In this document: positions 1-64,000 of the stretch, piece after piece
Layout: every line of letters starts with the position of its first letter
Position numbering within the stretch: the stretch's first letter is position 1
NCBI GenBank assembly: GCA_017397005.1
Contig: JAFQKJ010000140.1
Location: 7,027 to 71,026, forward strand
Direction of reading: 5' to 3'
Length of the DNA stretch: 64,000 nt
From: Bacillota bacterium
Lineage (GTDB): Bacteria > Bacillota > Clostridia > Peptostreptococcales > Anaerovoracaceae
Program-made: the position numbers and the translations under genes
Notes under the pieces: generated by a model
The model's input: only the letters and a program-made list of their open reading frames with translations
What the model was told of the DNA's origin: nothing
The model's database searches: none

Positions 1-1064
1 ATAGCACAGCCCGCTTCAAGGAATATTGAAAGTAAGCCTTCTTCTAAAGCGTTCTTATATATCTCCTGTGTTGCAGGGATAACGATACATCTTACGCCTT
101 CAGCAACCTTTCTGCCTTTAAGAACGATAGCAGCCGCTCTTAAATCTTCAAGTCTGCCGTTTGTGCAGGAACCGATAACTACCTGATGGATAGGAACATC
201 GCCTGCTTCAGATACAGGTCTTGTATTTTCCGGAAGATGCGGGAATGCAACTGTAGGTTCGATCTTTGAAAGATCGATAGTGTACACTTCGTCATATTCT
301 GCATCTTCATCTGCTTTGTAATATTTGAAAGGTCTGTTTACTCTGCCTTCAACGTATTTGAGAGTAACTTCGTCTACTTCGAAGATACCGTTCTTCCCGC
401 CGGCTTCGATAGCCATATTAGCCATACAAAGTCTGTCGTCCATTGATAAATATTTGAGACCTTCGCCCATGAATTCCATGGATTTATATCTTGCGCCTTC
501 CACACCGATCATTCCAATGATAGTGAGGATAACGTCTTTGCCGCTTACGAATGGGTTTGGTTTTCCTACCAGCTCAAACTTGATAGCTGAAGGCACTTTA
601 AACCATGCCTGACCGCTGTACATGCCAGCCGCCATATCAGTTGAACCTACGCCTGTTGAGAATGCGCCTAATGCTCCGTATGTACAAGTGTGGCTGTCCG
701 CACCGATAATGATCTCTCCAGGACCTACGAGACCCTGTTCAGGAAGAAGGGCATGTTCTACACCAACTTTACCTACATCAAAGAAATTAACGATACCGTA
801 TTTTTCTGCAAACTCTTTAGATTTCTTTACAAGAGTAGCTGAATTGATATCCTTTGCAGGTGTAAAATGGTCCATTACGAAAGCGATCTTTTCTTTGCTG
901 AAAATGCTGTCAAATCCTGCTTTCTGAAACTCATTTATAGCAACAGGAGCTGTAACGTCGTTACCGAGAACGAAATCCAGATCAACTCTGATAAGTTCGC
1001 CGGCTTTTACAGATTCACGGCCGCCGTGAGCAGCTATGATCTTCTGAGTCATGGTCATACCCAT
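1..1064 (-). CDS. leuC: 3-isopropylmalate dehydratase large subunit (LeuC), 5' portion; the gene runs off the left edge
   Basis: The minus-strand frame is open from the window edge to an ATG at ~1064. It is absent from the ORF track because it has no stop in the window. My translation starts [35 protein letters not shown]. It contains aconitase-family motifs [17 protein letters not shown] and [13 protein letters not shown]. It sits directly after the leuA stop. Plus-strand ORFs 325-1130 are antisense shadows. Confidence 0.85.
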
Positions 1065-1065
1065 A

Positions 1066-2592
1066 CTATTCTGCACCTCTCTTTTCCATTTCGTAAATCA
1101 GCTTGTTCACGCCGTTTACGTATGCTCTGATGCTGGCTTCGATAACATCGAGGCTGACACCAGTACCAATAACTGTAATATCGTCTACTCTTAATCTTAC
1201 TGCAACTTCACCCTGTGCGTCAATACCGCCGGTAACAGCTGATATTTCATATGACTGTAATTCAGGATAGATGCCTGTGATATCATCTATTGATGAGAAT
1301 GCCGCTTCTACCATACCGTCTCCGATAGCTGCGAATTTTCTTGATCCGCCGTCCCATTCAAGAAGGATAGTAGCTGTTGCGCCGATCTCTGATGCACTGT
1401 TAACAGCAAAATATTTGAGCTTGTATTTTTCTTCTATCTGTATAGTATTTCTTCCAACGAGAGCTTCTATATCTCTGTCTGATACGATCTTCTTTCTGTC
1501 AGCAAGTTCTTTAAACTTGTTGAACACTTCATTTGTCTTTTCCTGTGAAAGCTCGATACCAAGATACTTAAGTCTTTCAACAAAAGCATGTCTTCCAGAG
1601 TGTTTTCCAAGCACCATAGCATTTGACGGGATACCGATATCTGCAGGAGTCATGATCTCATATGTAGCTCTGTTAGCAAGAACTCCGTGCTGATGAACTC
1701 CTGATTCATGGGCAAATGCATTTCTTCCTATGATAGGTTTTGTAGGAGCAGGTTTTACGCCTATAACGCTTGTAAGGAGCTTGCTTGTTCTGTAGATCTG
1801 AGTTGCGTCGATGCCTGTTTCTGCGTTGAAGCAGTCTTTTCTGGTTTTAAGCGCCATTACGATCTCTTCGAGGGCTGCGTTTCCTGCACGTTCTCCGATG
1901 CCGTTTACGGTACATTCGATCTGTGTTGCACCGCCTCTTATAGCTGCAAGAGAGTTTGCAACCGCAAGGCCTAAGTCATTATGGTTGTGTGTTGAAATAT
2001 CAACGTTATCTATACCTTTTACAGTCTGTCTGAGATGCACCATGAGATTGTACATTTCATCAGGTGTCGCATATCCTACTGTATCAGGAATATTTACTGT
2101 TGTTGCGCCGTTGGCAATAGCTGTTTCTATTACCTTTGAAAGGAAGAATTTTTCACTTCTTGTAGCATCTTCTGCAGAGAACTCAATATCATCACAGTAA
2201 TGCTTAGCATATTTAACCATTTCCGCAGTTTTTGCGATAACTTCGTCCGGAGTCATCTGAAGCTTATACTGCATATGAAGAGGTGATGTTGCAAGGAACA
2301 CGTGGATCCTTGGTTTGTTAGCTACTCTGACAGCTTCCCACGCCGCATCTATATCACCTTTTACCGCACGTGCAAGGCTGGCTACAGTCACATTATGTAC
2401 GGTTTCAGCAATGGTCCTTACTGATTCAAAGTCTCCCGGAGATGCAATAGCAAAACCGGCTTCAATAATATCTACCTTCAGCTTTTCCAGCTGTTTGGCC
2501 ATTTCTATTTTTTCATTAAGGTTCATGGAACAGCCCGGTGACTGTTCTCCATCTCTCAATGTTGTATCAAAAATTTTGATCTGTGCTGACAT
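1066..2592 (-). CDS. leuA: 2-isopropylmalate synthase
   Basis: 508-aa ORF. The N-terminus [14 protein letters not shown] and the [16 protein letters not shown] motif are typical of LeuA. It lies between ilvD and leuC. Confidence 0.93.
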
Positions 2593-2601
2593 TTTCTTCT
2601 C

Positions 2602-4266
2602 CTATTCTGCGCTTAAGACGGCTCCTTCTGATGCAGATCTTACCAGTCTTGCATATTTCGCTAAGATTCCTGTCTTAACTGATGGTTCTTTAGGCACGAA
2701 AGTTTTTCTTCTTTCAGCTAAAACTTCTTCGCTTACTTTAAGTTCTATCTTTCCATCCGGAATATTGATGGAAATAAGGTCTCCGTTCTGTACGAGTCCT
2801 ATGATCCCGCCTTCAGCAGCCTCAGGTGATACGTGACCGATAGCCGCTCCTCTTGTTGCTCCGGAGAATCTTCCGTCTGTGATAAGTGCTACACAGTTGT
2901 CCAATCCTCTTCCTGCAAGAGATGCTGTAGGTGAAAGCATTTCTCTCATACCAGGACCGCCTTTTGGTCCTTCATATCTGATAACTACTACGTCGCCAGG
3001 TTCTATACCTCCGCCGAGGATAGCTTCCATTGATTCTTCTTCGCTGTCAAATACCTTTGCAGGGCCTTCATGCACCAGCATTTCAGGAGCAACTGCAGAT
3101 CTCTTTACTACGCAGCCTTCTTCCGCAAGATTTCCTTTAAGCACGGCGATACCGCCTGTCTTGCTGTAAGGAGCTTCTACTGATTTGATGATGTCATAAT
3201 TGAGTACAGGGCAGTTTGCTATAGCTTCTCCAATAGTATTTCCGTTTACTGTCATTGCGTCTTCTTCAAGAAGGCCAAGCTTGCTGAGCTCGTTCATTAC
3301 TGCATAAACACCGCCTGCAGCGTTAAGGTGTTCCATAAAGTGGAATCCTGCAGGAGCCAGTTTGCAGAGGTTAGGTGTAACAGCACTCATTCCGTTTGCT
3401 GATTCTAAGTCTATCTTAACGCCTGCCTCTCTTGCGATAGCAGGTAAATGAAGCATTGAGTTTGTTGAGCATCCTAATGCCATATCAACTGTAAGGGCAT
3501 TTTTAAATGCTTTTTCTGTCATAATATCTCTAGGTCTGATATCATCTCTTACCAGATCCATGATCTTGAATCCCGCCTGTTTAGCAAGTCTTATTCTTGC
3601 AGCAGCTACAGCAGGGATAGTTCCGTTTCCTGGGAGTCCCATTCCCACAGCTTCTGTAAGGCAGTTCATTGAGTTTGCAGTGAACATTCCTGAGCATGAA
3701 CCGCATGTAGGACAGGCATTGTCTTCCATTGTGCAGAGCTGCTGGTCTGTGATGAGTCCTGCGCTCTTTGAGCCTACTGCTTCGAACATCTGGCTAAGGC
3801 TGATCTTCTTTCCATCATAATCCCCTGCCAGCATTGGTCCGCCGGATACAACAACTGTAGGGATATTGATCCTTGCTGCCGCCATAAGCATACCAGGAAC
3901 AGTTTTGTCACAGTTTGGTATAAGCACCAGTCCGTCAAACTGATGAGCTATGGCCATTGTTTCCACGCTGTCAGCAATAAGTTCTCTTGAGACTAAAGAA
4001 TATCTCATACCAATATGGTTCATTGCGATACCGTCGCATACTGCGATGGCAGGAACTTCTATAGGTGTTCCGCCGGCTGCTCTGATGCCTTCTTTTACCG
4101 CTTTTGCTATAGTGTCAAGATGAATATGACCCGGAACCACTTCGTTCTGTGAGTTAACAACTCCAATGATAGGTCTGTCCAGTTCTTCATCTACATAGCC
4201 CATAGCTCTGAACAAGCTTCTGTGAGGGGCTTTTGTATAATCCTTCTTTACATTTTCACTTCTCAT
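2602..4266 (-). CDS. ilvD: dihydroxy-acid dehydratase
   Basis: 554-aa ORF with IlvD-family motifs [19 protein letters not shown] and TDGRFSG. Confidence 0.93.
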
Positions 4267-4301
4267 TTTTTCTCTCCTGATCTTAGTATGTATTTACAGT
4301 T

Positions 4302-4811
4302 CTAAAATAACTCTTTTAATACAGGCGCTTCCATTCTGGACATGCCTATGATGCCGGATCTTGCAACCTGAATTATTCCGTAAGGTTTTATCGATTCAAT
4401 GAAAGCTTTTGTCTTTGAAGACTCACCTGTAAGCTCAACGATCATAGTTTCCGGGGAAACGTCTATAACACTTGCTCTGAAAATACCTGCTACAGCGATG
4501 ATAGAATTTCTTTCATCCGGAGCAGCCTTTACTTTTACCATAACATGTTCTCTTGTTACGGATTCAGGTGATTTAAGCTCTCTGATCTCATAAACGTCAA
4601 CCTGCTTATCCAGCTGTTTTTTAATTTGTTCAGCAGTATGAGCATCAGCCTTGAATACGATGATTATCAACGATATTTCAGGTTTTTCTGTTTCTGCAGC
4701 GGAAATGGAATCTATATTGAAGCCTCTTCTTGTGAGCAATCCCGAGATCCTGCTCAATACACCCGCTTTATTCTGTACGATCAGGGACAATACATATCTT
4801 CTTTCTTCCAT
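4302..4811 (-). CDS. ilvN: acetolactate synthase small (regulatory) subunit
   Basis: 169-aa ORF with an ACT-like N-terminus (LSLIVQNKAGVLSRISGLLTRRGFNIDSI). It lies directly downstream of the large subunit. Confidence 0.88.
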   Translation of the reverse strand: MEERRYVLSLIVQNKAGVLSRISGLLTRRGFNIDSISAAETEKPEISLIIIVFKADAHTAEQIKKQLDKQVDVYEIRELKSPESVTREHVMVKVKAAPDERNSIIAVAGIFRASVIDVSPETMIVELTGESSKTKAFIESIKPYGIIQVARSGIIGMSRMEAPVLKELF

Positions 4812-4825
4812 CTTATTTATCCCTC

Positions 4826-6499
4826 CTATACTTCGATCTTAAATATCTGTTCATTATACTTGTTTCCCGGAGGAACCATTGGAAGTGCACTGAAATCCTT
4901 GTCGATCATAGCATTGATGATCACAGGGCCCTTGATGTCCATTGAAGCATCTACAGCTGCTGTAAGTTCTTCCATTGTTGTAACGTCAAAACCTGTAGCT
5001 CCGAAAGCTTCTGCAAGTTTAACGTAGTTGATCTTTCTGTTATGTGTGGTCTGGCTGTAATGCTGTTTATACATAAGCTTCTGCCACTGTCTTACCATAC
5101 CGAGAACTCCGTTGTTCACCAGCACGATAAGTATATCAAGCCCCTGGGTAGCGGCTGTTACTATTTCATTGCAGTTCATCTGGAAGCTGCCGTCTCCTGT
5201 GAAAAGAACTACCTTCTTATCAGGATTTCCGCATTTGCTTCCGATGGCAGCGCCAAGGCCGAACCCCATTGTTCCCAGTCCTCCGGAAGAAACGAAAGAT
5301 CTAGGATTCATTATTGGGTAATGCTGTGCTGCCCAGATTTGGTGCTGCCCAACGTCTGTTACAACTATAGCATCTTTAGGCAGCCTGTCAGCAACTGCTT
5401 TGACCAAGTTATGAGGAGCTATCTTTCCTCTTTCTTCAACTACTACAGGATATTCCTTTTTCCATTTAGCGATCTGATTTCTCCACGCCATATCAGTTTT
5501 TTCTTCAACCTTTTCCGCAAGGATAGAAAGCACTGTATCAAGGTCGCCTACTACACTTGTCGTGGAATCAACAACTTTATTGATTTCCGCTGCATCAACG
5601 TCTAAATGCAGGATCTTCGCATGTGTTGCAAAGGTCTTTGCATTTCCTGTTACCCTTTCTGACATTCTCGCACCTGCAAGGATAAGGAGGTCGCAGTTTG
5701 TTACAGCTGTTGATGAAAGCCTTGTTCCGTGCATTCCCAGCATGCCTGTGAAATATTCATAATCCGCAGGGCATCCGCCAAGCCCCATCATTGAAAGGGA
5801 TATAGGTGCGCCGATCTTCTTGGCAAATTTCATGAGACTTTCTGATGAGTCTGAAAGATTAACTCCGCCGCCGGCAAAGATCATAGGTCTTTTCGCTTCG
5901 TTTATAATATCTATAGCTCTTTCGATGGATTCTCCTGTGAGCTTGTCATTCTTTGGAAGTATTGTCTTTGGTTCTGCAGGCTCATATTCTGTTGTCCCGG
6001 ACTGAGCATTTTTAAGTATATCAACTAATACAGGTCCCGGTCTCCCTTCCTGTGCTATGTAGAATGCCTTTCTTAAAGCATCCGCAATATCCTTCTGATC
6101 TTTAACGATAAAGCTGTATTTTGTTACAGGGAAGGTTACGCCGTAAATATCTACTTCCTGGAAAGCATCTGTGCCAAGGTTGTTTATGTTTACATTTCCT
6201 GTAATAGCTACCATAGGGATAGAGTCCATATTTGCTGTCGCAAGCCCAGTTACCAGATTTGTTGCGCCCGGTCCAGAAGTTGCGATAACGACACCCGGTT
6301 TTCCTGTGGATCTTGCATATCCATCTGCTGCATGAGATGCTCCCTGTTCATGGGCAGTCAGCACATGATGGATCTTATCAGAGTATTCATATAATGCATC
6401 ATAAAGGTCTATTACAGTTCCGCCCGGATATCCGAACACTGTATCAACACCTTGCTCCAGCAAACACTCCATAACGATTTGTGCGCCTGTTTTAATCAT
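4826..6499 (-). CDS. ilvB: acetolactate synthase large subunit (biosynthetic, ThDP-dependent)
   Basis: 557-aa ORF with ThDP-enzyme motifs (ATSGPGATNLVTG, GDGSFQMN). It is followed by ilvN. Confidence 0.92.
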   Translation of the reverse strand: MIKTGAQIVMECLLEQGVDTVFGYPGGTVIDLYDALYEYSDKIHHVLTAHEQGASHAADGYARSTGKPGVVIATSGPGATNLVTGLATANMDSIPMVAITGNVNINNLGTDAFQEVDIYGVTFPVTKYSFIVKDQKDIADALRKAFYIAQEGRPGPVLVDILKNAQSGTTEYEPAEPKTILPKNDKLTGESIERAIDIINEAKRPMIFAGGGVNLSDSSESLMKFAKKIGAPISLSMMGLGGCPADYEYFTGMLGMHGTRLSSTAVTNCDLLILAGARMSERVTGNAKTFATHAKILHLDVDAAEINKVVDSTTSVVGDLDTVLSILAEKVEEKTDMAWRNQIAKWKKEYPVVVEERGKIAPHNLVKAVADRLPKDAIVVTDVGQHQIWAAQHYPIMNPRSFVSSGGLGTMGFGLGAAIGSKCGNPDKKVVLFTGDGSFQMNCNEIVTAATQGLDILIVLVNNGVLGMVRQWQKLMYKQHYSQTTHNRKINYVKLAEAFGATGFDVTTMEELTAAVDASMDIKGPVIINAMIDKDFSALPMVPPGNKYNEQIFKIEV

Positions 6500-6555
6500 T
6501 TGTTGAATTCCTTTCTCTTATTTTACTCTTATTTCATTTCATTTTTTATTTCAGC

Positions 6556-6845
6556 TATGATGTACTCTTACGAAAAAAATCCCCGTCTCTAACTACAAAG
6601 AGACGGGGTAATCCGCGGTACCACTCTTCTTGATGTAAATAATTTACACCCGCTTTATCGATATCCTGTGAATATCTATCTCTGTAACGGGAGAACCCGT
6701 TGAAGCCTACTAAATAACTCTTTCGGTCCAATGGCTCGAAGAGGAGCTGTTTGAATGTCCACACTGTTTTTCACCAACCAACAGCTCTCTGAAGAGGTCT
6801 TGTTCAAACTGATTCTTGTCATCGCCTTAACTTATTAAATTACTT
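6556..6845 (-). promoter_or_regulatory. T-box leader (tRNA-sensing transcription attenuator) of the ilv-leu operon
   Basis: The minus-strand RNA contains a GA/K-turn-like GCGAUGA, an AGAGA box, a GGUGAAA distal-loop motif and an F-box CCGUUA. The T-box core AGAGUGGUACCGCGG lies at ~6611-6627. It is followed by a terminator, CCCCGUCUCU-(8 nt)-AGAGACGGGG (6581-6608), plus a U7 tract. ORF 6555-6764 overlaps this RNA and is rejected as coding. Confidence 0.88.
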
Positions 6846-6850
6846 ATGTG

Positions 6851-6879
6851 ATAATACCGTAAAAACTTATGAGTGTCAA
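6851..6879 (-). promoter_or_regulatory. sigma-A-type promoter candidate for the T-box / ilv-leu transcript
   Basis: On the minus strand: TTGACA (6879-6874), a 17-nt spacer, then TATTAT (6856-6851). Confidence 0.55.
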
Positions 6880-6939
6880 TACTTTATTGAAAAAATCAAC
6901 GCTTTTATAAATGATTTGTACCCATTTTAACTGTTTTTA

Positions 6940-8217
6940 TTATTTTTTCTCGATCTTATCTGTGCCCATATATTTTCTGAGCGCTTCCGGGATCACTACG
7001 CTGCCGTCCGCCTGCTGATAATTTTCTAAAATAGCAGCTACAGTTCTTCCTATTGCCAGGCCGGATCCGTTTAATGTATGCACTAATTCTGCCTTTGCTT
7101 TTGGCTCAGGTCTGTATCTGAGACCTGCCCTTCTGGACTGATAATCTTCAAAATTGCTGCAGGATGAAATTTCAACATATCTGCCGTAGCTTGGCATCCA
7201 TACTTCTATATCGTATGTCATCGCTGAGCTGAATCCAAGGTCTCCTGTGCAGAGTTTAACCACTCTGTATGGGATTTCTAAAATTTGGAGCACTCTTTCT
7301 GCGCTTTCAAGAAGTGTTTCCAGCTCTGCGTATGAAGTTTCAGGTTTTACCAGCTTAACGAGTTCTACTTTATTGAACTGATGCTGTCTTATAAGACCTC
7401 TTGTGTCTCTTCCTGCTGAACCTGCTTCTTTTCTAAAGCAAGGTGTATATGCTGTGTAGTAAATTGGAAGTTCTGCTCCGTCTATGATCTCATTCATTCT
7501 TAAGTTTGTAAGAGGCACTTCTGCTGTAGGGATAAGGAAGAAATCCTTTGCAGGTACATGGAACATGTCATCTTCGAACTTAGGAAGCTGACCTGTGCCT
7601 GTCATTGCTGCTCTGTTTACCATGAACGGAGGCAGTATTTCGGTATAACCGTGTTCTTCTGTATGAAGATCAAGCATAAAGTTCATAACAGATCTTTCCA
7701 GTCTTGAACCCAATCCTTTATATACAGTAAATCTTGCTCCTGAGATCTTTGCTGCTCTTTCAAAATCAAAGATATCCAGATCTGCTCCTACATCCCAGTG
7801 CGCTTTAAATTCAAAGTCAAACTCTCTAGGAGTTCCCCATCTCTTAACTTCCACATTGTCTTCATCGCTTCCGCCAACAGGAACAGATGGATTTGGTGTG
7901 TTAGGGATGCCAAGTAGAGTGTCCTGAAGTTCTGCTTCAACAGCCTTTACTTTTTCGTCTCCTTCTTTGATTTTTTCTGACAGAACTTTCATTTCTGCCA
8001 TAAGCTCTGTTGTATCTTTACCTTCTTTTTTAAGCTTTGGTATTTCTTTTGATGAAGCATTCTGTTTATTTTTAAGCTGCTCTACTTCAGCAAGTAAAGC
8101 TCTTCTCTGTTCGTCAAGCTCAACAGCTTTAGGAAGATTGAAATCTCCATGACCTCTTGATTCCACAGCTTTTTTAACATCTTCAAATTCACTTCTGATT
8201 CTTTTAATATCCAGCAT
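6940..8217 (-). CDS. serS: seryl-tRNA synthetase
   Basis: 425-aa ORF with an N-terminal coiled-coil arm ([22 protein letters not shown]) and a class II core ([30 protein letters not shown]). Confidence 0.93.
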
Positions 8218-8231
8218 GTCTGCACCACCCT

Positions 8232-10133
8232 TTAAAATATATTCTTCTTATATTCACTGTATTTTTCGATCAGCTCCTCAATTTTATTATGCATTTCTAC
8301 CTGCAGCAGGGAAGCCAATGGATAATCTTTATCAGTTAACGCTTTTCTTATCCTTGTAGACAAGGATTTCTTTTCTATACTGTCCTTCATAAGGTAAGCT
8401 TTCAAGTCTCTTACCTCTTTCCAGTTTACAGCATCGAGATCTGTTTCTTCTTCACCCTGGATCTTGACACACTCTTTTACTATGTCCTGATACTCATGAA
8501 TGATCCTTACAGACAGTTCCGTCTGCCACATATCTATCATCGCTTCTTTGTATGATGCGATAGTCAGATCATTGAATACATCTCCTCTGTAGAGGACCTG
8601 CAGTTTTTCCGGATTCGCATCAAGGGCGGAAATGTTTTCCCACACTGTTTCAGGCGCTCTTCCGAAAAGCTTGTTTCTTTCTGCAGGAGTATATTCATCA
8701 AATACGTTCTTTTCACTTCTGTAGACTCTGTCTCTTTCAAGATAGAATCCTTCTTCTCCGTATTCTTTTGAGATCTCTTTTTCCAGTTCTTCAGGTGTTT
8801 TTCCTGCTTCAAGCACCGCTCTGATACCATCCAGCATAGCCATATATGCTGTAGCTATTACCAGATATGTATTGCTCTTAGGATTTGGGGATCTCAATTC
8901 AAATCTTGTGGAATAAGGATTGCCCAGTTCTCTTACCAGACCGGCAAGAACGGTCCTGTTTCTTGAAGGTGTGCTTGGGTCGTGCCCCAACGAAGTAACT
9001 ATACAAACAGGAGCTTCAAATCCCGGTTTAAGTCTGTTTAGCGCATCGTTTGTAGAAGAAATAAACGGATTTACTATTTCATAGTTCTTGAGAAGTCCCA
9101 TAAGTCCTCCATATCCTATTGGAGTCATAAACTGGTTCTTGTCAAGTGATGTGAAAAGGTTTATCTTTCTTCCGTCTTTTAAATTAGCGGCAACACCTAA
9201 ATGGGTATGCTCGCCGTTACCTGCCGCCAATTCTATAGGTTTTGCCTGGAAGGTAACATCAAGACCGTTATATCTGAATATATCTTTTACTATATTCTTT
9301 ACCTGAGCCTCATTATCTGCAGCCTGAAGAGCTTCTGCATACTTCCAGTCGATCTCCAGCTGTTCCATTACATGGTCAAAAGAACCGGTGCCTACGAGTT
9401 TTGCTTTGACACCGCCGACCTCTTTGTGCCCCATTTCTACTTCAAAACCATAACAGTCAAGAACTTTCAGGGCCTTTTCCAAAGCTGTCCTTACAGGGCC
9501 CACAGTTCTCTTCCAGTACTGCTCTTTTAAAGTCTGGGATGTGGCCAGCTGCTCTCTGTCTGCAATATCATCCGGAGTCTTTACCCAGAACTCAAGCTCG
9601 GTTGCAGATGTAAGAACTATATCTTCTATGTCATCAGCACTATATATACCAATGTATTTACAGATATAGTCATTATCTGAAATAAGCTGTACCAATTCTT
9701 TTTTAAATTCTTTTATTGCTTTTTTGAGTATGACTCTGGAGCCCACTTCTAAAGTTTCATTATGCACCAGCAAGGACGGGATCCTTAATGTGCCTACAGG
9801 CAGCCCTGTTTCCTCGCTGATATTTCCATAATTATAGTCAACATACCAGTTAACATCTTTATCCGGTATGATATCCACTTTTGCATTGTTGAGTTCAGCT
9901 ATCTTAGGAAGCATTACACTGGATCCGTCTGTCTGAACTCCGTTTTTCATCATCTGGTCATAATCTTCAATAAACAGCTTGACGGGAATCTTCTCGTCTG
10001 TGCTGTATCCCCAGACATCTACACCCACAAGGGAAACAAACTCCACTTCCGGATGCTTTTCAAGAATACTTCTTACCGAGTCCTTACCATTGTCTTCAGG
10101 GGAAATTTTGTACAACATTTTTTTACTGTCCAT
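8232..10133 (-). CDS. glutamine synthetase family protein (type III-like, atypical length)
   Basis: 633-aa ORF. GS-like motifs seen by eye: MGHKEVGG...QLEIDWKY (compare HHEVA-GQ-E), GNGEHTHLG (compare GSGMHxH) and NRTVLAG...[15 protein letters not shown] (compare NRSA..R.E.R.PD...NPYL). Confidence 0.6.
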
Positions 10134-10155
10134 TTTTCTCTCCTGTATTATATAT

Positions 10156-12987
10156 TTACTGCACTGACGTTGTGTCGCCTTCCAGTGCCTGAAGGTATCT
10201 CTGAAGCTGGTCTAAATAGTCTCCGTATGCTGCCCAGTCGCCGCTCTTCTGTGCAGCCACAGCATTATTGAATGCATCGTTGGCTTTCTGGATCAGTTCT
10301 TCCTGACTTCCTGTAACAGCACTTCCCTGGCCGTCACTGCCTTCATCGCCTTCTGCATCCGGCTCTCCTGCAGGTGCATCTACCTCACCTACATTTACAA
10401 GGCTTCCTATATCTTTACCGAAGAGAGTCTTAAGCGCTTCACCAAGAGTTTCTTCGTAAGCTATAACATCATTATATACTGCTATAACACGTTTTACTTC
10501 CGGCAGACTGCTTTCATTATCCGCCTGCAGATAAATAGGTTCTACATAAAGCAATGAATCTTCTACAGGGATAACAAATATATTTCCTCTCAGATATGTG
10601 GAACCTCTCTGGCTCCAAAGCGAGAATTCTTTTGAAATAGTCGGATCCTGGTCGATCTGTGCTTCTACCTGAGCCGGACCGTATACCGTTTCACCCTTAG
10701 GCATCCTGTATAGCTTCAATTCTCCGTAGTGTTCTCCATCACTTCTTGCAATAAGAAGTCCCGTCATATTGTTCTTGCTTATCGGAGTATAGGATATCGA
10801 TAAAACAAACTCTTCTTCAGTGCTTCCCGGCAGTGACATAATATAATAATTGGATGTCATCTTAGTCTGCTCCTGACCATAGATCTCATTTGCTATATCC
10901 CACTGATCTTCTCCCTGATAGAATACGTTTACGTCAGTCATGTGATACTTTGTATACATGTTTGCCTGGATCTCAAACAGTGCTTTAGGATATCTGATAT
11001 GCTGCTGAAGATCTTCCGGCATCTGATCTATGGATTTGAACAATTCAGGAAATACTCCTGACATTGTCATTACAAGCGGATCGGATTCATCAACGATATA
11101 GAAATCCACATCTCCGTTATACGCATCAACCACTACTTTAACTGAATTTCTGATATAGTTAAGAGTATCTGCATATGGCTCTGCATATGGGTAATAGCTG
11201 CTTGTTGTATAAGCATCCATCATCCAGAAAAGCTTTCCATCCTCTGACACTACCAAATAAGGATCTGAATCGTATGTCAAATACGGAGCGATCTTGTTTA
11301 CTCTGTCAACGATATTTCTGTCAACAAGTATCCTCGAATCAGCAGAGATATTTGTTGATACCAAGATCTTCATACTCTGTTCTCTTATAGCATATAATAC
11401 CCTGTTAAGAAGGTTCAGGTTGATTCCTGAATTTCCTTCATACTCTGTATATACATTGCTTTCCCCTAAAGGATAGTCGAACTCTTTTTCATCAGTATTT
11501 ACGATAACATAGTCATTTGTAAGTTCACCGAAATATATTTCTGGTCTTGTTATCTGTATCTCTTCAATCGAAGATTCAGGCGGAACATTTTCAATAAGAA
11601 TATCCGGCTGTCCCGAAGCAGTGATACTGTTTACTCTAGAGAGAGTAAGACCGTAACCATGAGTGTATTTCAAATGCTTAGTTATCCATTGAGAATTGAT
11701 CCTTGTTTCATCGATCTCTCTGGCAGAAAGGAATACCTGTGTATAGTCTCCATCTATCATATATCTATCAACGTCCACATCGTTGAATGTATAGTATTGT
11801 TTAATACTTTGACGCTGATTGTAGAACTGTTTTGTCGGCTCAAAATCATTTATTCTGATATTTTCAAATATAGCTTCGTTCTTTATGATGTCCTCTGCTG
11901 TAAGAGAATCATCTGCAGCAAAACTATTTTCTTCTATATCCGCTATACCATATGCCGCCTGAGTCATCTGAATATTATTATCAATATATGGACTTTCTTT
12001 TGAAATTTCGTCAGGTGCAACTATGAAATTCTGTACCAAAAGACCTACGCCGTTACCCGCAAGAGAAACAACTATCATAAGCACCGGCATTACAAGAGCC
12101 AGTTTATATTTTTTCTTTGCTATACCTACTGCAAAGAGCACCGCTGCTGCAGCTGCCATGACCATAAGAATCCTGTACTGCCACAGATATATATTAACAT
12201 CAACGAAACTTGCGCCGTATACAGTGCTTCCCTGATGGTACATGAGCTGGAACTGTTTGAGAAAATATCCCAAACCGATGACAACAAAGAATATGACTGC
12301 AAGAACTACTACCTGCCTTACCGCAAGATCAAGAAAAGCCTTCCAGTTTGATGAAAATATCTTCTTGCCCAGTCTTCTTTTATCCTGAAATATGCTTTCT
12401 CCTTCTTCCGCATATGCCTGATCATAAGCATTTTGGAAAAGCTTAGGTCTTCTTACAGACATAAGAAATGCATAATAAATGACAGTTACAACCAAAAGCA
12501 TTACTATTAATGTAGTTGCAATGCTGTATATTTGATTAGCTAAAGGAAGAGTGAATATATATGTGCTTATATCAAGACCAAACAGAGGATCATCTAAATT
12601 GAAGTCTGTTTTGTTTATAAAGCTCATGATCTCATACCATAAAGATGTCGTTGTCATTATGGTTGCAACCAATGCAAACAAAACAGATAGTCCCCATGAT
12701 ACTTTGTTTATTGTCTTGTCTTTCACGCTGAAGCTGACTATCTCCATTTTCTTGAAATAGTCTCCGTTTATAAACTTCAAATACAGACGGATCAGCAGTG
12801 TCAGTATAACAAAACACGGTATACCCAGTTTGAGCTGAGACAAAAGTTTAGTGAAAAATACACTTACATAGCCCAGATCCTTGAACCATAAATAATCTGT
12901 ATAGAACCCTATCAGCACTCCTGCCAAAGCTCCCAGTATTAAAATAGTAATAACTATTCCCAATAAAATTTTCTTTAATTTACCCAT
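10156..12987 (-). CDS. UPF0182-family large polytopic membrane protein
   Basis: The track ORF is 961 aa. The likely true start is the ATG at 12987 (MGKLKKILLG), with GGGAG 8 nt upstream. It has N-terminal multi-TM segments with the FYTDYLWFKDLGY signature I associate with UPF0182. A large soluble domain and an acidic C-terminal tail follow. Confidence 0.7.
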   Translation of the reverse strand: MGKLKKILLGIVITILILGALAGVLIGFYTDYLWFKDLGYVSVFFTKLLSQLKLGIPCFVILTLLIRLYLKFINGDYFKKMEIVSFSVKDKTINKVSWGLSVLFALVATIMTTTSLWYEIMSFINKTDFNLDDPLFGLDISTYIFTLPLANQIYSIATTLIVMLLVVTVIYYAFLMSVRRPKLFQNAYDQAYAEEGESIFQDKRRLGKKIFSSNWKAFLDLAVRQVVVLAVIFFVVIGLGYFLKQFQLMYHQGSTVYGASFVDVNIYLWQYRILMVMAAAAAVLFAVGIAKKKYKLALVMPVLMIVVSLAGNGVGLLVQNFIVAPDEISKESPYIDNNIQMTQAAYGIADIEENSFAADDSLTAEDIIKNEAIFENIRINDFEPTKQFYNQRQSIKQYYTFNDVDVDRYMIDGDYTQVFLSAREIDETRINSQWITKHLKYTHGYGLTLSRVNSITASGQPDILIENVPPESSIEEIQITRPEIYFGELTNDYVIVNTDEKEFDYPLGESNVYTEYEGNSGINLNLLNRVLYAIREQSMKILVSTNISADSRILVDRNIVDRVNKIAPYLTYDSDPYLVVSEDGKLFWMMDAYTTSSYYPYAEPYADTLNYIRNSVKVVVDAYNGDVDFYIVDESDPLVMTMSGVFPELFKSIDQMPEDLQQHIRYPKALFEIQANMYTKYHMTDVNVFYQGEDQWDIANEIYGQEQTKMTSNYYIMSLPGSTEEEFVLSISYTPISKNNMTGLLIARSDGEHYGELKLYRMPKGETVYGPAQVEAQIDQDPTISKEFSLWSQRGSTYLRGNIFVIPVEDSLLYVEPIYLQADNESSLPEVKRVIAVYNDVIAYEETLGEALKTLFGKDIGSLVNVGEVDAPAGEPDAEGDEGSDGQGSAVTGSQEELIQKANDAFNNAVAAQKSGDWAAYGDYLDQLQRYLQALEGDTTSVQ

Positions 12988-13099
12988 CCTTAAAACTCCC
13001 TTTTTTTCAATAGTCTTAAATTGTATTATAACCCTTTTCACTATTAATTACCATTTATTTTTAACGGTTTCATCGTATAAAATATACTTTGCATATGTT

Positions 13100-13135
13100 T
13101 TTTTAATAAAAAAGCCTCCTCATAAAATGAGAAGA
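13100..13135 (-). terminator. candidate intrinsic terminator after the XRE gene
   Basis: Minus-strand hairpin UCUUCUCAU-UUU-AUGAGGAGG (with G-U pairs), followed by CUUUUUAUU. Confidence 0.4.
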
Positions 13136-13146
13136 CTCAATATCTG

Positions 13147-13542
13147 TTATCTGTTCATATTTTCTCTGAAATCTCTTTTTACTTTTAAAAAACCTGCCAG
13201 TTCTGCTTTTTCTCTGTCCGTCCAGTCAGAAAATCCTCTGAATCCTTCCAATATATCTTTAAACCCATCCACTGCTATTAATTCATTAAACAGAATTTTA
13301 GTTTCTTCATCTATAGGCGTATAGGAACTTTCTTCTTCCGAAAAGCTGTTTTCGTCCACAAAATACGATATGCTTTTGCCCAATGCCAAGGCAATATCTC
13401 TGAGCCTGTCAATAGAAGGTTTGCTGCGCTCCTTTTCTATATCTCCGAGATATGAAACCGAAATATCAGCCTTTTCTGCCAGCTTTTTCAATGTTAAATT
13501 TTGATTCTTCCTTTCGCTTCGTATTCGACTTCCTATACTCAT
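13147..13542 (-). CDS. XRE-family helix-turn-helix transcriptional regulator (131 aa)
   Basis: The N-terminal HTH_3-like segment is IGSRIRSERKNQNLTLKKLAEKADISVSYLGDIEKERSKPSIDRLRDIALALG. A C-terminal extension follows. Confidence 0.85.
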   Translation of the reverse strand: MSIGSRIRSERKNQNLTLKKLAEKADISVSYLGDIEKERSKPSIDRLRDIALALGKSISYFVDENSFSEEESSYTPIDEETKILFNELIAVDGFKDILEGFRGFSDWTDREKAELAGFLKVKRDFRENMNR

Positions 13543-13729
13543 CGGCCCTACCCCTTTATTGCACTATACCTATTTGAAGTATATCATCTTAAACTTTCCC
13601 GTTATAGCTGGATTTATACGTAATAAATCCGCAAAACCCAGAGGCATTTTGCAAAAAATATACAAAATTTACGGTATTTACGTAATTATATTTTTAGTAT
13701 AATATGTTTATATGAAAGGGGGCTATGTT

Positions 13730-13981
13730 ATGAAGACCAAAAACCGAGGCGTCGAAACAAAAGCATACAAAGACATGACTGCCTATATAAGCAAAAGACT
13801 GCTGACTGCCAGAAAAGAAAAAGGACTGTCCCAATCCAGTCTGGCCAAGGCCGCAGGATTGTCAGTGTCCTTTCTTTGCGAGATCGAGCACGGAAAAGTG
13901 CTCCCTTCTATAATAGTATATTCTGTATTATGCAGTCATCTTGATATTTCTCCCGATATACCGGTTTTAGAATACGAATAA
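13730..13981 (+). CDS. XRE-family helix-turn-helix protein (83 aa, Cro/CI-like)
   Basis: HTH segment ISKRLLTARKEKGLSQSSLAKAAGLSVSFLCEIEHGKVLPS. The track ORF starts at 13712, but the ATG at 13730 follows an AAAGGGGG Shine-Dalgarno sequence. Confidence 0.75.
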   Translation: MKTKNRGVETKAYKDMTAYISKRLLTARKEKGLSQSSLAKAAGLSVSFLCEIEHGKVLPSIIVYSVLCSHLDISPDIPVLEYE

Positions 13982-13986
13982 GACCG

Positions 13987-16900
13987 TTATTCTTTTCTGT
14001 ATTCGAACCCCGGCAGTCTGACATCAAAATTGCAAATACTTTTATATTTACAATACGAACACGCACCGGAGTCATCCGATATTTTTAACGGGCTTACATG
14101 TACACTGCCTTTTGTAAACTCGTTACAAAGATATTCGGTTTTTTGGGCGGTGCTTTGCATCAGTTCATAAAATTCTGTTTTAGTCAAAGCAGAAAAATCT
14201 CCTGTGCCCTTCACAGATCCATCTTTGAGCTTTCTAACCCTGACGATTTGCGAAAATCCTTTAAAATCCTGATCCAGGATTTCTATTATTTCCGGTTCAT
14301 TTACAACGATCCCTTCCATCTTAAAAGATTTTTTGAAATTCGTATCTAAAAATCCTTCAAAATCTTCAAGGTCTTTAGGCTTTGCGCTGTTACCGTCTGC
14401 TACAGGTTCATGTATATGGAAATAAAACACTCCGGCCGGAGCCACATCTGAATAAATCTTTCCCGCAGCTCCCATAGCCGCTGTCATATACAGCATAAGC
14501 TGCATCTTATAACCCGACAGTACTTCACTTCTGCTTACCTTTTCATCTCCGGATTTATAATCTATGACTTTAACATATGTACCGTTATCGGTTTCCGCTA
14601 CATCTATTCTGTCTATCCTTCCCTCTATTACTACTCGGCCCCCATTAGAAGTAGACACATCAATGCCGGAGAATTCCTGCCCATCCCCAAAAGGCACTTC
14701 AAAACTGAATTTGTCAAAGCCTCCTTGGCGTATATGCTCTGCTATCATATATGCTGTACTTTCACATACAGATCTTACTCTGGATATGCGGTACTCTCCC
14801 ACAGGGCCTTCAAACATCAGCCCTTTCTTGAATTCTCTTGCAGCCGCTTCTGCAAGTTCACCCATCAGCTGTGAGCAAAGAGCCTCGTCTACTTCATCCC
14901 ACATCTTTTTGTCAGATATATATTCAGAAAACTTCATGAGAGCTTCATGGAATATGGTCCCCATTTCAGGAGGCGAAATCTCAAATACCTTTCTTTCATC
15001 CGCCCTCAATCCATGTCTGAGAAAATGAGCATATGGGCATCTGGAGAATGATTCCAATGAAGTAGGACTCATCTTAGGCACTTTGCCGTAAAGCTCCGTA
15101 AAGTTTTTCGAAGAGATCCTCTCTGGATTGTTTTCAAACTTTTCCCCCATTTCTGCAAACAATACACCGCTGCTTTTTCCTGCGTGCATCTTCATATACT
15201 CCATTCGACTGTTATATGCAGCCTCTCCTTTTCGAGTCACGTCTTCAGACACAACATCAGCGGTTTCAAGTTCAGGATATATTTTATGTATCCTCCCCAG
15301 CAGCTGTGATGGATTCTGTTCCTCTCCATCTTCCGAAAGATTGCAGTAACTCATATAGAGTTTTTCTGACGGCAAAGAGAAAGTTTTATATATCTCAAGC
15401 TTTTCTCTTTCAGATCTGCTGCCGGTCTGCAGGCATATCTCACCTGCGATCTCGTTTAATTTCTTCTTTTCATGCTCACTTAAGATCTGAGTCCCGGATC
15501 CGGAAGACGGAACTGTCCCGTCATTTAATCCTGTCGCAAACAGTATCTTTATCTCTCCGAATCCCCCTGCAGTATAACCTCCCACATACACCTGATCCGC
15601 AGTCGTAGGGATAAGACTTATCTCCATAGTTTCTATTCCGCTGCGCAGCACTTCAAAGAACATATCTGAATCGCATTCTGAATCTCCAAAAATCTCAGAA
15701 AACTGTCCTAATACAGATACCATCCGGTTCCACAGCTGAACGGTAAGTCCTGCATATTCAAAATATCCCTCAGACTTCAATCTGTCGGCATCCAGAGATA
15801 TCATTTCGTCCATACCTGCAGTATCTTTAAGGTATTCAAAGAATGTTTCGCAAAACTCTTTTCCTGTCCTGCATTTTTCCATTTTCTCATACAGACAGTC
15901 CAATGCCGAAACAAGTCTTTGTCTTATATCGTTAATATGATCTATCTTACATTTTATTTCTTCCTCAGATATGCCCCGTTCATCGATTTTGTGGAAATTA
16001 TTTTTCCACACACTCCCCTTTATCCCATATCTGATGACATAGTGTTCTAAAATCTCTGCTTCGTCAGCATCAATGTTTAAAATATGAGTATGAAGGATCC
16101 TGAACAGACGATCATTGGAATTGTATATGCTCTCTTCTCCGCACAGAGCAAGAATGAACTGCATATATTTATTAAATACAGCAGATACTTTTCTTCCGTC
16201 AAAAAACTTGATACCCATATCGGAAAAATATCTGTCCATTAGCGATCCTGCATATCCCAGATCGTTTGCAGCTATCATAATATCCCGGTATCTATAACCT
16301 TCCTCATCCACAAGCCTCCTTATTTCGGACGCTATAACGGATATTTCCGCTTCTTTGTTTTCGCAGGAATAAAGCTTTACATCCGGACAAACTTTATCAT
16401 ATGCCTTTATTGGAAAAGCATAGAGTTCATTCTGAAGCCGCTTAATGTCTTCGTTCTGCTTCTTTATATATTCTTCCGGTATGTTGAAAACATTTACTTC
16501 TGTACCTATATTTCTTCCTAATGTTTTAAAATCGTTTATAGTTGCCTCCACCGGAGCAAACAGGTTATAATCCCGGCAGCCCGGCGCCGAATAAGTCAGC
16601 GATATATTTATGTCCCTCGCCTTTAAAACGACCTGCTCTATGACCGTCATCAGCCTTTTTGTGAAAAAATCAAACCCTTCCACCCAAACTGATGCATTGT
16701 CAAAAATCTCTGAATCAGGGATCTCTTCACAAAGTCTGCTTATATAATCCTCTGTATCAAAATATCTGCCTTTAAGAGCTTCCTCATAGGCACTGTATAT
16801 GACAGCTCCATCCTCAAGCTTTTTTATCAGCATACGGTCAGTATATTTTTCTTTATTCAGTGCTACTATATCCCACAGTCTTTCAGGCGACACTTTATAC

Positions 16901-17280
16901 TGCTTAAATTCCTGGATCATGCTGCCCATCATTTTGATAAACTGATTTTTTTCAGCTGCAGGAGCAAAAACGCCCAGACGCTCTTTTTTTTCAGAGATCA
17001 CCTTTCGAAGTATCATACTTCTGCCTGTATCATCTATATATTTTTTACCGGTTTTCTCTCCCACCAGTTTTAACGCAAGACGAGAAAAGCTCATGACTTG
17101 AATATCCATGAGCCCTTTTGTTTTCAATACTCTAAAGGCATCTCTTTCAGCCTCCAGCGTATACTGATCAGGCACGATAATAACAGCAGAGGACTTTCCT
17201 TCCGCTTTATACCATGCTGCTTTTTCATAAATAAATTTTCCGCGGTCCACATCTGACCTGCCGCAATACAGGTTTATCAT
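13987..17280 (-). CDS. addB: ATP-dependent helicase/deoxyribonuclease subunit B (AddB/RexB)
   Basis: About 1097 aa from the MINLYCGRS start at 17280, which forms an ATGA overlap with the upstream stop. The track ORF extends to 17355 inside the neighbouring gene. A C-terminal nuclease/Fe-S module has Cys at CPYAHFLRHG and CSYCKYKSIC, plus IDRIDV...VIDYKSG. Confidence 0.85.
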   Translation of the reverse strand: MINLYCGRSDVDRGKFIYEKAAWYKAEGKSSAVIIVPDQYTLEAERDAFRVLKTKGLMDIQVMSFSRLALKLVGEKTGKKYIDDTGRSMILRKVISEKKERLGVFAPAAEKNQFIKMMGSMIQEFKQYKVSPERLWDIVALNKEKYTDRMLIKKLEDGAVIYSAYEEALKGRYFDTEDYISRLCEEIPDSEIFDNASVWVEGFDFFTKRLMTVIEQVVLKARDINISLTYSAPGCRDYNLFAPVEATINDFKTLGRNIGTEVNVFNIPEEYIKKQNEDIKRLQNELYAFPIKAYDKVCPDVKLYSCENKEAEISVIASEIRRLVDEEGYRYRDIMIAANDLGYAGSLMDRYFSDMGIKFFDGRKVSAVFNKYMQFILALCGEESIYNSNDRLFRILHTHILNIDADEAEILEHYVIRYGIKGSVWKNNFHKIDERGISEEEIKCKIDHINDIRQRLVSALDCLYEKMEKCRTGKEFCETFFEYLKDTAGMDEMISLDADRLKSEGYFEYAGLTVQLWNRMVSVLGQFSEIFGDSECDSDMFFEVLRSGIETMEISLIPTTADQVYVGGYTAGGFGEIKILFATGLNDGTVPSSGSGTQILSEHEKKKLNEIAGEICLQTGSRSEREKLEIYKTFSLPSEKLYMSYCNLSEDGEEQNPSQLLGRIHKIYPELETADVVSEDVTRKGEAAYNSRMEYMKMHAGKSSGVLFAEMGEKFENNPERISSKNFTELYGKVPKMSPTSLESFSRCPYAHFLRHGLRADERKVFEISPPEMGTIFHEALMKFSEYISDKKMWDEVDEALCSQLMGELAEAAAREFKKGLMFEGPVGEYRISRVRSVCESTAYMIAEHIRQGGFDKFSFEVPFGDGQEFSGIDVSTSNGGRVVIEGRIDRIDVAETDNGTYVKVIDYKSGDEKVSRSEVLSGYKMQLMLYMTAAMGAAGKIYSDVAPAGVFYFHIHEPVADGNSAKPKDLEDFEGFLDTNFKKSFKMEGIVVNEPEIIEILDQDFKGFSQIVRVRKLKDGSVKGTGDFSALTKTEFYELMQSTAQKTEYLCNEFTKGSVHVSPLKISDDSGACSYCKYKSICNFDVRLPGFEYRKE

Positions 17281-18428
17281 TTTTTGTATACCACTTCTCC
17301 GTTGATTATCGTATATTTGACCTCGCTGCTGAATTCCAAAGGATCTGCATCCCATAATACGATATCCGCATCCTTGCCTTTTTCAATGCTTCCTACCCTG
17401 TCTTCAATGCCCAGTGCTCTTGCCGGATTTATGGTAAGCGCACGGAACGCATCCTCTTTTGTCATACCCGCCTTCACTGCTAAAGCTGCACATAACGGCA
17501 AATACTGAATAGGGATAACAGGATGATCTGTTATAATAGAAACTTCCACACCCTTTGAAGCAAGCACTCCCGGGGTTTCAAAAGTAAGGTTCTTTAATTC
17601 GAATTTTGCTCTTTCACTCAGGCTCGGCCCTACCAAAGCTTTTTTCCCTGAAGCTTTTATATGATCCGGGATCATATGACCCTCAGTACAATGATCAAGT
17701 GTAACGTCAAGATCGAACTCCTTTGCAAGTCTCAGCGCAGTGAATATATCATCTGCCCTGTGAACATGAGCCTTCAGCGGGATCTCCTTTTTTATTAAAG
17801 GGATCATTGCTTCCCATCTAAAGTTCAGATCAGGACGGTCATCCTCATTTTCCGCTTCTCTGCCTTTAACATATTCTTCCGCTTCCATTAAAGCTTCTCT
17901 TAAGAGTGCTGCGGTAGCCATCCTTGTCATAGGAGTCTTTCTCTGCTCATCTCCGTACACTCTTTTGGGATTTTCGCCAAAAGCACATTTGATCGCCACC
18001 GGCGATTTTATTATCATATCGTCGATGCAGATCCCCCAAGTCTTGATAGCCGCAAACTGTCCGCCTATAACATTTGAACTTCCCGGGCCGCTTCCCACAG
18101 CTGTGACCCCTGCAATGTAAGCATCTTTGAAAGTTCTGTCCATAGGATTTATCCCGTCTATAGCTCTCATTTCCGGAGTTATAGGATCCGTCATTTCATT
18201 TCCATCTGCACCTTCAAACTCGATCGCATCCTCCCACATACCCAAATGTGTATGTGCATCTATGAATCCAGGTGCAGCGATCAAGCCTTCTCCATTTATT
18301 ATACTGCATCCTTCTTCAGAAATATTTTCTGCTATCTCTGCAATTTTTCCATCCTGTATCAATATATCAGCTTTATCATGATCTTTTTCTGATGCGGTCA
18401 ATATTTTTACATTTTTAATCAGCAACAT
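17277..18428 (-). CDS. amidohydrolase-family metal-dependent hydrolase
   Basis: 383-aa ORF. The motif PGFIDAHTHLG (HxH) and the later HVHRADD and DHC segments are typical of the amidohydrolase superfamily. Substrate is unknown. Confidence 0.75.
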   Translation of the reverse strand: MLLIKNVKILTASEKDHDKADILIQDGKIAEIAENISEEGCSIINGEGLIAAPGFIDAHTHLGMWEDAIEFEGADGNEMTDPITPEMRAIDGINPMDRTFKDAYIAGVTAVGSGPGSSNVIGGQFAAIKTWGICIDDMIIKSPVAIKCAFGENPKRVYGDEQRKTPMTRMATAALLREALMEAEEYVKGREAENEDDRPDLNFRWEAMIPLIKKEIPLKAHVHRADDIFTALRLAKEFDLDVTLDHCTEGHMIPDHIKASGKKALVGPSLSERAKFELKNLTFETPGVLASKGVEVSIITDHPVIPIQYLPLCAALAVKAGMTKEDAFRALTINPARALGIEDRVGSIEKGKDADIVLWDADPLEFSSEVKYTIINGEVVYKK

Positions 18429-18439
18429 TTAAGTTCTCC

Positions 18440-19084
18440 TTAATTTTCATTTATCCATCTGATCATATCTTCCGCATTTTTTGCAATATAATCCGCATTC
18501 AATTGAATTCTTTCTTCTTCCTCTGTAACTGACCAGTCTACAAGTATAGATCTGCAGCCCGCATTTTCAGCACAAAGTATATCAAATCTGCTGTCTCCTA
18601 TCATCACGGCTTCTTCCGGAGAAAGCCCCAGCTTTTCCAATGTCACATTTATCGATTCCGGATCAGGTTTATGCCTTGTGATGTCGTCAAGGGTGGTTAT
18701 GACATCAAAGTCTTCCAAAAGACCGAATCTTTCTATCCCCGAATAGGTAGAATGCTTTAATCTGGAAGTGACAAGCGCCACTTTATATCCCTGAGATCTA
18801 AGAGTTTTAACTGCTTTGTCCATTCCCGGAAAAACCTCTATAAGATCTGCAAATCTGTCTTTTTGAAAAGCTCTGTATACATTTACGGCTTCTTGTTCGT
18901 ATTCTTTGCCGAAAAACTTTTCCATAGTAAGCCACAAAGGTTCTCCAAATGTAGCTTTTATCTGCTTTTCGTTTCCTTCATGACCGAGGAATGTTCTGAA
19001 TGTGTGCTGGTGACTTTTGATTATAAGACCGTTAGTATTTGCTAAAGTCCCGTCAAAGTCTATCATTACCGCCTTGATTTTCAT
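18440..19084 (-). CDS. HAD-superfamily hydrolase (PpaX / phosphoglycolate-phosphatase-like)
   Basis: 214-aa ORF with HAD motif I (IDFDGTLANT), motif II (VTSR) and motif IV (GDSRFD). Confidence 0.8.
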   Translation of the reverse strand: MKIKAVMIDFDGTLANTNGLIIKSHQHTFRTFLGHEGNEKQIKATFGEPLWLTMEKFFGKEYEQEAVNVYRAFQKDRFADLIEVFPGMDKAVKTLRSQGYKVALVTSRLKHSTYSGIERFGLLEDFDVITTLDDITRHKPDPESINVTLEKLGLSPEEAVMIGDSRFDILCAENAGCRSILVDWSVTEEEERIQLNADYIAKNAEDMIRWINEN

Positions 19085-19087
19085 TGT

Positions 19088-20195
19088 TTATTCCTTTACA
19101 GTTCCTTTGAGTTTTTCATTTATAAAATAATCCAGATCCCCGTCCATTACCGCATGAACATTGCCTACCTCCGCTCCGGTACGATGGTCCTTTACCATAG
19201 TATACGGATGGAATACATATGAACGTATCTGACTGCCCCATGAGATCTGACCGTAGTCTCCCTTGAGCTCATCTATCTTTTCTTTATGCTCCTGCTTAGC
19301 CAGTTCAAGAAGCTTTACTTTCAATATCTTCATCGCCATATCTTTATTTTGATGCTGGGATCTTTCATTCTGACAAGTTACCACTATATTTGTCGGCAGA
19401 TGAGTTATCCTTATGGCAGATTCGGTTTTGTTTACATGCTGTCCTCCGGCACCGCTTGATCTATAAGTGTCGATCCTAAGATCCTCTGGATTGATCTCCA
19501 GATTTATCTCATCATTTATTTCCGGCATAACATCTAAAGATGAGAAGGAAGTGTGTCTTCTGCCGGAAGAATCAAATGGAGATATCCTTACGATCCTGTG
19601 AACTCCCTTTTCATTTTTCAAATAACCGTATGCATACTCTCCTTCTATGAAGAAAGTAGCACTCTTTATACCGCCTTCAGGATCAGCCTGCATATCTACA
19701 GTCTTTACCCTATATCCTTTGGATTCTGCCCATCTCACATACATCCTCACCAGCATTTCTGCCCAGTCTTGAGCATCAGTTCCTCCGGACCCGGCATGAA
19801 TGGAAATAATAGCATTGTTTTTATCGTATTCATCTGACAGTAGGACTTTTATCGTCATAGATTCGATCTCTTTTGTAAGAGAACGATAAGTCTCTTCTAT
19901 TTCCGGGACCATAGATTCGTCCTCCGCTTCCTCTGCCAGCTCTATCAGTATTTCTACATCAGAAAAAGAAGTTTCAAGACCTTTGAACTCCTCAAGTTTT
20001 ACCTCTATAGACTTCTTTTCTTTCAATACTTTCTGGGCTGTTTCGTGATCATCCCAGAATCCTTCCGCTTCTATAGTGCGGTTTATTTCTTCAAGACGTT
20101 TCCCAAGACCTGCCAGGTCAAAGGGAAACACCCAATTCTTTTATATTTTCGGCTTTTTGTTTAAGCTCGTATTTTATTTGGTCTAACTGTACCAT
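19088..20195 (-). CDS. prfB: peptide chain release factor 2, with a programmed +1 ribosomal frameshift
   Basis: A short frame-0 ORF runs from the ATG at 20195 (MVQLDQIKYELKQKAENIKELGVSL) and ends at CTT TGA C (20123-20117). The body continues in the +1 frame (track ORF 19088-20131). It has the SPF motif (RISPFDS) and the GGQ motif (SSGAGGQHVNKT). Confidence 0.93.
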
Positions 20196-22940
20196 CTAGT
20201 TTTCCTTTCCGCAGCAGTTCTTGTACTTTTTCCCGCTTCCGCAAGGGCACATATCATTTCTGCCAACCTTTGGAGCTTTTCTGATAGGTTCCTGCGCCGG
20301 CTTGCTGCTTCCCGAATTATTGTTCAAAGGAGCTTCCACTCCCTGAGCTCTGTTTACTTCATCATCCACAAACTCTGTTTTAACGGCAGCTCCTCCGCCT
20401 GCTACCTGACTTCTGTCTGTAGATGTTTCAACAGTTGCGTTGAAACAGTATTTTACCATATCATCTTTGATGCTCTTGATCATCAGTTCAAACATTTCGA
20501 AACCTTCTTTTGCATAAGCCGCTGTAGGATTTTCATGGCCTATAGCTCTGAGTCCTATGCCTTGTCTGAGCTGATCCATAGCATCGATATGATCGATCCA
20601 TTTAGTATCTACTACTTTAAGAAGTATCATTCTTTCAACTTCTCTTATCCTGTCGAAACCTATTTCTTCTTCCTTTTTGCTGTAGATCTCTTCAAACTGT
20701 TCCATTATTGCATCTTTGACATCTGATTCTTCCATCTCAAGAATATTGTCAAAATGCAGCTGCGGAGCATTTGCACATATCTTGTTGATATTTTTCTGAA
20801 GCTCTTCAAGATCCCATTCTTCCTGGTATTTTGAAGCAACCGCCATCATTTCAACATATTCCGCAACGATCTCATCCAGCATGGAGAAAAGATGATCTCT
20901 GAGGTTTTCCCCTTCAAGTACACGCTTTCTTTCTCTGTACACAACTTCTCTTTGTTTGTTCATAACGTTGTCGTACTGAAGGATAAACTTTCTGAGGGAG
21001 AAGTTTCTGCCTTCCACCTTTTTCTGCGCGTTTTCTATTGATTTGGTAAGAACATTTGCTTCTATAGCTTCATCTTCCGCCATACCCATTTTCTTTACCA
21101 TAGTCTGGATCTTTTCTCCTCCGAATATCCTCATAAGAGGATCTTCCAGAGAAACGAAATACTGGGATGATCCCGGGTCACCCTGACGGCCAGAACGTCC
21201 TCTGAGCTGGTTGTCTACACGCCTTGACTCATAACGTTCTGTTCCTATTATATGCAGTCCGCCGACTTCAACCACTTTATCATGTTCTTCCTGTCTTTCC
21301 TCTTTATATTTATTATAAAGGGATTTATATTCATCTCTGGCAGCTATGAGTGCAGGATCAGTGAGATATATCATGCTTGAAGCATAGGATATGGTTTCTT
21401 CATCATAACCTTTTTTTCTCATATCCTGTTTTGCAAGGAACTCAGGATTTCCACCTAAAATAATGTCCGTACCTCTGCCTGCCATATTGGTCGCAATAGT
21501 CACCGCTCCTAATCTTCCTGCTTCTGCAATGATAGATGCTTCCTGTTCATGATGCTTTGCATTGAGGACATTATGCTTAATTCCTTTCTTTTTAAGAATA
21601 GCGCTTATCTTTTCGGAATTCTGAATAGAAATAGTTCCTACCAGCAGAGGCTGACCTGCCGCATGCCTTTCTTCTATTGATTTAATGATAGCACTGTATT
21701 TGCCCTGTTCCGTAGCATATACTGAGTCCGGATCATCTCTTCTTATAGTAGGTTTATTTGTAGGAATGCTTACAACATCAAGATTGTAGATCTCTCTGAA
21801 TTCTTCTTCTTCTGTTTTGGCTGTACCTGTCATCCCTGCAAGCTTGCTGTATCCTCTGAAGAGATTCTGTATGGTTATAGATCCCAAAGTTCTGGATTCT
21901 CTTTTAACTCTTAGATTTTCTTTTGCTTCTATAGCCTGATGGAGACCGTCTCCGTATCTTCTTCCGAACATAAGTCTTCCGGTCAGGTCATCAACGATGA
22001 CCACTTCTCCGTCTTTTACTATATAGTCAACATCTCTCTGCATAAGATCCCTTGCCTTAAGAGCAATGATAATATGATGGTTCAGCGCCATATTTTCAGG
22101 ATCCGAAAGATTTTCTATATTAAAATGTTTTTCTATGGCAGCCACACCCTGGTCTGTAAAGGAAATGCTCTTGTCCTTTTCATCCACGAGGTAGTCTTCT
22201 TCCCTTATAAGCTTACGTATATATGAATTTGCCACTTGATACATTTCTGTGGATTTATTGCCTTCTCCAGAGATCGCAAGAGGAGTCCTTGCTTCATCCA
22301 CAAGCACGCTGTCTACTTCGTCGACTATAGCATAATGCAGTCCTCTCTGAAGTCTTTGATCTGCATATATTACCATATTGTCCCTAAGGAAGTCGAATCC
22401 CAGCTCATTGTTTGTAGCATAAGTTATATCGCAGGCATATGCAGCCCTTCTTTCTTCTAGAGACATGCCTCCTACGATGCAGCCTACAGTAAGTCCCAGA
22501 TATTTATACAGTCTTCCCATCCATTCCATATCACGCTTTGCAAGATAGTCATTGACAGTTACTATATGAACTCCTTTACCTTCAAGAGCATTGAGATATG
22601 CTGCTAAAGTTGCCACCAGTGTTTTACCTTCGCCGGTATTCATTTCAGCAATTTTTCCCTGATGAAGGACTACGCCCCCTACAAGCTGAACGTAATAATG
22701 TCTCATACCTAAAGTTCTGTCTGCAGCTTCTCGGCACACAGCAAAAGCTTCCGGCAAAATGTCATCCAAAGTTTCTCCTTCTGCAAGTCTTGTTCGGAAT
22801 ACTTCTGCCATCCCCTGCAGCTGCTCATCTGAATACTCTCTCATCTGATCTTCCAGTCTGTCAGCCAGATCTGCGATCTTCTCTAACTTTTTTACCTCTT
22901 TTTCGTTTAAATCTCCAAATATCTTTTCTAAAAATCCCAT
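20196..22940 (-). CDS. secA: preprotein translocase ATPase SecA
   Basis: The track ORF runs to 22970. The SecA-like N-terminus MGFLEKIFGD begins at 22940. It has DEAD-like motor motifs (EMNTGEGKTLV, DEVDSVLVDEARTPL) and a C-terminal zinc finger (CPCGSGKKYKNCCG). Confidence 0.95.
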   Translation of the reverse strand: MGFLEKIFGDLNEKEVKKLEKIADLADRLEDQMREYSDEQLQGMAEVFRTRLAEGETLDDILPEAFAVCREAADRTLGMRHYYVQLVGGVVLHQGKIAEMNTGEGKTLVATLAAYLNALEGKGVHIVTVNDYLAKRDMEWMGRLYKYLGLTVGCIVGGMSLEERRAAYACDITYATNNELGFDFLRDNMVIYADQRLQRGLHYAIVDEVDSVLVDEARTPLAISGEGNKSTEMYQVANSYIRKLIREEDYLVDEKDKSISFTDQGVAAIEKHFNIENLSDPENMALNHHIIIALKARDLMQRDVDYIVKDGEVVIVDDLTGRLMFGRRYGDGLHQAIEAKENLRVKRESRTLGSITIQNLFRGYSKLAGMTGTAKTEEEEFREIYNLDVVSIPTNKPTIRRDDPDSVYATEQGKYSAIIKSIEERHAAGQPLLVGTISIQNSEKISAILKKKGIKHNVLNAKHHEQEASIIAEAGRLGAVTIATNMAGRGTDIILGGNPEFLAKQDMRKKGYDEETISYASSMIYLTDPALIAARDEYKSLYNKYKEERQEEHDKVVEVGGLHIIGTERYESRRVDNQLRGRSGRQGDPGSSQYFVSLEDPLMRIFGGEKIQTMVKKMGMAEDEAIEANVLTKSIENAQKKVEGRNFSLRKFILQYDNVMNKQREVVYRERKRVLEGENLRDHLFSMLDEIVAEYVEMMAVASKYQEEWDLEELQKNINKICANAPQLHFDNILEMEESDVKDAIMEQFEEIYSKKEEEIGFDRIREVERMILLKVVDTKWIDHIDAMDQLRQGIGLRAIGHENPTAAYAKEGFEMFELMIKSIKDDMVKYCFNATVETSTDRSQVAGGGAAVKTEFVDDEVNRAQGVEAPLNNNSGSSKPAQEPIRKAPKVGRNDMCPCGSGKKYKNCCGKEN

Positions 22941-22986
22941 TTTTTTCTCCATTATTTTAAGGGCAGACAACAGTCCGCCCTCTTTT

Positions 22987-23238
22987 TTATCTTAACCCGA
23001 ATAAATCTGCTCCGCATGTGTGGAATGCGTAAAGATGCACCAAAACAACAACAAATATAAGCACAAGGATCTTTATCCAGTTATTGCTGCGGTCTTTTCT
23101 TTTTCTCCCATGTTCATCATATTCAACTCTTCTTTTTTTCGGAGCCTTCTCCTGCTTAAACTGCGGAAGTGGATCCAGTTCCTCTACAGATTCCATTGTA
23201 TCGTTTTCGATCTCGTAATCTTGATATACGTTTTTCAT
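22987..23238 (-). CDS. small hypothetical membrane protein (83 aa)
   Basis: The ORF has an acidic/basic N-terminal half and a single C-terminal TM segment (WIKILVLIFVVVLVHLYAF). It is wedged between aspartate kinase and secA. I recognise no family. Confidence 0.4.
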   Translation of the reverse strand: MKNVYQDYEIENDTMESVEELDPLPQFKQEKAPKKRRVEYDEHGRKRKDRSNNWIKILVLIFVVVLVHLYAFHTCGADLFGLR

Positions 23239-23276
23239 AATGTTTCCCTCACAAAATTGTTCTTTCAGCTGTACTT

Positions 23277-24611
23277 CTATTTCATTAAAGATTTTTCTTC
23301 AACAAAAGCTTTATAAATAGCTTTGATGGCAGTTTCAAAGTCAGCCTCTTCTACCCCTACTATAATATTCATTTCGCTTGATCCCTGGTCTATCATCCTG
23401 ATATTGACACCTGCTTGATACAAAGCAGTAAACAGTGTTGCTGAAACACCCGGTCTTTTTATCATTCCGTGACCAACGGTTGCGATCAATGCCAGATTTG
23501 AGTGCACTTCCAATGTATCCGGACTCATTTTCCTCTGAATATCATCCAAAAGATCTCCAAGTATGCCTTCAAGTCTCTGGCTTGAAATAACTATAGATAC
23601 CGTATCGATCCCTGATGGGAGATGTTCAAAAGAAATGTTATAGTTTTCCATGATCGTAAGCAGTCTCTTTACATATCCTACTTCCGAATTCATATTATCT
23701 TTGTATATTGCTATTACAGTGAATCCTTTTCTTCCGGAAATACCTGTTATTATCTCCTCTGTTCCTTCTGAGATGTCTTCTCCCACTATTACAGTCCCCG
23801 GGTGATCCGGCTGGTTTGTGTTTCTGATATTGATAGGGATATTTGCCCCTTTTACCGGGAAGATAGCTTCATCGTGAAGAACAGATGCTCCCATATAAGA
23901 AAGTTCTCTGAGTTCCTTATATGTAACTCTTGAGATAGGCTTTGCGTTTTCTACGATCCTTGGGTCCGCCATCAGGAAGCCTGAAACGTCAGTCCAGTTT
24001 TCATAAACTTCTGCATCTACCGCTCTAGCCACCAAAGCTCCTGTTATATCAGAACCACCTCGCGAAAAAGTCTTGATGCTGCCGTCAGGTTTGGCTCCGT
24101 AAAACCCCGGAAGGACAGCTCTTTCATGTTTAGCCAGCTCTTTAGTCAAAGCTTCGTTTGTTTCCTCAGGCATAAACTTTCCGTTTGCATCGAAGAATAT
24201 GCAGTCTTTAGGATCTACAAAATCAAATCCAAAGAAGTTTGCCGCAAGCACTGCACTCAGATATTCTCCTCTGCTGGCAATATAGTCATTGCTGGCTCCG
24301 TTCATTAGATTTTCCTTGATTTCCATAAAATAAGGATCTATATCCAGATCAAGACCCAGATTCATTATCATTATTTTAAATCTGTCCCATATTACCTGGA
24401 ACACCTGATGGAAAGGCACATTGTGTTCAATATGTGTCTTGCAGAGATAAAGCAGGTCTGTGAGCTTACTGTCTTCAGCAAACCTTTTTCCCGGAGCGGA
24501 TACAACTATGTATCTTCTTTCCGGATCTGACATTACTATATCTCTAACTTTTGTCATCTGAATGGCATCCGCCACAGATGATCCGCCAAATTTTGCTACT
24601 TTTACGCCCAT
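23277..24611 (-). CDS. aspartate kinase
   Basis: 444-aa ORF with the amino-acid-kinase N-terminus VAKFGGSSVAD and SRGGSDITGA. The C-terminal segments are ACT-like. Confidence 0.88.
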   Translation of the reverse strand: MGVKVAKFGGSSVADAIQMTKVRDIVMSDPERRYIVVSAPGKRFAEDSKLTDLLYLCKTHIEHNVPFHQVFQVIWDRFKIMIMNLGLDLDIDPYFMEIKENLMNGASNDYIASRGEYLSAVLAANFFGFDFVDPKDCIFFDANGKFMPEETNEALTKELAKHERAVLPGFYGAKPDGSIKTFSRGGSDITGALVARAVDAEVYENWTDVSGFLMADPRIVENAKPISRVTYKELRELSYMGASVLHDEAIFPVKGANIPINIRNTNQPDHPGTVIVGEDISEGTEEIITGISGRKGFTVIAIYKDNMNSEVGYVKRLLTIMENYNISFEHLPSGIDTVSIVISSQRLEGILGDLLDDIQRKMSPDTLEVHSNLALIATVGHGMIKRPGVSATLFTALYQAGVNIRMIDQGSSEMNIIVGVEEADFETAIKAIYKAFVEEKSLMK

Positions 24612-24670
24612 AATAATACTTCTCTCCTTGAACTTTTATTATATATGGATTCTAAATCATAAGCAAGGAT

Positions 24671-25816
24671 TTACTTAAACTTCTCCGCTGCTTTTCTAAG
24701 GATATCTGTCTTATCCGTCTTTTCCCAAGGAATGTCTATGTCTGTTCTTCCCATATGACCGTAAGCAGCAACCTGTCTGTATATCGGTCTTCTAAGGTCT
24801 AATGCTTTGATTATTCCTTTCGGTGTAAAATCAAACTGTTCTGCTGCGATCTGAGCAATGTCTTCATCTGCGATCACACCTGTTCCAAAAGTCTCTACCA
24901 TTACCGATACAGGTTCTGCAACTCCTATAGCATAAGCCAGCTGTATTTCACATTTTTCAGCCAGACCTGCAGCTACGATATTTTTAGCAGCGTATCTTGC
25001 TGCGTATGCAGCACTTCTGTCAACTTTTGTTGGATCTTTTCCTGAGAAAGCTCCGCCGCCGTGTCTTGCATATCCGCCGTAGGTGTCTACGATGATCTTT
25101 CTGCCTGTAAGACCGGAATCTCCTTTTGGCCCTCCTGTAACAAATCTTCCTGTTGGGTTTACAAAATATTTAGTTTCATCATCAAGAAGTTCTGCAGGCA
25201 CTACTGCTTTGATAACATATTCTATGATATCTTTTCTTATCTGTTCTTGTTCAACATCTTCATCATGCTGTGTTGATATAAGGACTGTATCAACTCTCTT
25301 AGGTTTATCTCCTTCGTATTCAACAGTTACCTGAGTTTTTCCGTCAGGTCTTAAATATGTAAGGACGCCTTCTTTTCTTACCTGTGTAAGTCTTCTTGCT
25401 AATTTATGTGCAAGAGATATCGGCATTGGCATAAGTTCTTCTGTTTCATTGCACGCATAGCCAAACATAAGACCCTGGTCCCCCGCTCCGTCTCTGTCAA
25501 CACCCATAGCGATGTCTCCTGACTGTTCATCTATAGAAGTTATAACAGCGCAGTTTTCAGCATCAAAGCCGTACTTTCCTCTTGTATAACCAATGTCTGT
25601 GATAACGTTTCTTATAAGTTTAGGAATGTCGATGTAACACTGTGTAGTGATCTCCCCAACCACCAGTACAAGGCCTGTTGTCACTGTTGTTTCTGCAGCA
25701 ACTCTGCCCATTGGATCCTGTTCTAAGATAGCGTCCAAGATGGCATCTGAGATCTGGTCGCATATTTTATCAGGATGGCCTTCGGTAACGGATTCTGATG
25801 TAAATAATCTCTTCAT
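24671..25816 (-). CDS. metK: S-adenosylmethionine synthase
   Basis: 381-aa ORF with [32 protein letters not shown] and [16 protein letters not shown]. Confidence 0.96.
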
Positions 25817-25834
25817 ATTTTTCCTCCAAAAACA

Positions 25835-25985
25835 ATAAAAACTCTTCTATCAGAAGAAGAGGCTGCTAACTTTTGTCTTTTTCCTCATCTTCCAGAATAC
25901 TCTGCAGGAATTAGCACCTTAAATCTGATGTTCAGGTTGCCGGGCTTCACAGGGCCTGTCCCTCAGCCTCTCTTGATAAGGTATT
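25835..25985 (-). promoter_or_regulatory. SAM-I (S-box) riboswitch with expression-platform terminator
   Basis: The minus-strand RNA reads CUUAUCAAGAGAGGCUGAGGGACAGGCCCUGUGAAGCCCGGCAACC...AAGGUGCUAAUUCCUGCAG, which matches the S-box consensus. The terminator is CUCUUCUUCUGAUAGAAGAG (about 25842-25862) plus a U tract. ORF 25919-26131 overlaps it and is rejected. Confidence 0.9.
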
Positions 25986-25997
25986 TTTGATGGGTGT

Positions 25998-26026
25998 ATT
26001 TTATAGCTTAAGCGGGATATTGTCAA
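25998..26026 (-). promoter_or_regulatory. promoter candidate for the SAM riboswitch / metK transcript
   Basis: On the minus strand: TTGACA (26026-26021), a 17-nt spacer, then TAAAAT (26003-25998). Confidence 0.5.
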
Positions 26027-26157
26027 TATTTTTTTGAAAAGCCGCATGCAAAGAAGAGATTTCTTAATAATATTTCGCCATTTGTTCAAACAGTTGAAAA
26101 ATACACCTTTCAACGATAAAATAAATACCAAAGGATTCTATCGTTCAGAGGTGTGGT

Positions 26158-26859
26158 ATGCGCAAAGTATTAGGATGTATAAAAAGAGCTCAGAAAGAAT
26201 TCGATCTTATCTGTGAAGGCGACGTGGTCGCAGTAGGCGTTTCCGGAGGCAAAGACAGCATGGTGCTTCTTCATGCTCTGGATCTTTACAGAAATTTCAG
26301 CCCTGTTTCCTATGAACTCAAAGCTATAACTATAGATATGGGCTTTGAGGGCTTTGACATAGCCACAATAGAAGACTTCTGCAAAGCTCACGGCATAGAG
26401 TTTATAAAAGCTGAAACAGAAATGGGAAAACTCATCTTTGAAGATAAAAAAGAGAATAATCCCTGCAGCTTATGCTCAAGGATGAGAAGAGGTCTGCTGA
26501 ACAGACTGTGCGATGAAAACGGCATAACAAAACTCGCTCTGGGGCATCACGGCGACGACCTTATAGAATCTTTTTTAATGAGTATGCTGTTTGAGAGCAG
26601 GCTTAATACATTTAAAGCCAAAACTTTTTTTGAGAGAGCAAGAGTTATCCAAATAAGACCTATGATATATGCACAAGAGCAGGATATAGCTGAAGCCGCC
26701 GAAAAACATGGGATCCCTTCAGTAAAAAACCCGTGCCCAGCATCCGGTCTTACTCAACGAGAGTCTATGAAATCCCTTACTGATATCCTCGAAAACACTT
26801 CAGGACAGTCAAGAACTCACATTATAAATGCTCTGTGCAGATCCGGCCTGATAATATAA
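26158..26859 (+). CDS. ttcA: PP-loop ATPase, TtcA-like tRNA 2-thiocytidine synthetase family
   Basis: 233-aa ORF with the PP-loop SGGKDS and the CSLCSRMRRG motif typical of TtcA-type enzymes. Confidence 0.75.
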   Translation: MRKVLGCIKRAQKEFDLICEGDVVAVGVSGGKDSMVLLHALDLYRNFSPVSYELKAITIDMGFEGFDIATIEDFCKAHGIEFIKAETEMGKLIFEDKKENNPCSLCSRMRRGLLNRLCDENGITKLALGHHGDDLIESFLMSMLFESRLNTFKAKTFFERARVIQIRPMIYAQEQDIAEAAEKHGIPSVKNPCPASGLTQRESMKSLTDILENTSGQSRTHIINALCRSGLII

Positions 26860-26905
26860 ATGCCGTACATTATGTAAACCACGCACCCAGGATTGTTTGG
26901 AACAT

Positions 26906-27079
26906 TTATCCACAGGATAAAATCACGATTTTTAAACGTTTTTGGCATCTCTGTCATATTTCTGTAATCTTTCCCCAGATTTATCCCCCGTTTTGTGTGG
27001 ATTAATACTCAAGGAACAAACGTTGAAATTTCAATGATCTTATATATACCCCCAAAATGTTTTCCACAAGTTATCCACA
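26906..27079. promoter_or_regulatory. DnaA-box cluster
   Basis: Perfect TTATCCACA boxes at 26906-26914 and 27071-27079. One-mismatch boxes: TTTTCCACA at 27060-27068, and TAATCCACA (reverse strand) at 26996-27004. A two-mismatch TTATCCCCC lies at 26981-26989. Confidence 0.7.
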
Positions 27080-27140
27080 GTTCAAAGAGGGTTTTTGCTT
27101 TTTTTTTAGAAAACCTTGTGAAAAACTCTAAATGCTGCTC

Positions 27141-27878
27141 CTATTGGGACAGAACAACCGAAATTTCTTCTTTTTTTATTTTCCCTGTCTGAATAAAATG
27201 TTCTTTCATTGCTTCTACTATTATCTCCGCCAGCTTATCTTGATATTCCTTTTCTCTGAGTTTCTTAGATTCCTCTTTATTTGAGATAAACCCGCACTCT
27301 ACCAGCACTAAAGGTGCCGACGTATTTTTCATTATAAGTATATCGTCCTTAGACATAGGAACTCGTTCGTTTTCAGGATCAAGCTCTGATCTTATCTTTT
27401 CCTGTATAAGCTCCGCTATTATCTTTCCTTCCTCCGAGCCGGGCGGATAAAACGTTTGCGCCCCTTTTACCTGCTGAGAAGGATAGCTGTTTAAGTGTAT
27501 GCTTACCGCTCCATCAGCATCAGAGTCGTTTATCATTTCACGACGTTTTTTCAGATCTTCAGTTTTTTTGCCCCTTATACTGCCTTTTCCCTCAGAATAC
27601 AGCCCCTTGTCCTCATCTCTTGTCATAAGAACATACCATCCCTCCTCTTCTGCTTTTTCCTTTATCTTCATACCTATAGCAAGATTTATGTCCTTTTCGC
27701 AGACACCGGCGCTGCTCTCTGCACCTCCGTCTATACCTCCATGGCCGGGATCTACCACTATGGTTATTTTTCCTGTGCCCCCTATAACGTTTTTTATCTC
27801 CTGAGGGCATCCCAAAATCAGAGCTGCCGCTGTTACGAGTACCAGGATGCCTAAGGCAAAAAATATTTTTTTCCGCAT
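27141..27878 (-). CDS. cwlD: N-acetylmuramoyl-L-alanine amidase, CwlD-like
   Basis: Amidase_3 motifs IVVDPGHGGIDGGA, SIHLNS and GAQTFY, with an N-terminal signal/anchor. The track ORF starts at 27899; MRKKIFF at 27878 is the more likely start. Confidence 0.82.
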   Translation of the reverse strand: MRKKIFFALGILVLVTAAALILGCPQEIKNVIGGTGKITIVVDPGHGGIDGGAESSAGVCEKDINLAIGMKIKEKAEEEGWYVLMTRDEDKGLYSEGKGSIRGKKTEDLKKRREMINDSDADGAVSIHLNSYPSQQVKGAQTFYPPGSEEGKIIAELIQEKIRSELDPENERVPMSKDDILIMKNTSAPLVLVECGFISNKEESKKLREKEYQDKLAEIIVEAMKEHFIQTGKIKKEEISVVLSQ

Positions 27879-27956
27879 TTTCTTCACTCCTTCGTACAAT
27901 ATATGCTATGATTTATTCACACAGTATAATTCCAATAAAAAACGAAAGGGAAAAAC

Positions 27957-29123
27957 ATGACAGAAAAACTTTTTCAGATAGATCCTTATTTAAAACAGAC
28001 AGAAGCCGAGATAGTTGAGGTTTCTGAAGACACTTTGGCCCTTGACAGGACCATCTTTGCTCCGGAAGCCGGAGGTCAGGCCAGCGATCTTGGAACGATA
28101 GACGGAATAGACATGCTCCATGCAGAAGAAAAAGACGGTATCGTGTATCATAAAATGGCAGACATTCCTTCAGGATTTAAAGCCGGCGCGAAAGTAAAAC
28201 TTGAACTGGACTGGGAAACTCGTTTTGACCATATGCAGAATCACTGCGGAGAACATATTATTTCCGGCATTCTGTTCACAAAGTACGGCATAGGAAACAA
28301 AGGCTTCCATTTGGGGAGCGAATTCTCAACTTTGGATGCAGATATGAAACAAATGCCTCAGGAAATGGTGGATGAAGTAGAACGTCTTGCCAACAAAGCC
28401 GTATTTTCAGCCGTTCCTGTCACAGTGGATATGATCGAATCAAAGGAAGAGGCGCAAAAGCTTCCATTAAGAAAAGAGCTCAAAGTCGATGAAGATATTT
28501 CCATAGTTACTATCCCGGGAATAGACTGCGTTGCCTGCTGCTGTCCTCATCCTTCAGATACATCCCAGGTAGGCCTTATTAAAATCATAAAAGCAGAAAA
28601 CTACAAAGGAATGACCCGTATTTATTTCAAATGCGGCATGAGAGCCTTTGAGGACTACAAACTTAAACACGATATCATCACCGTTCTTAATAAGAAATAC
28701 TCTTCGGAAGAGCATAATCTCATAGAAAACATCAAGATCCAGGATAATAAAAACAACGAGATGCGTCGGGATCTTTACGCTATGAAGTCCAAATTCGCTC
28801 TTATGGAAGCAGAACGTCTTGTTGCTGACTCAGAAAAAGTCGTTTCTTTTGAATACGACGATCAAAGTCTGGACGACCTTAAATTTATGGCCAAGAAGAT
28901 AATGGAGATAACAGATCTTCCGGTGATCCTCTCTTCCACCTCCTGCATGACAGTGCTGCTTACTCATTCCGGCAAAAGCAAGCTTAAATGCGGCAAGCTG
29001 GTCAAGGAATTTGCCTGCGGCTTTGGCGGCAAGGGCGGAGGCAGTGATACTCTGGCTCAGGCTCTGTTCAGCGATGTGGAAATAATGAGAAATTTTGTAA
29101 AAATTTCATTGATGTCAGTCTGA
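27957..29123 (+). CDS. AlaX-type alanyl-tRNA editing protein (AlaRS second-additional-domain family)
   Basis: 388-aa ORF with zinc-site motifs HCGEHII (HxxxH) and CCCPH (CxxxH). The N-terminus (DPYLKQTEAEIV) resembles the AlaX N-domain. Confidence 0.75.
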   Translation: MTEKLFQIDPYLKQTEAEIVEVSEDTLALDRTIFAPEAGGQASDLGTIDGIDMLHAEEKDGIVYHKMADIPSGFKAGAKVKLELDWETRFDHMQNHCGEHIISGILFTKYGIGNKGFHLGSEFSTLDADMKQMPQEMVDEVERLANKAVFSAVPVTVDMIESKEEAQKLPLRKELKVDEDISIVTIPGIDCVACCCPHPSDTSQVGLIKIIKAENYKGMTRIYFKCGMRAFEDYKLKHDIITVLNKKYSSEEHNLIENIKIQDNKNNEMRRDLYAMKSKFALMEAERLVADSEKVVSFEYDDQSLDDLKFMAKKIMEITDLPVILSSTSCMTVLLTHSGKSKLKCGKLVKEFACGFGGKGGGSDTLAQALFSDVEIMRNFVKISLMSV

Positions 29124-29137
29124 TCCCCATATATAAT
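29109..29137 (+). promoter_or_regulatory. sigma-A-type promoter candidate for the nitrogenase-like cluster
   Basis: TTGATG (29109-29114), a 17-nt spacer, then a perfect TATAAT (29132-29137). It overlaps the 3' end of the alaX-like gene. Confidence 0.55.
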
Positions 29138-29167
29138 ATAATTAGAAAATCTGATATCGAAATTTTA

Positions 29168-29229
29168 TTGAGATAGAAGATGCGGCAACACGGAATAAAC
29201 CGTATCTTTTTGATGCGGTTTTTTGTTTT
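29168..29229 (+). promoter_or_regulatory. leader 1: conserved box plus antiterminator/terminator switch
   Basis: The box is TTGAGATAGAAGATGCGGCAA (29168-29188). AGAUGCGG (29178-29185) can pair with CCGUAUCU (29200-29207). The alternative is the terminator AAACCGUAUC-UUUUU-GAUGCGGUUU (29197-29221) plus a U-rich tail, which ends 19 nt before the ATG at 29248. Confidence 0.6.
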
Positions 29230-29247
29230 GCATCTACAGGAGGTAAC

Positions 29248-29496
29248 ATGGAAACAAGAGTAGCCATTATAGGCATAATAGTTGAAAATGTGGATGCTGC
29301 AGAAGAGATCAACGAGCATCTCCACAACTACGGAGCTTACATCATCGGCAGGATGGGGATCCCTTACAGAGAAAAAGGTATAAGCATCATCAGTGTAGCT
29401 ATCGACGCACCTCAAGATGTCATCAACACTCTTGCAGGAAAGATAGGAAGGCTTCCGGGAGTAAGTACAAAAACAGTATACTCCACCACTAAATAA
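29248..29496 (+). CDS. TM1266-family small ACT/NikR-C-like protein (annotated elsewhere as a putative iron-only hydrogenase system regulator)
   Basis: 82-aa ORF with a strong Shine-Dalgarno sequence (AGGAGG). The sequence RVAIIGIIVEN...YIIGRMGIPYREKGISIISVAIDAP...LPGVSTKTVY matches my memory of the TM1266 family. It is paralogous to the C-terminus of the ABC ATPase at 30662-31741. Confidence 0.7.
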   Translation: METRVAIIGIIVENVDAAEEINEHLHNYGAYIIGRMGIPYREKGISIISVAIDAPQDVINTLAGKIGRLPGVSTKTVYSTTK

Positions 29497-29544
29497 CCGA
29501 TAAGAAAAAAGAATATCATGCTGCCCTGACATCAAAAACCTTGT

Positions 29545-29625
29545 TTGAGATGAAAGATACGCAAGTCACAAGTGTTTGTATTTTTTGACCTACAGCCGTA
29601 TCTTCAGGATGCGGCTTTTATAATT
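29545..29625 (+). promoter_or_regulatory. leader 2: paralogous box plus antiterminator/terminator switch
   Basis: The box is TTGAGATGAAAGATACGCAA (29545-29564). AGAUACG (29555-29561) can pair with CGUAUCU (29597-29603). The alternative is the terminator GCCGUAUC-UUCAG-GAUGCGGC (29595-29615) plus UUUUAUAAUU, which lies just before the ATG at 29637. Confidence 0.6.
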
Positions 29626-29636
29626 GGAGAAACACT

Positions 29637-30665
29637 ATGAAAGATAATATGGCCGCCTCACGAGGCAAACTTAAAAAAATAGAATTTTTGGTGCTGGTGC
29701 TCTTTCCTATAGTCTGTGTCCTGTTTGCACTGTCTGTAGGAAGATTCTCCGTACCTGTAACAGAAATTTTCCATTCTATACTTAATAAATTTTCATTTGA
29801 TTTTGAACTTTCAGGTCAGACAGAACTTGTCCTGTGGACCATGAGATTCCCCAGGATCCTTATGGCTCTCCTCGTAGGAGCGGGACTTTCTGTTGCAGGC
29901 TGCATTTTCCAAAGCCTGTTTTCAAATCCTCTGGCATCCCCAGACACGCTGGGAGTGGCATCCGGATCAAGCTTCGGCGCCGCACTGGCACTGCTCCTCG
30001 GTGCAAACCTTATACTGGTTCAAGCCTCAGCCTTGATTTTCGGACTCTGCGCCATGGCCCTGACCTGGATCTCAGGAAGCGGGAGAAACAGCAATAAAGT
30101 ATCTATAGTCTTAGCCGGCATCGTTATCGGCTCACTCTTCTCCGCTTTGGTCTCCCTTGTTAAATTTTCCGCAGATACCGAATCAGAGCTTCCTTCCATA
30201 ACCTACTGGCTCATGGGAAGTCTCAGCTCTGCCGGATACAACACCATAGCACTTGGATGCCCTCTCATCATTTTAGGCATACTCATCCTTTTCCTTTTAA
30301 GATGGAGACTTAATTCTCTTCCATTATCTGACGACGAAGCCTCCTCTCTTGGAATAAACGTAAAAGGGCTAAGGATAGTCTGCATCCTCTGTGCTTCAGC
30401 TATAACCGCTGCATCGGTTTCAATGTGCGGACCCGTAGGCTGGATAGGTCTTCTCATCCCTCATATCTGCAGGATGAGATTCGGCAGCAGCCACGTATCG
30501 CTTCTGCCGGCTTCAGTTCTGGCAGGCAGCGGATTTATGGTACTGGTGGACACAGCTGCAAGAAGCATCTCTCCTTCAGAGATACCGGTATCCATTCTTA
30601 CAGCCATCCTTGGCGCACCATTCTTCATAATCCTCATGAAAAAGAGCGGGGGGTGGAATTTATGA
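29637..30665 (+). CDS. FecCD/BtuC-family ABC transporter permease
   Basis: 342-aa polytopic ORF. RFPRILMALLVGAGLSVAGCIFQSLFSNPLASPDTLGV is the typical FecCD signature. Confidence 0.88.
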   Translation: MKDNMAASRGKLKKIEFLVLVLFPIVCVLFALSVGRFSVPVTEIFHSILNKFSFDFELSGQTELVLWTMRFPRILMALLVGAGLSVAGCIFQSLFSNPLASPDTLGVASGSSFGAALALLLGANLILVQASALIFGLCAMALTWISGSGRNSNKVSIVLAGIVIGSLFSALVSLVKFSADTESELPSITYWLMGSLSSAGYNTIALGCPLIILGILILFLLRWRLNSLPLSDDEASSLGINVKGLRIVCILCASAITAASVSMCGPVGWIGLLIPHICRMRFGSSHVSLLPASVLAGSGFMVLVDTAARSISPSEIPVSILTAILGAPFFIILMKKSGGWNL

Positions 30666-31741
30666 TAATAAAAGTTGAAAACGGCTGTTTTACATATAAG
30701 CACGGCAGGCGTCAGGTCCTGGACAATATAAACTTCGAAGCATCTGCCGGAGATGTAGTGGCTATTCTAGGCCCTAACGGTGCAGGAAAGACCACACTTC
30801 TACGCTGCACTATGGGTTTCCTTAAATGGAGCAGCGGAAGAAGCCTCTTAGAAAGCAAAGATTTCAGAAACCTTCCGGGAAAAGAGCTTTGGAAGACCCT
30901 TTCCTACGTTCCTCAAGCCAAACAGGTCTCTTCGGCATATACTGTCAGAGAAATGGTCCTTCTTGGAAGAAGTGTAGAGATAGGTGTTTTTTCTCTCCCT
31001 TCAAAAGAAGATGTCAGAAAAGCCGACGCTGTGATAGAAAAATTAGGGTTGTCCAGGATCGCTGATTCAAAATGTTCCGAGATCAGCGGCGGAGAGCTCC
31101 AAATGGTCCTCATAGCAAGAGCTCTCGTATCAGAACCGAAGGTCCTGATACTGGACGAGCCCGAATCAAATCTCGACTTCAAAAATCAGCTTTTGGTCCT
31201 GGATACCATAACAGAACTTGCGGCGTCGGGCGTGTGCTGTATTTTCAACACACATTATCCTTCCCATGCCCTCAGAAGAGCAAACAAGACATTGATGCTT
31301 TCTCCAGGCGGCAGTCATCTTTTCGGGAATACCAGAGATATCATCACAGAAGAAAATATAGAAAAAGTATTCGGAGTTCATGCTGTTATCGGAGACATTG
31401 AATCAGAAGAAAAGATCTTCCAGGATGTAGTGGCAGTAGGTATAAAAGCAGACTCTGATCAAACTCAGACAAAAGGATCCTCTGGCTCCGCAGTAGCTAC
31501 AGTATCCATCATTGTCTCGGATACGTCCATAGTTACAGATGTGAACAGCATCCTTCATAGATATTCTAAATACATAATCGGCCGAATGGGCATGCCGTAT
31601 AAAAAAGCCGGCTTTAATATGATAAACATTTTCCTGGATGCTCCTGTAACGGAGATCCGGGCACTTACAGACAAGCTCAATCTCCTGCCGGAGATCAGCG
31701 TAAAAACCACTTATGGAAAGGAGCTGAATCAGCATAGATAA
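30662..31741 (+). CDS. ABC transporter ATP-binding protein fused to a C-terminal TM1266/ACT-like domain
   Basis: The true start is the ATG at 30662 (MIIKVENG), in an ATGA overlap with the permease stop. The track ORF from 30425 is an out-of-context extension. It has Walker A GPNGAGKTT, the signature ISGGELQ and Walker B LILDEP. The last ~85 aa (VSIIVSD...YIIGRMGMPYKKAGFNMINIFLDAP...LPEISVKTTY) align with the 82-aa protein. Confidence 0.85.
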   Translation: MIIKVENGCFTYKHGRRQVLDNINFEASAGDVVAILGPNGAGKTTLLRCTMGFLKWSSGRSLLESKDFRNLPGKELWKTLSYVPQAKQVSSAYTVREMVLLGRSVEIGVFSLPSKEDVRKADAVIEKLGLSRIADSKCSEISGGELQMVLIARALVSEPKVLILDEPESNLDFKNQLLVLDTITELAASGVCCIFNTHYPSHALRRANKTLMLSPGGSHLFGNTRDIITEENIEKVFGVHAVIGDIESEEKIFQDVVAVGIKADSDQTQTKGSSGSAVATVSIIVSDTSIVTDVNSILHRYSKYIIGRMGMPYKKAGFNMINIFLDAPVTEIRALTDKLNLLPEISVKTTYGKELNQHR

Positions 31742-31751
31742 GACAAATAAG

Positions 31752-32789
31752 ATTCGAATAGACATTTTAAATGAAACAAAACAGCTATCCTTTGAAGACT
31801 GGAACCATCTCCTGTCCACATGGACAGAACATGACTTTGACTATTCCTGCAGTCTTGCCAGATCGTCAGCGCTAAACACCTTTGGAAACAAAGTATTCTT
31901 CAGAGGGATAATCGAGTTTACTAATATATGCAAAAATGACTGCCTGTACTGCGGTATCAGAAAGTCCAACAATAACGTTGTCCGCTACAGACTTTCAAAA
32001 GAAGAAATAATGATATGCTGTGCCGAAGGGTACGAGCTGGGCTACAGGACCTTTGTTCTACAAGGAGGAGAAGATCCCTATTACAATGACGATGTCATGG
32101 AAGATATCGTTATGGAGATCCGCAGGACCCACCCTGACTGCGCTATCACACTGTCTCTGGGAGAAAGAAGTAAAGACTCTTACCAAAGACTTTATGATGC
32201 AGGAGCTGACAGGTATCTTCTTAGGCACGAAACAGCAGACTCCTGTCACTATTCACAGCTTCATCCTAAGGAAATGTCCCTTGAAACAAGACTTAACTGC
32301 TTAAATGACCTTAAAGAAATCGGCTATCAGACCGGCTGCGGCATGATGGTAGGCTCTCCTTTCCAGACAACGGAGCTTTTAGCAAAAGATATGATGTTTT
32401 TAAGCAAGTTCAAACCCCATATGGTAGGCATGGGCCCGTTTATTCCTCACGGAGCCACTCCTTTCAAGGATCATCCGGCAGGAAGCCCGGAACTCACGCT
32501 CTTCCTTTTGAGCCTTGTGCGCATAATGCTGCCTGACGTGCTTCTGCCTGCCACCACAGCTTTAGGCTCCCTGCAGGATAACGGGCGTTTAAGAGGTCTT
32601 CTTGCGGGCTGCAACGTAATAATGCCAAACCTGTCTCCTATGTCCATCAGAAAAAAATACCTTCTGTATGACAATAAAGCAGGAGTAGATACTGACGCAA
32701 GAGAAAGTCTCAGGATGTTAAAAGAACAGGTCAAAGAAATCGGCTACGAAATGTCCTCTGAAAGAGGCGACTATAAAGAGAGGTATTGA
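31752..32789 (+). CDS. HydE-family radical SAM enzyme (start codon unresolved)
   Basis: The frame is open from 31728. Translation gives ...[13 protein letters not shown]...[22 protein letters not shown] (CX3CX2C), then [34 protein letters not shown]-like [19 protein letters not shown] and CNVIMPN. These follow the T. maritima HydE sequence as I remember it. The first in-frame ATG, at 32010, is downstream of the radical SAM motif. The 5' end at 31752 assumes an ATT start; see findings. Confidence 0.75.
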
Positions 32790-32790
32790 T

Positions 32791-33546
32791 ATGATAAAAA
32801 TAGCTATTTACGGGAAAGGCGGTATAGGCAAGTCCACTACCGTATCAAATCTGTCTGCTGCAATGGCAGACAAAGGTTTTAAAGTTCTTCAAATAGGCTG
32901 CGACCCTAAGGCAGATTCCACCTTCACTCTTCATGGCAAAGAGTCAGTGAAAACAGTACTGGATCTTGTAAAAGAAAGAAAAGACGGTTTTGAACTGGAA
33001 GACATGGTGACCATAGGCTACAAAGGAGTTGTCTGTGTAGAAGCTGGCGGCCCTACTCCTGGAGTAGGCTGTGCCGGCAGAGGTATAATGGCGGCCTTGG
33101 AAAAGCTTGAACAGAAAGGGGCTTATGAAAAATATCAGCCTGATATCGTATTTTACGATGTTCTTGGGGATGTTGTCTGCGGAGGTTTTTCAATGCCTAT
33201 GAGAGGCGGATATGCAGAAAAGGTATTTATCATAACTTCAGGAGAAAACATGGCAAGACATGCAGCTGCTAACATAGCTATGGCCATAGATAACTTCAAA
33301 AACAGAGGGTATGCAGCTTTGGGCGGTCTTATCCTCAACAAAAGAAACGTAAAAAATGAAGAAGAAAAAGTCCAGGAGCTGGCAGAGGATTTCAACACTT
33401 CTATCGTTGGGACCCTTTCAAGAAGTGAAACTGTGCAGGATGCAGAAGAACTGAATAAAACCGTTATAGAAGCCTTCCCTGACAGCCCAATGGCAGAAGA
33501 ATACAGAAAGCTGGCAGACACTATTCTGGGAATTTGTGAGGTGTGA
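32791..33546 (+). CDS. NifH/BchL/CfbC-family ATPase (nitrogenase iron-protein-like)
   Basis: 251-aa ORF with Walker [11 protein letters not shown], switch [10 protein letters not shown], and cluster cysteines in GVGCAGRGI and [14 protein letters not shown]. Confidence 0.9.
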
Positions 33547-33548
33547 TC

Positions 33549-34877
33549 ATGTTAAAAAGATTATTCGATCCTAATGACACCACCGGTGCTGCAGTTAAAA
33601 TCGCAGAAGCAAATTTTCCGGCCCCCTTTGTTTCGGGTCTGGAATACGGTGCTCCTGCAAGAGGCACTTGGAACATAGTTCATACAGGCATGCTGATCCC
33701 AGATGCACACCAGGTATTCGTCTGCGCCTCCAATTGTCTCAGAGGAGTAGTTTTAACAGCAGCAGAAATGAATGCCTCCCATAGATTTTCAACAGTTACC
33801 ATAAAAGAAAATAATGTGCTTGAAGGGGATATGGAAGACCTCATCATAGAAGGAGTAAGCGATATTATAAATAAGCTTGCGAAAAGGCCTCCGGCAGTTC
33901 TGGTTTACACCAGCTGCATACACCACTTTATCGGATGCGATCTTTCTTTATGCTACAAAGAACTGAGAAAAAGATTTCCGGATATAGCTTTTACCGACTG
34001 TTACATGAACCCTATCATGAGAAAAAGCGGTCTGACTCCGGACCAGATAATGAGAAGACAGCTTTACAGTATACTTGAGCCTAAAACTATAAATCCAAAA
34101 AGCATTAACATCATAGGCAACAACTACGCTACTGACGGCGACAGCGACATAGTAAGACTTATCCGAAAAGGCGGATATTCTCTTAAAGAGGTCCCTCTGT
34201 GCAATACATATGAAGAATATCAGCAGATGGCAGAAAGCTTTCTTAACATTTCGTATAATCCTGCGGCTTTAGCAGGAGGAGAATATCTCAAAAATACCCT
34301 TGGCCAGCAGCATATATACCTGCCTCTCTCCTATAACAAAGACGAGATCAGGAACGCCATGAAAAAATTGAGCGAGGTATTGGGCATAGAATACAAAGAA
34401 GATAAAGAAGATGAAAGAAAAGCGGATTATGCTTTGAGCAAAGCTCTGGAAATCATTGGAGATGCTCCAATAACTATAGACTATACTGCCACCACCAGAC
34501 CGCTTAGTCTGGCAAGGCTCCTTATCGAAAAAGGATTCAACGTAGAAAGAGTTTATGCAGACTCCTTCTCAAAGGATGACCATCCGGATTTTCTGTGGCT
34601 TAGAGAAAACAGCCCTGATTTGGATATCTACGCAACAGTGCATGTAAAACTGAGAGTCCTGCCTAGAAACTATGAACAAAAAACTCTGGCCATAGGTCAA
34701 AAAGCAGCATATTTTACCGGTACAGCAAACTTTGTAAACATCGTGGAAGGCGGCGGATACTACGGTTTCAGCGGCATAGAAAAACTGGCAAAACTTATGG
34801 TCGAAGCTTTTATTGAAGAAAAAGATACCCGCTGTTTAATACAGCAAAAAGGATTGGGGTGTGAAAGCTGCATATGA
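33549..34877 (+). CDS. nitrogenase component 1-type oxidoreductase, D/E/N-like subunit
   Basis: About 442 aa. The ATG at 33549 has GAGGTG 6 nt upstream; the track uses the GTG at 33543, which overlaps the nifH-like stop. VYTSCIHHFIGCD resembles the V-STC---IGDD motif of NifD/E. Cys also occurs in FVCASNC. The terminal motif is CX8CX2C. Confidence 0.7.
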   Translation: MLKRLFDPNDTTGAAVKIAEANFPAPFVSGLEYGAPARGTWNIVHTGMLIPDAHQVFVCASNCLRGVVLTAAEMNASHRFSTVTIKENNVLEGDMEDLIIEGVSDIINKLAKRPPAVLVYTSCIHHFIGCDLSLCYKELRKRFPDIAFTDCYMNPIMRKSGLTPDQIMRRQLYSILEPKTINPKSINIIGNNYATDGDSDIVRLIRKGGYSLKEVPLCNTYEEYQQMAESFLNISYNPAALAGGEYLKNTLGQQHIYLPLSYNKDEIRNAMKKLSEVLGIEYKEDKEDERKADYALSKALEIIGDAPITIDYTATTRPLSLARLLIEKGFNVERVYADSFSKDDHPDFLWLRENSPDLDIYATVHVKLRVLPRNYEQKTLAIGQKAAYFTGTANFVNIVEGGGYYGFSGIEKLAKLMVEAFIEEKDTRCLIQQKGLGCESCI

Positions 34878-36031
34878 AACAGACACAGGCATTTTTATCA
34901 ACATACACAGCGGATGTTTCCGGAGTATGCTCGGCCCTCTTTGAACTGGGAGGCATGACAGTCATGCACGACCCTTCCGGTTGTAACTCTACATATAATA
35001 CCCACGATGAACCAAGATGGTATGACACAGACAGCCTTGTATTTATCTCCGCACTGTCTGAGATCGAAGCCATAATGGGAGATGATCAGAAGATCATAGA
35101 CGATATAATAGATGCGGCAAATCAGCTCAAACCGGCGTTCATAGCCATTGCCGGCACACCTATCCCTATGATGATCGGCACAGATTTTGATGCTATTGCT
35201 TTAGAAATAGAGGATGCCACCGGCATACCGACTATGCCATTTCCTACAAATGGTATGCATTCCTACATAAGCGGAGCGGGTATGGCTCTTGCAGGATATG
35301 CAAAACGTATGTTAAAGGACAGCCCGGAAGAAGTCCTGCCAAGGTCAATGAATATACTTGGGGCCACCCCTTTAGATTTTTCAGTAAACGGCTCTGTAGC
35401 TTCCATGAAAGAATTCTTTGAAGAAAATGGCTGGAATGTCCTTAGCACCTGGTCTATGGGCTCTTCCCCTGAAGATCTTGCAAAATCCGGAAAAGCGGAA
35501 GTCAACTTAGTAATATCATCCGTTGGTCTTGAAACCGCTAAATTCCTTAAAAACAAATACGGTACACCTTATGTTACAGGCACGCCCTGCGGGGAAAAAT
35601 TTAATGAGTTTATCCTGAAAGCTTTAGAAAAAGCTGCAGGCTCAAAGGATGAAACAACAGCTTTTCCCGATATCCCTGAGGAGAATAGAAAACTTGTTAT
35701 ATTCGGAGAAAGCATAACCTCCCGCTCCCTTGCATCTGCTCTTTATCTCGAATACGGCATTTGTGCAAGAGTCATCTCACCAATAGAAACTCCGGATGGC
35801 ATCTTGTCAGGCTCTGATGCCTGTCTTTCTGAAGAAGATGACATAACAGAATCTTTAAAAGGCGTTAAAATGGTGATCGGAGATCCAATGTACAAGCCTC
35901 TAATTCCTGAAGGAGTAAAACACATACCTCTTCCTCACGAAGCCTATTCCGGCAGGATATTCAGAAGGGATATACCAAATTTGGTAAAAGATATTACTCA
36001 ATATTTTGAAAGGAGACTTCTCAATGAATAA
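34874..36031 (+). CDS. nitrogenase component 1-type oxidoreductase, K/N/B-like subunit
   Basis: 385-aa ORF in an ATGA overlap with the previous gene. DVSGVCSALFELGGMTVMHDPSGC resembles the NifK/N ACQPLGA...HGSQGC region. IAIAGTPIPMMIGTD resembles the TTC--E-IGDD region but lacks the Cys. Confidence 0.68.
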   Translation: MKQTQAFLSTYTADVSGVCSALFELGGMTVMHDPSGCNSTYNTHDEPRWYDTDSLVFISALSEIEAIMGDDQKIIDDIIDAANQLKPAFIAIAGTPIPMMIGTDFDAIALEIEDATGIPTMPFPTNGMHSYISGAGMALAGYAKRMLKDSPEEVLPRSMNILGATPLDFSVNGSVASMKEFFEENGWNVLSTWSMGSSPEDLAKSGKAEVNLVISSVGLETAKFLKNKYGTPYVTGTPCGEKFNEFILKALEKAAGSKDETTAFPDIPEENRKLVIFGESITSRSLASALYLEYGICARVISPIETPDGILSGSDACLSEEDDITESLKGVKMVIGDPMYKPLIPEGVKHIPLPHEAYSGRIFRRDIPNLVKDITQYFERRLLNE

Positions 36032-37148
36032 GTATTTTAAAAAGCTGGTTTGCTTTATAACGATTCTGGCTATGGTATTCACCCTTGCTGCCTGCGCAGG
36101 AGACGGCGGATCCGCTGAAAACACCGGCGATACAGTAACTGTAACAGACCACGCCGGATATGAAGTGACACTTCCTGTAAATCCTGAACGTATCGTAGTC
36201 TGTGACATAGTACCTCTTCCTTCTGTTCTTTCTGTATTCTTTGACTCGGCAGAAAAAATAGTAGGCATGACCCCGACCAGCATGAGTGCTGCAGAAAACG
36301 GACTTCTCAGTGAACTCTATCCAGAGATCCTGAATGCTGAAACAAGCTTTATCAACGGAACAGACGTAAATGTAGAAGAACTTCTTCTTTTAGACCCTGA
36401 TGTGGTTTTCTACAGTGCAGGAACTGCCGCCCTCGGCGATCTTCTCAGAGAATCCGGATTTAATGCAGTAGGCATTTCAGTTAATAAATGGGATTACGAC
36501 TGCATTGAAACTTTAGAAAACTGGATCTCCCTCATCTCTCAAATATTCCCGGACAACGACAAAACCGATGCTGTTGCCGAATACAGCAATAAGGTTTACG
36601 ATCTGGTTCAAAGCAGAGTAAAGGATATCCCAGAAGATGAAAAAGAAGAGATATTCTTCCTGTTTAAATACGGCGAAACAGATCTTATGACTTCCGGCAC
36701 GAATTTCTTCGGCCAATGGTGGGCTGAATCCATAGGGGCAATAAACGTTGCCGAAGAACTTACTCAGGAAAATCAAGTTTCTATCAATATGGAACAGGTA
36801 TATGCCTGGGATCCCGAAATGATTTTCATATCAAATTTCACATCTGCAATGCCAGAAGACCTTTATAACAACACTGTAGGCAACTATAACTGGAGCGGCA
36901 TCGAAGCCGTAGAAGAAAAAGAGGTATATAAAATGCCTCTGGGAATGTACAGAAGCTATACTCCTGGGGCTGATACCCCTATCACTCTCCTTTGGATGGC
37001 AAAGACTGTTTACCCTGAACTCTTTACAGATATAGATATAATCGAATACACTATCGACTACTACGAAACTGTTTTCGGTGTTACCCTTACAGAAGAACAG
37101 GCTGCATCTATATTCAGCCCGGCAAGAGAAGCTGCTGCAGGATTTTAA
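36024..37148 (+). CDS. BtuF/FecB-type (Peripla_BP_2-like) ABC substrate-binding lipoprotein
   Basis: The ATG at 36024 has AAAGGAGA upstream and overlaps the previous gene by 8 nt. It has a signal peptide with lipobox LAAC, then DPDVVFYS-type cluster-A binding-protein features. Confidence 0.8.
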   Translation: MNKYFKKLVCFITILAMVFTLAACAGDGGSAENTGDTVTVTDHAGYEVTLPVNPERIVVCDIVPLPSVLSVFFDSAEKIVGMTPTSMSAAENGLLSELYPEILNAETSFINGTDVNVEELLLLDPDVVFYSAGTAALGDLLRESGFNAVGISVNKWDYDCIETLENWISLISQIFPDNDKTDAVAEYSNKVYDLVQSRVKDIPEDEKEEIFFLFKYGETDLMTSGTNFFGQWWAESIGAINVAEELTQENQVSINMEQVYAWDPEMIFISNFTSAMPEDLYNNTVGNYNWSGIEAVEEKEVYKMPLGMYRSYTPGADTPITLLWMAKTVYPELFTDIDIIEYTIDYYETVFGVTLTEEQAASIFSPAREAAAGF

Positions 37149-37153
37149 ACGAA

Positions 37154-37182
37154 AAAAGGAGAAGTATCAAACTTCTCCTTTT
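37154..37182. terminator. bidirectional intrinsic terminator between convergent genes
   Basis: Perfect 12-bp stem AAAAGGAGAAGT-ATCAA-ACTTCTCCTTTT, with A/T runs on both sides. Confidence 0.8.
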
Positions 37183-37185
37183 GTT

Positions 37186-38595
37186 TTACGGTCTGCAAAT
37201 TTTACACGCTTCATACCCTTTATTTACTGCTTCTTCTCTGGTTGATATATTTACTCGGTTACCTAAGGATATCTTTTCTGCATAAGTGCAGGTGGATAAA
37301 TGGAACTTCTTAGAATTTGCATTTCCAACATACTGAGTAACTGTCACATCGGTATTGCCGTCTGAAACATAAAAGTCTCCTGCATCTCCTATATTCATAG
37401 TTTTGTTCGTACTGAATGAATACCCTGATCCGCTGGTAGTAAGTACGACATTTCCGCTTTTGCTGGTTCCATAAACCTTTGTTCCTCTGTCTAAAAGCCT
37501 TTGAAGAGTTTCCTTGTGAGGATGATCATAGCTGTTTCCTATCCCAGCACTGACCACCGCAACTTCCGGTTTTACAATTCTGAGAAATGCCGCAGAGGTA
37601 GAATATCTGGAGCCATGGTGGCCGACTTTTAACACATCTACATCAGAAAATTTATTAAGATTCTTTTCTTCTACTGTACTTCCCATATCCCCGGTCAAAA
37701 GCAATTTGAAATCCCCATAGCTTACCAAAGCTATTACAGAATTATCATTAGCACTTTCATAGTTATCCCCGGTTTCTATTATTTTGACAGTCACCGCTCC
37801 GCCAATATTTATAGTCATATCCTTATCATAGATGAATTCACAGCCTTCTGCTGCTGCTGCGTTATAATAAGAATTCGCTGTTGCAGTGTTTTTTATAAAC
37901 CCCGAATCTATGATCTGGTCAACTTCATAATCATTTATTACAATATCCAGACCGCCAACATGGTCCGCATCCGGATGCGTCGCTATTATATAGTCCAAAG
38001 AATAGTCGACATAAGGCTTGATGTAAGCACTTACAGTATCCCCATCTTTATTATTTCCTCCATCCACAAGGATCTCTGTAGTTCCGTAATCAAGGAATAT
38101 GGCATCAGCCTGACCAACATCTATAAAGTGCACCGTCAGATTTTTCTTTTCAACTGCGGTTTCGGAATCGCCTTCCATTGTTACGATTACAGTCTGTGTA
38201 GATGGATCCCAGTCTACCTTTGCTCCAAAAGCTTCAAGCACAGCCCTTATAGGAAGGTAAGTCCTGTTGTCTTTTATAACAGCTACAGTATCATTTTGTC
38301 TTTTTTCACCATTTACGAGAATGTAGCTCGATCCAACAGGAACTTCTACCAGTATGCCGTCTTTTTCAACAAGGGCGGTTTTTCTTGCATCATCCCAGTT
38401 TACCTCACATCCACAGCTTTCCATAGTTATCCTGAGAGGGACCTGAGTCCTGTTTGCTGCGTCAATAAAAGGTTCCCCGTATACTTCGTTAAACTCAACA
38501 CCTTTACCGTCTATATTTATATTTACAGCAAAAGCCATAACACTGCCTGCCAGCAGCACCGTCAGAAATATTAAAAAAGAGTAGATTTTTCTCAT
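37186..38595 (-). CDS. secreted MBL-fold (ComEC C-terminal-like) metallo-hydrolase, with an N-terminal copper-amine-oxidase-like stalk domain and a C-terminal Ada-like zinc module
   Basis: 469-aa ORF with a signal peptide. Cu_amine_oxidN1-like repeats (RTYLPIRAVLEAFGAKVDWD). MBL motifs (HFIDVGQADA, ATHPDADHVGG, KVGHHGS). The C-terminus is KKFHLSTC...YEACKICRP. Confidence 0.75.
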   Translation of the reverse strand: MRKIYSFLIFLTVLLAGSVMAFAVNINIDGKGVEFNEVYGEPFIDAANRTQVPLRITMESCGCEVNWDDARKTALVEKDGILVEVPVGSSYILVNGEKRQNDTVAVIKDNRTYLPIRAVLEAFGAKVDWDPSTQTVIVTMEGDSETAVEKKNLTVHFIDVGQADAIFLDYGTTEILVDGGNNKDGDTVSAYIKPYVDYSLDYIIATHPDADHVGGLDIVINDYEVDQIIDSGFIKNTATANSYYNAAAAEGCEFIYDKDMTINIGGAVTVKIIETGDNYESANDNSVIALVSYGDFKLLLTGDMGSTVEEKNLNKFSDVDVLKVGHHGSRYSTSAAFLRIVKPEVAVVSAGIGNSYDHPHKETLQRLLDRGTKVYGTSKSGNVVLTTSGSGYSFSTNKTMNIGDAGDFYVSDGNTDVTVTQYVGNANSKKFHLSTCTYAEKISLGNRVNISTREEAVNKGYEACKICRP

Positions 38596-38678
38596 TGCCT
38601 GCTCCTCCTTTTAGTAAACATAGCAAAACTTTACCAAATAAAATCAGAAAAGTCTATTTGTTTACCAGAAAAATCAGC

Positions 38679-38705
38679 AAAGGAGAAGCTTTACACTTCT
38701 CCTTT
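38679..38705 (-). terminator. intrinsic terminator overlapping the stop codon of the homocysteine methyltransferase gene
   Basis: On the minus strand: AAAGGAGAAG-UGUAAAG-CUUCUCCUUU, followed by GCUGAUUUUUC. The TAA stop lies in the loop. Confidence 0.6.
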
Positions 38706-39620
38706 TAATCTTTTTGCTATTTCTTCCATATGCCTGCTGTCCGTTCCGCAGCAGCCTCCGAATATTTTTATATCCATTACGTCCTTCAGTTTTAACATAT
38801 CTTCTGCAAAACTTTCAGGATCGGCAGTCTTAAGTTCTTTCGCATTGTCAAGCTCTTCGTATGATAACAAAGAAGTATTTCCCTGTACTCCTCTGAATCG
38901 TCTCTTAACGATCTCCTTTTGGCTGATATCTTTTTCCAAAGCTTCCATAACATGCCTTGGGTGTATGCAGTTTGTCATATAACATAACGGCGGTTTTTCT
39001 GCATTTTCATCTATGTACTCAATAGCTTCCGCCAGCGGTGTCCCATCTATAAGAGTCCCGCTTTTATCTATAGTAAAACTTATTATGTACGGCAGCCCTG
39101 TATAGGAAACCGCTTTTGCTATCCCTGCCGCTTCAGGCAAAGCCGGGATCAAAGCTGCATATATAAAATCAGCCTGCGCTCTTTTAAAAAGTTCTGCTTC
39201 CCATCTGTGAAAAACTTCAGACTCTGCCTCTGAAAGGCATCCTTTACCGGTATATGCGTCTCCGGCACACCCCATTAAACCTCCTGCATACATTTTTATA
39301 CCAGAAGCTTTCCCTACACTTCTTAGATTTTCCACATTGTCCTTTATTATAGCTTCATCATATCTTCCTTGATACACTCTCGTTTTATTGGATCTTCTCG
39401 TCGGCGTAGTTGCCATAAAAGGCAAAGCATATTTTCTCGCTATATCGATATACTCTTCCCACAGTTCTTTAAGTGCTTTTTTTGAAGCAGGCTGATATAC
39501 CATAGCTCCAAGATCCACATAAGGATCAAGAGTCAGTCCATATTCTCTTTTTAACCGTTCTCCCAAAGCCCCTTCCATAAGGATAGCAGGCTCTTTTTCA
39601 AAACATTCTCTGATATCCAT
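38691..39620 (-). CDS. homocysteine S-methyltransferase family protein
   Basis: The start is MDIRECFEKEPAILMEGALGERL at 39620. The track ORF extends to 39686 and overlaps azlD. The C-terminal GGCCGTDSRH zinc-site motif is typical of Hcy-binding domains. Confidence 0.8.
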   Translation of the reverse strand: MDIRECFEKEPAILMEGALGERLKREYGLTLDPYVDLGAMVYQPASKKALKELWEEYIDIARKYALPFMATTPTRRSNKTRVYQGRYDEAIIKDNVENLRSVGKASGIKMYAGGLMGCAGDAYTGKGCLSEAESEVFHRWEAELFKRAQADFIYAALIPALPEAAGIAKAVSYTGLPYIISFTIDKSGTLIDGTPLAEAIEYIDENAEKPPLCYMTNCIHPRHVMEALEKDISQKEIVKRRFRGVQGNTSLLSYEELDNAKELKTADPESFAEDMLKLKDVMDIKIFGGCCGTDSRHMEEIAKRLKGEV

Positions 39621-39652
39621 TTTGATCTTCCTATTATAATTCCTACTTGTTT

Positions 39653-39982
39653 TTAAAACACAGCTTGGATCAGGATCATATAACAAGCGGTTCCTCCTAT
39701 GATACTTATCAAAGTATTACGCTTCCACAAATGCAGCGCCACTACTGCCGCCACCGCTATCAGCTCCGGCAGGCCATGAGGAGCCGTAAAAACAGACACT
39801 CCTTTAAGGCAGTATACCACCAGCATTGCTATCATAGCCGGCGGAAGCACCTTGCCAAGATAGCTTATCACTGCAGGTGTTTCTTTACCGCCCGGGAAAA
39901 TTATAAAAGGAAGGAATTTTATAGCCATAGTGAGGACACTCATTACAGCGATCAAAATGAGGGAATGCTGTACATCTATCAT
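39653..39982 (-). CDS. azlD: branched-chain amino acid transporter AzlD-family small subunit
   Basis: 109-aa hydrophobic ORF immediately after the azlC-like gene. Confidence 0.75.
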   Translation of the reverse strand: MIDVQHSLILIAVMSVLTMAIKFLPFIIFPGGKETPAVISYLGKVLPPAMIAMLVVYCLKGVSVFTAPHGLPELIAVAAVVALHLWKRNTLISIIGGTACYMILIQAVF

Positions 39983-40695
39983 TATTCTTCTCCCTCCTCT
40001 TCTATTTTTATCTTTCCTCTAAGCATTACCAGTACAAAAGTAATAACGATTATAGCCGGGATCAGGAATATCTCTTCACCGAATATAAGAAGGCTAAGAA
40101 AAGTCACTCCTATTCCCAAATATGCCGGTCTTCTTTCTTTGTTATTTAGGATCTGTTCAAGGAGCAGCACCACGAAAAGTGCGGTCATTGCAAAATCTAT
40201 GCCTGTTGTATCAAATGGTATTATTGGTCCAAGCAGGCCTCCTGCTGCACAGCCTATTACCCACCAAATCTGATCAAACAGTGTAACAAATACATAGTAC
40301 GGTTTTTTATTTACGTTCTTAGGGATTATACTGTCGCTGCTGACCAGCGAGTAGCTCTCATCCACCAGCCCGTATATCAAATAGAGTTTTAATTTTCCCA
40401 TTCCTTTGTACCTGTCCAGCATAGACAGGGAGTAAATAAACTGTCTGGCATGAATAGTAAGTGTGATTATAGCTGTAGTCAGTACAGATGCACCTGAAGA
40501 AAGGAGCCCTACTGCCGCAAACTGAAGCGAACCTCCAAAAATGGCTACGCTCATGAGTACCGGCCATATCCAGGAGTATCCCGCATCGGACATCATCACA
40601 CCAAATCCTATCCCAAGCACTATATAACTCGGCATTATGGCCATAGATTTTTCCAATGCAAATTTTATGTCTTTAGATAATGAATTCTTTTCCAT
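39982..40695 (-). CDS. azlC: AzlC-family branched-chain amino acid permease subunit
   Basis: 237-aa polytopic ORF paired with azlD. An AzlC-like segment is GGSLQFAAVGLL. Confidence 0.78.
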   Translation of the reverse strand: MEKNSLSKDIKFALEKSMAIMPSYIVLGIGFGVMMSDAGYSWIWPVLMSVAIFGGSLQFAAVGLLSSGASVLTTAIITLTIHARQFIYSLSMLDRYKGMGKLKLYLIYGLVDESYSLVSSDSIIPKNVNKKPYYVFVTLFDQIWWVIGCAAGGLLGPIIPFDTTGIDFAMTALFVVLLLEQILNNKERRPAYLGIGVTFLSLLIFGEEIFLIPAIIVITFVLVMLRGKIKIEEEGEE

Positions 40696-40704
40696 ACAAC
40701 TTCC

Positions 40705-41460
40705 TTATTCGTAAATATTTATTCTTATATACTGCCTGTCCTTACGGCTTTTGCCGCCTATCTCTGCAAGACAGCATTTGCCTTTTCCCCTATAAGCTAT
40801 GACATCTCCTTCTTTGATCTGGAGATCTGCTTTCTCTGTCTGTATATTTCCTACAAAAATCAGTCCGGACTTTATTGCCGCCGCCGCAGTAGTCCTGGGG
40901 ACATTAAACGCAGAAGATATTATATTATCCAGCCTTAAAGACGCCACAGTATCTATTTTTTCTCTAAACTTCTGCTCCGGCACCCGTATCTCATTTAAAG
41001 AGATCTTCTCTGCCTCCAGATATACCCTTCCTGCTTTCGAAAAATTCAACAGTATATAATCACAAATTTCTTCCAAAACTATTATGTCTGCTCCGCCAGA
41101 CCTTACCAGTATATCTCCTATGCACTCTCTTTTTATCCCAAGGCCCATAAGGGCACCTAAATAATCACGATGACTGAGATCCCCTGCTTTCTGAGGCTTG
41201 TTTATCCTTACAGCGGACAAAGGTCCTGCCTCATCCTCATCCACATATTCAGGAAGAAACATAAGTATACAGCGTTCCGCCTGAGGATAGCCCCCTCGAA
41301 AGACCCAATTCTTCGCTGTGCATTTTTTCAAATGTATTTCTGCCACAGATCTTTGCCTTACATCAAGAAAAGCGGTATTAGTTATCATATACCGCTCTTC
41401 ACACTGTTCTCGTTTATCTTCGATCCCGGCAATAAGAAGTTTATCTTCATCCATATGCAT
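40705..41460 (-). CDS. ylmH: YlmH-like RNA-binding protein with a C-terminal S4 domain
   Basis: 251-aa ORF. The S4-like segment is RLDNIISSAFNVPRTTAAAAIKSGLIFVGN. The layout is typical of YlmH. Confidence 0.65.
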   Translation of the reverse strand: MHMDEDKLLIAGIEDKREQCEERYMITNTAFLDVRQRSVAEIHLKKCTAKNWVFRGGYPQAERCILMFLPEYVDEDEAGPLSAVRINKPQKAGDLSHRDYLGALMGLGIKRECIGDILVRSGGADIIVLEEICDYILLNFSKAGRVYLEAEKISLNEIRVPEQKFREKIDTVASLRLDNIISSAFNVPRTTAAAAIKSGLIFVGNIQTEKADLQIKEGDVIAYRGKGKCCLAEIGGKSRKDRQYIRINIYE

Positions 41461-42653
41461 TATTTATTTAAAACCTCTATTGCTTTCTGGAGCTGACGGT
41501 CATTTACAACCACTCCATCTTCAATATCTTCTTCTTTAAGCTCTGAAACAACATCCGGTGTTATGCCCTTTTTATGTATAACTTCTCCGTTAGATGTGAA
41601 ATACTGAGCAATCGTTATTTCTGCCCCGTCTCCGTTAGTAAGTCTCCAGGATTTCTGGATTATTCCTTTTCCAAAAGTAGTTTCTCCCAGCACAGTTCCT
41701 TCTTCATTGCACTGAATGCCGGCTGCAAGGATCTCTGACGCGCTTGCCGTTCCCTTATTTACCAGCACTACATATTTTAAAGGAGTTCTTCCGTCTTTTG
41801 TTTTATAATATGTTTTTTCACCTTTACCGTCTTCAGCGTAAACCACAACAGCTTCATTCATGAGCATATCTGCGATCTCAACGCTTTCATTGACGAGGCC
41901 GCCCCCGTTGGATCTGATATCTATTACAAGTCCTGAAACATTTTTCTTTTCCAAAGATGCCAGTTCTTCTTCAAAGAGCTCTGAAGTATTTGCCACAAAA
42001 GAAGTGATGCGTATATATCCTATATTATTCTCTATAACATTTGAATAAACCGACACATCTTCTATCGGCGCTCTTTTAAGCTCAAAATGCATTATTTCCC
42101 CGTCTCTGCTGACAGTCATTTTGACCTTAGTGCCTTTTGGCCCTCTTAAAGCTTCCGCAGCCTGACTAAGCTCTTCCCCGCTGTATCTTACGTCATCTAC
42201 AGCAACGATGATATCTCCATCCTTGACTCCCGCTTTTTTCGCAGGCGAGTCATCCATAACAGAGATGATCTGTATGTATCCTTCCTCTGAAGCATTCATA
42301 CTCACGCCGACTCCGTCAAATTCACCGGAAAAATATTTTTCCTGGCTTTCACGCTCTTCCTTGGTCAGATATTTAGTATATGGATCGCCTGTTCCTTCAA
42401 ACAGTCCCTTGTACATCCCTAAAGCCAAATCTTCCTCATTCAAATCCTCATAATAATTCGCTTCAAGGAAATCGTACAACGAGTCTAACTCCGCATATCT
42501 TGTGGCGGCAGTTTTCATTTTCTGATACTCCGTCAAAGATACAAAAGCTTTATCTCCTATTCCCACATTAAACAAGCTCATAAATCCGATAGTTCCCACC
42601 ACCGTTACCACAAAGGTTATACAGCAGGCAGCAATTATTCTTTTCTTTCCCAT
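41460..42653 (-). CDS. S41-family carboxy-terminal processing peptidase (Ctp) with a PDZ domain
   Basis: 397-aa ORF with an N-terminal anchor, a PDZ segment (SPAKKAGVKDGDIIVAVDD) and catalytic motifs (NKGTASASEI, GTVLGETTFGKG). Confidence 0.88.
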   Translation of the reverse strand: MGKKRIIAACCITFVVTVVGTIGFMSLFNVGIGDKAFVSLTEYQKMKTAATRYAELDSLYDFLEANYYEDLNEEDLALGMYKGLFEGTGDPYTKYLTKEERESQEKYFSGEFDGVGVSMNASEEGYIQIISVMDDSPAKKAGVKDGDIIVAVDDVRYSGEELSQAAEALRGPKGTKVKMTVSRDGEIMHFELKRAPIEDVSVYSNVIENNIGYIRITSFVANTSELFEEELASLEKKNVSGLVIDIRSNGGGLVNESVEIADMLMNEAVVVYAEDGKGEKTYYKTKDGRTPLKYVVLVNKGTASASEILAAGIQCNEEGTVLGETTFGKGIIQKSWRLTNGDGAEITIAQYFTSNGEVIHKKGITPDVVSELKEEDIEDGVVVNDRQLQKAIEVLNK

Positions 42654-44347
42654 TATTTTAAGCTCCTTCTAAAATCTATAGGTATGAACTGTATATTATA
42701 TGTTCCTCCGCGGTAATTCATATTAACTCTGCCGGCAAAATCAAAAAGTTTGCCTTCAATAGAAAGCCCTCTGAAAAGACTTTCGCCATTAAACATTATG
42801 CACTCCAAAGAATTTCCCATAATATCTTTCATGAAAAATCTGCAGTGTTCTTTCTCTTTCCCTACATATTTTAAATCGTGGATATAGACTTTCTCTACCA
42901 TAAATATCGGTCTTTGGTTTTTCTGGCCGAAAGGTTCAAGTTTTTCTATCATCCATCCAAAATCGTTATCTGCTTCCTCAAGCTTTAAAATATCGTCGAT
43001 AAACAATACTTCATCCAAAAGCCCCGGTTCCGATTCTTTCATCCTTGCTATTTCTTCTTCTGTGCCTGCTCTGAAAGCTTCCAGATTTTCCTTTTCAATA
43101 GCGAATCCGCAGGCCGCTCTGTGTCCGCCGAAATTCACAAGTTTATCTTCCTGACTCTTTAAGAGGTCATACAGATTTATTGTATCAACACTTCTTCCTG
43201 TGCCTTTTAATATCCCGGTTTCTTTATTCTCTGTAACGATAAGGACCGGTCTGGAAAATTCTTCTTTAAGTTTTCCGGCTACTATTCCCGCAACACCTTC
43301 ATGTATATCTTCGCCTGAAACCAGTATCAGATTTCCCGGTTTTTTTTCCTGAAGATGGCTTTTGGCCAGTTCAAAACCCTTTATCTGAAGGTTTTTTCTC
43401 AAATTATTGTTTTCTATAAGTTTTTGCGCCAGCTGTTCGCAGCGTTCTTCCTCAGTTTCCATGAGCAGAAGCAGGCTTTCTTTTGCTGTATCGACTCTTC
43501 CTCCTGCATTGATGTGTGGACCTATTATAAACGCAATATCAGAAGCGCAAATGGTTTTACTGTCCAGTCCGATTGCCTTGATAAGACAGTCAAGCCCCGG
43601 TCTTTTACTATGATTAACAGCCTTCAATCCATATTTTACAAAAGTCCTGTTCTCATCCAAAAGAGGCACTATATCCGCCACTGTAGCTATGGCTACAAGA
43701 TCCAAACCTTTTTTCAAAGTCTTTTTTCCAAGACCGCAAGTCCTCTGAAGTGCCTGTATAAGTTTATACGCTACTCCGCATCCGCATAATTCCTTATATG
43801 GATATTCACATCCCGGCTGCTTCGGGTTGATCACTATGCAGTCAGCGATTTTGTCCCCTGCAGTATGATGATCCGTTATTATCACATCAAGCCCCAGCTG
43901 CTTTGCATACTCAACTTCTTCATATGCAGAAATACCGCAGTCCACAGAAAGAAGCAGTCCTGCTCCATCGTTTTTTATCTTTTCTATCGCAGTTTTGTTT
44001 ATCCCGTATCCTTCTTCATGCCTTACAGGAATGTACCAAGCAAGATCATTCGTAAGGTTTTTCAAAAACTCAAAAACGAGGCATATCGCTGTAACTCCGT
44101 CAACATCGTAGTCTCCGTAGATGCAAATTTTACTGCCTCTCGCTATATGGTATTTGATTTTTTCAACTGCCTCATGCATTCCTTTTAATAAAAACGGGTC
44201 ATAAGTCCTGAGAGGTTCGTCGGAAAGAAACTCTCGGATATCTTCCTCACTGCGCATTCCCCTGTTATATAAAAGATGGGCTATATTTGGATGAATCCCC
44301 TCAAATTGAGGGGATCCACTATGATCATTTAAAATCCATTTTTTCAT
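42653..44347 (-). CDS. recJ: single-stranded-DNA-specific exonuclease RecJ
   Basis: 564-aa ORF with DHH motifs (GDYDVDGVT, VITDHH) and DHHA1 (GGHRAACG). Confidence 0.9.
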   Translation of the reverse strand: MKKWILNDHSGSPQFEGIHPNIAHLLYNRGMRSEEDIREFLSDEPLRTYDPFLLKGMHEAVEKIKYHIARGSKICIYGDYDVDGVTAICLVFEFLKNLTNDLAWYIPVRHEEGYGINKTAIEKIKNDGAGLLLSVDCGISAYEEVEYAKQLGLDVIITDHHTAGDKIADCIVINPKQPGCEYPYKELCGCGVAYKLIQALQRTCGLGKKTLKKGLDLVAIATVADIVPLLDENRTFVKYGLKAVNHSKRPGLDCLIKAIGLDSKTICASDIAFIIGPHINAGGRVDTAKESLLLLMETEEERCEQLAQKLIENNNLRKNLQIKGFELAKSHLQEKKPGNLILVSGEDIHEGVAGIVAGKLKEEFSRPVLIVTENKETGILKGTGRSVDTINLYDLLKSQEDKLVNFGGHRAACGFAIEKENLEAFRAGTEEEIARMKESEPGLLDEVLFIDDILKLEEADNDFGWMIEKLEPFGQKNQRPIFMVEKVYIHDLKYVGKEKEHCRFFMKDIMGNSLECIMFNGESLFRGLSIEGKLFDFAGRVNMNYRGGTYNIQFIPIDFRRSLK

Positions 44348-44351
44348 TTTA

Positions 44352-45509
44352 TCAGCCGCCGAGATAAGGCATCGGATTTGTGTGCTTTCCGTTTATCCTT
44401 ATTTCAAAGTGGCAGTGAGGACCGGTGGAATTGCCGGTGGAGCCGATCTTAGCGATCTGCTGTCCCTTTGATACTTTCTGACCTTTTGATACCAGCAATG
44501 CGCTGTTATGTGCATAAAGTGAAGATATTCCGCCGCCATGGTCAATGATGACAGTGTTTCCGTAGCCGCTGTACCATCCGGAATAAATTACTGTTCCGCT
44601 GTTTCCTGCCACACATTTTGTACCCTGTGCTGCCGCAAAGTCTACACCTGTATGCATCTTCTTTGTTCCGGTAATAGGATGTATTCTGTATCCGTAATAG
44701 GAAGAGATCCTTGTGTATGAAGGTGCCGGTAAGCAGAAAGATCCGCCTACGAAAGTAGGATTTGACAATGTGCTTCCGTTGCTTCCGTTTCCTTTATTCT
44801 GCTCTGCCTGGATCAATGATGTGATCTGGGCAGCTGCAGCATTAAGTCCATCTATCAATGCATTCTGTGCATCGATGTCTTTCTGAACATCTGCTCTTAA
44901 AGCTTCGACTTCGCTCTTATCGCTTTCCAGTGCTGCTTTCTGCACTTCAAGCTGTTCCTGTTTTACTTCAAGCTCTTTATTGAGAGTTTCCAGTTCTCTC
45001 TTTGTTTCAGCGATCTCATCATACTGTTTCTGGAGAAGATCCATAAAATCTTCATCCTGTTTGTAGATACGTGTGATCATATCTAAATTTGTCATCAGTT
45101 CAGAAAAGCTTCCTGAACCTAAGAGAACTTCTATGTAACCGATCTCGCCGTTTTTATACATAGCTCTGAGTCTTGCATTAAGATCTTCGTTCTGTTTTAC
45201 GATCTCAGCACTCTTTACATCAAGCTCTTCTTTTTTCTTTTCGATGTCTGTAAGTGTCTGCTGTATGTCCGCAATAGTCTGAGTTATATCATTCTGAGTC
45301 ACATTGATCTGATAGTCTAAAGAATTGATCTGACTTGTAAGTGAGTTCGCTTCTTTTTTTGACGCATTCAGCTGTGCTTTTGCATCAGAAAGCTGCTGGT
45401 TTAAATTATTCAGTTTTTGCTGATTTGTTAAAGCGTATGAACTTGCTGTTCCCACCACCAGTGACAGTATCAGGACCATTACTACAGCTATGGTTAATCT
45501 TTTCTTCAT
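44352..45509 (-). CDS. M23-family peptidoglycan metalloendopeptidase with an N-terminal coiled coil (EnvC/PcsB-like position after ftsEX)
   Basis: 385-aa ORF with a signal peptide and a long heptad-rich region. The C-terminal M23 motifs are HTGVDFAA and GPHCHFEI. Confidence 0.85.
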   Translation of the reverse strand: MKKRLTIAVVMVLILSLVVGTASSYALTNQQKLNNLNQQLSDAKAQLNASKKEANSLTSQINSLDYQINVTQNDITQTIADIQQTLTDIEKKKEELDVKSAEIVKQNEDLNARLRAMYKNGEIGYIEVLLGSGSFSELMTNLDMITRIYKQDEDFMDLLQKQYDEIAETKRELETLNKELEVKQEQLEVQKAALESDKSEVEALRADVQKDIDAQNALIDGLNAAAAQITSLIQAEQNKGNGSNGSTLSNPTFVGGSFCLPAPSYTRISSYYGYRIHPITGTKKMHTGVDFAAAQGTKCVAGNSGTVIYSGWYSGYGNTVIIDHGGGISSLYAHNSALLVSKGQKVSKGQQIAKIGSTGNSTGPHCHFEIRINGKHTNPMPYLGG

Positions 45510-45527
45510 TGTTGGTGTATCTCCTTT

Positions 45528-46418
45528 CTATGCACGCAGGAACCTTCTCATGGAAAGGATACTTCCCAAGGAACCTATGCATACTCCCAATGCCACGAAT
45601 ATTATTACGATGTTTTGAATAATGAATTCAAACGGAACCATTCCGCTGCTGAAAATAATAAGCACTTTTTCAGCAAACAGTTTAACTACCTGATAATATC
45701 CAAATCCTACTATTGCCGCAGCAATGATGGATGCGATAAATCCGATTATTATACCTTCTACCAGGAACGGGCCTCTTACGAACCAGTTCGTAGCTCCCAC
45801 ATATTTCATGATCTGGATCTCTTTTTCTCTGGCATGTACAGTAAGTTTTATTGTGTTTGATACAACGATGATGGAAACAATGACCAGTATGATTATCAGT
45901 ACTAAAGCTCCCGTTTCTATATATCTTGTGATGGTAAGGATCTTATCTATAGTTTCCTGATGGAATTTAACTTCCTCAACACCGCGCATCTTTTCTACAG
46001 CTTTTACTATTTCTCCTTCATACTGAAGATCTGTAGAAGTGATCTCAATAGTTGCCGGGAATGGATTGTCCACCAGCCCGTCCAAGAGATAGGAATTTTC
46101 TCCCCATCTGGTCTTCATTATAGCCAGTGCTTCTTCTTTAGTGATGTATCTTGCATCTGCAACATATTCCATGGTTTCTATTTCATCCACCATTTCCAAT
46201 GCTTTTTCTGCACTCACCTCATCCTCTAAATACACCTGGATGGTTTCAAACTGATTTTCTGCATTTTCAGCCATAAGATTAACATTTACCATCAGAGTGA
46301 AGAATAGTCCCAGGATGAGCATCATCGCAGTAATGGCAAATACCGATGCGGTACTCATATTTTTATTTCTTCCGATCTGAGCGAAGGCCTGTCTGATGGT
46401 ATAACTAAATGCTCTCAT
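45528..46418 (-). CDS. ftsX: cell division permease-like protein FtsX
   Basis: Four-TM topology with a large first extracellular loop. The FtsX-like N-terminus MRAFSYTIRQAFAQIGRNK starts at 46418. The track start at 46442 is the alternative. Confidence 0.85.
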   Translation of the reverse strand: MRAFSYTIRQAFAQIGRNKNMSTASVFAITAMMLILGLFFTLMVNVNLMAENAENQFETIQVYLEDEVSAEKALEMVDEIETMEYVADARYITKEEALAIMKTRWGENSYLLDGLVDNPFPATIEITSTDLQYEGEIVKAVEKMRGVEEVKFHQETIDKILTITRYIETGALVLIIILVIVSIIVVSNTIKLTVHAREKEIQIMKYVGATNWFVRGPFLVEGIIIGFIASIIAAAIVGFGYYQVVKLFAEKVLIIFSSGMVPFEFIIQNIVIIFVALGVCIGSLGSILSMRRFLRA

Positions 46419-47091
46419 CTTCTCTATACGCCCCCTCTGCATCTCTGACTACTCTGCCTTTTTCTATAGCTATTACTCGTTTACCCATTCTGTCAACGAT
46501 ATCCTTTGCATGGGTAACCATTACGATAGTAGTCCCTTTTTCATTTATAGTCTTGATCAGCTCCATGATCTCCCAAGCCGTATCCGGATCAAGATTTCCT
46601 GTAGGCTCGTCCGCGATAAGTACAGACGGATTGTTTACTATAGCTCTTGCTATAGCCACTCTCTGTTGTTCTCCCGCTGACAGCTGATGAGGATACTGCT
46701 CTGCTTTTGAACTGATACCCACAAGGCTCAGCACCTGAGGCACCTGTCTTTTTATATCTTTTCTAGAAGCATGGATTATCTCCATAGCAAATGCGACATT
46801 TTCATAAACCGTTTTCTTTGGAAGAAGACGGAAATCCTGGAATACGATCCCGATATTTCTTCTGTGTGCAGGAACCAGTCTGGCAGGAAGGCTTGTAACT
46901 TCTCTTTCCCCAACAAAGATGATCCCTTCATCGGCTTCGATCTCTTTAAGCAATAATTTTATACAAGTGGATTTCCCTGCTCCGCTTGGTCCAACCAGGA
47001 ACACGAATTCTCCTTTTTCTATCTTTAAGTCAAGGTTTTCAATTGCCACATTATTCCCGTATTTTTTTGTAACGTTCTGGAATTCTATCAT
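46405..47091 (-). CDS. ftsE: cell division ATP-binding protein FtsE
   Basis: 228-aa ORF with Walker A GPSGAGKST, the signature LSAGEQQR and Walker B LIADEPTGNLD. Confidence 0.92.
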   Translation of the reverse strand: MIEFQNVTKKYGNNVAIENLDLKIEKGEFVFLVGPSGAGKSTCIKLLLKEIEADEGIIFVGEREVTSLPARLVPAHRRNIGIVFQDFRLLPKKTVYENVAFAMEIIHASRKDIKRQVPQVLSLVGISSKAEQYPHQLSAGEQQRVAIARAIVNNPSVLIADEPTGNLDPDTAWEIMELIKTINEKGTTIVMVTHAKDIVDRMGKRVIAIEKGRVVRDAEGAYREDESI

Positions 47092-47262
47092 TTTTCCTTG
47101 TCCTTTTCTTTCACCAAATAATTGACATGAATAATGGTTATTATATAATTATTTTAACTTTTTTTCTACAAAAAAGCCTGTAAAAACACCAATTGTTCAC
47201 AAAACTTTATGCTTTTGTCACAAAATTTTCATCAAAAAAACTATATAGAGGATATTTTTCAT

Positions 47263-47829
47263 ATGAAAACACAAATTAGGCACAATTTGTTAAAAGAAAG
47301 AGATGCCTTATCTCCAAACGAAATCATCGCTGCAGGAAATGCTGCGGCTTCATTATTTTTAAATTCCGAATTCACCAAAATTCCTGAAGGCAAATCTTTA
47401 ATGCTTTATGCATCATTCAGAAATGAAATGCCCACATGGACTATTATAGACAAACTGTTTGATATGGGTATAAAGATCATACTTCCCAAAACCTCCGGCG
47501 ATGATCTTATCCCTTATGAATACGGAGGGCCTCACACCCTCGCGAAAGATTCTTTCGGGATCCTTTCACCCGACCCTGCCCTGTGCGGAGAAGCTGACAC
47601 AACCGAAATAAATACTGTGCTGGTGCCCGGCATAGGATTTGATAAAACAGGAAACCGTCTTGGCTTCGGGAGAGGATATTACGATCGCTTTCTCCCGAAT
47701 ATCCCTGATGCTGTAAAGATCGGACTTTGCTATAACTTTCAGATCCGACCTTTTATTCCTGTAAACGAAACCGACGTGCCAATGGATCTTATTCTTACAG
47801 AATCTGGATTTATCAACTGTAAAAAATAA
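47263..47829 (+). CDS. 5-formyltetrahydrofolate cyclo-ligase
   Basis: The start MKTQIRHNLLKERDAL at 47263 has GAGGA upstream. GFDKTGNRLGFGRGYYDRF is the family signature. Confidence 0.85.
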   Translation: MKTQIRHNLLKERDALSPNEIIAAGNAAASLFLNSEFTKIPEGKSLMLYASFRNEMPTWTIIDKLFDMGIKIILPKTSGDDLIPYEYGGPHTLAKDSFGILSPDPALCGEADTTEINTVLVPGIGFDKTGNRLGFGRGYYDRFLPNIPDAVKIGLCYNFQIRPFIPVNETDVPMDLILTESGFINCKK

Positions 47830-48274
47830 AATTATACAGCTCTGTAAATCTGTTTGTCTGGATCATCGGTATCATGAAGCAAGGTATCCCTTCATATATT
47901 CCATGGGGATCTTCTGATTGTACAAAGTCACTGCTGCATTTATTAAAGATCACCGCCAGTATTTTCCCTTGATCTTTCATTATCTTTAATGCAGTTATAA
48001 GTTTATCGTCTGAACAAGAACTCCCGTCGACAACTATGATCAAACTTTCCGGAGCAGGCTTGTCCTGCTCTTTTTTATATTCTCCCATGTCCACAATATT
48101 GAATCCGCTCTTATCCTGATGCAATGCAAAACACTTTCCGGCTTTAAGTTCTCTTTCAAGAAGCTCGCATATAAAACTTGCTCCCGCTCCTTGTTCCGTA
48201 CCTATAACACCTATTGAGCGGGATTTATTATCAGTAATCAACGGCGGCATAGGACACGTATCTCTGCTTATCAT
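47813..48274 (-). CDS. hypothetical protein with a degenerate P-loop-like segment
   Basis: The track ORF starts at a TTG at 48307; the first ATG at 48274 follows AAAGGAGA. IGVIGTEQGAGASF resembles a ParA/MinD-type glycine-rich loop but lacks the Lys and Thr. I recognise no family. Its 3' end overlaps the convergent folate gene by 17 nt. Confidence 0.4.
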   Translation of the reverse strand: MISRDTCPMPPLITDNKSRSIGVIGTEQGAGASFICELLERELKAGKCFALHQDKSGFNIVDMGEYKKEQDKPAPESLIIVVDGSSCSDDKLITALKIMKDQGKILAVIFNKCSSDFVQSEDPHGIYEGIPCFMIPMIQTNRFTELYNFIFYS

Positions 48275-48396
48275 GATCCCTAAAAATCTCCTTTCTGAGA
48301 ACAGCAAAAACCGCTAACGATATGTAAAATTTTACCATTAGCGATTCTTCTTTTCAACTTTTATGCAGTTTTTGACAAATACTCGTCATTATTTCA

Positions 48397-48879
48397 TCAT
48401 TCTGCGTACTGTACTTTAAGTTCTACTTCATCAGGAAGTATCTCTAATGAAGTTTCTGCTACAGCATAAGGATAAGTTATTTCCTGGGTCAGCAGTTCTC
48501 CGCTTGCCGGATCGGTAAAAACAGCATATACTGTCATCTTATTAAGCCCATCGATCTCCTCCCAGGTGATTTTTTCTATAGCAACGCCATATCCCGAAGT
48601 CGTTTTTTCGCCTCTGGTTGCTGCAACATACACCTTTCCGTCCACCATGCACGCCAATGCTCTCTCTAAAAGCTGATACTCCGGCATCACTTCTTCCGCA
48701 AGCTGTTTAGGTATATCTTCAGAAGCAAGTGAAGTAAACTCTATTGAACTGTCTCCTTTCAGTTTTGAACATCCCACTACCGCTGCGGCAACAACCAGAA
48801 CGAGAAGGAGCGCGCCTATTATCGCTTTCTTTCCCACCCTATTCGCAGTACTTTTTTTCAAAATAATTCCCTCCTCCAC
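48397..48879 (-). CDS. PrcB C-terminal domain family lipoprotein
   Basis: 160-aa ORF with a signal peptide and a Cys (VVGCSKL). The motif ATRGEKTTSGYGVAIEKI is typical of PrcB_C-type proteins. Confidence 0.6.
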   Translation of the reverse strand: MEEGIILKKSTANRVGKKAIIGALLLVLVVAAAVVGCSKLKGDSSIEFTSLASEDIPKQLAEEVMPEYQLLERALACMVDGKVYVAATRGEKTTSGYGVAIEKITWEEIDGLNKMTVYAVFTDPASGELLTQEITYPYAVAETSLEILPDEVELKVQYAE

Positions 48880-48934
48880 AGTTTGTATAACTACTAAAAT
48901 CTATGAAGGAGGGTCAAGATTTATTACTTAATTA

Positions 48935-49864
48935 TTAAAGCAATTCTTTACAAGCCTTTACTATATCAGCTGCTGTGATCTCATATGCTTCCATAAGCTG
49001 ATTTGGTTTTCCTGACTGACCGAACTTGTCTTTGATCCCGATCATTTTAACCTTTGCAGGAGCTTCTTTTGCTGTAACTTCTGCTACTGCGCTGCCAAGT
49101 CCGCCGATTATACTGTGTTCTTCTGCTGTTACGATACCCTTTGTTTCTTTAGCAGCCTTTATGATGATCTCTTCATCTATAGGCTTGATGGTATGTATAT
49201 CGATAACTCTTGCAGAGATACCTTCTGCTGCAAGCTGTTCGGCAGCAATAACGGCTTCATTTACCATTATACCTGTTGCGATGATAGCAACGTCGCTGCC
49301 TTCTTTCACTGTTATTCCTTTTCCGATCTCGAAGTCCATATCTTCATCGTAGATCACAGGAACTGCAGCTCTGCCAAGTCTGACGTAGCAAGGGCCTTTC
49401 ATTTCAATAGCCGCTTCGATAGCTTTCTTTGCAGATGCTCCGTCTGACGGATTAAGCACTGTCATTCCAGGGATGCTTCTCATAAGAGAAATGTCTTCTA
49501 TAGCCTGATGGCTGGCTCCGTCTTCACCTACTGTTACGCCTGCGTGAGTTGCGCAGATCTTAACGTTAAGATGAGGATATCCAATGGAGTTTCTGATTAT
49601 TTCAAATGCTCTTCCTGCAGCAAACATTGCAAAAGTACTTGCAACTACTGTCTTTCCTGAAGCAGCAAGGCCTGCAGCAACGCCGTACATATTCTGTTCA
49701 GCTATACCCATATTGAAAAATCTGTCAGGGAATGCTTTGCTGAAAGATGCTGTCATGGTTGATTTTGATAAGTCTGCATCCATTACCACCAGGTCTTTAT
49801 TCTTTTCACCGATCTCTACCAGCGCTTCTCCGTAAGCCTGTCTTGTTGCCATTTTATCTGCCAT
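48935..49864 (-). CDS. transketolase, C-terminal (pyrimidine-binding) subunit
   Basis: 309-aa ORF (FNMGIAEQNM, GEDGASHQAIEDI), following the N-terminal subunit gene. Confidence 0.9.
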   Translation of the reverse strand: MADKMATRQAYGEALVEIGEKNKDLVVMDADLSKSTMTASFSKAFPDRFFNMGIAEQNMYGVAAGLAASGKTVVASTFAMFAAGRAFEIIRNSIGYPHLNVKICATHAGVTVGEDGASHQAIEDISLMRSIPGMTVLNPSDGASAKKAIEAAIEMKGPCYVRLGRAAVPVIYDEDMDFEIGKGITVKEGSDVAIIATGIMVNEAVIAAEQLAAEGISARVIDIHTIKPIDEEIIIKAAKETKGIVTAEEHSIIGGLGSAVAEVTAKEAPAKVKMIGIKDKFGQSGKPNQLMEAYEITAADIVKACKELL

Positions 49865-50706
49865 TACTGTTCACCTCCCAGTTCTGCAAGTGCCTTTTCG
49901 GTTTCTTCAGCGTTTGGAGCTTTTCCATGCCATCCCGCTTCATCTTCCATGAATGAAACGCCTTTACCTTTTACAGTTCTTGCTATGATCATGACCGGTT
50001 TACCTTCGATCTCATCTGCAGCATCAAGCTTTTCTGCGATCTCTTCGATGTCATGGCCGTCCATTTCCATAACTTCCCAGCCAAAGCTTTCAAATTTTTC
50101 GTAAATTGGAGCAACCTTCATTACATCGTCATTTCTTCCATCGATCTGAAGGCCATTGTTATCAAGGATAGCAACCAGGTTGTCCAGTTTATAATGAGCC
50201 GCGCTCATTGCAGCTTCCCAAACGATACCTTCCTGGATCTCGCCGTCTCCGAGGAGTGCGTATACTTTAGATTTTCTACCGTCAAGCTTGTTTGCGATCG
50301 CCATACCTACTGCTGTTGAGATACCCTGGCCTAATGAACCTGTAGACATTTCAACTCCCGGGATCTTTTTCATATCAGGATGTCCCTGGAAAATAGATCC
50401 GATCTTTCTGAGGTCATACATTTCTTCAACATTGAAATAGCCTTTTCTTCCAAGAGCAGCATAAAGAGCAGGTGCCGCATGTCCCTTTGAAAGAACGAAC
50501 TTGTCTCTGTTTGCCATATCAGGATTCTGTGGATCTACATTCATCTTGTAAAAATACAGTGTTGCTAAAATATCAGCAGCAGAAAGTGATCCTCCAGGAT
50601 GTCCTGAACCCGCTGCAGAAATGGCCTTTATTATATCCTGACGCATATTTCGTGCAGCTAACCTTACCTCGTCAACGTTTAACATTTTTTCTTCCTCCAT
50701 TATCAT
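49864..50706 (-). CDS. transketolase, N-terminal (ThDP-binding) subunit
   Basis: 280-aa ORF (SGHPGGSLS, LGDGEIQEG). Split transketolase arrangement. Confidence 0.9.
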   Translation of the reverse strand: MIMEEEKMLNVDEVRLAARNMRQDIIKAISAAGSGHPGGSLSAADILATLYFYKMNVDPQNPDMANRDKFVLSKGHAAPALYAALGRKGYFNVEEMYDLRKIGSIFQGHPDMKKIPGVEMSTGSLGQGISTAVGMAIANKLDGRKSKVYALLGDGEIQEGIVWEAAMSAAHYKLDNLVAILDNNGLQIDGRNDDVMKVAPIYEKFESFGWEVMEMDGHDIEEIAEKLDAADEIEGKPVMIIARTVKGKGVSFMEDEAGWHGKAPNAEETEKALAELGGEQ

Positions 50707-51440
50707 TTGGTTTGACTTTTATCTGAAAATAATACTTTTAACATAAACAACGGCAGTGCCGCCATTCTTTTATATCTCGACGGCTCCTGAATAAATCTGT
50801 AGAGCCATTCAAGTCCATGTTTTCTGTAGAATTCCGGAGCTCTCTTTAATTCTCCGGACCATACATCCAAGCTTCCTCCAACACCTATTGCAGCCTTGGT
50901 TTTAAGCCTGTCCTTATATTTTAACACAAACAGTTCCTGTTTTGGAGAGCCTAATGCAACACATAAAAGGTCCGGCGCTGCATTATTTATTTCTGCCAGA
51001 ATTTCTTCTTCCTCTTCCGGTTTAAAATACCCGTTTCTGGTACCTACTACTTTAAGCCCCGGATAAGTCTCTTCCATTTTTTCCGCCGCTTTCGCTGCTA
51101 TACCCGGTTTGCTTCCGAAAAGAAATACCGTTTTCCCGTTCTTTGAAAGGTAGTCAAGGCTTTTCCCTAAAAAATCTATCCCAGTCACCCGCTCTTCCAG
51201 CGGATGTTTCAAGATTTTTGAAGCGTACACCAGACCGATACCGTCAGGGATCACCATTTCCGCCTGTTCAATAGCACTCATAAGATCCGGATTTTTCCCT
51301 GCGTTCACGACTATTTCAGAATTCGGAGTTACGATAAGACTTACTCCGTCTTTTTCTATAAACTTTTTAAAACGCTCCAAAGCCTCTGCGTAATTGACCA
51401 TATCCACAGGGACTCCCAAGATCTTTATCCTGTCAGACAT
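50703..51440 (-). CDS. tagA: WecB/TagA/CpsF-family glycosyltransferase
   Basis: 245-aa ORF. ILGVPVD...VTPNSEIV...LGSPKQE...EWLYR are typical TagA-family segments. Confidence 0.82.
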   Translation of the reverse strand: MSDRIKILGVPVDMVNYAEALERFKKFIEKDGVSLIVTPNSEIVVNAGKNPDLMSAIEQAEMVIPDGIGLVYASKILKHPLEERVTGIDFLGKSLDYLSKNGKTVFLFGSKPGIAAKAAEKMEETYPGLKVVGTRNGYFKPEEEEEILAEINNAAPDLLCVALGSPKQELFVLKYKDRLKTKAAIGVGGSLDVWSGELKRAPEFYRKHGLEWLYRFIQEPSRYKRMAALPLFMLKVLFSDKSQTK

Positions 51441-52545
51441 CTGAACCTTCCTCTCCCAACAGCCTTTTTATCAAAACTTCGTTGTTGTTTAATTTATCAA
51501 TTAAAAAGCCTTTATTCCTTCTCACCTTGTCGAGAAGCATATCTTTATTATCCATTACCTTATCATATTCTTCCAGCAGATATTCACCTTTAAAGTCATA
51601 TACCGAACACATTGCTCTCAGGTCCATAGACTTCATAAAGGAATTTACTTTCGGATCATATGATATACCTATCATAGGCACTTCCATTATAGCCGAATGT
51701 ATCAGGGAATGGAGTCTCACTCCTATCAGAAGATCCATATTCCCTATAATGGAAAGCATTTCTTCTGTAAGACATTTTTTCTTTATACAGGTAACATTTT
51801 CTTCGATACGGCGCTGGATCTCTTCAGTTATAGGCATGTCCTCTGAAAAATGAAACGGTATAAGCACTATCCTTGCATTATATCTTGATATCAGGCCATT
51901 GATGCCGCAGCATACTTCAGAAAGAAAATCTTCATCTTTGAGTTTACCTTTTACAGCTATCCCTATTTTAGGTGTATCCGTACCGAAATCAAAATCCGCC
52001 TCTTTCAGTATCTTTCTGCCTTCCTCCAGATCCGGCTGCTTTATTCTTATTACAGGATCCGCCGTAACTATCATCTTTTCCGGAGAAAGACCGCAGTCAA
52101 GAAGAAACTCTCTTGAACCCTCATCTCTGACCACTATATAATCGACTTTCTTGAGAGTCCTTATCATCAGCCTCCGGTTTAAACCTGAATTTACCGGACC
52201 TATCCCCTGACTGTATATAAATACCTTTTTTCTGAAAAACAAAGCTATCCACATTACCGCAAGGTAGTATAAGATACTTCGTTTGCTGGTAACATCCTGC
52301 AGCAGGCTGCCGCCGCCGCTAATCAAAAGATCTGATTTTGCAATGCTTTTTATGATTTGGGCAACACTCATTCTGTCCACAGCTTTAACTCCGAATTTTT
52401 CTCGCGTAGACTGAGGATTTTGTGACAATACCGTTATATCGATGTCTTCTATGCGGTCTCTGAGATTCTCCACTACCGCCTTTAATATAGACTCATCCCC
52501 GATATTATTAAAACCGTAATATCCGGAGATAACGATCCTATGCAT
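51433..52545 (-). CDS. csaB: polysaccharide pyruvyl transferase CsaB-like
   Basis: 370-aa ORF. The N-terminus ISGYYGFNNIGDE and the GGGSLLQD motif are typical of CsaB/PS_pyruv_trans. Confidence 0.8.
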   Translation of the reverse strand: MHRIVISGYYGFNNIGDESILKAVVENLRDRIEDIDITVLSQNPQSTREKFGVKAVDRMSVAQIIKSIAKSDLLISGGGSLLQDVTSKRSILYYLAVMWIALFFRKKVFIYSQGIGPVNSGLNRRLMIRTLKKVDYIVVRDEGSREFLLDCGLSPEKMIVTADPVIRIKQPDLEEGRKILKEADFDFGTDTPKIGIAVKGKLKDEDFLSEVCCGINGLISRYNARIVLIPFHFSEDMPITEEIQRRIEENVTCIKKKCLTEEMLSIIGNMDLLIGVRLHSLIHSAIMEVPMIGISYDPKVNSFMKSMDLRAMCSVYDFKGEYLLEEYDKVMDNKDMLLDKVRRNKGFLIDKLNNNEVLIKRLLGEEGSDV

Positions 52546-54703
52546 TGTTTCTGCTGCCTCTCTTTCTGATGATCCTATAAAAAATTTCTAATACCAGAAT
52601 GTATATGATACCTAATATTATACCAAATAACACCGCATATCCTGTTCTTGCAAATCCAAGATCAAGAGGTGTCCTGATATGCATAAATGTATTTGCCACG
52701 GATGTGAATCCGATAACTGAAGCCAGTCCAAACAGGAAGGAGAATATCTTCATATTTCTTATCATACTGTATACGAACAGCATAACTGCCGGGAAGGCAA
52801 CGATAAACTCTTTTGTCCTTGGTCTTGCATAAAGCACTTCTTCAAGATAATTTCTTGCCAGCAGTTCAAACGAAGATGCTTCGATAGATGTTTCATGGCC
52901 GGTTCTTGCAAGATATATTATTCCTGCCGCACCTACAACCATTGCAAGGAATACCATCCACATTTTAATGTTATAGTTCAGTACCCATTTAACATCCCTG
53001 AGTTCCAGTGTCTGTTTGCTCTTTTCACTCCACAGATACAGTCCTATTATCACAAATACCAGCATAAAGTATGCCAGCGGTGCAAGCTGTGCAAGTTTTA
53101 CACCACGGAAAATATCCTGTTCAAGCATGAAGTTTATACTTGATATCGGTGCCGCTGTCATCACAGCTCCTGCCAGCGATAGAATGATACAGCCTATCAG
53201 TGCCGCTGTTCCGAATCCTATGAGTTTAAACACGCTTTCGTTCTCACTGAGCCGTTCTTTTACCCAGGCAGTTTCATGAACCAGTATCGTTGCCGTCAGG
53301 CAAGGCATCATTACCGCCGCAGCGAAAGATGTGGCCAATTCCGCCATCTCAGGCATAACAAAATAAGCTCCAAATACGCCTATAACTCCTATTCCCAAAA
53401 GAAGATACAGCCAGCGTTCCCTTATAGGGAATATAGCTTTCAGACACAGCAGAGCCGCACATCCCGCACCTACAGCTGCAAGGATCTTAGCCCAAAGCGG
53501 TACCTGATAAGGTTCAAATGGATTTACATCTCCTATACTTATATCGTGTTTTGCCAGTCTTTGCTCAAGATTTTCAAAAGAATCTCTATACTGCTGTATA
53601 TCTGTTATATATGCAAATTCATCGTCTGTTTCCTTCATAGGCTTGTAGTACAGTATCCTTATATTTCTCTCAACTACAGCTCTGAACAGCGAATTCTCTA
53701 TTTCTTCATAGTTTTCATATCCATAATATCCGTATCTGTACTGGATATACGGCCAAACAGTAAACACTCTCACAACATCATAGTCCGTATCTAAAATAAC
53801 CTGATCCATTCCCATAGGAGAAATGTTCTGTCTCTGAGTAGTATTCTCAACTATGCCTATAGTTACATCATTTTCATTTATATATTTTGACAGTTCATCA
53901 GTGCCGTCATCGTATCCCGGAACAGCTTTGCTGCCCATTATCCAGTAATCCGGTTCCGCTCCCAGGATCTCGTACTGAGAAGTAACATCATTCAAAAACT
54001 GTGTATCATTCCAGCCGGTATATCCTACCGTACGAGGTTCCACTTTACATCCGGCATCCTGAATGAGCTTTACTTTTTCAGGCAAAAGCCCTAAATTAAG
54101 ATACATTATGATAGAACTTACCATGTCGGTTTCTTCAACAAATCCGGTATCCTCTGTCATAAAAATCTTTTCTGTATCATGGTAAAGAGAATCTTTTACC
54201 GTTCCGTCAATAAGTATATATCCGCCGTTTTCTGTTTTTAAAGAAACCGTTCTGTCTGCGTCAAACCTTTCTTCAAAGGCTCTGTTTACAAAATCAAACA
54301 TTTCGTTTGATCCCGCAATAACAAGAACGTCAAAGTCATCTTTAACGTTTTCTTCTATCATGCTAAGGACTTCCGGTGAAGCCTGACTCATCCAGTAAGT
54401 ATCTTTTCTAAGATCTGCAACCAGTTCCGCCTTTATCGGAAGATCTGAATCCGTAAGAGTTTTCAGAGATTCTTCTGTAAGGCCCACCTTATATATCCCC
54501 ATATCTGCAAACTCTTCGAGCCACCAGGAAATATCATTTTCCGACTGCTTGGAAAGCAGTTCCATTTCGTTATAGTCCACGAGGATGTCTACATTCTGCG
54601 GTGCATTTTCCACAGAAAATCTCTGGCCTATCACCAGTCCCGATGCTGCAATAGCTATCAGCAGTATTATAGCGATTATTTTACTCTCTTTTATCAATCT
54701 CAT
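52538..54703 (-). CDS. large polytopic membrane protein with an N-terminal extracytoplasmic domain (possibly the DUF5693 type that accompanies csaB)
   Basis: 721-aa ORF: one N-terminal TM segment, a ~370-aa soluble region, then roughly 9-10 TM segments. It overlaps csaB by 8 nt. The family name is from memory only. Confidence 0.55.
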   Translation of the reverse strand: MRLIKESKIIAIILLIAIAASGLVIGQRFSVENAPQNVDILVDYNEMELLSKQSENDISWWLEEFADMGIYKVGLTEESLKTLTDSDLPIKAELVADLRKDTYWMSQASPEVLSMIEENVKDDFDVLVIAGSNEMFDFVNRAFEERFDADRTVSLKTENGGYILIDGTVKDSLYHDTEKIFMTEDTGFVEETDMVSSIIMYLNLGLLPEKVKLIQDAGCKVEPRTVGYTGWNDTQFLNDVTSQYEILGAEPDYWIMGSKAVPGYDDGTDELSKYINENDVTIGIVENTTQRQNISPMGMDQVILDTDYDVVRVFTVWPYIQYRYGYYGYENYEEIENSLFRAVVERNIRILYYKPMKETDDEFAYITDIQQYRDSFENLEQRLAKHDISIGDVNPFEPYQVPLWAKILAAVGAGCAALLCLKAIFPIRERWLYLLLGIGVIGVFGAYFVMPEMAELATSFAAAVMMPCLTATILVHETAWVKERLSENESVFKLIGFGTAALIGCIILSLAGAVMTAAPISSINFMLEQDIFRGVKLAQLAPLAYFMLVFVIIGLYLWSEKSKQTLELRDVKWVLNYNIKMWMVFLAMVVGAAGIIYLARTGHETSIEASSFELLARNYLEEVLYARPRTKEFIVAFPAVMLFVYSMIRNMKIFSFLFGLASVIGFTSVANTFMHIRTPLDLGFARTGYAVLFGIILGIIYILVLEIFYRIIRKRGSRNNA

Positions 54704-54812
54704 TTTGCCCTCCGTTTAAGCTCTTTCTATCTTTTTTACCCCTGTTTCTTTCCTGTTTTTTTCTCTCTTGTCAATACTTTATCTTATATCATTATCAATC
54801 AAAAATCTACCC

Positions 54813-54853
54813 TAAAAAAAGATGTGTACAGGACCTTGATCCAATACACATCT
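54813..54853 (-). terminator. intrinsic terminator
   Basis: On the minus strand: AGAUGUGUA-(16 nt)-UACACAUCU followed by U7. It lies 13 nt after the stop of ORF 54866-55285. Confidence 0.7.
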
Positions 54854-54865
54854 GATTTTTTATGA

Positions 54866-55285
54866 TTATTTGAGAGTATAACCGCCTCTTACCATTAAAT
54901 ATGCTTCTGTCCAGGCTTTTACTCCTCTTCCGTCATCTCTTGGCACGAGCAGAAGATGGTTGAGACCGATCTCGGTTCCGCTCATAAGATCCTTACCGGT
55001 CGTAAGGTCTGATACTCCGTTTGCTCCGTTATCGATAGCAGTTACAACACCGGATCTTACTATTATCTCTGTTCCTTCTTTTCCGACAACTGTCTGGCCT
55101 GCGTCTATATGAACTATACTGTAAGTTCCTGAAGACTGTGATTTTACAGAAGCTATCTGTGCATCCACGTAACTCTTGCTTACCAGCGGATCATCTGAAG
55201 TTCCCGGATCAGCAAACACCGCAAATGCGGATAAGCTTAATAGTGCTACCAATGCCAATATCAGTGCTAATGTTTTCTTTTTCAT
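54866..55285 (-). CDS. secreted hypothetical protein (139 aa)
   Basis: Clear signal peptide (MKKKTLALILALVALLSLSAFAVFA). The mature part is Gly/Thr/Val-rich. I recognise no family. Confidence 0.55.
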   Translation of the reverse strand: MKKKTLALILALVALLSLSAFAVFADPGTSDDPLVSKSYVDAQIASVKSQSSGTYSIVHIDAGQTVVGKEGTEIIVRSGVVTAIDNGANGVSDLTTGKDLMSGTEIGLNHLLLVPRDDGRGVKAWTEAYLMVRGGYTLK

Positions 55286-55296
55286 TTTGTCCTCCT

Positions 55297-55650
55297 TTAT
55301 CCCCCCATGCCAAGACTTACAGAAAGCGCATTTTGAACCCTCTCTATAGCAGGTTCATCTATATGTCCTATCTTCTCTTTAAGTCTTGTTTTATCTATGG
55401 TCCTAAGCTGTTCCATCAGGATCACCGAATTTCTTGTAAGCCCGTTGCCCAGCATACCGATCTCAACATGGGTCGGCAGTTTAGTCTTTACCTGTGAAGT
55501 TATGGCCGCCACTATGATCGTTGGACTGTATTTGTTCCCTACGTCATTTTGTATGACCAGCACAGGTCTTAATCCTCCCTGCTCTGAACCCACCACAGGG
55601 CTCAGATCCGCAAAGAAAATATCTCCTCTTTTTATGATCAAGTCACTCAC
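55297..55650 (-). CDS. mazF: MazF/EndoA (NdoA)-type endoribonuclease toxin
   Basis: Near-collinear with B. subtilis EndoA as I recall it: [49 protein letters not shown]...KLPTHVEI. The track uses the GTG at 55650; a TTG at 55641 would give the EndoA-like N-terminus. Confidence 0.9.
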
Positions 55651-55718
55651 GCTCCGTCAAAGTTTTATATCTTACGGCACAATGAGACATCCTGATTCGT
55701 AACTATTAGTATATATCT

Positions 55719-57263
55719 TTATTCTGTTTCAGTCAATTTCTTCAAAGCCACTCCGGCAAACTCTGCAATATCTGATGCTGTTGTACCATATTCTCCAATC
55801 TCTGCAGCACACAGATCTCCACTGAGACCATGTACATAAACCCCTGTCACTGCACTGTTTCTCACAGAAGATCCTGCTGCCAGAAATGCCCCGACAATAC
55901 CGCTCAGAACATCTCCGCTTCCAGCGGTAGCTATGCCCGGATTCCCGGTAGCATTTATAAAGGTAGCTCCGTCCGGGCAGGCAATGATGCTTCCCGCACC
56001 TTTGAGTACCAATGTTACATTATATTCCGAAGCAAAAGATTGTGCGATACGCAGTCGATCTTCGTTGATCTCTTTAGCAGACATCTTTAAAAGCCTTCCC
56101 ATCTCTCCGGGGTGCGGCGTCATTATCAACGGATACGCACTTTCCTTTAAAATATCTGCTTTGTCTGAAATAAGATTTATCCCGTCTGCATCCAGCAGCA
56201 CCGGCTTTGATATGTTTTTTATAATATGTTCCACCAATTCTGCTGCCGCCTCAGACCTTCCAAGCCCCGGGCCAGCCACTACCGCATCATAACTTTCCGC
56301 TTCTTTACTGATCAGCTTGATATTAGTATTAACATCTTCTCCAAGAATTAAACATGTTGCTTCCGGAACAGCTGCCTGTATCACCTGCACCACTTCCCAG
56401 ACTGCAGCCACTTTCACAAGTCCTGCTCCGCTTTTATATGCTGCTCTGGCAGCCAGCACGGCAGCCCCTGCCATACCTTTGCTTCCTGCAACTATAAGCA
56501 CTTTGCCCGCATCGCCTTTATTCATCATAAGATCCCTTTTAGGAAGCATATCTTTTACATCATCTTCTTCTGCCATATAAACGATCTCGGTTTCTTCTCT
56601 GCACAGATCTTCCGGAAGACCGATATCCACTATTTCGATTTCTCCAGCCATGCTTCTTCCCGGCTGCGCCAGCATGCCGGCTTTATTGAGCTGGAAAGTT
56701 ACTGTTTTGTCAGCTTTTACGGATATGCCGTATATCTTTCCATCATCAGCTCCTACTCCAGAAGGTATGTCTACGGCTATAACGTATTTTTTACAGTTAT
56801 TTATGATTTCTATGACTCTTTTTGCCTTTCCTTCCACAGGCCTGCTTATCCCGGTACCGAAAATGCTGTCTACCGCTATATCCGCTCCAGCTAAAGCATC
56901 CTCCAGCAAATCGAAACTCTCTTCGTCTTCGGTCTGTATAACATTTCCTCCCAAAGATATGTATCTTTCATAATTGATCTTTGCATCACCCTTGAGTTTT
57001 CCTACAGGTATAACAGAAAAAACCTTCTCTGTTTTTCCCGCTTCTTTCAAAAGCCTTGCAGCCACATAACCGTCTCCCCCATTGTTGCCGGCTCCACAGA
57101 TTATAACTGTTGTATCTCCGTCACTTTCATTCAGCTTATTAAGGATCACTCTGGTCAAACAGATCCCTGCTCTCTCCATGAGTTCTATCCCCGGTATCCC
57201 TCTTTCTTTTATAGCAGTTTCGTCTATCTTTCTGACTCTGCTGCCAAGTGCGGCTCTAAGCAT
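55719..57263 (-). CDS. nnr: bifunctional NAD(P)H-hydrate repair enzyme Nnr (epimerase plus ADP-dependent dehydratase)
   Basis: 514-aa ORF with a YjeF-N half (ICGAGNNGGDGYVAAR) and a carbohydrate-kinase-like C-terminal half (GNPGIATAGSGDVLSG). Confidence 0.88.
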   Translation of the reverse strand: MLRAALGSRVRKIDETAIKERGIPGIELMERAGICLTRVILNKLNESDGDTTVIICGAGNNGGDGYVAARLLKEAGKTEKVFSVIPVGKLKGDAKINYERYISLGGNVIQTEDEESFDLLEDALAGADIAVDSIFGTGISRPVEGKAKRVIEIINNCKKYVIAVDIPSGVGADDGKIYGISVKADKTVTFQLNKAGMLAQPGRSMAGEIEIVDIGLPEDLCREETEIVYMAEEDDVKDMLPKRDLMMNKGDAGKVLIVAGSKGMAGAAVLAARAAYKSGAGLVKVAAVWEVVQVIQAAVPEATCLILGEDVNTNIKLISKEAESYDAVVAGPGLGRSEAAAELVEHIIKNISKPVLLDADGINLISDKADILKESAYPLIMTPHPGEMGRLLKMSAKEINEDRLRIAQSFASEYNVTLVLKGAGSIIACPDGATFINATGNPGIATAGSGDVLSGIVGAFLAAGSSVRNSAVTGVYVHGLSGDLCAAEIGEYGTTASDIAEFAGVALKKLTETE

Positions 57264-57311
57264 CTCTTACCTCCAAAAATATCATTGGGCCGGCGCAAAG
57301 CCGGCCTGTTT

Positions 57312-58676
57312 TTATATAGTTATTCCCATAATGGCTGTAGCAAGAAGCAAATAAATCACTACCGACACCATATCCGTTATGGATGAGATCATCGGTGTAG
57401 CCATCAATGCAGGGTCTATTTTCATTTTCTTTGCTGCCATAGGAAGCAGTCCCCCTATGAGCTTCGCAAATACTACTACTATAAGGATGGATATGGAAAC
57501 TGTCAGGGCCACCAGCATAGTCTCTCCATCTATAAGCATTATCTTGCCAAAGTTTATTACAGCAAGCACTATACCTATGACCGCACTGATCCTGAATTCC
57601 TTCCACAGAACTTTACCCACATCTTTAAGTTCTATCTCACCTAATGACATACCTCTGATTATCAGTGTTGCTGACTGAGTTCCCGTATTTCCCCCGGTAC
57701 CCATCAGAAGCGGCATATATGCTACAAGAGCGATAGCCTGAGACAGCAGCAGCTCGAACCGAGCTATGATAGCGCCCGTTATCATCAGTGAAACCGTAAG
57801 CAGACAAAGCCACGGCACCCTGTTTTTGATGTGTTTCATTACGCTGATGTCCAGATATTCCTTGTCAGAGTCGTCCATGACACCGGCCATTCTTTCAAAG
57901 TCTTCCGTAGTTTCTTCTTCGATAACGTCCATGATATCGTCGAAAGTGATGATACCTACAAGACGGTTTTCTTTATCAACTACAGGCAGCGCCAAGAAGT
58001 CATATTTTTTAAACAGCTGAGCTACTTCTTCCTGATCATCCATTACATTTACAGATATAAAATCTTCATGCATAAGGTCTTTGACCAGTTCATAGCCTTC
58101 ACTTACTACAAGAGTTCTGAGAGAAACGATGCCCTGAAGATGTCTTTCCGCATCCATCACATAACAGGTATATACTGTTTCCTGATCCATACCGTGGATC
58201 TTTATATACTGCAGCGCATCTCTTACCTTCATCTCTTTTTTAAGCCCTATATAGTCAATAGTCATAAGGCTTCCGGCAGATGATTCCGGATAATTTAAAA
58301 ACTGATTGATAAGCTTTCGAGTTTCTTTATCGGTCCTCATAAGTATCCTGTCAACTACGTTTGCCGGGAGTTCTTCAAGAACGTCGATCATGTCGTCGAA
58401 AGACATTTCCTCCATGATGTTCTGTACTTCTTTTACGGTGATGCCGCTTACTATATCTACCTGACAGTCAGACGACAGATAAGCAAACACCACAGCGGAA
58501 ATATCTTTCGGCAGCATCCTGAACAATATCACGGATTTTTCTATTCCCAGCTCATCGTTTATTTCTTCGATGATCTCTGCGATATCCGCTTCATTGTTTT
58601 CCAGAAGCTCTTCTCTGACAAGGGCATATTTTTTCTCTTCGATCAGTTCAAAGATTATTTCAAGACTTCTTTCCAT
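57312..58676 (-). CDS. mgtE: magnesium transporter MgtE
   Basis: 454-aa ORF with an MgtE N-domain, tandem CBS domains and a C-terminal TM domain (PLLMGTGGNTGTQSAT). Confidence 0.92.
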   Translation of the reverse strand: MERSLEIIFELIEEKKYALVREELLENNEADIAEIIEEINDELGIEKSVILFRMLPKDISAVVFAYLSSDCQVDIVSGITVKEVQNIMEEMSFDDMIDVLEELPANVVDRILMRTDKETRKLINQFLNYPESSAGSLMTIDYIGLKKEMKVRDALQYIKIHGMDQETVYTCYVMDAERHLQGIVSLRTLVVSEGYELVKDLMHEDFISVNVMDDQEEVAQLFKKYDFLALPVVDKENRLVGIITFDDIMDVIEEETTEDFERMAGVMDDSDKEYLDISVMKHIKNRVPWLCLLTVSLMITGAIIARFELLLSQAIALVAYMPLLMGTGGNTGTQSATLIIRGMSLGEIELKDVGKVLWKEFRISAVIGIVLAVINFGKIMLIDGETMLVALTVSISILIVVVFAKLIGGLLPMAAKKMKIDPALMATPMISSITDMVSVVIYLLLATAIMGITI

Positions 58677-58901
58677 GTTTTCCTCCTTTCCTTACATTCT
58701 CCATATAATTTTTCCCACTGTATTTTATTATATTAAAATTATCTAAATTAATCAACACGAGAAATTTTGAAGTATTGGAGCGGCGGACCTTTTTACAGTA
58801 TATTGCAGAATAGAATAAAAGCTCTCTCCTTTTATTTTTTTCGTGATTTTTTCGGCATAAGTCACTTTTAATGGAATTTTTTATTTTTTGGCTGACAGCT
58901 A

Positions 58902-58930
58902 TTGACAAGTCACATGTACAGGTTTAATAT
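58902..58930 (+). promoter_or_regulatory. sigma-A-type promoter candidate for gdhA
   Basis: Consensus TTGACA (58902-58907), a 17-nt spacer, then TAATAT (58925-58930). It lies ~60 nt upstream of the start codon. Confidence 0.6.
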
Positions 58931-58988
58931 TTGTTTGTAAAGGTTTTCATAACCAAAACTTAATAAAATTTTAAAGGAGATGTTAGAA

Positions 58989-60332
58989 ATGGGAGCACTT
59001 GCACAGAAGTACATCGAAATCGCAAAACAGAGAAACGCTGATCAGGCTGAATTTCTCCAGACAGTAGAAGAAGTTGTTACAACTATCGAACCAGTTCTCG
59101 AAGCACATCCTGAATGGGTTGAAGCTAAGATCGTAGAAAGACTGATCGAACCTGAAAGACAGGTTATGTTCAGAGTTCCTTGGGTTGATGACAACGGCGA
59201 AGTACAGGTTAACAGAGGATTCAGAGTACAGTTCAACTCATGCTTAGGACCATACAAAGGCGGTCTCAGATTTGACAAATCAGTAAACCTCTCAGTTATC
59301 AAATTCTTAGGATTCGAACAGATCTTCAAAAACGCACTTACAACACTTCCTATCGGCGGTGGTAAAGGTGGTTCAGACTTCAGCCCAGTTGGAAAGAGCG
59401 ATGCTGAAGTTATGAGATTCTGCCAGAGCTTCATGACAGAATTATACAGACACGTTGGCGCTGACACAGACGTTCCTGCTGGTGACATGGGCGTTGGCGG
59501 AAGAGAAATCGGTTACCTCTTCGGACAGTACAAGAGACTCGTAAACAGATACGAAGGCGTACTCACAGGTAAAGGTGTAGGCTGGGGTGGATCTTTAGCT
59601 AGAACAGAAGCTACAGGTTTCGGTATCGTTTACTTCACAGAAGAAATGCTCAAAGCTTCAGGCGAAACTCTTAAAGGCAAGACAGTTGCTGTATCAGGTT
59701 TCGGTAACGTATCATGGGGTACAGTTACAAAAGCTACAGAACTCGGCGCTAAAGTTGTTACAATCTCAGGTCCAGACGGATACATCTATGATGAAGACGG
59801 CGTATCAGGAGAAAAGATCGACTACATGCTCGAATTAAGAGCTAGCGGAAAGAACGTTTGCGCACCTTATGCTGAAAAATTCCCAGGCGCAAAATTCTAT
59901 CCAAAAGAAAAACCATGGGGCGTTAAAGTTGACGTTGTTATCCCATGTGCTACACAGAACGAAATTCACATCGAAGATGCTCAGAAGATCGTTACAAACG
60001 GAACAAAATTCGTTTGCGAAGGTGCTAACATGCCTACAACAAACGAAGCTCTCAAGTTCTTACAGGAAAACGGCGTAATCGTAGGTCCTGCTAAAGCTGC
60101 TAATGCTGGTGGCGTTGCTACATCATGTCTCGAAATGGCACAGAACAGCCAGAGATACTACTGGTCATTCGAAGAAGTTGATGCTAAATTATACGGCATC
60201 ATGGTTAACATCTTCAAAGAATGTAAAGAAGCTGCTGCTCAGTTCGGTATGGAAGGCAACTATGTTGCAGGTGCAAACATTGCTGGTTTCTTAAAGGTTG
60301 CAAACGCTATGATGGCACAGGGCATTGTTTAA
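58989..60332 (+). CDS. gdhA: NADP-specific glutamate dehydrogenase
   Basis: GDH motifs RVQFNSCLGPYKGGLRF, LPIGGGKGGSDF and GFGNVSWG. The ATG at 58989 is spaced 8 nt from AGGAGA. The track start at 58980 overlaps the Shine-Dalgarno sequence. Codon choice is strongly biased. Confidence 0.93.
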   Translation: MGALAQKYIEIAKQRNADQAEFLQTVEEVVTTIEPVLEAHPEWVEAKIVERLIEPERQVMFRVPWVDDNGEVQVNRGFRVQFNSCLGPYKGGLRFDKSVNLSVIKFLGFEQIFKNALTTLPIGGGKGGSDFSPVGKSDAEVMRFCQSFMTELYRHVGADTDVPAGDMGVGGREIGYLFGQYKRLVNRYEGVLTGKGVGWGGSLARTEATGFGIVYFTEEMLKASGETLKGKTVAVSGFGNVSWGTVTKATELGAKVVTISGPDGYIYDEDGVSGEKIDYMLELRASGKNVCAPYAEKFPGAKFYPKEKPWGVKVDVVIPCATQNEIHIEDAQKIVTNGTKFVCEGANMPTTNEALKFLQENGVIVGPAKAANAGGVATSCLEMAQNSQRYYWSFEEVDAKLYGIMVNIFKECKEAAAQFGMEGNYVAGANIAGFLKVANAMMAQGIV

Positions 60333-60365
60333 TCAATAACCCATTTCAATCTTTACATAATTAAA

Positions 60366-60395
60366 ATTAGGGACTGTTATTTATAACAGTCCCTA
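60366..60395. repeat. 14-bp perfect inverted repeat (hairpin) downstream of gdhA
   Basis: TTAGGGACTGTTAT-TT-ATAACAGTCCCTAA. There is no good U tract on the plus strand. On the minus strand it is followed by UUUUAAUU. Confidence 0.6.
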
Positions 60396-60409
60396 AATCT
60401 TGCAAAAAA

Positions 60410-60434
60410 TCCCGGCTCTCTTATGAGATGCCGG
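60410..60434. terminator. bidirectional intrinsic terminator between gdhA and addA
   Basis: CCCGGCUCUC-UUAU-GAGAU-GCCGGG. It is flanked by an A6 run upstream (a U tract for minus-strand addA) and UAUUUUUA downstream (for plus-strand gdhA). Confidence 0.75.
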
Positions 60435-60440
60435 GTATTT

Positions 60441-63400
60441 TTATATACTGACTTCCTGTCCTGCAGAAAGGAAATAAAGATATGCCTCTTTTACTTTTTT
60501 ATCGCCGGAGCTTTCTATGGCATTTTTGTAAATGCTCATTTGAGTCCTATACCCTTCGGCTTTTGACATAAGAGCTGCCTCCCTGCCTTCTTGAGGAATG
60601 TAGTCGGTTTTGTAATCTATAAGTACATATCCATCTTCTTCTTCGAAGAAACAATCTATTATACCTTGAACTATGCTGCCGCTTTTTTCATCACAGGGAT
60701 GCCATAAAAGGAAAGGTTTTTCCCTGTATACAGTTTTGGCTTTTTTTAACCTGCGGCCAAGACCGCTTTCAAAAAATCTGAATATCCAGTCTCCTCTGAC
60801 TTCACCGGCTTCCTCTTGAGATATTATTCCCTTTGCAGCCAATCCTTCTATCTGAGCTTCAATTTCTTTCACCGTGCCTGTGCCGGCAAAATTCAGCTCC
60901 TGAAGCACATTATGAGTAAGAGTCCCTCTTTCCGCCGCACTGAGCTTTCTTTCCTGCCTGCCCTGAGGCAATGACCTGGTCACAGGAATATCTGTGTCTG
61001 GATCTTCTCCGTTTTTCATTATTCTGTTCAGTTCCGTAGCAGTAAATTTTGCAGGCATTTCCGAGGCTTCTTTGTACTTGTACTCAAAATCGTATTCTGC
61101 AAATATCCTGTCTTTTACAGCCTGATCTTCCTCCTCTAAGGACCTGTCTTCCTGTCCATTCGCCAGACTCTTTGCCCCTTCTTCCTCTTCAAACTTCCAA
61201 GGAAATCCTCTGTGTATGTTAAAAACTGCTTCTCCCGAGACATCAGCTTCATGCAAAGGCCCTGCAAGCCACTCAACAAAAGAGGTACATTCCAGCGGCT
61301 CTTTATCTTTACCCGGAAGTTTATCATCAAGTTTTTTCACAGAACCTATAAGGATAAGCTGTTCTCTTGCCCTGGTCATAGCAACATAAAGTATCCTCAT
61401 TTCTTCTGCCAGTTCTTTAGCCTTAACATTATCATCTATATCAAGCTGCCTTTGAGTCTTCATCTTGTATCTATTCTTATCGTCTCTGAATCTTAAGCCG
61501 AAACCCAGATCTTTATCCAGACTTATCTCCGAGGATGCTTTTCTGTGATTGAAACTTTTTCCAAGGCCTGCCACTATCACAACAGGGAACTCTAATCCCT
61601 TGCTTTTATGAATGCTCATCATCCTTACATAGCTTTCTTTGTCACCAGCCGGTTTTTCAGATGTCATAGGCGCCGAATTGAGCTCCAGCAGTTCTAAATA
61701 TTTTATGAATCCTGTTAAGTTTTGAGAGGTATTGTTTTGATATTTCTCCGCTTTTTCTACTAATGCCTTGAGGTTCTTTACTCTCTGTGCTCCCATAGGC
61801 AACGCTCTTACGAAATCATAAAATCCGGATTCCTTCAGCAGCATCCACAGCAGATCTTTTAAAGACATATACTGCGATCTGTCCTGCCATTCTTCCAGTC
61901 TCTTCAACATGGAACAGCATTTTTCTTTCAGCGCAGGATCCTCTCCCTCTCTACAGTAATCCAGAAAAGCTTCAGCAAACAGCCCTTTTTTTCTAAAAAC
62001 TCTGATAGAGCTCATTTCATCTGCAGTAAAACGAAACATTGCAGAGCGCATAACGCTTAACAACGGTATGTCCTGTCTTTTGTTTACTATTATCTTCAAA
62101 AGGTTTGCAAATACAGAAATCTCTACCGTTTCAAAATATCCGTCATTTCCTTCTATATATGCAGGTATCCCTTCTCGCTGAAATACATCCTGATATGTTT
62201 CTGCTGAACCTTTATATGATCTCAGGAGAACTACGATATCATCCAGAGTTACAGTCTTAACTTTCCCGCTTTTTACATCAAAGTATTCTCTTCCCAATAC
62301 TTCCTTTATACGGCGACATACAAACAAAGCCTCCATCTCTGTTCCTTTGACAGGTTCTGTATCCTGTGATACAAGAGACAGGGATTCTTTCACATCTTTT
62401 TCTACGATCATGTCGAATATCACCGGTTCTGCAGCCGGTCCATTTTTGAGTAATTCTCCGTGATCAAATCCCGGATAAAGCTTAGCATCTGAATCATAGC
62501 TTATTCCCGAAGATTCTTCCGTCATTATCCTCTCCATTACCCTGTTGGTACAGCTGAGGACATCAGGCTTGCTCCTGAAATTGCGATTAAGGTCTATCTT
62601 TATACAGTCTTTTTCATTCCCGGTTTTGTATTTTTTATATTTATCTATAAATATCTGAGGATCCGCCAATCGAAACTGGTATATGCTCTGTTTCACATCC
62701 CCTACCATAAACAGGTTGTCATCACGCTTTATACGGTTTATAAGTTCCTCCTGTACTTCATTGGTATCCTGATATTCGTCTATAAAAATATATTTGAATC
62801 TTTCTCTGTATTCTTGGGACGGCTCCGGGTAAGCCAGTATTTCCAGGGCCAAATGCTCCACGTCGTTAAAACTGAGCTGATTGGAGGAATATTTTTTACT
62901 TACAAATATTTTGTCATATCTAATGATCATATCCCTTAAAACGCAGGCATCGGTATATGTATTTCTTTCCGTTTCATCTGCACTGTTTTTGAGATTTTCT
63001 ATTTTTGTGTTTAACCAGCCAAAAGGATCCGGAAGACTTTTGATGAACTTATATACCATCGTTATCATATTTCCAATGTCTTTTTCATTGTTGGCTTTGG
63101 AATATTTGGAGGCAAAATTCAAAAACTCGCTGTTTTCTTCTTTTTCAAACATCTCATTCAGCATGATTTCCATGGCTTCCTGAGAAAAAGTCTCGTTCTG
63201 AGCATCGTCACATATCTTAAAATCCGGCGCCAGCTCTGTCAGATAAAAATACTCTCTGATCACTTCCAGACAGAACGCATGAAATGTGCTTATATTGGCA
63301 TTTCCTATCCTGTCAAGCTGATCCTGAAGATAGGACACATCAGCCCCTTCTTCCTCCATGGCTTCAGATATCCCTTTAAATATCCTTTCCCTCATTTCCC

Positions 63401-63581
63401 CCGCTGCCGCGTTGGTAAATGTCACTATCAGCATTTCCTCTATGCCTGCATCCTGAGAAACGACCAGGCTTTTTATTCTTTCGGTAAGGACCGCCGTCTT
63501 ACCCGAGCCTGCCGCTGCGGACACCAATATATTGCTGTTTCTGGTGGTTATTGCGCTTAACTGCGCTTCATTCCATTTCAC
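60441..63581 (-). CDS. addA: ATP-dependent helicase/nuclease subunit A (AddA/RexA; UvrD-like helicase with a C-terminal RecB-type nuclease)
   Basis: Likely GTG start at 63581, with GGAGG 6 nt upstream (VKWNEAQLSAI). The track ORF extends to 63620. Helicase motifs: AAAGSGKTAVL, FIDEYQDTN and VMSIHKSKGLEFPVV. The C-terminal nuclease motif is GIIDCFFEEEDGYVLIDYKTD. Confidence 0.85.
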   Translation of the reverse strand: MKWNEAQLSAITTRNSNILVSAAAGSGKTAVLTERIKSLVVSQDAGIEEMLIVTFTNAAAGEMRERIFKGISEAMEEEGADVSYLQDQLDRIGNANISTFHAFCLEVIREYFYLTELAPDFKICDDAQNETFSQEAMEIMLNEMFEKEENSEFLNFASKYSKANNEKDIGNMITMVYKFIKSLPDPFGWLNTKIENLKNSADETERNTYTDACVLRDMIIRYDKIFVSKKYSSNQLSFNDVEHLALEILAYPEPSQEYRERFKYIFIDEYQDTNEVQEELINRIKRDDNLFMVGDVKQSIYQFRLADPQIFIDKYKKYKTGNEKDCIKIDLNRNFRSKPDVLSCTNRVMERIMTEESSGISYDSDAKLYPGFDHGELLKNGPAAEPVIFDMIVEKDVKESLSLVSQDTEPVKGTEMEALFVCRRIKEVLGREYFDVKSGKVKTVTLDDIVVLLRSYKGSAETYQDVFQREGIPAYIEGNDGYFETVEISVFANLLKIIVNKRQDIPLLSVMRSAMFRFTADEMSSIRVFRKKGLFAEAFLDYCREGEDPALKEKCCSMLKRLEEWQDRSQYMSLKDLLWMLLKESGFYDFVRALPMGAQRVKNLKALVEKAEKYQNNTSQNLTGFIKYLELLELNSAPMTSEKPAGDKESYVRMMSIHKSKGLEFPVVIVAGLGKSFNHRKASSEISLDKDLGFGLRFRDDKNRYKMKTQRQLDIDDNVKAKELAEEMRILYVAMTRAREQLILIGSVKKLDDKLPGKDKEPLECTSFVEWLAGPLHEADVSGEAVFNIHRGFPWKFEEEEGAKSLANGQEDRSLEEEDQAVKDRIFAEYDFEYKYKEASEMPAKFTATELNRIMKNGEDPDTDIPVTRSLPQGRQERKLSAAERGTLTHNVLQELNFAGTGTVKEIEAQIEGLAAKGIISQEEAGEVRGDWIFRFFESGLGRRLKKAKTVYREKPFLLWHPCDEKSGSIVQGIIDCFFEEEDGYVLIDYKTDYIPQEGREAALMSKAEGYRTQMSIYKNAIESSGDKKVKEAYLYFLSAGQEVSI

Positions 63582-63666
63582 AGGGTACCTCCTTCGCATC
63601 AAGATGCAGTTTACACACATTACCTGTACTTTAAGTTAATTTAGTTTAACATATGTTGATGTTTTA

Positions 63667-63675
63667 TGCTATAAT
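63667..63675 (+). promoter_or_regulatory. extended -10 promoter element candidate for gpmI
   Basis: TGCTATAAT (TGnTATAAT), ~42 nt upstream of the ATG. No convincing -35 element. Confidence 0.4.
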
Positions 63676-63716
63676 TAAGCCGCACAAGATATATCAACCA
63701 CCAAGGAGATTCATAA

Positions 63717-64000
63717 ATGAAAACTAAACCTTTAATGTTAATGATCCTGGACGGCTATGGATGCAATCCTCAGAAATACGGCAATGCAATACTTCATGCC
63801 GACAAGCCTTCTATTGATAAAATATTCGACACATATCCAAATACTCTTCTGGGAGCTTCCGGTCTTGATGTAGGTCTTCCTGATGGACAAATGGGGAATT
63901 CAGAAGTGGGACACCTTAATATCGGTGCCGGACGTATTGTTTATCAGGAACTTACTCGTATAACAAAGTCCATTAAAGACGGAGATTTCTTTGAAAATAA
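63717..64000 (+). CDS. gpmI: 2,3-bisphosphoglycerate-independent phosphoglycerate mutase, 5' portion; runs off the right edge
   Basis: The ATG at 63717 follows AAGGAG. Translation gives [25 protein letters not shown]...[30 protein letters not shown], the typical iPGM N-terminus. Confidence 0.9.

Follow-up and report, generated by a model that had tools for sequence, protein, structure and literature searches.

A nitrogenase-like operon widespread in gut and rumen Clostridia may be an unrecognised helper in building hydrogenase iron-carbonyl-cyanide cofactors

The 'red' NifHEN-type clade of Dos Santos et al. (2012; PMC3464626), whose members are found in Coprococcus catus GD/7, in Dorea longicatena and as Dhaf_1539/1540 and Mlab_1039/1040, was observed to have genes for hydrogenase maturation and for ABC transporters as neighbours, and a role in hydrogenase metallocluster assembly was proposed. 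In the Coprococcus/Dorea/Dhaf_1539/Mlab_1040 clade the cysteines follow a two-plus-one pattern, with two NifD/E-type cysteines (equivalents of alpha-C62 and alpha-C154) in one subunit and the equivalent of beta-C95 in the other. The operon described here shares these traits, together with its occurrence in gut Firmicutes and the presence of two linked copies in some genomes, but the match is one of common features only. That paper left the association unquantified and described no function, TM1266-like gene or leader RNA; in the searchable literature no function is assigned to this family. The precedent had been missed in the initial annotation of the locus.

Other systems share part of this organisation. 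In the Nif pathway, NifH acts on the precursor-holding scaffold NifEN, downstream of the radical SAM protein NifB. CfbCD, the Ni-sirohydrochlorin a,c-diamide reductive cyclase of F430 synthesis, couples a NifH-like ATPase to a simple, homomeric [4Fe-4S] PF00148 component, while in DPOR (BchL/BchN/BchB) the component is heteromeric and holds an asymmetric inter-subunit [4Fe-4S] by 3 + 1 ligands. MarBHDK and IsrBHDK, group IV nitrogenase-like (NFL) C-S reductases, are encoded in the order radical SAM-H-D-K. Finally, the HydE and TM1266-like proteins of our locus are bona fide members of the families known from Thermotoga maritima hydE/hydF/hydG and TM1266. Canonical Hyd maturation differs in needing neither nitrogenase-like proteins nor an importer. 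Indeed, active [FeFe] hydrogenase is obtained in E. coli from HydE, HydF and HydG alone, and HDK is thus non-essential for the canonical pathway.

The window analysed here, a 64,000-nucleotide stretch of an Anaerovoracaceae contig (JAFQKJ010000140.1), contains a single tightly packed operon on its forward strand (29248-37148), flawed by a W5* change or base error in hydE. It encodes, in order, a TM1266-like protein, a FecCD permease, an ABC ATPase, HydE, the NifH-like H, D, K and a PF01497 lipoprotein, with two attenuator leaders in its 5′ part and a bidirectional terminator at its 3′ end (Table 1). ATGA overlaps join permease to ATPase (30662-30665) and D to K (34874-34877). The hydE stop (32787-32789) is followed, after a gap of one nucleotide, by the ATG of H (32791), and the lipoprotein ATG (36024) precedes the K stop (36029-36031) in an 8-nt overlap. 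D starts either at a GTG (33543) overlapping the TGA of H (33544-33546) or at ATG 33549, the start used in the public annotation. Most of the window's ORFs of 200 aa or more lie on the minus strand, opposite to the operon. Apart from the hydE flaw, the initial annotation had described the unit in these terms, and its account of packing, families, leaders, terminator and strand was confirmed. Only one CxxxCxxC radical SAM ORF is present in the window, where a motif scan found no HydA, HydF or HypE motif, BLAST gave no match to HydF or HypDEF (these absences being checked by motif and BLAST only), and no nif genes were found.

Table 1. Coordinates of the features of the operon and its flanks in the window
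Feature	Position	Strand	Evidence
Candidate sigma-70-like promoter, TTGATG-17-TATAAT	29109-29137	+	consensus scan, 10/12 matches; consensus match only
Leader 1, conserved irregular hairpin	29146-29187	+	covariance model R1, 46.7 bits; MFE fold
Leader 1 intrinsic terminator, CCGTATC...GATGCGG and T-run	29197-29228	+	terminator-like hairpin 29197-29221
TM1266-like small ACT-fold protein, 82 aa, putative regulator	29248-29496	+	TIGR03959, PF21699, PDB 2nzc
Leader 2, second conserved hairpin copy	29521-29564	+	R1, 47.5 bits; fold
Leader 2 intrinsic terminator	29594-29624	+	terminator-like hairpin 29594-29616
FecCD/BtuC-type (type II) ABC importer permease	29637-30665	+	PF01032, 295 bits
ABC ATPase with C-terminal TM1266-like domain	30662-31741	+	ABC_tran, 113 bits
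HydE-family radical SAM gene, TGA at codon 5	31713-32789	+	TIGR03956, 541 bits
NifH-like Fe-protein ATPase (H)	32791-33546	+	PF00142, 304 bits
D-like PF00148 subunit, 442 aa from ATG	33549-34877	+	PF00148, 66.8 bits; AF2 model
K-like PF00148 subunit	34874-36031	+	PF00148, 115.8 bits
PF01497 substrate-binding lipoprotein (SBP) of the importer	36024-37148	+	PF01497, 64 bits
Bidirectional terminator, common to convergent gene 37186-38595	37154-37182	.	hairpin with flanking A-run and T-run

The operon is best read as encoding a two-component, ATP-dependent NFL electron-transfer enzyme. The family models proposed as a check in the initial annotation (PF00142, PF00148, PF01497, PF01032, HydE and TM1266) were all matched, D and K passing the PF00148 cut-off of 28.6 bits. 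H, D and K are nonetheless far below the cut-offs of the curated Nif, CfbCD, DPOR and COR models, outside these families of assigned function. H scores almost equally on the nifH (323 bits, cut-off 394) and CfbC (320 bits, cut-off 402) models, and across 75 homologues neither its Walker A motif nor Cys94/Cys130 varies. By sequence, D and K match solved structures weakly (E = 0.03 and 6.5e-10), and their best, still weak, HMM and PDB matches are to NifE (24.7 and 75.1 bits, cut-off 505). While the radical SAM gene before H-D-K recalls the NifB-NifH-NifEN line, the partner here is HydE, and ligands for an L-cluster or P-cluster are lacking. Compared with CfbCD, K is given 34 bits by the CfbD model (cut-off 268), the subunits are two distinct proteins, and there are neither cfbABE genes nor a methanogen context. 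The DPOR models gave 202 bits for BchL (cut-off 345) and 52 bits for BchB (cut-off 490), with a Foldseek TM of about 0.6 and no pigment pathway. The AF2 model of D (pLDDT 87) adopts the nitrogenase component-1 fold and stands no nearer to any one solved relative than to the others (TM 0.55-0.64, 12-16% identity). These results support the earlier view of an orphan system that maps onto none of Nif, DPOR, COR, CfbCD and Mar.

In D, C61, C65 and C125 are invariant among homologues, as is C37 in K, inside a nearly invariant 20-residue block. We picture H as a homodimer of the NifH type, bridged by a [4Fe-4S] cluster, and D + K as a NifEN/BchNB-like catalytic or scaffold component with one predicted inter-subunit [4Fe-4S], bound by D-Cys61, possibly D-Cys65, D-Cys125 and K-Cys37, a K cysteine being the fourth ligand in contrast to DPOR. 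DK would have neither a P-cluster nor FeMo-cofactor ligands. The same cysteines bear on a sulfur-metabolism role, in which an organosulfur compound would be imported and its C-S bonds cleaved by the enzyme. C-S cleavage is the reaction of those non-tetrapyrrole group IV NFL enzymes that have been characterised. H matches the Fe protein chain of 9fmg (244 bits), and MarD and MarK superpose on the D model with TM 0.55-0.63. The chemistry of HydE also targets sulfur, that of cysteine or thiazolidine, and an SsuA-like binding protein follows TM1266 in one of the contigs bearing the motif. We consider this role very improbable, since P-cluster-type cysteines, which are typical of Mar, are missing from D and K, a HydE-type and not a NifB-type enzyme serves as radical SAM partner, the transporter is FecCD-type, and cysteine, methionine or sulfonate genes do not recur near the cluster.

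No fewer than 526 GTDB species carry the family, which comprises 3283 or more protein clusters, and the operon is widespread in gut and rumen Clostridia. We surveyed 80 species at the level of individual loci, 44 of which were fully covered. HydE, HydF or HypFCDE was encoded within 9 kb in 38 of the 44: ABC, TM1266, HydE and HydF together in 19, ABC and TM1266 with HydF in five or with HydE in four, HypF-HypC-HypD-HypE flanking HDK in nine, and HydE only in one. The other six carry ABC and TM1266 only. HydF, HydG and HypC/D/E/F were all above NCBIfam cut-offs, and two loci (L071 and L079) combine HypE, TM1266, HDK and HydE. This quantified co-localisation with maturases is new here.

Our functional claims for the operon are drawn entirely from gene neighbourhood. 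We tentatively favour membership of a hydrogenase-cofactor maturation regulon for the enzyme, as an ATP-driven reductase or as a scaffold, and not a free-standing catabolic unit. Its partners would be the [FeFe] H-cluster maturases HydE and HydF or, in other lineages, HypF, HypC, HypD and HypE, builders of the Fe(CN)2CO unit. ATP hydrolysis by H would drive low-potential electrons into DK, which may reduce, assemble or hold an iron-containing precursor from which a CO/CN-ligated cofactor would be made, a step paralleling NifH and NifEN downstream of NifB. The conserved D/K cysteines, which fit the two-plus-one pattern of Dos Santos et al. (2012), speak for this role. Against it, E. coli completes canonical maturation without HDK, HydG never adjoins HDK in the loci examined, six of the 44 loci have no nearby maturase, and co-regulation might reflect just a common iron demand. 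Alternatively, DK could itself be a new metalloenzyme bearing an Fe-CO/CN organometallic cofactor built by HydE/HydF or HypFCDE, a true analogue of nifB/marB-HDK, where NifB-type partners build the Nif, Nfa and Mar clusters. HydE does occupy the B position, the Fe-CO/CN assembly line beside HDK is Hyd in some lineages and Hyp in others, and D has further well-conserved residues (C153, C220, C440, C443, H47, H56 and H127). Moreover, a second HypCDE set exists in C. carboxidivorans, whose sole HypF lies at the HDK locus, apart from the set listed with hypAB. However, HydE is absent from 22 of 55 HDK operons, and acetogens with HypFCDE beside HDK also own a [NiFe] hydrogenase needing those Hyp proteins, which makes this alternative quite unlikely.

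The control region also links the operon to hydrogenase maturation. In the leader 1 hairpin, reproduced by the MFE fold, two purine-rich 2x2 internal loops lie between three short helices, and its 3′ strand (GAAGAUGCGG) can alternatively pair with the terminator's 5′ arm. All 35 R1 matches in 1.3 Mb were on the operon strand and directly upstream. The stem varies in a compensatory manner across species: in a search anchored on unpaired positions only, all four stem pairs were intact in 31 of 34 matches, in five compensatory versions. The hairpin has no matching Rfam family. In an independent metagenome scan, the motif adjoined a TM1266-like gene in 33/33 informative contigs, followed by TM1266-hydE-hydG, TM1266-hydE-hydF-HDK, TM1266-hydF-HDK or TM1266-ABC-hydE-HDK-SBP-hydF operons. 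This pairing of hairpin and TM1266 before both hydE-hydG and HDK operons is new here. The TM1266-like protein itself passes TIGR03959 (114 bits, cut-off 60.8) and PF21699 (108 bits) and matches PDB 2nzc (TM1266) at 52 bits; the initial statement that such genes co-occur with hydE/F/G was correct. We infer that abundance of the signal stabilises the leader hairpin, with the TM1266-like protein as the probable agent, so that no antiterminator forms and transcription stops. Initially, an imported-substrate reductase and a cofactor pathway had been left side by side; the recurring HydE, HydF and HypFCDE partners and the regulatory module common with hydE-hydG favour the second and make it specific.

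The importer bears on the first of these options, in which the NFL enzyme and a HydE-like radical SAM protein would reduce or dismantle an imported metal chelate (siderophore, haem, corrinoid or other metallo-organic), for example by ATP-driven reductive metal release from a very low-potential chelate, the maturase link being iron supply/sink co-regulation. A FecCD/PF01497 importer is inside the operon in 34 of the 44 loci, including the six without maturases, and the ATPase bears a ligand-sensing-type domain (residues 278-349, TM1266-like, 74 bits, 43% identical to the stand-alone protein). The SBP (lipobox LAAC) has about 130 positions at least 93% conserved across 58 homologues and is rich in aromatics and arginine, features pointing to a defined ligand that is anionic or planar. 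Yet among solved structures it lies closest to an unliganded structural-genomics protein, to MolA (molybdate/tungstate) and to the nickel-binding CeuE of H. pylori, and it resembles MolA and CeuE more than it does BtuF or proteins that bind haem or siderophores. The permease is below the cut-off of every substrate-specific NCBIfam model. The importer is an optional component, absent from ten of the 44 loci, among them the nine with HypFCDE, and from many metagenomic operons, including TM1266-hydE-hydF-HDK. Siderophore and haem genes do not recur nearby, and no cobalamin or other known riboswitch controlling the operon was found. We therefore regard a chelate substrate as unlikely. An imported tetrapyrrole found no support (SBP against BtuF, 19 bits; no tetrapyrrole genes recurring in the neighbourhood survey), and the initial emphasis on such substrates was not upheld. 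In the maturation pathway that we favour, the importer would, in most but not all versions, supply a metal species, and the ATPase's TM1266-like domain might exert feedback inhibition of uptake.

HydE scores well above its family cut-off (254.6 bits), and 284 of its residues align with T. maritima HydE at 47.5% identity; this close homology speaks for the maturation role. The gene's start in the window is disrupted, which had been overlooked: the ORF has no ATG, GTG or TTG 5′ of the CxxxCxxC motif, and codon 5 is TGA (31725-31727) where three conspecific assemblies have TGG (ATG GAA AGG AGC TGG). The intact copies place the normal hydE start at 31713, with a 29-nt overlap with the ATPase gene. 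This premature stop in the window copy also counts against a maturation role. A further point against it is that, in the tree, HydEs linked to HDK group in a separate clade whose sister holds the HydG-linked HydEs, and are thus possibly specialised paralogues for another product.

We showed that the HDK genes, which encode an H protein (a NifH-like ATPase) and two divergent component 1-like subunits, D and K, lie within two kinds of gene sets for the maturation of hydrogenase cofactors, Hyd and Hyp. The family is widespread. Homologues of K were detected in at least 526 GTDB species in a scan of one genome per species, and the D family, clustered at 90% identity, comprises at least 3283 clusters, of which some contain over 1000 metagenomic members. 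All 80 loci fetched for comparison belong to Clostridia or unclassified Bacillota, and the H-D-K order is intact in 69/69 loci where the contig permits it to be seen. Three arrangements could be defined. The layout of the window recurs in other Clostridia as type A: TM1266 - permease - ATPase - (HydE) - H - D - K - SBP - (HydF), SBP being a binding lipoprotein. In type B, a paralogous H2-D2-K2 set is followed by HypF-HypC-HypD-HypE and then by H-D-K; it is carried by Clostridium ljungdahlii, C. carboxidivorans, C. drakei, their relatives and some Lachnospiraceae. Type C reads HypE - TM1266 - H - D - K - TcdA/ThiF-like protein - HydE.

The content of the loci was tallied over the 44 with full flanks. 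ABC transporter, TM1266, HydE and HydF genes occur together in 19 of them, ABC, TM1266 and HydF in five, ABC, TM1266 and HydE in four, Hyp genes in nine, HydE only in one, and ABC and TM1266 only in six. Altogether, a hydrogenase maturase lies within 9 kb in 38/44 loci and HydF adjoins the HDK operon in 24/44. The HydF, HypC, HypD, HypE and HypF proteins of the loci all score above their NCBIfam cut-offs, and every further gene family near HDK recurs in at most six loci. The H2-D2-K2 paralogues share about 50% identity with the orthologous set for H and 23-30% for D and K, and stand upstream of the Hyp genes, with the orthologous set downstream. In C. carboxidivorans, this locus holds the only HypF and a second HypCDE set (PMC9431212). 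The TcdA/ThiF-like protein, an E1-type adenylyltransferase encoded between the K-like gene and hydE, scores 163 bits on the TcdA model, below its cut-off; HypE and TM1266 genes lie upstream in both loci where it was seen.

In the window, ORF analysis returned eight genes on one strand with the junctions described in the initial annotation, and curated profiles upheld all of its family assignments. The first gene product belongs to the TM1266 family (TIGR03959, 114 bits against a cut-off of 60.8; PDB 2nzc, 52 bits), with an equivalog-level score and an ACT-like fold. It is followed by a FecCD permease (295 bits) and an ABC ATPase with another TM1266-like domain at residues 278-349 (74 bits), which shares 43% identity with the stand-alone protein. 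HydE scores 541 bits on TIGR03956 (cut-off 254.6), carries the CX3CX2C motif as CKNDCLYC and is 47.5% identical to the structurally characterised HydE of T. maritima, and thus belongs to the HydE family. The last gene encodes a lipoprotein of the PF01497 family. Terminator hairpins precede both the TM1266-like gene and the permease gene, and the operon ends in a hairpin set between an A-run and a T-run. As first described, the operon runs opposite to its surroundings, most other long ORFs of the window being on the minus strand. HydE is the only radical SAM ORF found in the window. In motif and BLAST searches, signatures of HydA, HydF, HydG-type and Hyp proteins were absent from the window, and no hydF, hydG or hydA was found there. 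The convergent neighbour encodes a 469-aa protein with copper amine oxidase N-terminal-like and metallo-beta-lactamase domains (Pfam families taken from L081, a conspecific assembly). It uses the same bidirectional terminator as the operon and is not kept beside the cluster in other species.

Features of the window and of related loci, with their coordinates
Feature	Location	Strand	Remark
HDK operon	window 29248-37148	+	eight genes
Leader copy, first	window 29146-29187	+	
Leader copy, second	window 29521-29564	+	
hydE start codon	window 31713	+	position matching the ATG of three conspecific assemblies
TGA in hydE	window 31725-31727	+	codon 5; G-to-A at 31727
Convergent neighbour gene	window 37186-38595	-	
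SAM-I riboswitch	window 25882-25982	-	89 bits; directly upstream of S-adenosylmethionine synthetase gene
S-adenosylmethionine synthetase gene	window 24671-25816	-	Pfam families from identical locus L081
T-box leader	window 6596-6831	-	118 bits; upstream of 557-aa ORF 4826-6499 (-)
Cobalamin riboswitch	L007 344-519	-	near cluster
SsuA-family binding lipoprotein gene	L125 4312-5751		
TcdA/ThiF-like gene	L071 4373-5086		between K-like gene and hydE
TcdA/ThiF-like gene	L079 5170-5928		between K-like gene and hydE
H2-D2-K2 paralogues	L006, L013, L017-L019, L022, L023, L027, L044, L055; about 150-11100 in each, with Hyp genes and the orthologous H-D-K		

HDK is predicted from its sequences to be a nitrogenase-like system for electron transfer that depends on ATP and comes from an unassigned clade. 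H is a NifH/BchL/CfbC-type Fe protein (PF00142, 304 bits) in which the Walker A motif GKGGIGKS and the cysteines C94 and C130 are invariant among 75 homologues. D and K both exceed the gathering score of the Oxidored_nitro family (PF00148; 66.8 and 115.8 bits, cut-off 28.6), and are thus component 1 proteins, as had been claimed for them. Both are very divergent: their best curated match, NifE, gives 25 and 75 bits against a cut-off of 505, and their best E-values against solved structures are 0.03 and 6.5e-10, respectively. The fold evidence comes from an AlphaFold model of the D subunit (pLDDT 87, pTM 0.87), which has the three-domain Rossmann-type fold of component 1. It gave 129 PDB matches with E <= 0.001, and the 50 listed are all nitrogenase, NifEN, Mar or DPOR chains. 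The model is equally distant from AnfK, NifN, NifE, NifK, MarD/K and BchN/B (TM 0.55-0.64, 12-16% identity).

Among 75-80 homologues, C61, C65 and C125 of D are kept, as is C37 of K, which lies inside a 20-residue near-invariant block. Motif alignment equates D C61 with NifD C62, D C125 with NifD C154 and K C37 with NifK C95, while the positions of NifD C88, C275 and H442 are not conserved as ligands in D. The alpha-C275 position holds Asn when aligned with the C. pasteurianum NifD segment, and the alpha-H442 position presumably holds Val, by comparison with the A. vinelandii sequence. From this cysteine pattern, D/K is predicted to hold one inter-subunit [4Fe-4S] cluster, as in DPOR, and to contain neither a P-cluster nor FeMo-co. 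The same cysteine pattern was reported for a clade comprising Coprococcus catus, Dorea longicatena, Dhaf_1539/1540 and Mlab_1039/1040, with the same finding at the alpha-C275 and alpha-H442 positions (Dos Santos et al. 2012, PMC3464626).

HDK was compared with the named systems by HMM cut-offs and by fold. None of the three proteins reaches the equivalog scores of a true nitrogenase (Nif/Vnf/Anf): H scores 323 bits on the nifH model (cut-off 394), D 19 on the alternative-nitrogenase alpha model TIGR01284 (cut-off 513), and K 45 and 23 on the nifD and nifK models (cut-offs 654 and 427). Of the true nitrogenase ligand set, only the equivalents of alpha-C62, alpha-C154 and beta-C95 are invariant in D/K. 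Moreover, true nitrogenases come with nifB, nifE and nifN, whereas the sole radical SAM ORF within the window is HydE. Against CfbCD, H scores 320 bits on the CfbC model (cut-off 402) and K only, at 34 bits, on the CfbD model TIGR03282 (cut-off 268); CfbD is also homomeric, whereas two distinct subunits are kept here in all loci. The DPOR and COR models gave 202 bits for BchL (cut-off 345), 162 for BchX (331) and 52 for BchB (490), the BchL and BchX scores of H being far lower than those on NifH and CfbC. A C-S reductase of the Mar type is one rival explanation, and Mar chains are among the structural matches of D. The Mar structures 9fmg and 9d9u superimpose on the D model with 14% identity and TM 0.55-0.63. 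The radical SAM partner of MarBHDK and IsrBHDK is NifB-like, unlike the HydE found here. Finally, genes for B12-binding and HemN-type radical SAM proteins abound in the neighbourhood of Group VI NflHDK in Elusimicrobia; compared by neighbourhood, our loci are unlike it, having a single HydE and no B12-rSAM/HemN_C genes.

The two leaders of the window have a 40-nt element in common, with the consensus YCUGA-CNNC-GAAA...UUGA-GNNG-RAAG, then AUACRG. The element folds into a hairpin in which two 2x2 internal loops, both rich in purines, divide the stem into three short helices. Its 3' strand and the next bases can alternatively pair with the 5' arm of the downstream terminator, so that hairpin and antiterminator are mutually exclusive. 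A search anchored on unpaired positions only gave 34 matches in 1.3 Mb. The four central pairs are all preserved in 31 of these, a single mismatch occurs in two, and the last is an unrelated match due to chance. Five compensatory versions of the stem were found (CAUC/GAUG, CACC/GGUG, CGCC/GGCG, CGUC/GACG and UAUC/GAUA). This search is free of the bias of our first alignment, which had been pre-selected for complementarity at two pairs and overstated covariation. A covariance model of the hairpin gave 35 matches, every one directly upstream of the operon on the same strand and none elsewhere. Overall, the hairpin occurs in the window and among the loci L002-L080 and the metagenomic contigs L086-L125. 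Variants that escape the model were seen between TM1266 and permease in L007, L008, L010 and L016, and upstream of TM1266 in L032, L058, L061 and L063; one has a longer apical stem (CUGACGCU...GCGGCGAAAG) and the other reads CUGACAGAAAG...CUGACUGAAAGG.

No Rfam family matches the leader. At gathering thresholds, the Rfam scan of the window gave only the T-box and the SAM riboswitch, both away from the operon, and a permissive scan of window 28900-29800 gave only noise. Likewise, no riboswitch was found upstream of the operon in eleven related loci. The cobalamin riboswitch of L007 lies on the strand opposite to the cluster and points away from it, and thus does not control the operon.

As an independent test, a metagenome collection was scanned for the commonest exact hairpin variant, regardless of genes. 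Among the 40 contigs recovered, two matches fall in unrelated coding sequences, five contigs end too early and 33 are informative. A TM1266-like gene adjoins the hairpin in 33/33. The next gene encodes an ABC permease in 17 contigs, HydE directly in eight, HydF in two and an SsuA-like binding protein in one, and three of the eight TM1266-HydE contigs run on into HydG (587 bits; cut-off 312). Importer-free operons include TM1266-hydE-hydF-H-D and TM1266-hydF-H2-D2-K2. Hairpin and TM1266 together make up a module that regulates H-cluster maturase genes. Both HDK and the importer often belong to this regulon, as optional members, and HDK is co-regulated with hydE, hydF and hydG. That a simple irregular hairpin is always found beside the gene of a small ACT-fold protein suggests attenuation by a protein rather than by a riboswitch. 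The leader hairpin is a candidate for a new attenuation element, to which the TM1266-like protein may bind. In L125, the leader and TM1266 are followed by an SsuA-family (sulfonate/nitrate type) binding lipoprotein, which replaces the Hyd and HDK genes.

The initial annotation favoured an imported metal chelate or tetrapyrrole as the substrate of HDK. Its transporter is indeed a type II (BtuCD/FecCD/MolBC-like) ABC importer, with a cluster A PF01497 binding protein beside the permease and the ATPase. The nearest solved relatives of the binding protein are 4ovk (ligand not named), MolA/HI_1472, a putative iron-binding protein of T. maritima and the nickel-binding CeuE of H. pylori; the protein is highly conserved, with abundant Trp, Tyr and Arg and no conserved Cys. 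The importer stays under the cut-offs of the BtuC, FecD, FhuB, heme, corrinoid, IsdE and SstD models, and since every substrate-specific model falls short, its substrate is not assignable. A tetrapyrrole or corrinoid was dropped as the substrate, because neither the neighbouring genes, nor the riboswitch scan, nor the binding protein (19 bits with BtuF) lends it support. A reductase of an imported chelate is kept as a rival explanation. The TM1266-like domain of the ATPase looks, by analogy, like a trans-inhibition sensor of the type formed by the C-terminal domain of MetN.

Since the Hyd and Hyp systems both make CO/CN-ligated iron, we rank highest an accessory reductase or scaffold role for HDK in making, reducing or recycling an Fe-CO/CN unit. 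HDK would then parallel NifH and NifEN acting downstream of the radical SAM enzyme NifB. A more far-reaching reading is that H/DK is an unrecognised part of CO/CN-iron cofactor biosynthesis, acting as a reductase or scaffold or having an organometallic site of its own, under TM1266-leader attenuation; we offer it tentatively, as rather unlikely to prove correct. First, HDK might work alongside HydE/HydF and HypFCDE as a reductase or scaffold driven by ATP, for example in making or reducing the Fe-carbonyl-cyanide unit or in anaerobic CO supply. Second, DK might be a new enzyme with an organometallic unit of this kind as its own active site; a new enzyme with a cofactor built by HydE/HydF or Hyp is also a rival to the maturation role. 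As for control, the TM1266 ACT-fold protein would bind the conserved leader hairpin in a new kind of protein-RNA attenuation. Caution is required for the accessory role, as HydEFG alone are enough for maturation in E. coli. In addition, HydG never adjoins HDK in the neighbourhoods of the fetched loci, 6/44 loci are without a maturase, and in a neighbour-joining tree the HydEs linked to HDK group in a separate clade that is sister to the HydG-linked HydEs.

Part of this context has been glimpsed before. Dos Santos et al. 2012 (PMC3464626) noted NifHEN-like genes beside hydrogenase maturation genes in Coprococcus catus and other Firmicutes, and other nitrogenase-like genes beside ABC transporters, and speculated on metallocluster assembly. 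A 2026 Chemical Reviews survey of nitrogenase-like systems covers Nfa, Cfb, Mar, Isr, DPOR/COR and group VI, finds few clues in genomic context and does not mention a HydE or hydrogenase link. A 2022 survey of hydrogenase maturation in clostridial acetogens gives the same HypCDEF genes and does not note their nitrogenase-like neighbours. Our full-text literature searches found no functional study of the HDK clade. The HDK operon is thus a real, previously glimpsed and uncharacterised variant of a known superfamily. Four points are new here: the link of HDK to HydE/HydF and HypFCDE has been quantified, the importer is optional, the leader-TM1266 module is conserved, and the hydE of the window has a defect.

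Of the nitrogenase-like families in gut, rumen and acetogenic Clostridia, the HDK clade is one of the commonest, and it contributes to the 'pseudo-nifH' signal of gut surveys. The functions known for nitrogenase-like systems are nitrogen fixation, tetrapyrrole reduction and C-S cleavage; if true, a working link to the Hyd and Hyp maturases would give the superfamily a fourth chemistry, with a possible bearing on points of hydrogenase maturation such as iron delivery, reductive steps and an anaerobic CO source for [NiFe] enzymes. The candidate attenuation system formed by the leader hairpin and its TM1266-like partner would also give a first handle on the regulation of H-cluster maturation genes. 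The idea is testable, as genetic tools exist for industrial acetogens among the carriers.

The hydE gene of the window deserves a separate comment. Its frame has no ATG, GTG or TTG before the CxxxCxxC motif. In three other assemblies of the same organism (L081-L083), hydE starts at an ATG, with a 29-nt overlap with the ATPase gene, and the codon that is TGA in the window is TGG. The window copy thus carries either a strain-specific nonsense change or a base error. Selenocysteine or read-through at this codon was ruled out by the conspecific TGG, and is unneeded, as homologues begin with Met/Val/Leu-Thr-Asn a few codons later. The D protein of the window is 100% identical to a public protein, 'MAG: nitrogenase [Firmicutes bacterium]'. 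The G-to-A change also converts an Asp to Asn at the end of the ABC ATPase gene, where it overlaps hydE.

Follow-up and report, generated by a model that had tools for sequence, protein, structure and literature searches.

Organization of the locus

The window analyzed here, a 64,000-nt stretch of DNA from a clostridial genome, contains a plus-strand gene cluster whose first gene (29248..29496, + strand) encodes an 82-aa protein of the TM1266 family, assigned by profile and structure matches, which we propose as the trans-acting factor. The genes that would be under its control, identified by profile matches, occupy positions 29637..37148 on the same strand and encode a FecCD-type permease (29637-30665), an ABC ATPase with a C-terminal TM1266 domain (30662-31741, with the domain at 31490-31735), a HydE-like radical-SAM protein (about 31743-32789), a NifH-like protein (32791-33546), two NifD/K/E-like proteins (33543-34877 and 34874-36031), and a Peripla_BP_2 binding protein (36006-37148). 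Ahead of the TM1266 gene lies a promoter-like site (29109..29137, + strand), recognized by consensus match only, with TTGATG at 29109-29114 and TATAAT at 29132-29137 separated by a 17-nt spacer (10/12 matches). Judging from the sequence, transcription would start at about position 29144, a few nucleotides ahead of the RNA element in the first of two leaders, which precede the TM1266 gene (leader 1) and the permease gene (leader 2).

Alternative pairings in the two leaders

An earlier note on this DNA had described in each leader a conserved box of about 20 nt combined with mutually exclusive antiterminator and terminator pairings. Box 1 (TTGAGATAGAAGATGCGGCAA, 29168-29188) and box 2 (TTGAGATGAAAGATACGCAA, 29545-29564) lie where the note had placed them, both pairings were recovered computationally, and the two terminators are the only terminator-like sites between positions 28900 and 29800, with 0.5 expected by chance. 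The leader 1 terminator (29197..29229, + strand; terminator search, -13.1 kcal/mol) reads AAACCGTATC-TTTTT-GATGCGGTTT at 29197-29221, followed by a T tract, with the stem formed by 29197-29206 and 29212-29221 and the U tract being UUUUUUGUUUU. Its leader 2 counterpart (29595..29625, + strand; terminator search, -13.3 kcal/mol) reads AGCCGTATCT-TCA-GGATGCGGCT at 29594-29616, then TTTTATAATT, with the stem formed by 29595-29603 and 29607-29615 and followed by UUUUAUAAUU. In both, a G+C-rich hairpin directly abuts a U tract, as is characteristic of intrinsic (Rho-independent) terminators.

The predicted antiterminator of leader 1 (29175..29210, + strand; MFE fold and duplex energy) pairs 29175-29185 (AGAAGAUGCGG) with 29200-29210 (CCGUAUCUUUU) over 11 bp at -11.8 kcal/mol; it is the MFE structure once the 3' arm of the terminator is left out, and is incompatible both with the terminator and with P0, the base of the hairpin described below. 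In leader 2, the predicted antiterminator (29554..29604, + strand; folds and energies) pairs 29554-29561 (AAGAUACG) with 29597-29604 (CGUAUCUU) over 8 bp and surrounds a nonconserved linker hairpin (29565-29589). For the full-length RNA of either leader, the MFE favors the terminator conformer even without a factor, so that read-through as the default state requires a kinetic argument.

The box itself proved to be conserved, but conservation extends about 20 nt further upstream, to an invariant CUGA, and the box is only the 3' strand of a hairpin. The candidate sensor is this whole hairpin rather than the box by itself, with CUGA acting as the putative anti-antiterminator. In leader 1, the candidate operator hairpin (29151..29179, + strand), delineated by a covariance model (CM) match, fold energies, and covariation of helices P1 and P1b, consists on its 5' side of CUGA (29151-54), the P1 strand UAUC (29155-58), and GA (29159-60); in its center, of the P1b strands AA (29161-62) and UU (29168-69) enclosing a loop (29163-67); and on its 3' side, of GA (29170-71), the P1 strand GAUA (29172-75), and GAAG (29176-79). 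P0 is formed by CU-AG pairing together with tandem G.A/A.G pairs, and the hairpin energy is -5.4 kcal/mol with P0 and -0.4 kcal/mol without it. The candidate hairpin of leader 2 (29526..29556, + strand; CM match and folds) is built in the same way, from CUGA (29526-29), CAUC (29530-33), and AA (29534-35), through AAAC (29536-39), the loop CUU (29540-42), and GUUU (29543-46), to GA (29547-48), GAUG (29549-52), and AAAG (29553-56). The CM matches cover 29149-29187 (47.7 bits, E = 1.7e-12) and 29524-29564 (46.4 bits, E = 4.7e-12), and no credible match was obtained elsewhere in the 64-kb window.

A widely conserved RNA element

The same design was found in well over 100 separate loci, and this sequence comparison indicates that the two leaders are copies of a real, previously undescribed, and widely conserved RNA switch. 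The consensus is a hairpin of about 30 nt in which both strands read UGA-N4-RAA, so that two tandem purine-purine loops flank a covarying 4-bp P1; the 3' strand (RAAG plus about 6 nt) can alternatively pair with the 5' arm of the terminator. All 84 distinct sequences collected with a pattern that imposed no pairing requirement could form the complete P1 (chance, 0.56 each), and when sequence anchors alone were used, all four pairs formed in 19 of the 24 nearest candidates. One P1 pair occurred as GC (44 sequences), AU (33), UA (5), and GU (3) and another as CG (56), UA (25), and UG (5), and five pair types were observed in P1b. Fourteen nucleotides, located in the internal loops, are invariant. 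The C-G and U-A pairs of P0 are invariant as well and are therefore not proven by covariation, the sole supporting change being U-A to U.G in the type B variant described below. In some members (loci L003 and L017), CUG could pair with CGG or CAG of the box to form a closing helix, which was not adopted because many members, with GCGCC boxes, lack it.

Downstream of the hairpin, a linker of variable length (9 to 83 nt) leads to the terminator, and a terminator with an energy of -8 kcal/mol or below lies within 170 nt in 90 of 105 distinct instances. An ungapped 10-mer complementarity test of the antiterminator gave permuted controls that almost matched the real scores; the test used instead was the duplex energy against the identified terminator arm. 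By this measure, the variable positions of the box covary with the terminator arm: boxes pair with their own arm at a mean of -10.0 kcal/mol, compared with -7.4 kcal/mol for permuted partners (p = 5e-11), so that, in line with the earlier note, both the box and its alternative pairing are kept upstream of homologous operons. When truncated transcripts were folded, the antiterminator formed at nearly every locus. As modeled from these folds, the element is a three-state attenuator with mutually exclusive anti-antiterminator, antiterminator, and terminator conformers, both in the window and at some 30 further loci.

The suggestion that the box falls outside the known riboswitch classes also held. 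In a search of the whole window against Rfam 15 at gathering scores, the only matches were a T-box (6596-6831) and a SAM riboswitch (25882-25982), with no family matching the leaders, and no family matched the element in fifteen other loci. A permissive scan of 29050-29700 at E values up to 10 returned only noise of at most 23 bits, well under the cut-offs, some of it weakly snoRNA-like. The element is a new RNA motif inside a known mechanistic category. Two minus-strand CM matches inside hydE genes (L024, 4218-4247; L017, 4147-4176) were judged to be coding-sequence coincidences. A DNA operator for a dimeric transcription factor was considered as well and rejected: the flanks of the element are direct repeats and its center is an inverted repeat, an arrangement that makes sense only as RNA pairing, and the element is always in the sense orientation, upstream of genes and downstream of promoters.

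Genomic linkage to TM1266 genes

Of the 80 genome loci examined with the CM, at least 33 carry the element beside a TM1266 gene. Roughly half of the TM1266 loci lack a leader-type element within 3 kb. In a scan of metagenomes with a DNA pattern blind to proteins, 109 of the 112 evaluable matches (97%) directly adjoin a TM1266 gene, 92 lying just upstream and 17 just downstream of it, and three have no adjacent TM1266 gene. The 17 downstream elements precede hydE, hydF, nifH-like, or FecCD genes. Together with the presence of the same two leaders in a close relative (L003), this bears out the proposal that one device is used twice and makes the arrangement a general one.

The element is found in at least five phyla. 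The CM (R2) scored the variants of distant phyla weakly (at most 11.5 bits); the type B sequence variant was defined by a separate pattern with a background control, which produced no matches in 2.6 Mb. Type B is found ahead of the TM1266 gene in Thermotogota, Bacteroidota, Cloacimonas, and Coprothermobacter, and 9 of 11 loci belonging to Thermotogota, Bacteroidota, or Coprothermobacter carry it 79-116 nt upstream of the gene. A further variant abuts the ribosome-binding site (RBS) of hydG, with the Shine-Dalgarno (SD) sequence immediately 3' of RAAG, and a search of this version for anti-SD pairing yielded none that was consistent. Across loci, the cargo varies among hydE/G/F, FecCD ABC importers, TonB receptors, SsuA-like ABC systems, and nifH-like or nitrogenase-like clusters; the TM1266 gene is constant.

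The TM1266 protein

The 82-aa protein matches Pfam PF21699 (E = 1.8e-31; 108 bits, cut-off 27), TIGR03959 (114 bits, cut-off 60.8), and PDB entry 2NZC, the T. maritima protein (E = 5e-13). For about 20 years, TIGR03959 has carried the label "putative iron-only hydrogenase system regulator," accompanied only by the orphan crystal structure 2NZC. The AF2 model of the protein (pLDDT 95.8) has a beta-alpha-beta-beta-alpha-beta fold similar to the C-terminal/ACT domain of NikR, and a Foldseek search with it returned 2NZC first (TM-score 0.90), followed by the NikR C-terminal domain (TM-score ~0.85). TM1266 thus corresponds to the metal-binding and tetramerization domain of NikR alone, that is, to its regulatory and oligomerization part; unlike NikR, it has no ribbon-helix-helix DNA-binding domain and, except for one conserved His, none of the His/Cys nickel ligands. 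Basic residues R4, R35, R41, K65, and K75 are kept from Clostridia to Thermotoga. The most conserved patch, LH.Y..GRMG.PYR, is common to TM1266 and the ABC-fused domains and maps onto the metal-binding region of NikR, so that its role may lie in ligand binding and not in RNA binding. The PDB contains no RNA complex of TM1266, and a literature search, mostly without subscription journals, found nothing relevant on TM1266, on RNA motifs or riboswitches of hydE/hydG, or on RNA binding by NikR domains.

A proposed mechanism and its alternatives

Taken together, the sequence comparisons suggest that TM1266, a long-unexplained regulator of genes for hydrogenase maturation and metal uptake, acts through RNA binding. 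We infer that TM1266 is the binding factor, that the bound state is OFF, and that a co-ligand exists. By default, the free RNA would form the antiterminator cotranscriptionally, because CUGA/RAAG pairing is weak on its own, and transcription would read through. The TM1266 protein encoded between the leaders would bind the dyad-symmetric hairpin as a dimer or tetramer, probably when charged with a small ligand or metal, and lock RAAG onto CUGA, leaving the terminator free to form. Leader 1 would thereby mediate autoregulation of the TM1266 gene, and leader 2 would gate the genes of the ABC importer and of the HydE-like and nitrogenase-like proteins; in other genomes, protein bound to the operator abutting the hydG RBS would block translation. 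We assign a probability of roughly 0.5 to this model, in which an oligomer of TM1266, probably carrying its ligand, would clamp the symmetric hairpin and block the antiterminator, causing termination.

The principal alternative, a rather unlikely one in our estimation, is a direct riboswitch. The hairpin would then itself be an aptamer for a small molecule or metal, such as Fe2+ or an iron-containing cofactor or its precursor, and would close CUGA/RAAG on binding this ligand, causing termination; TM1266 would simply be the gene that usually comes first in the regulon, perhaps encoding a carrier or sensor of the same ligand. The invariant internal-loop nucleotides would suit an aptamer, and tandem G.A motifs are known metal-binding sites. 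By bringing together biosynthesis genes (hydE/G/F) and uptake through TonB receptors and BtuCD/FecCD-type systems, the regulon also looks like one for a cofactor, similar to those of cobalamin riboswitches. The use of both terminator and RBS platforms, the copies in tandem or in series, and the wide phylogeny are also typical of riboswitches and count against the TM1266 model, as do the three elements without an adjacent TM1266 gene and the TM1266 loci that have no leader-type element. The comparative evidence nevertheless speaks more for TM1266 than for a small ligand as the effector. Conservation is limited to a short dyad-symmetric helix of about 30-40 nt with two 2x2 loops, with neither a junction, a pseudoknot, nor a conserved linker, and the length of the linker is variable; nearly all evaluable matches adjoin this one small protein gene whatever the cargo, often after it rather than at the start of the operon, as in the hutP and pyrR operons; and the hydG version does not sequester the SD by pairing. 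On the protein side, TM1266 consists of a regulatory domain without a DNA-binding domain, keeps its basic residues across great phylogenetic distances, and is also fused to the ABC ATPase, the regulatory C-domains of such ATPases being ligand sensors. The failure of all Rfam classes to match likewise speaks against the riboswitch explanation.

Two other explanations fare worse. Recognition of a box C/D-like kink-turn (CUGA plus RAA-GAUG) by an L7Ae-family protein (YbxF/YlxQ-like), or binding of a factor encoded elsewhere, is in our view improbable. The element does resemble kink-turns (box C/D, CUGA + UGAUGA): like them, it combines tandem G.A pairs with an invariant CUGA and a three-nucleotide segment rich in purines. 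The nucleotides of leader 1 match the C/D type exactly (CUGA, a 3-nt GAA bulge, and GAUG), and the snoRNA-like noise of the permissive Rfam scan lies nearby. The motif is, however, literally present only in some members: the column equivalent to position 2b, which must be A in a kink-turn, is A in 44 and G in 38 (44%) of 87 sequences, although G5, with which it pairs, does not vary. The best-supported fold, a continuous helix (C-G, U-A, G.A, A.R) with two symmetric 2x2 loops, accounts for every invariant position, and a general kink-turn protein would leave the tight linkage to TM1266 unexplained. Least probable of all is the absence of any regulated switch, with the terminators being constitutive partial attenuators or the ends of upstream transcripts and the likeness of the leaders reflecting local duplication. 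The thermodynamic preference of both full-length leaders for the terminator would fit this explanation, but it is contradicted by the conservation and covariation of the element at more than 100 loci from different phyla, by the covariation of the box with the terminator arm, by the invariably sense orientation upstream of genes, and by the failure of the DNA-operator interpretation.

Relationship to known regulatory systems

Among the attenuation proteins named in the earlier note, TRAP, PyrR, and HutP, the closest analogy for the switch logic proposed here is PyrR. In the pyr operon of Bacillus subtilis, the regulator is the first gene, paralogous attenuators are located in the 5' leader and after the regulator gene, and a protein-binding anti-antiterminator hairpin (as proposed here) is combined with an antiterminator and a terminator, with the bound state leading to termination. 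The RNAs are unrelated, with no Rfam match, including to the PyrR binding site, and PyrR has the PRTase fold rather than the NikR-C/ACT-like fold of TM1266. HutP of the hut operon and TRAP of the trp operon are also small, oligomeric, ligand-sensing proteins that set the choice between terminator and antiterminator, as proposed for TM1266, and the hut operon, like leader 2 and the 17 elements downstream of TM1266, has a regulated terminator after the regulator gene. However, these proteins bind spaced UAG/GAG triplets on single-stranded RNA, whereas the element here is a structured dyad-symmetric helix with two or three triplets, and HutP antiterminates, whereas our model predicts termination. 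Sites of the TRAP/HutP type, which need six to eleven (G/U)AG triplets with 2-3-nt (TRAP) or 4-nt (HutP) spacing, are absent; the triplet-like content of the consensus is confined to the UGA/GAG/AAG of the hairpin, and the remainder is variable.

The RAT elements of LicT/SacY/BglG are, similarly, short quasi-symmetric hairpins with two internal loops that overlap the terminator region, and are recognized by a symmetric CAT dimer, a mode of binding also proposed here for TM1266. RAT is itself the antiterminator, with the bound state being ON, whereas the hairpin described here opposes the antiterminator, and the two systems are unrelated in both sequence and protein fold. Cobalamin riboswitch regulons (btuB, btuFCD, and cob) share with the regulon proposed here a cis-acting RNA that governs biosynthesis together with TonB/FecCD/BtuCD uptake through terminator or RBS control, but here there is no large complex aptamer, and a dedicated small protein gene accompanies the RNA.

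Implications

The present analysis would add to the catalog a widespread cis-regulatory RNA missing from Rfam and makes the mechanism proposed for TM1266 concrete, with an RNA of 40 nt as the target of an 82-aa protein. Should the protein model hold, the NikR-C/ACT fold would join the folds of RNA-binding attenuation proteins. Somewhat more tentatively than for the model itself, and at slightly less than even odds, the TM1266 family could represent a new class of ligand-sensing RNA-binding regulators, in which symmetric oligomers of a free-standing NikR-C/ACT-like domain clamp a tandem-G.A operator, protein and RNA forming an ancient pair. If so, this pair would span Clostridia, Thermotogota, Bacteroidota, Cloacimonadota, and Coprothermobacterota and would control, by transcription termination or RBS occlusion, hydE/G/F, TonB/FecCD uptake systems, and nitrogenase-like clusters, thus joining, in one regulon, the biosynthesis of the H-cluster with the uptake or salvage of an iron-containing compound. 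The apparent shared control of H-cluster maturases, BtuCD/FecCD importers, TonB-dependent receptors, and nitrogenase-like/HydE-like clusters points to an unrecognized common metabolite, possibly an iron-containing cofactor precursor that is either made or imported. Such a regulon would be relevant to how Clostridia of the gut and of anaerobic digesters metabolize hydrogen and to the engineering of [FeFe]-hydrogenase expression.

Arrangement of the two leaders in the window

The ~20-nt boxes quoted in the earlier note were located at 29168-29188 and 29545-29564, and comparison of the regions upstream of TM1266 homologues in 80 genome loci showed each box to form the 3' half of a hairpin, which is opened ~20 nt further 5' by an invariant CUGA. 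In the window, this operator hairpin occupies positions 29151-29179 in leader 1, ahead of the gene for an 82-aa TM1266-family protein (29248-29496; PF21699, E = 1.8e-31; TIGR03959, 114 bits, cut-off 60.8), and 29526-29556 in leader 2, which fills the 140-nt gap before the cargo genes. A promoter-like TTGATG-17-TATAAT site, identified as a consensus match only (29109-29137), would place the start of leader 1 close to the transcript 5' end. Two terminator-like sites, each followed by a T tract, are the only ones in the region 28900-29800 (29197-29221 and 29594-29616; 0.5 expected by chance).

The cargo downstream of leader 2 encodes a FecCD-type permease, an ABC ATPase (30662-31741), a HydE-like radical-SAM protein, NifH-, NifD- and NifK-like proteins, and a periplasmic binding protein. 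The C-terminal end of the ATPase is a second TM1266 domain (31490-31735; E = 1e-20), a fusion also found in four other loci (L019, L044, L076 and L078). Region 32791-36031, with one NifH-like and two NifD/K/E-like genes, represents an uncharacterised nitrogenase-like system, linked here with a HydE-like enzyme and an importer; these genes score below the cut-offs for both nifH (323 vs 394 bits) and CfbC (320 vs 402 bits). In the HydE-like frame (31728-32010), homology to HydE N-termini begins at ~31746, no ATG, GTG or TTG precedes 32010, and an ATG at 31781 ('aaatgaaac') is out of frame; either the gene has a non-canonical AUC/AUA/AUU start just 3' of the GGAAAGGAG Shine-Dalgarno (SD), or there is an error in the sequence. 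An AlaX-like alanyl-tRNA editing gene (27957-29123) lies directly 5' of the TM1266 leader, a synteny shared with three other loci (L003, L022 and L039). Sulfur and methionine genes lie on both sides of the cluster, as judged from a SAM-I riboswitch (25882-25982, minus strand; 89 bits), a T-box leader (6596-6831, minus strand; 118 bits) and a homocysteine S-methyltransferase-like ORF (38691-39686, minus strand).

A dyad-symmetric hairpin coupled to a predicted transcriptional switch

The consensus element consists of, in order, CUGA, P1, GA, P1b, (U)GA, P1', RAAG, RYRCGG, linker and terminator, with P1 of 4 nt (rarely 3 nt), P1b of 2-4 bp plus a loop and sometimes an inserted hairpin, and a linker of 9-83 nt. 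Because both hairpin strands read UGA-N4-RAA, the helix has dyad symmetry, with the pair order U-A, G.A, A.R, four Watson-Crick pairs, R.A, A.G and A-U. Among 87 distinct sequences, 14 nucleotides are invariant or nearly so. Some Clostridia leaders carry an extra 5' half-element, CUGACCGRAAGC, ahead of the full one (L006, ~2830-2890; L025, ~2820-2885), which may be a degenerate tandem copy.

A covariance model trained on 21 sequences recognised the two leaders at 47.7 and 46.4 bits (E ~1e-12), as expected of the single cis-RNA device used twice that the earlier note had proposed, and found no further credible site in the 64-kb window. Covariation is evident in P1, where one pair is represented by GC (44), AU (33), UA (5) and GU (3) and another by CG (56), UA (25) and UG (5), and in P1b, where five pair types occur at position 15-29; shifting the partner columns lowered pairing from 93% to below 57%. 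Because the alignments had been partly selected for pairing, two less biased tests were run. When only sequence anchors were used, 19 of the nearest candidates paired at 4/4 positions and five at 3/4, and all 84 distinct sequences in a metagenome set paired, although the search pattern permitted non-pairing at two inner positions (chance 0.56). Weak antisense matches to covariance models (16-24 bits) recur within the hydE coding sequence (e.g., L024, 4218-4247, and L017, 4147-4176, both minus strand) and are probably a coding-sequence coincidence.

The conserved hairpin overlaps an antiterminator that covaries with the terminator. When leaders were folded without the terminator 3' arm, RAAG and the next 5-8 nt paired with the terminator 5' arm, stacked on P1, in almost every locus, whereas in full-length folds CU/AG and the outer G.A pairs closed the hairpin (P0) and the terminator formed. 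The variable box positions (AUG, ACG, GUA, GCA and others) co-vary with the terminator arm, and boxes pair more stably with their own arm than with permuted partners (mean -10.0 vs -7.4 kcal/mol; Mann-Whitney p = 5e-11). Thus, the mutually exclusive design initially read from the window is retained ahead of homologous operons. A terminator of -8 kcal/mol or better lies within 170 nt in 90 of 105 distinct instances. For leader 1, the predicted energies are -5.4 kcal/mol for the hairpin with P0, -0.4 without it, -11.8 for the antiterminator and -13.1 for the terminator. Given the weakness of P0, free nascent RNA should form the antiterminator before the terminator 3' arm is synthesized, so that termination would require some stabiliser of CUGA/RAAG; on this kinetic argument, the bound state would probably be OFF.

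Genomic linkage and divergent forms of the element

The typical operon in the genome set is [RNA]-TM1266-hydE-hydG-hydF; in other contexts, TM1266 is accompanied by FecCD, the ABC ATPase fused to TM1266, HydE-like and nifH-like genes, as in the window, by an SsuA/NMT1-like ABC system, or by nifHDK-like genes. A model match (E < 0.1) adjoins the TM1266 gene in at least 33 of the 80 loci (~38 with weaker, terminator-backed matches). To remove protein anchoring, metagenome contigs were scanned with a DNA pattern that described only the RNA, yielding 120 matches. In 92, a TM1266 gene starts 63-330 nt downstream; in 17, it lies immediately upstream, with hydE, hydF, nifH-like or FecCD genes downstream; three precede hydG, a binding protein or a nifH-like gene and lack an adjacent TM1266; five are cut off by the contig end; and three fall within genes, apparently by chance. 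Hence, TM1266 adjoins 109 of the 112 evaluable matches.

The element is used not only in series but also beside the ribosome-binding site. At least 17 hydG starts among the 42 distinct ones (up to ~23 by eye) are directly preceded by a variant of the form CU(A/G)A-NNGG-RAAG-loop-CUGA-CCNN-RAAG-AAAGGA(SD)-7-9 nt-AUG, with the SD immediately 3' of RAAG (e.g., L009, 3318-3362; L017, 4321-4364; L068, 3301-3345; L004, 3332-3407), even in loci without the leader-type element. P1 covaries here as well (UCGG/CCGA, CGGG/CCCG, CAGG/CCUG, UGGG/CCCA, UUGG/CCAA), and no upstream anti-SD paired consistently with the SD in these variants. The hydG-type variant places the operator of the leaders on a translational platform.

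Distant homologues were reached with the Thermotoga maritima TM1266 sequence (PDB 2NZC) as the query. In 9 of 11 such loci, from Thermotoga, Pseudothermotoga, Marinitoga, Thermosipho, Coprothermobacter and Bacteroidota, a type-B version of the symmetric element, CUG(A/U)-N4-RAGG-loop-CU(G/A)A-N4'-RRGG, lies 79-116 nt upstream of TM1266 (e.g., L201, 2496-2527; L207, 1401-1432; L209, 1399-1430), and on its 3' side a purine-rich box is complementary to the terminator 5' arm. The pattern, written without a pairing requirement, matched once per locus, with P1 pairing at 4/4 positions in eight loci and 3/4 in one, and nowhere else in those loci or in 2.6 Mb of other loci. A variant with a terminator upstream of TM1266 was spotted by eye in Cloacimonas. 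The Bacteroidota gene order, feoB-[RNA]-TM1266-TonB-dependent receptor, hints at an iron-related signal.

TM1266 as the candidate regulator

AlphaFold2 confidently predicts a beta-alpha-beta-beta-alpha-beta fold for TM1266 (pLDDT 95.8), and the nearest solved structures are, in order, 2NZC, the C-terminal metal-binding/tetramerisation domain of NikR (TM-score ~0.85) and ACT domains, pointing to a regulatory/oligomerisation domain without a DNA-binding domain. Comparison of 138 stand-alone and 10 ABC-fused TM1266 domains identified a common patch (N22, L25-H26, Y28, GRMGxPYR, D53), probably a ligand or oligomer site, and residues specific to the stand-alone proteins (R4, 100%; E13, S49, A54-P55, D57, G64 and G67). 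R4, R35, R41, K65 and K75 are conserved from Clostridia to Thermotoga.

We favor, with a probability of about 0.5, the binding of TM1266 to the element hairpin. TM1266 would act as a symmetric oligomer, probably ligand-loaded, and the bound hairpin would lead to termination or to a blocked ribosome-binding site. Such an arrangement would resemble PyrR, with the regulator as the first gene, attenuators in series and an anti-antiterminator/antiterminator/terminator, and gene order is often similar to that of the hut operon. The main rival, a riboswitch directly sensing a metal or cofactor-like ligand, is a less likely yet serious possibility; more than one expression platform, copies in tandem, a broad distribution and the resemblance to a cofactor regulon would fit it equally well. 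The box had appeared to belong to no known riboswitch class, and indeed no Rfam 15 family matched the element at gathering scores in the window and 15 other element-bearing loci, nor was anything relevant found over 29050-29700 at E up to 10. The element is near-obligately linked to TM1266, in at least five phyla; its recognition by some other protein seems improbable, and least probable is that the leaders exert no regulation. An analogy for ligand-dependent trans-inhibition of uptake comes from the C-terminal regulatory domains of MetN and ModC, and the ABC ATPase fusion suggests that a ligand shared with TM1266 might also trans-inhibit uptake.

The full-text literature searched, which includes only a minority of subscription journals, contained no account of a leader of this kind and no mechanism for TM1266. 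Three-state attenuation is a known category of mechanism, and the RNA motif is absent from Rfam. An RNA-binding attenuator of the NikR-C/ACT-like type would be a novelty, and the regulon implied here is surprising in that it brings together H-cluster maturases, TonB/FecCD-type uptake systems and nitrogenase-like clusters.
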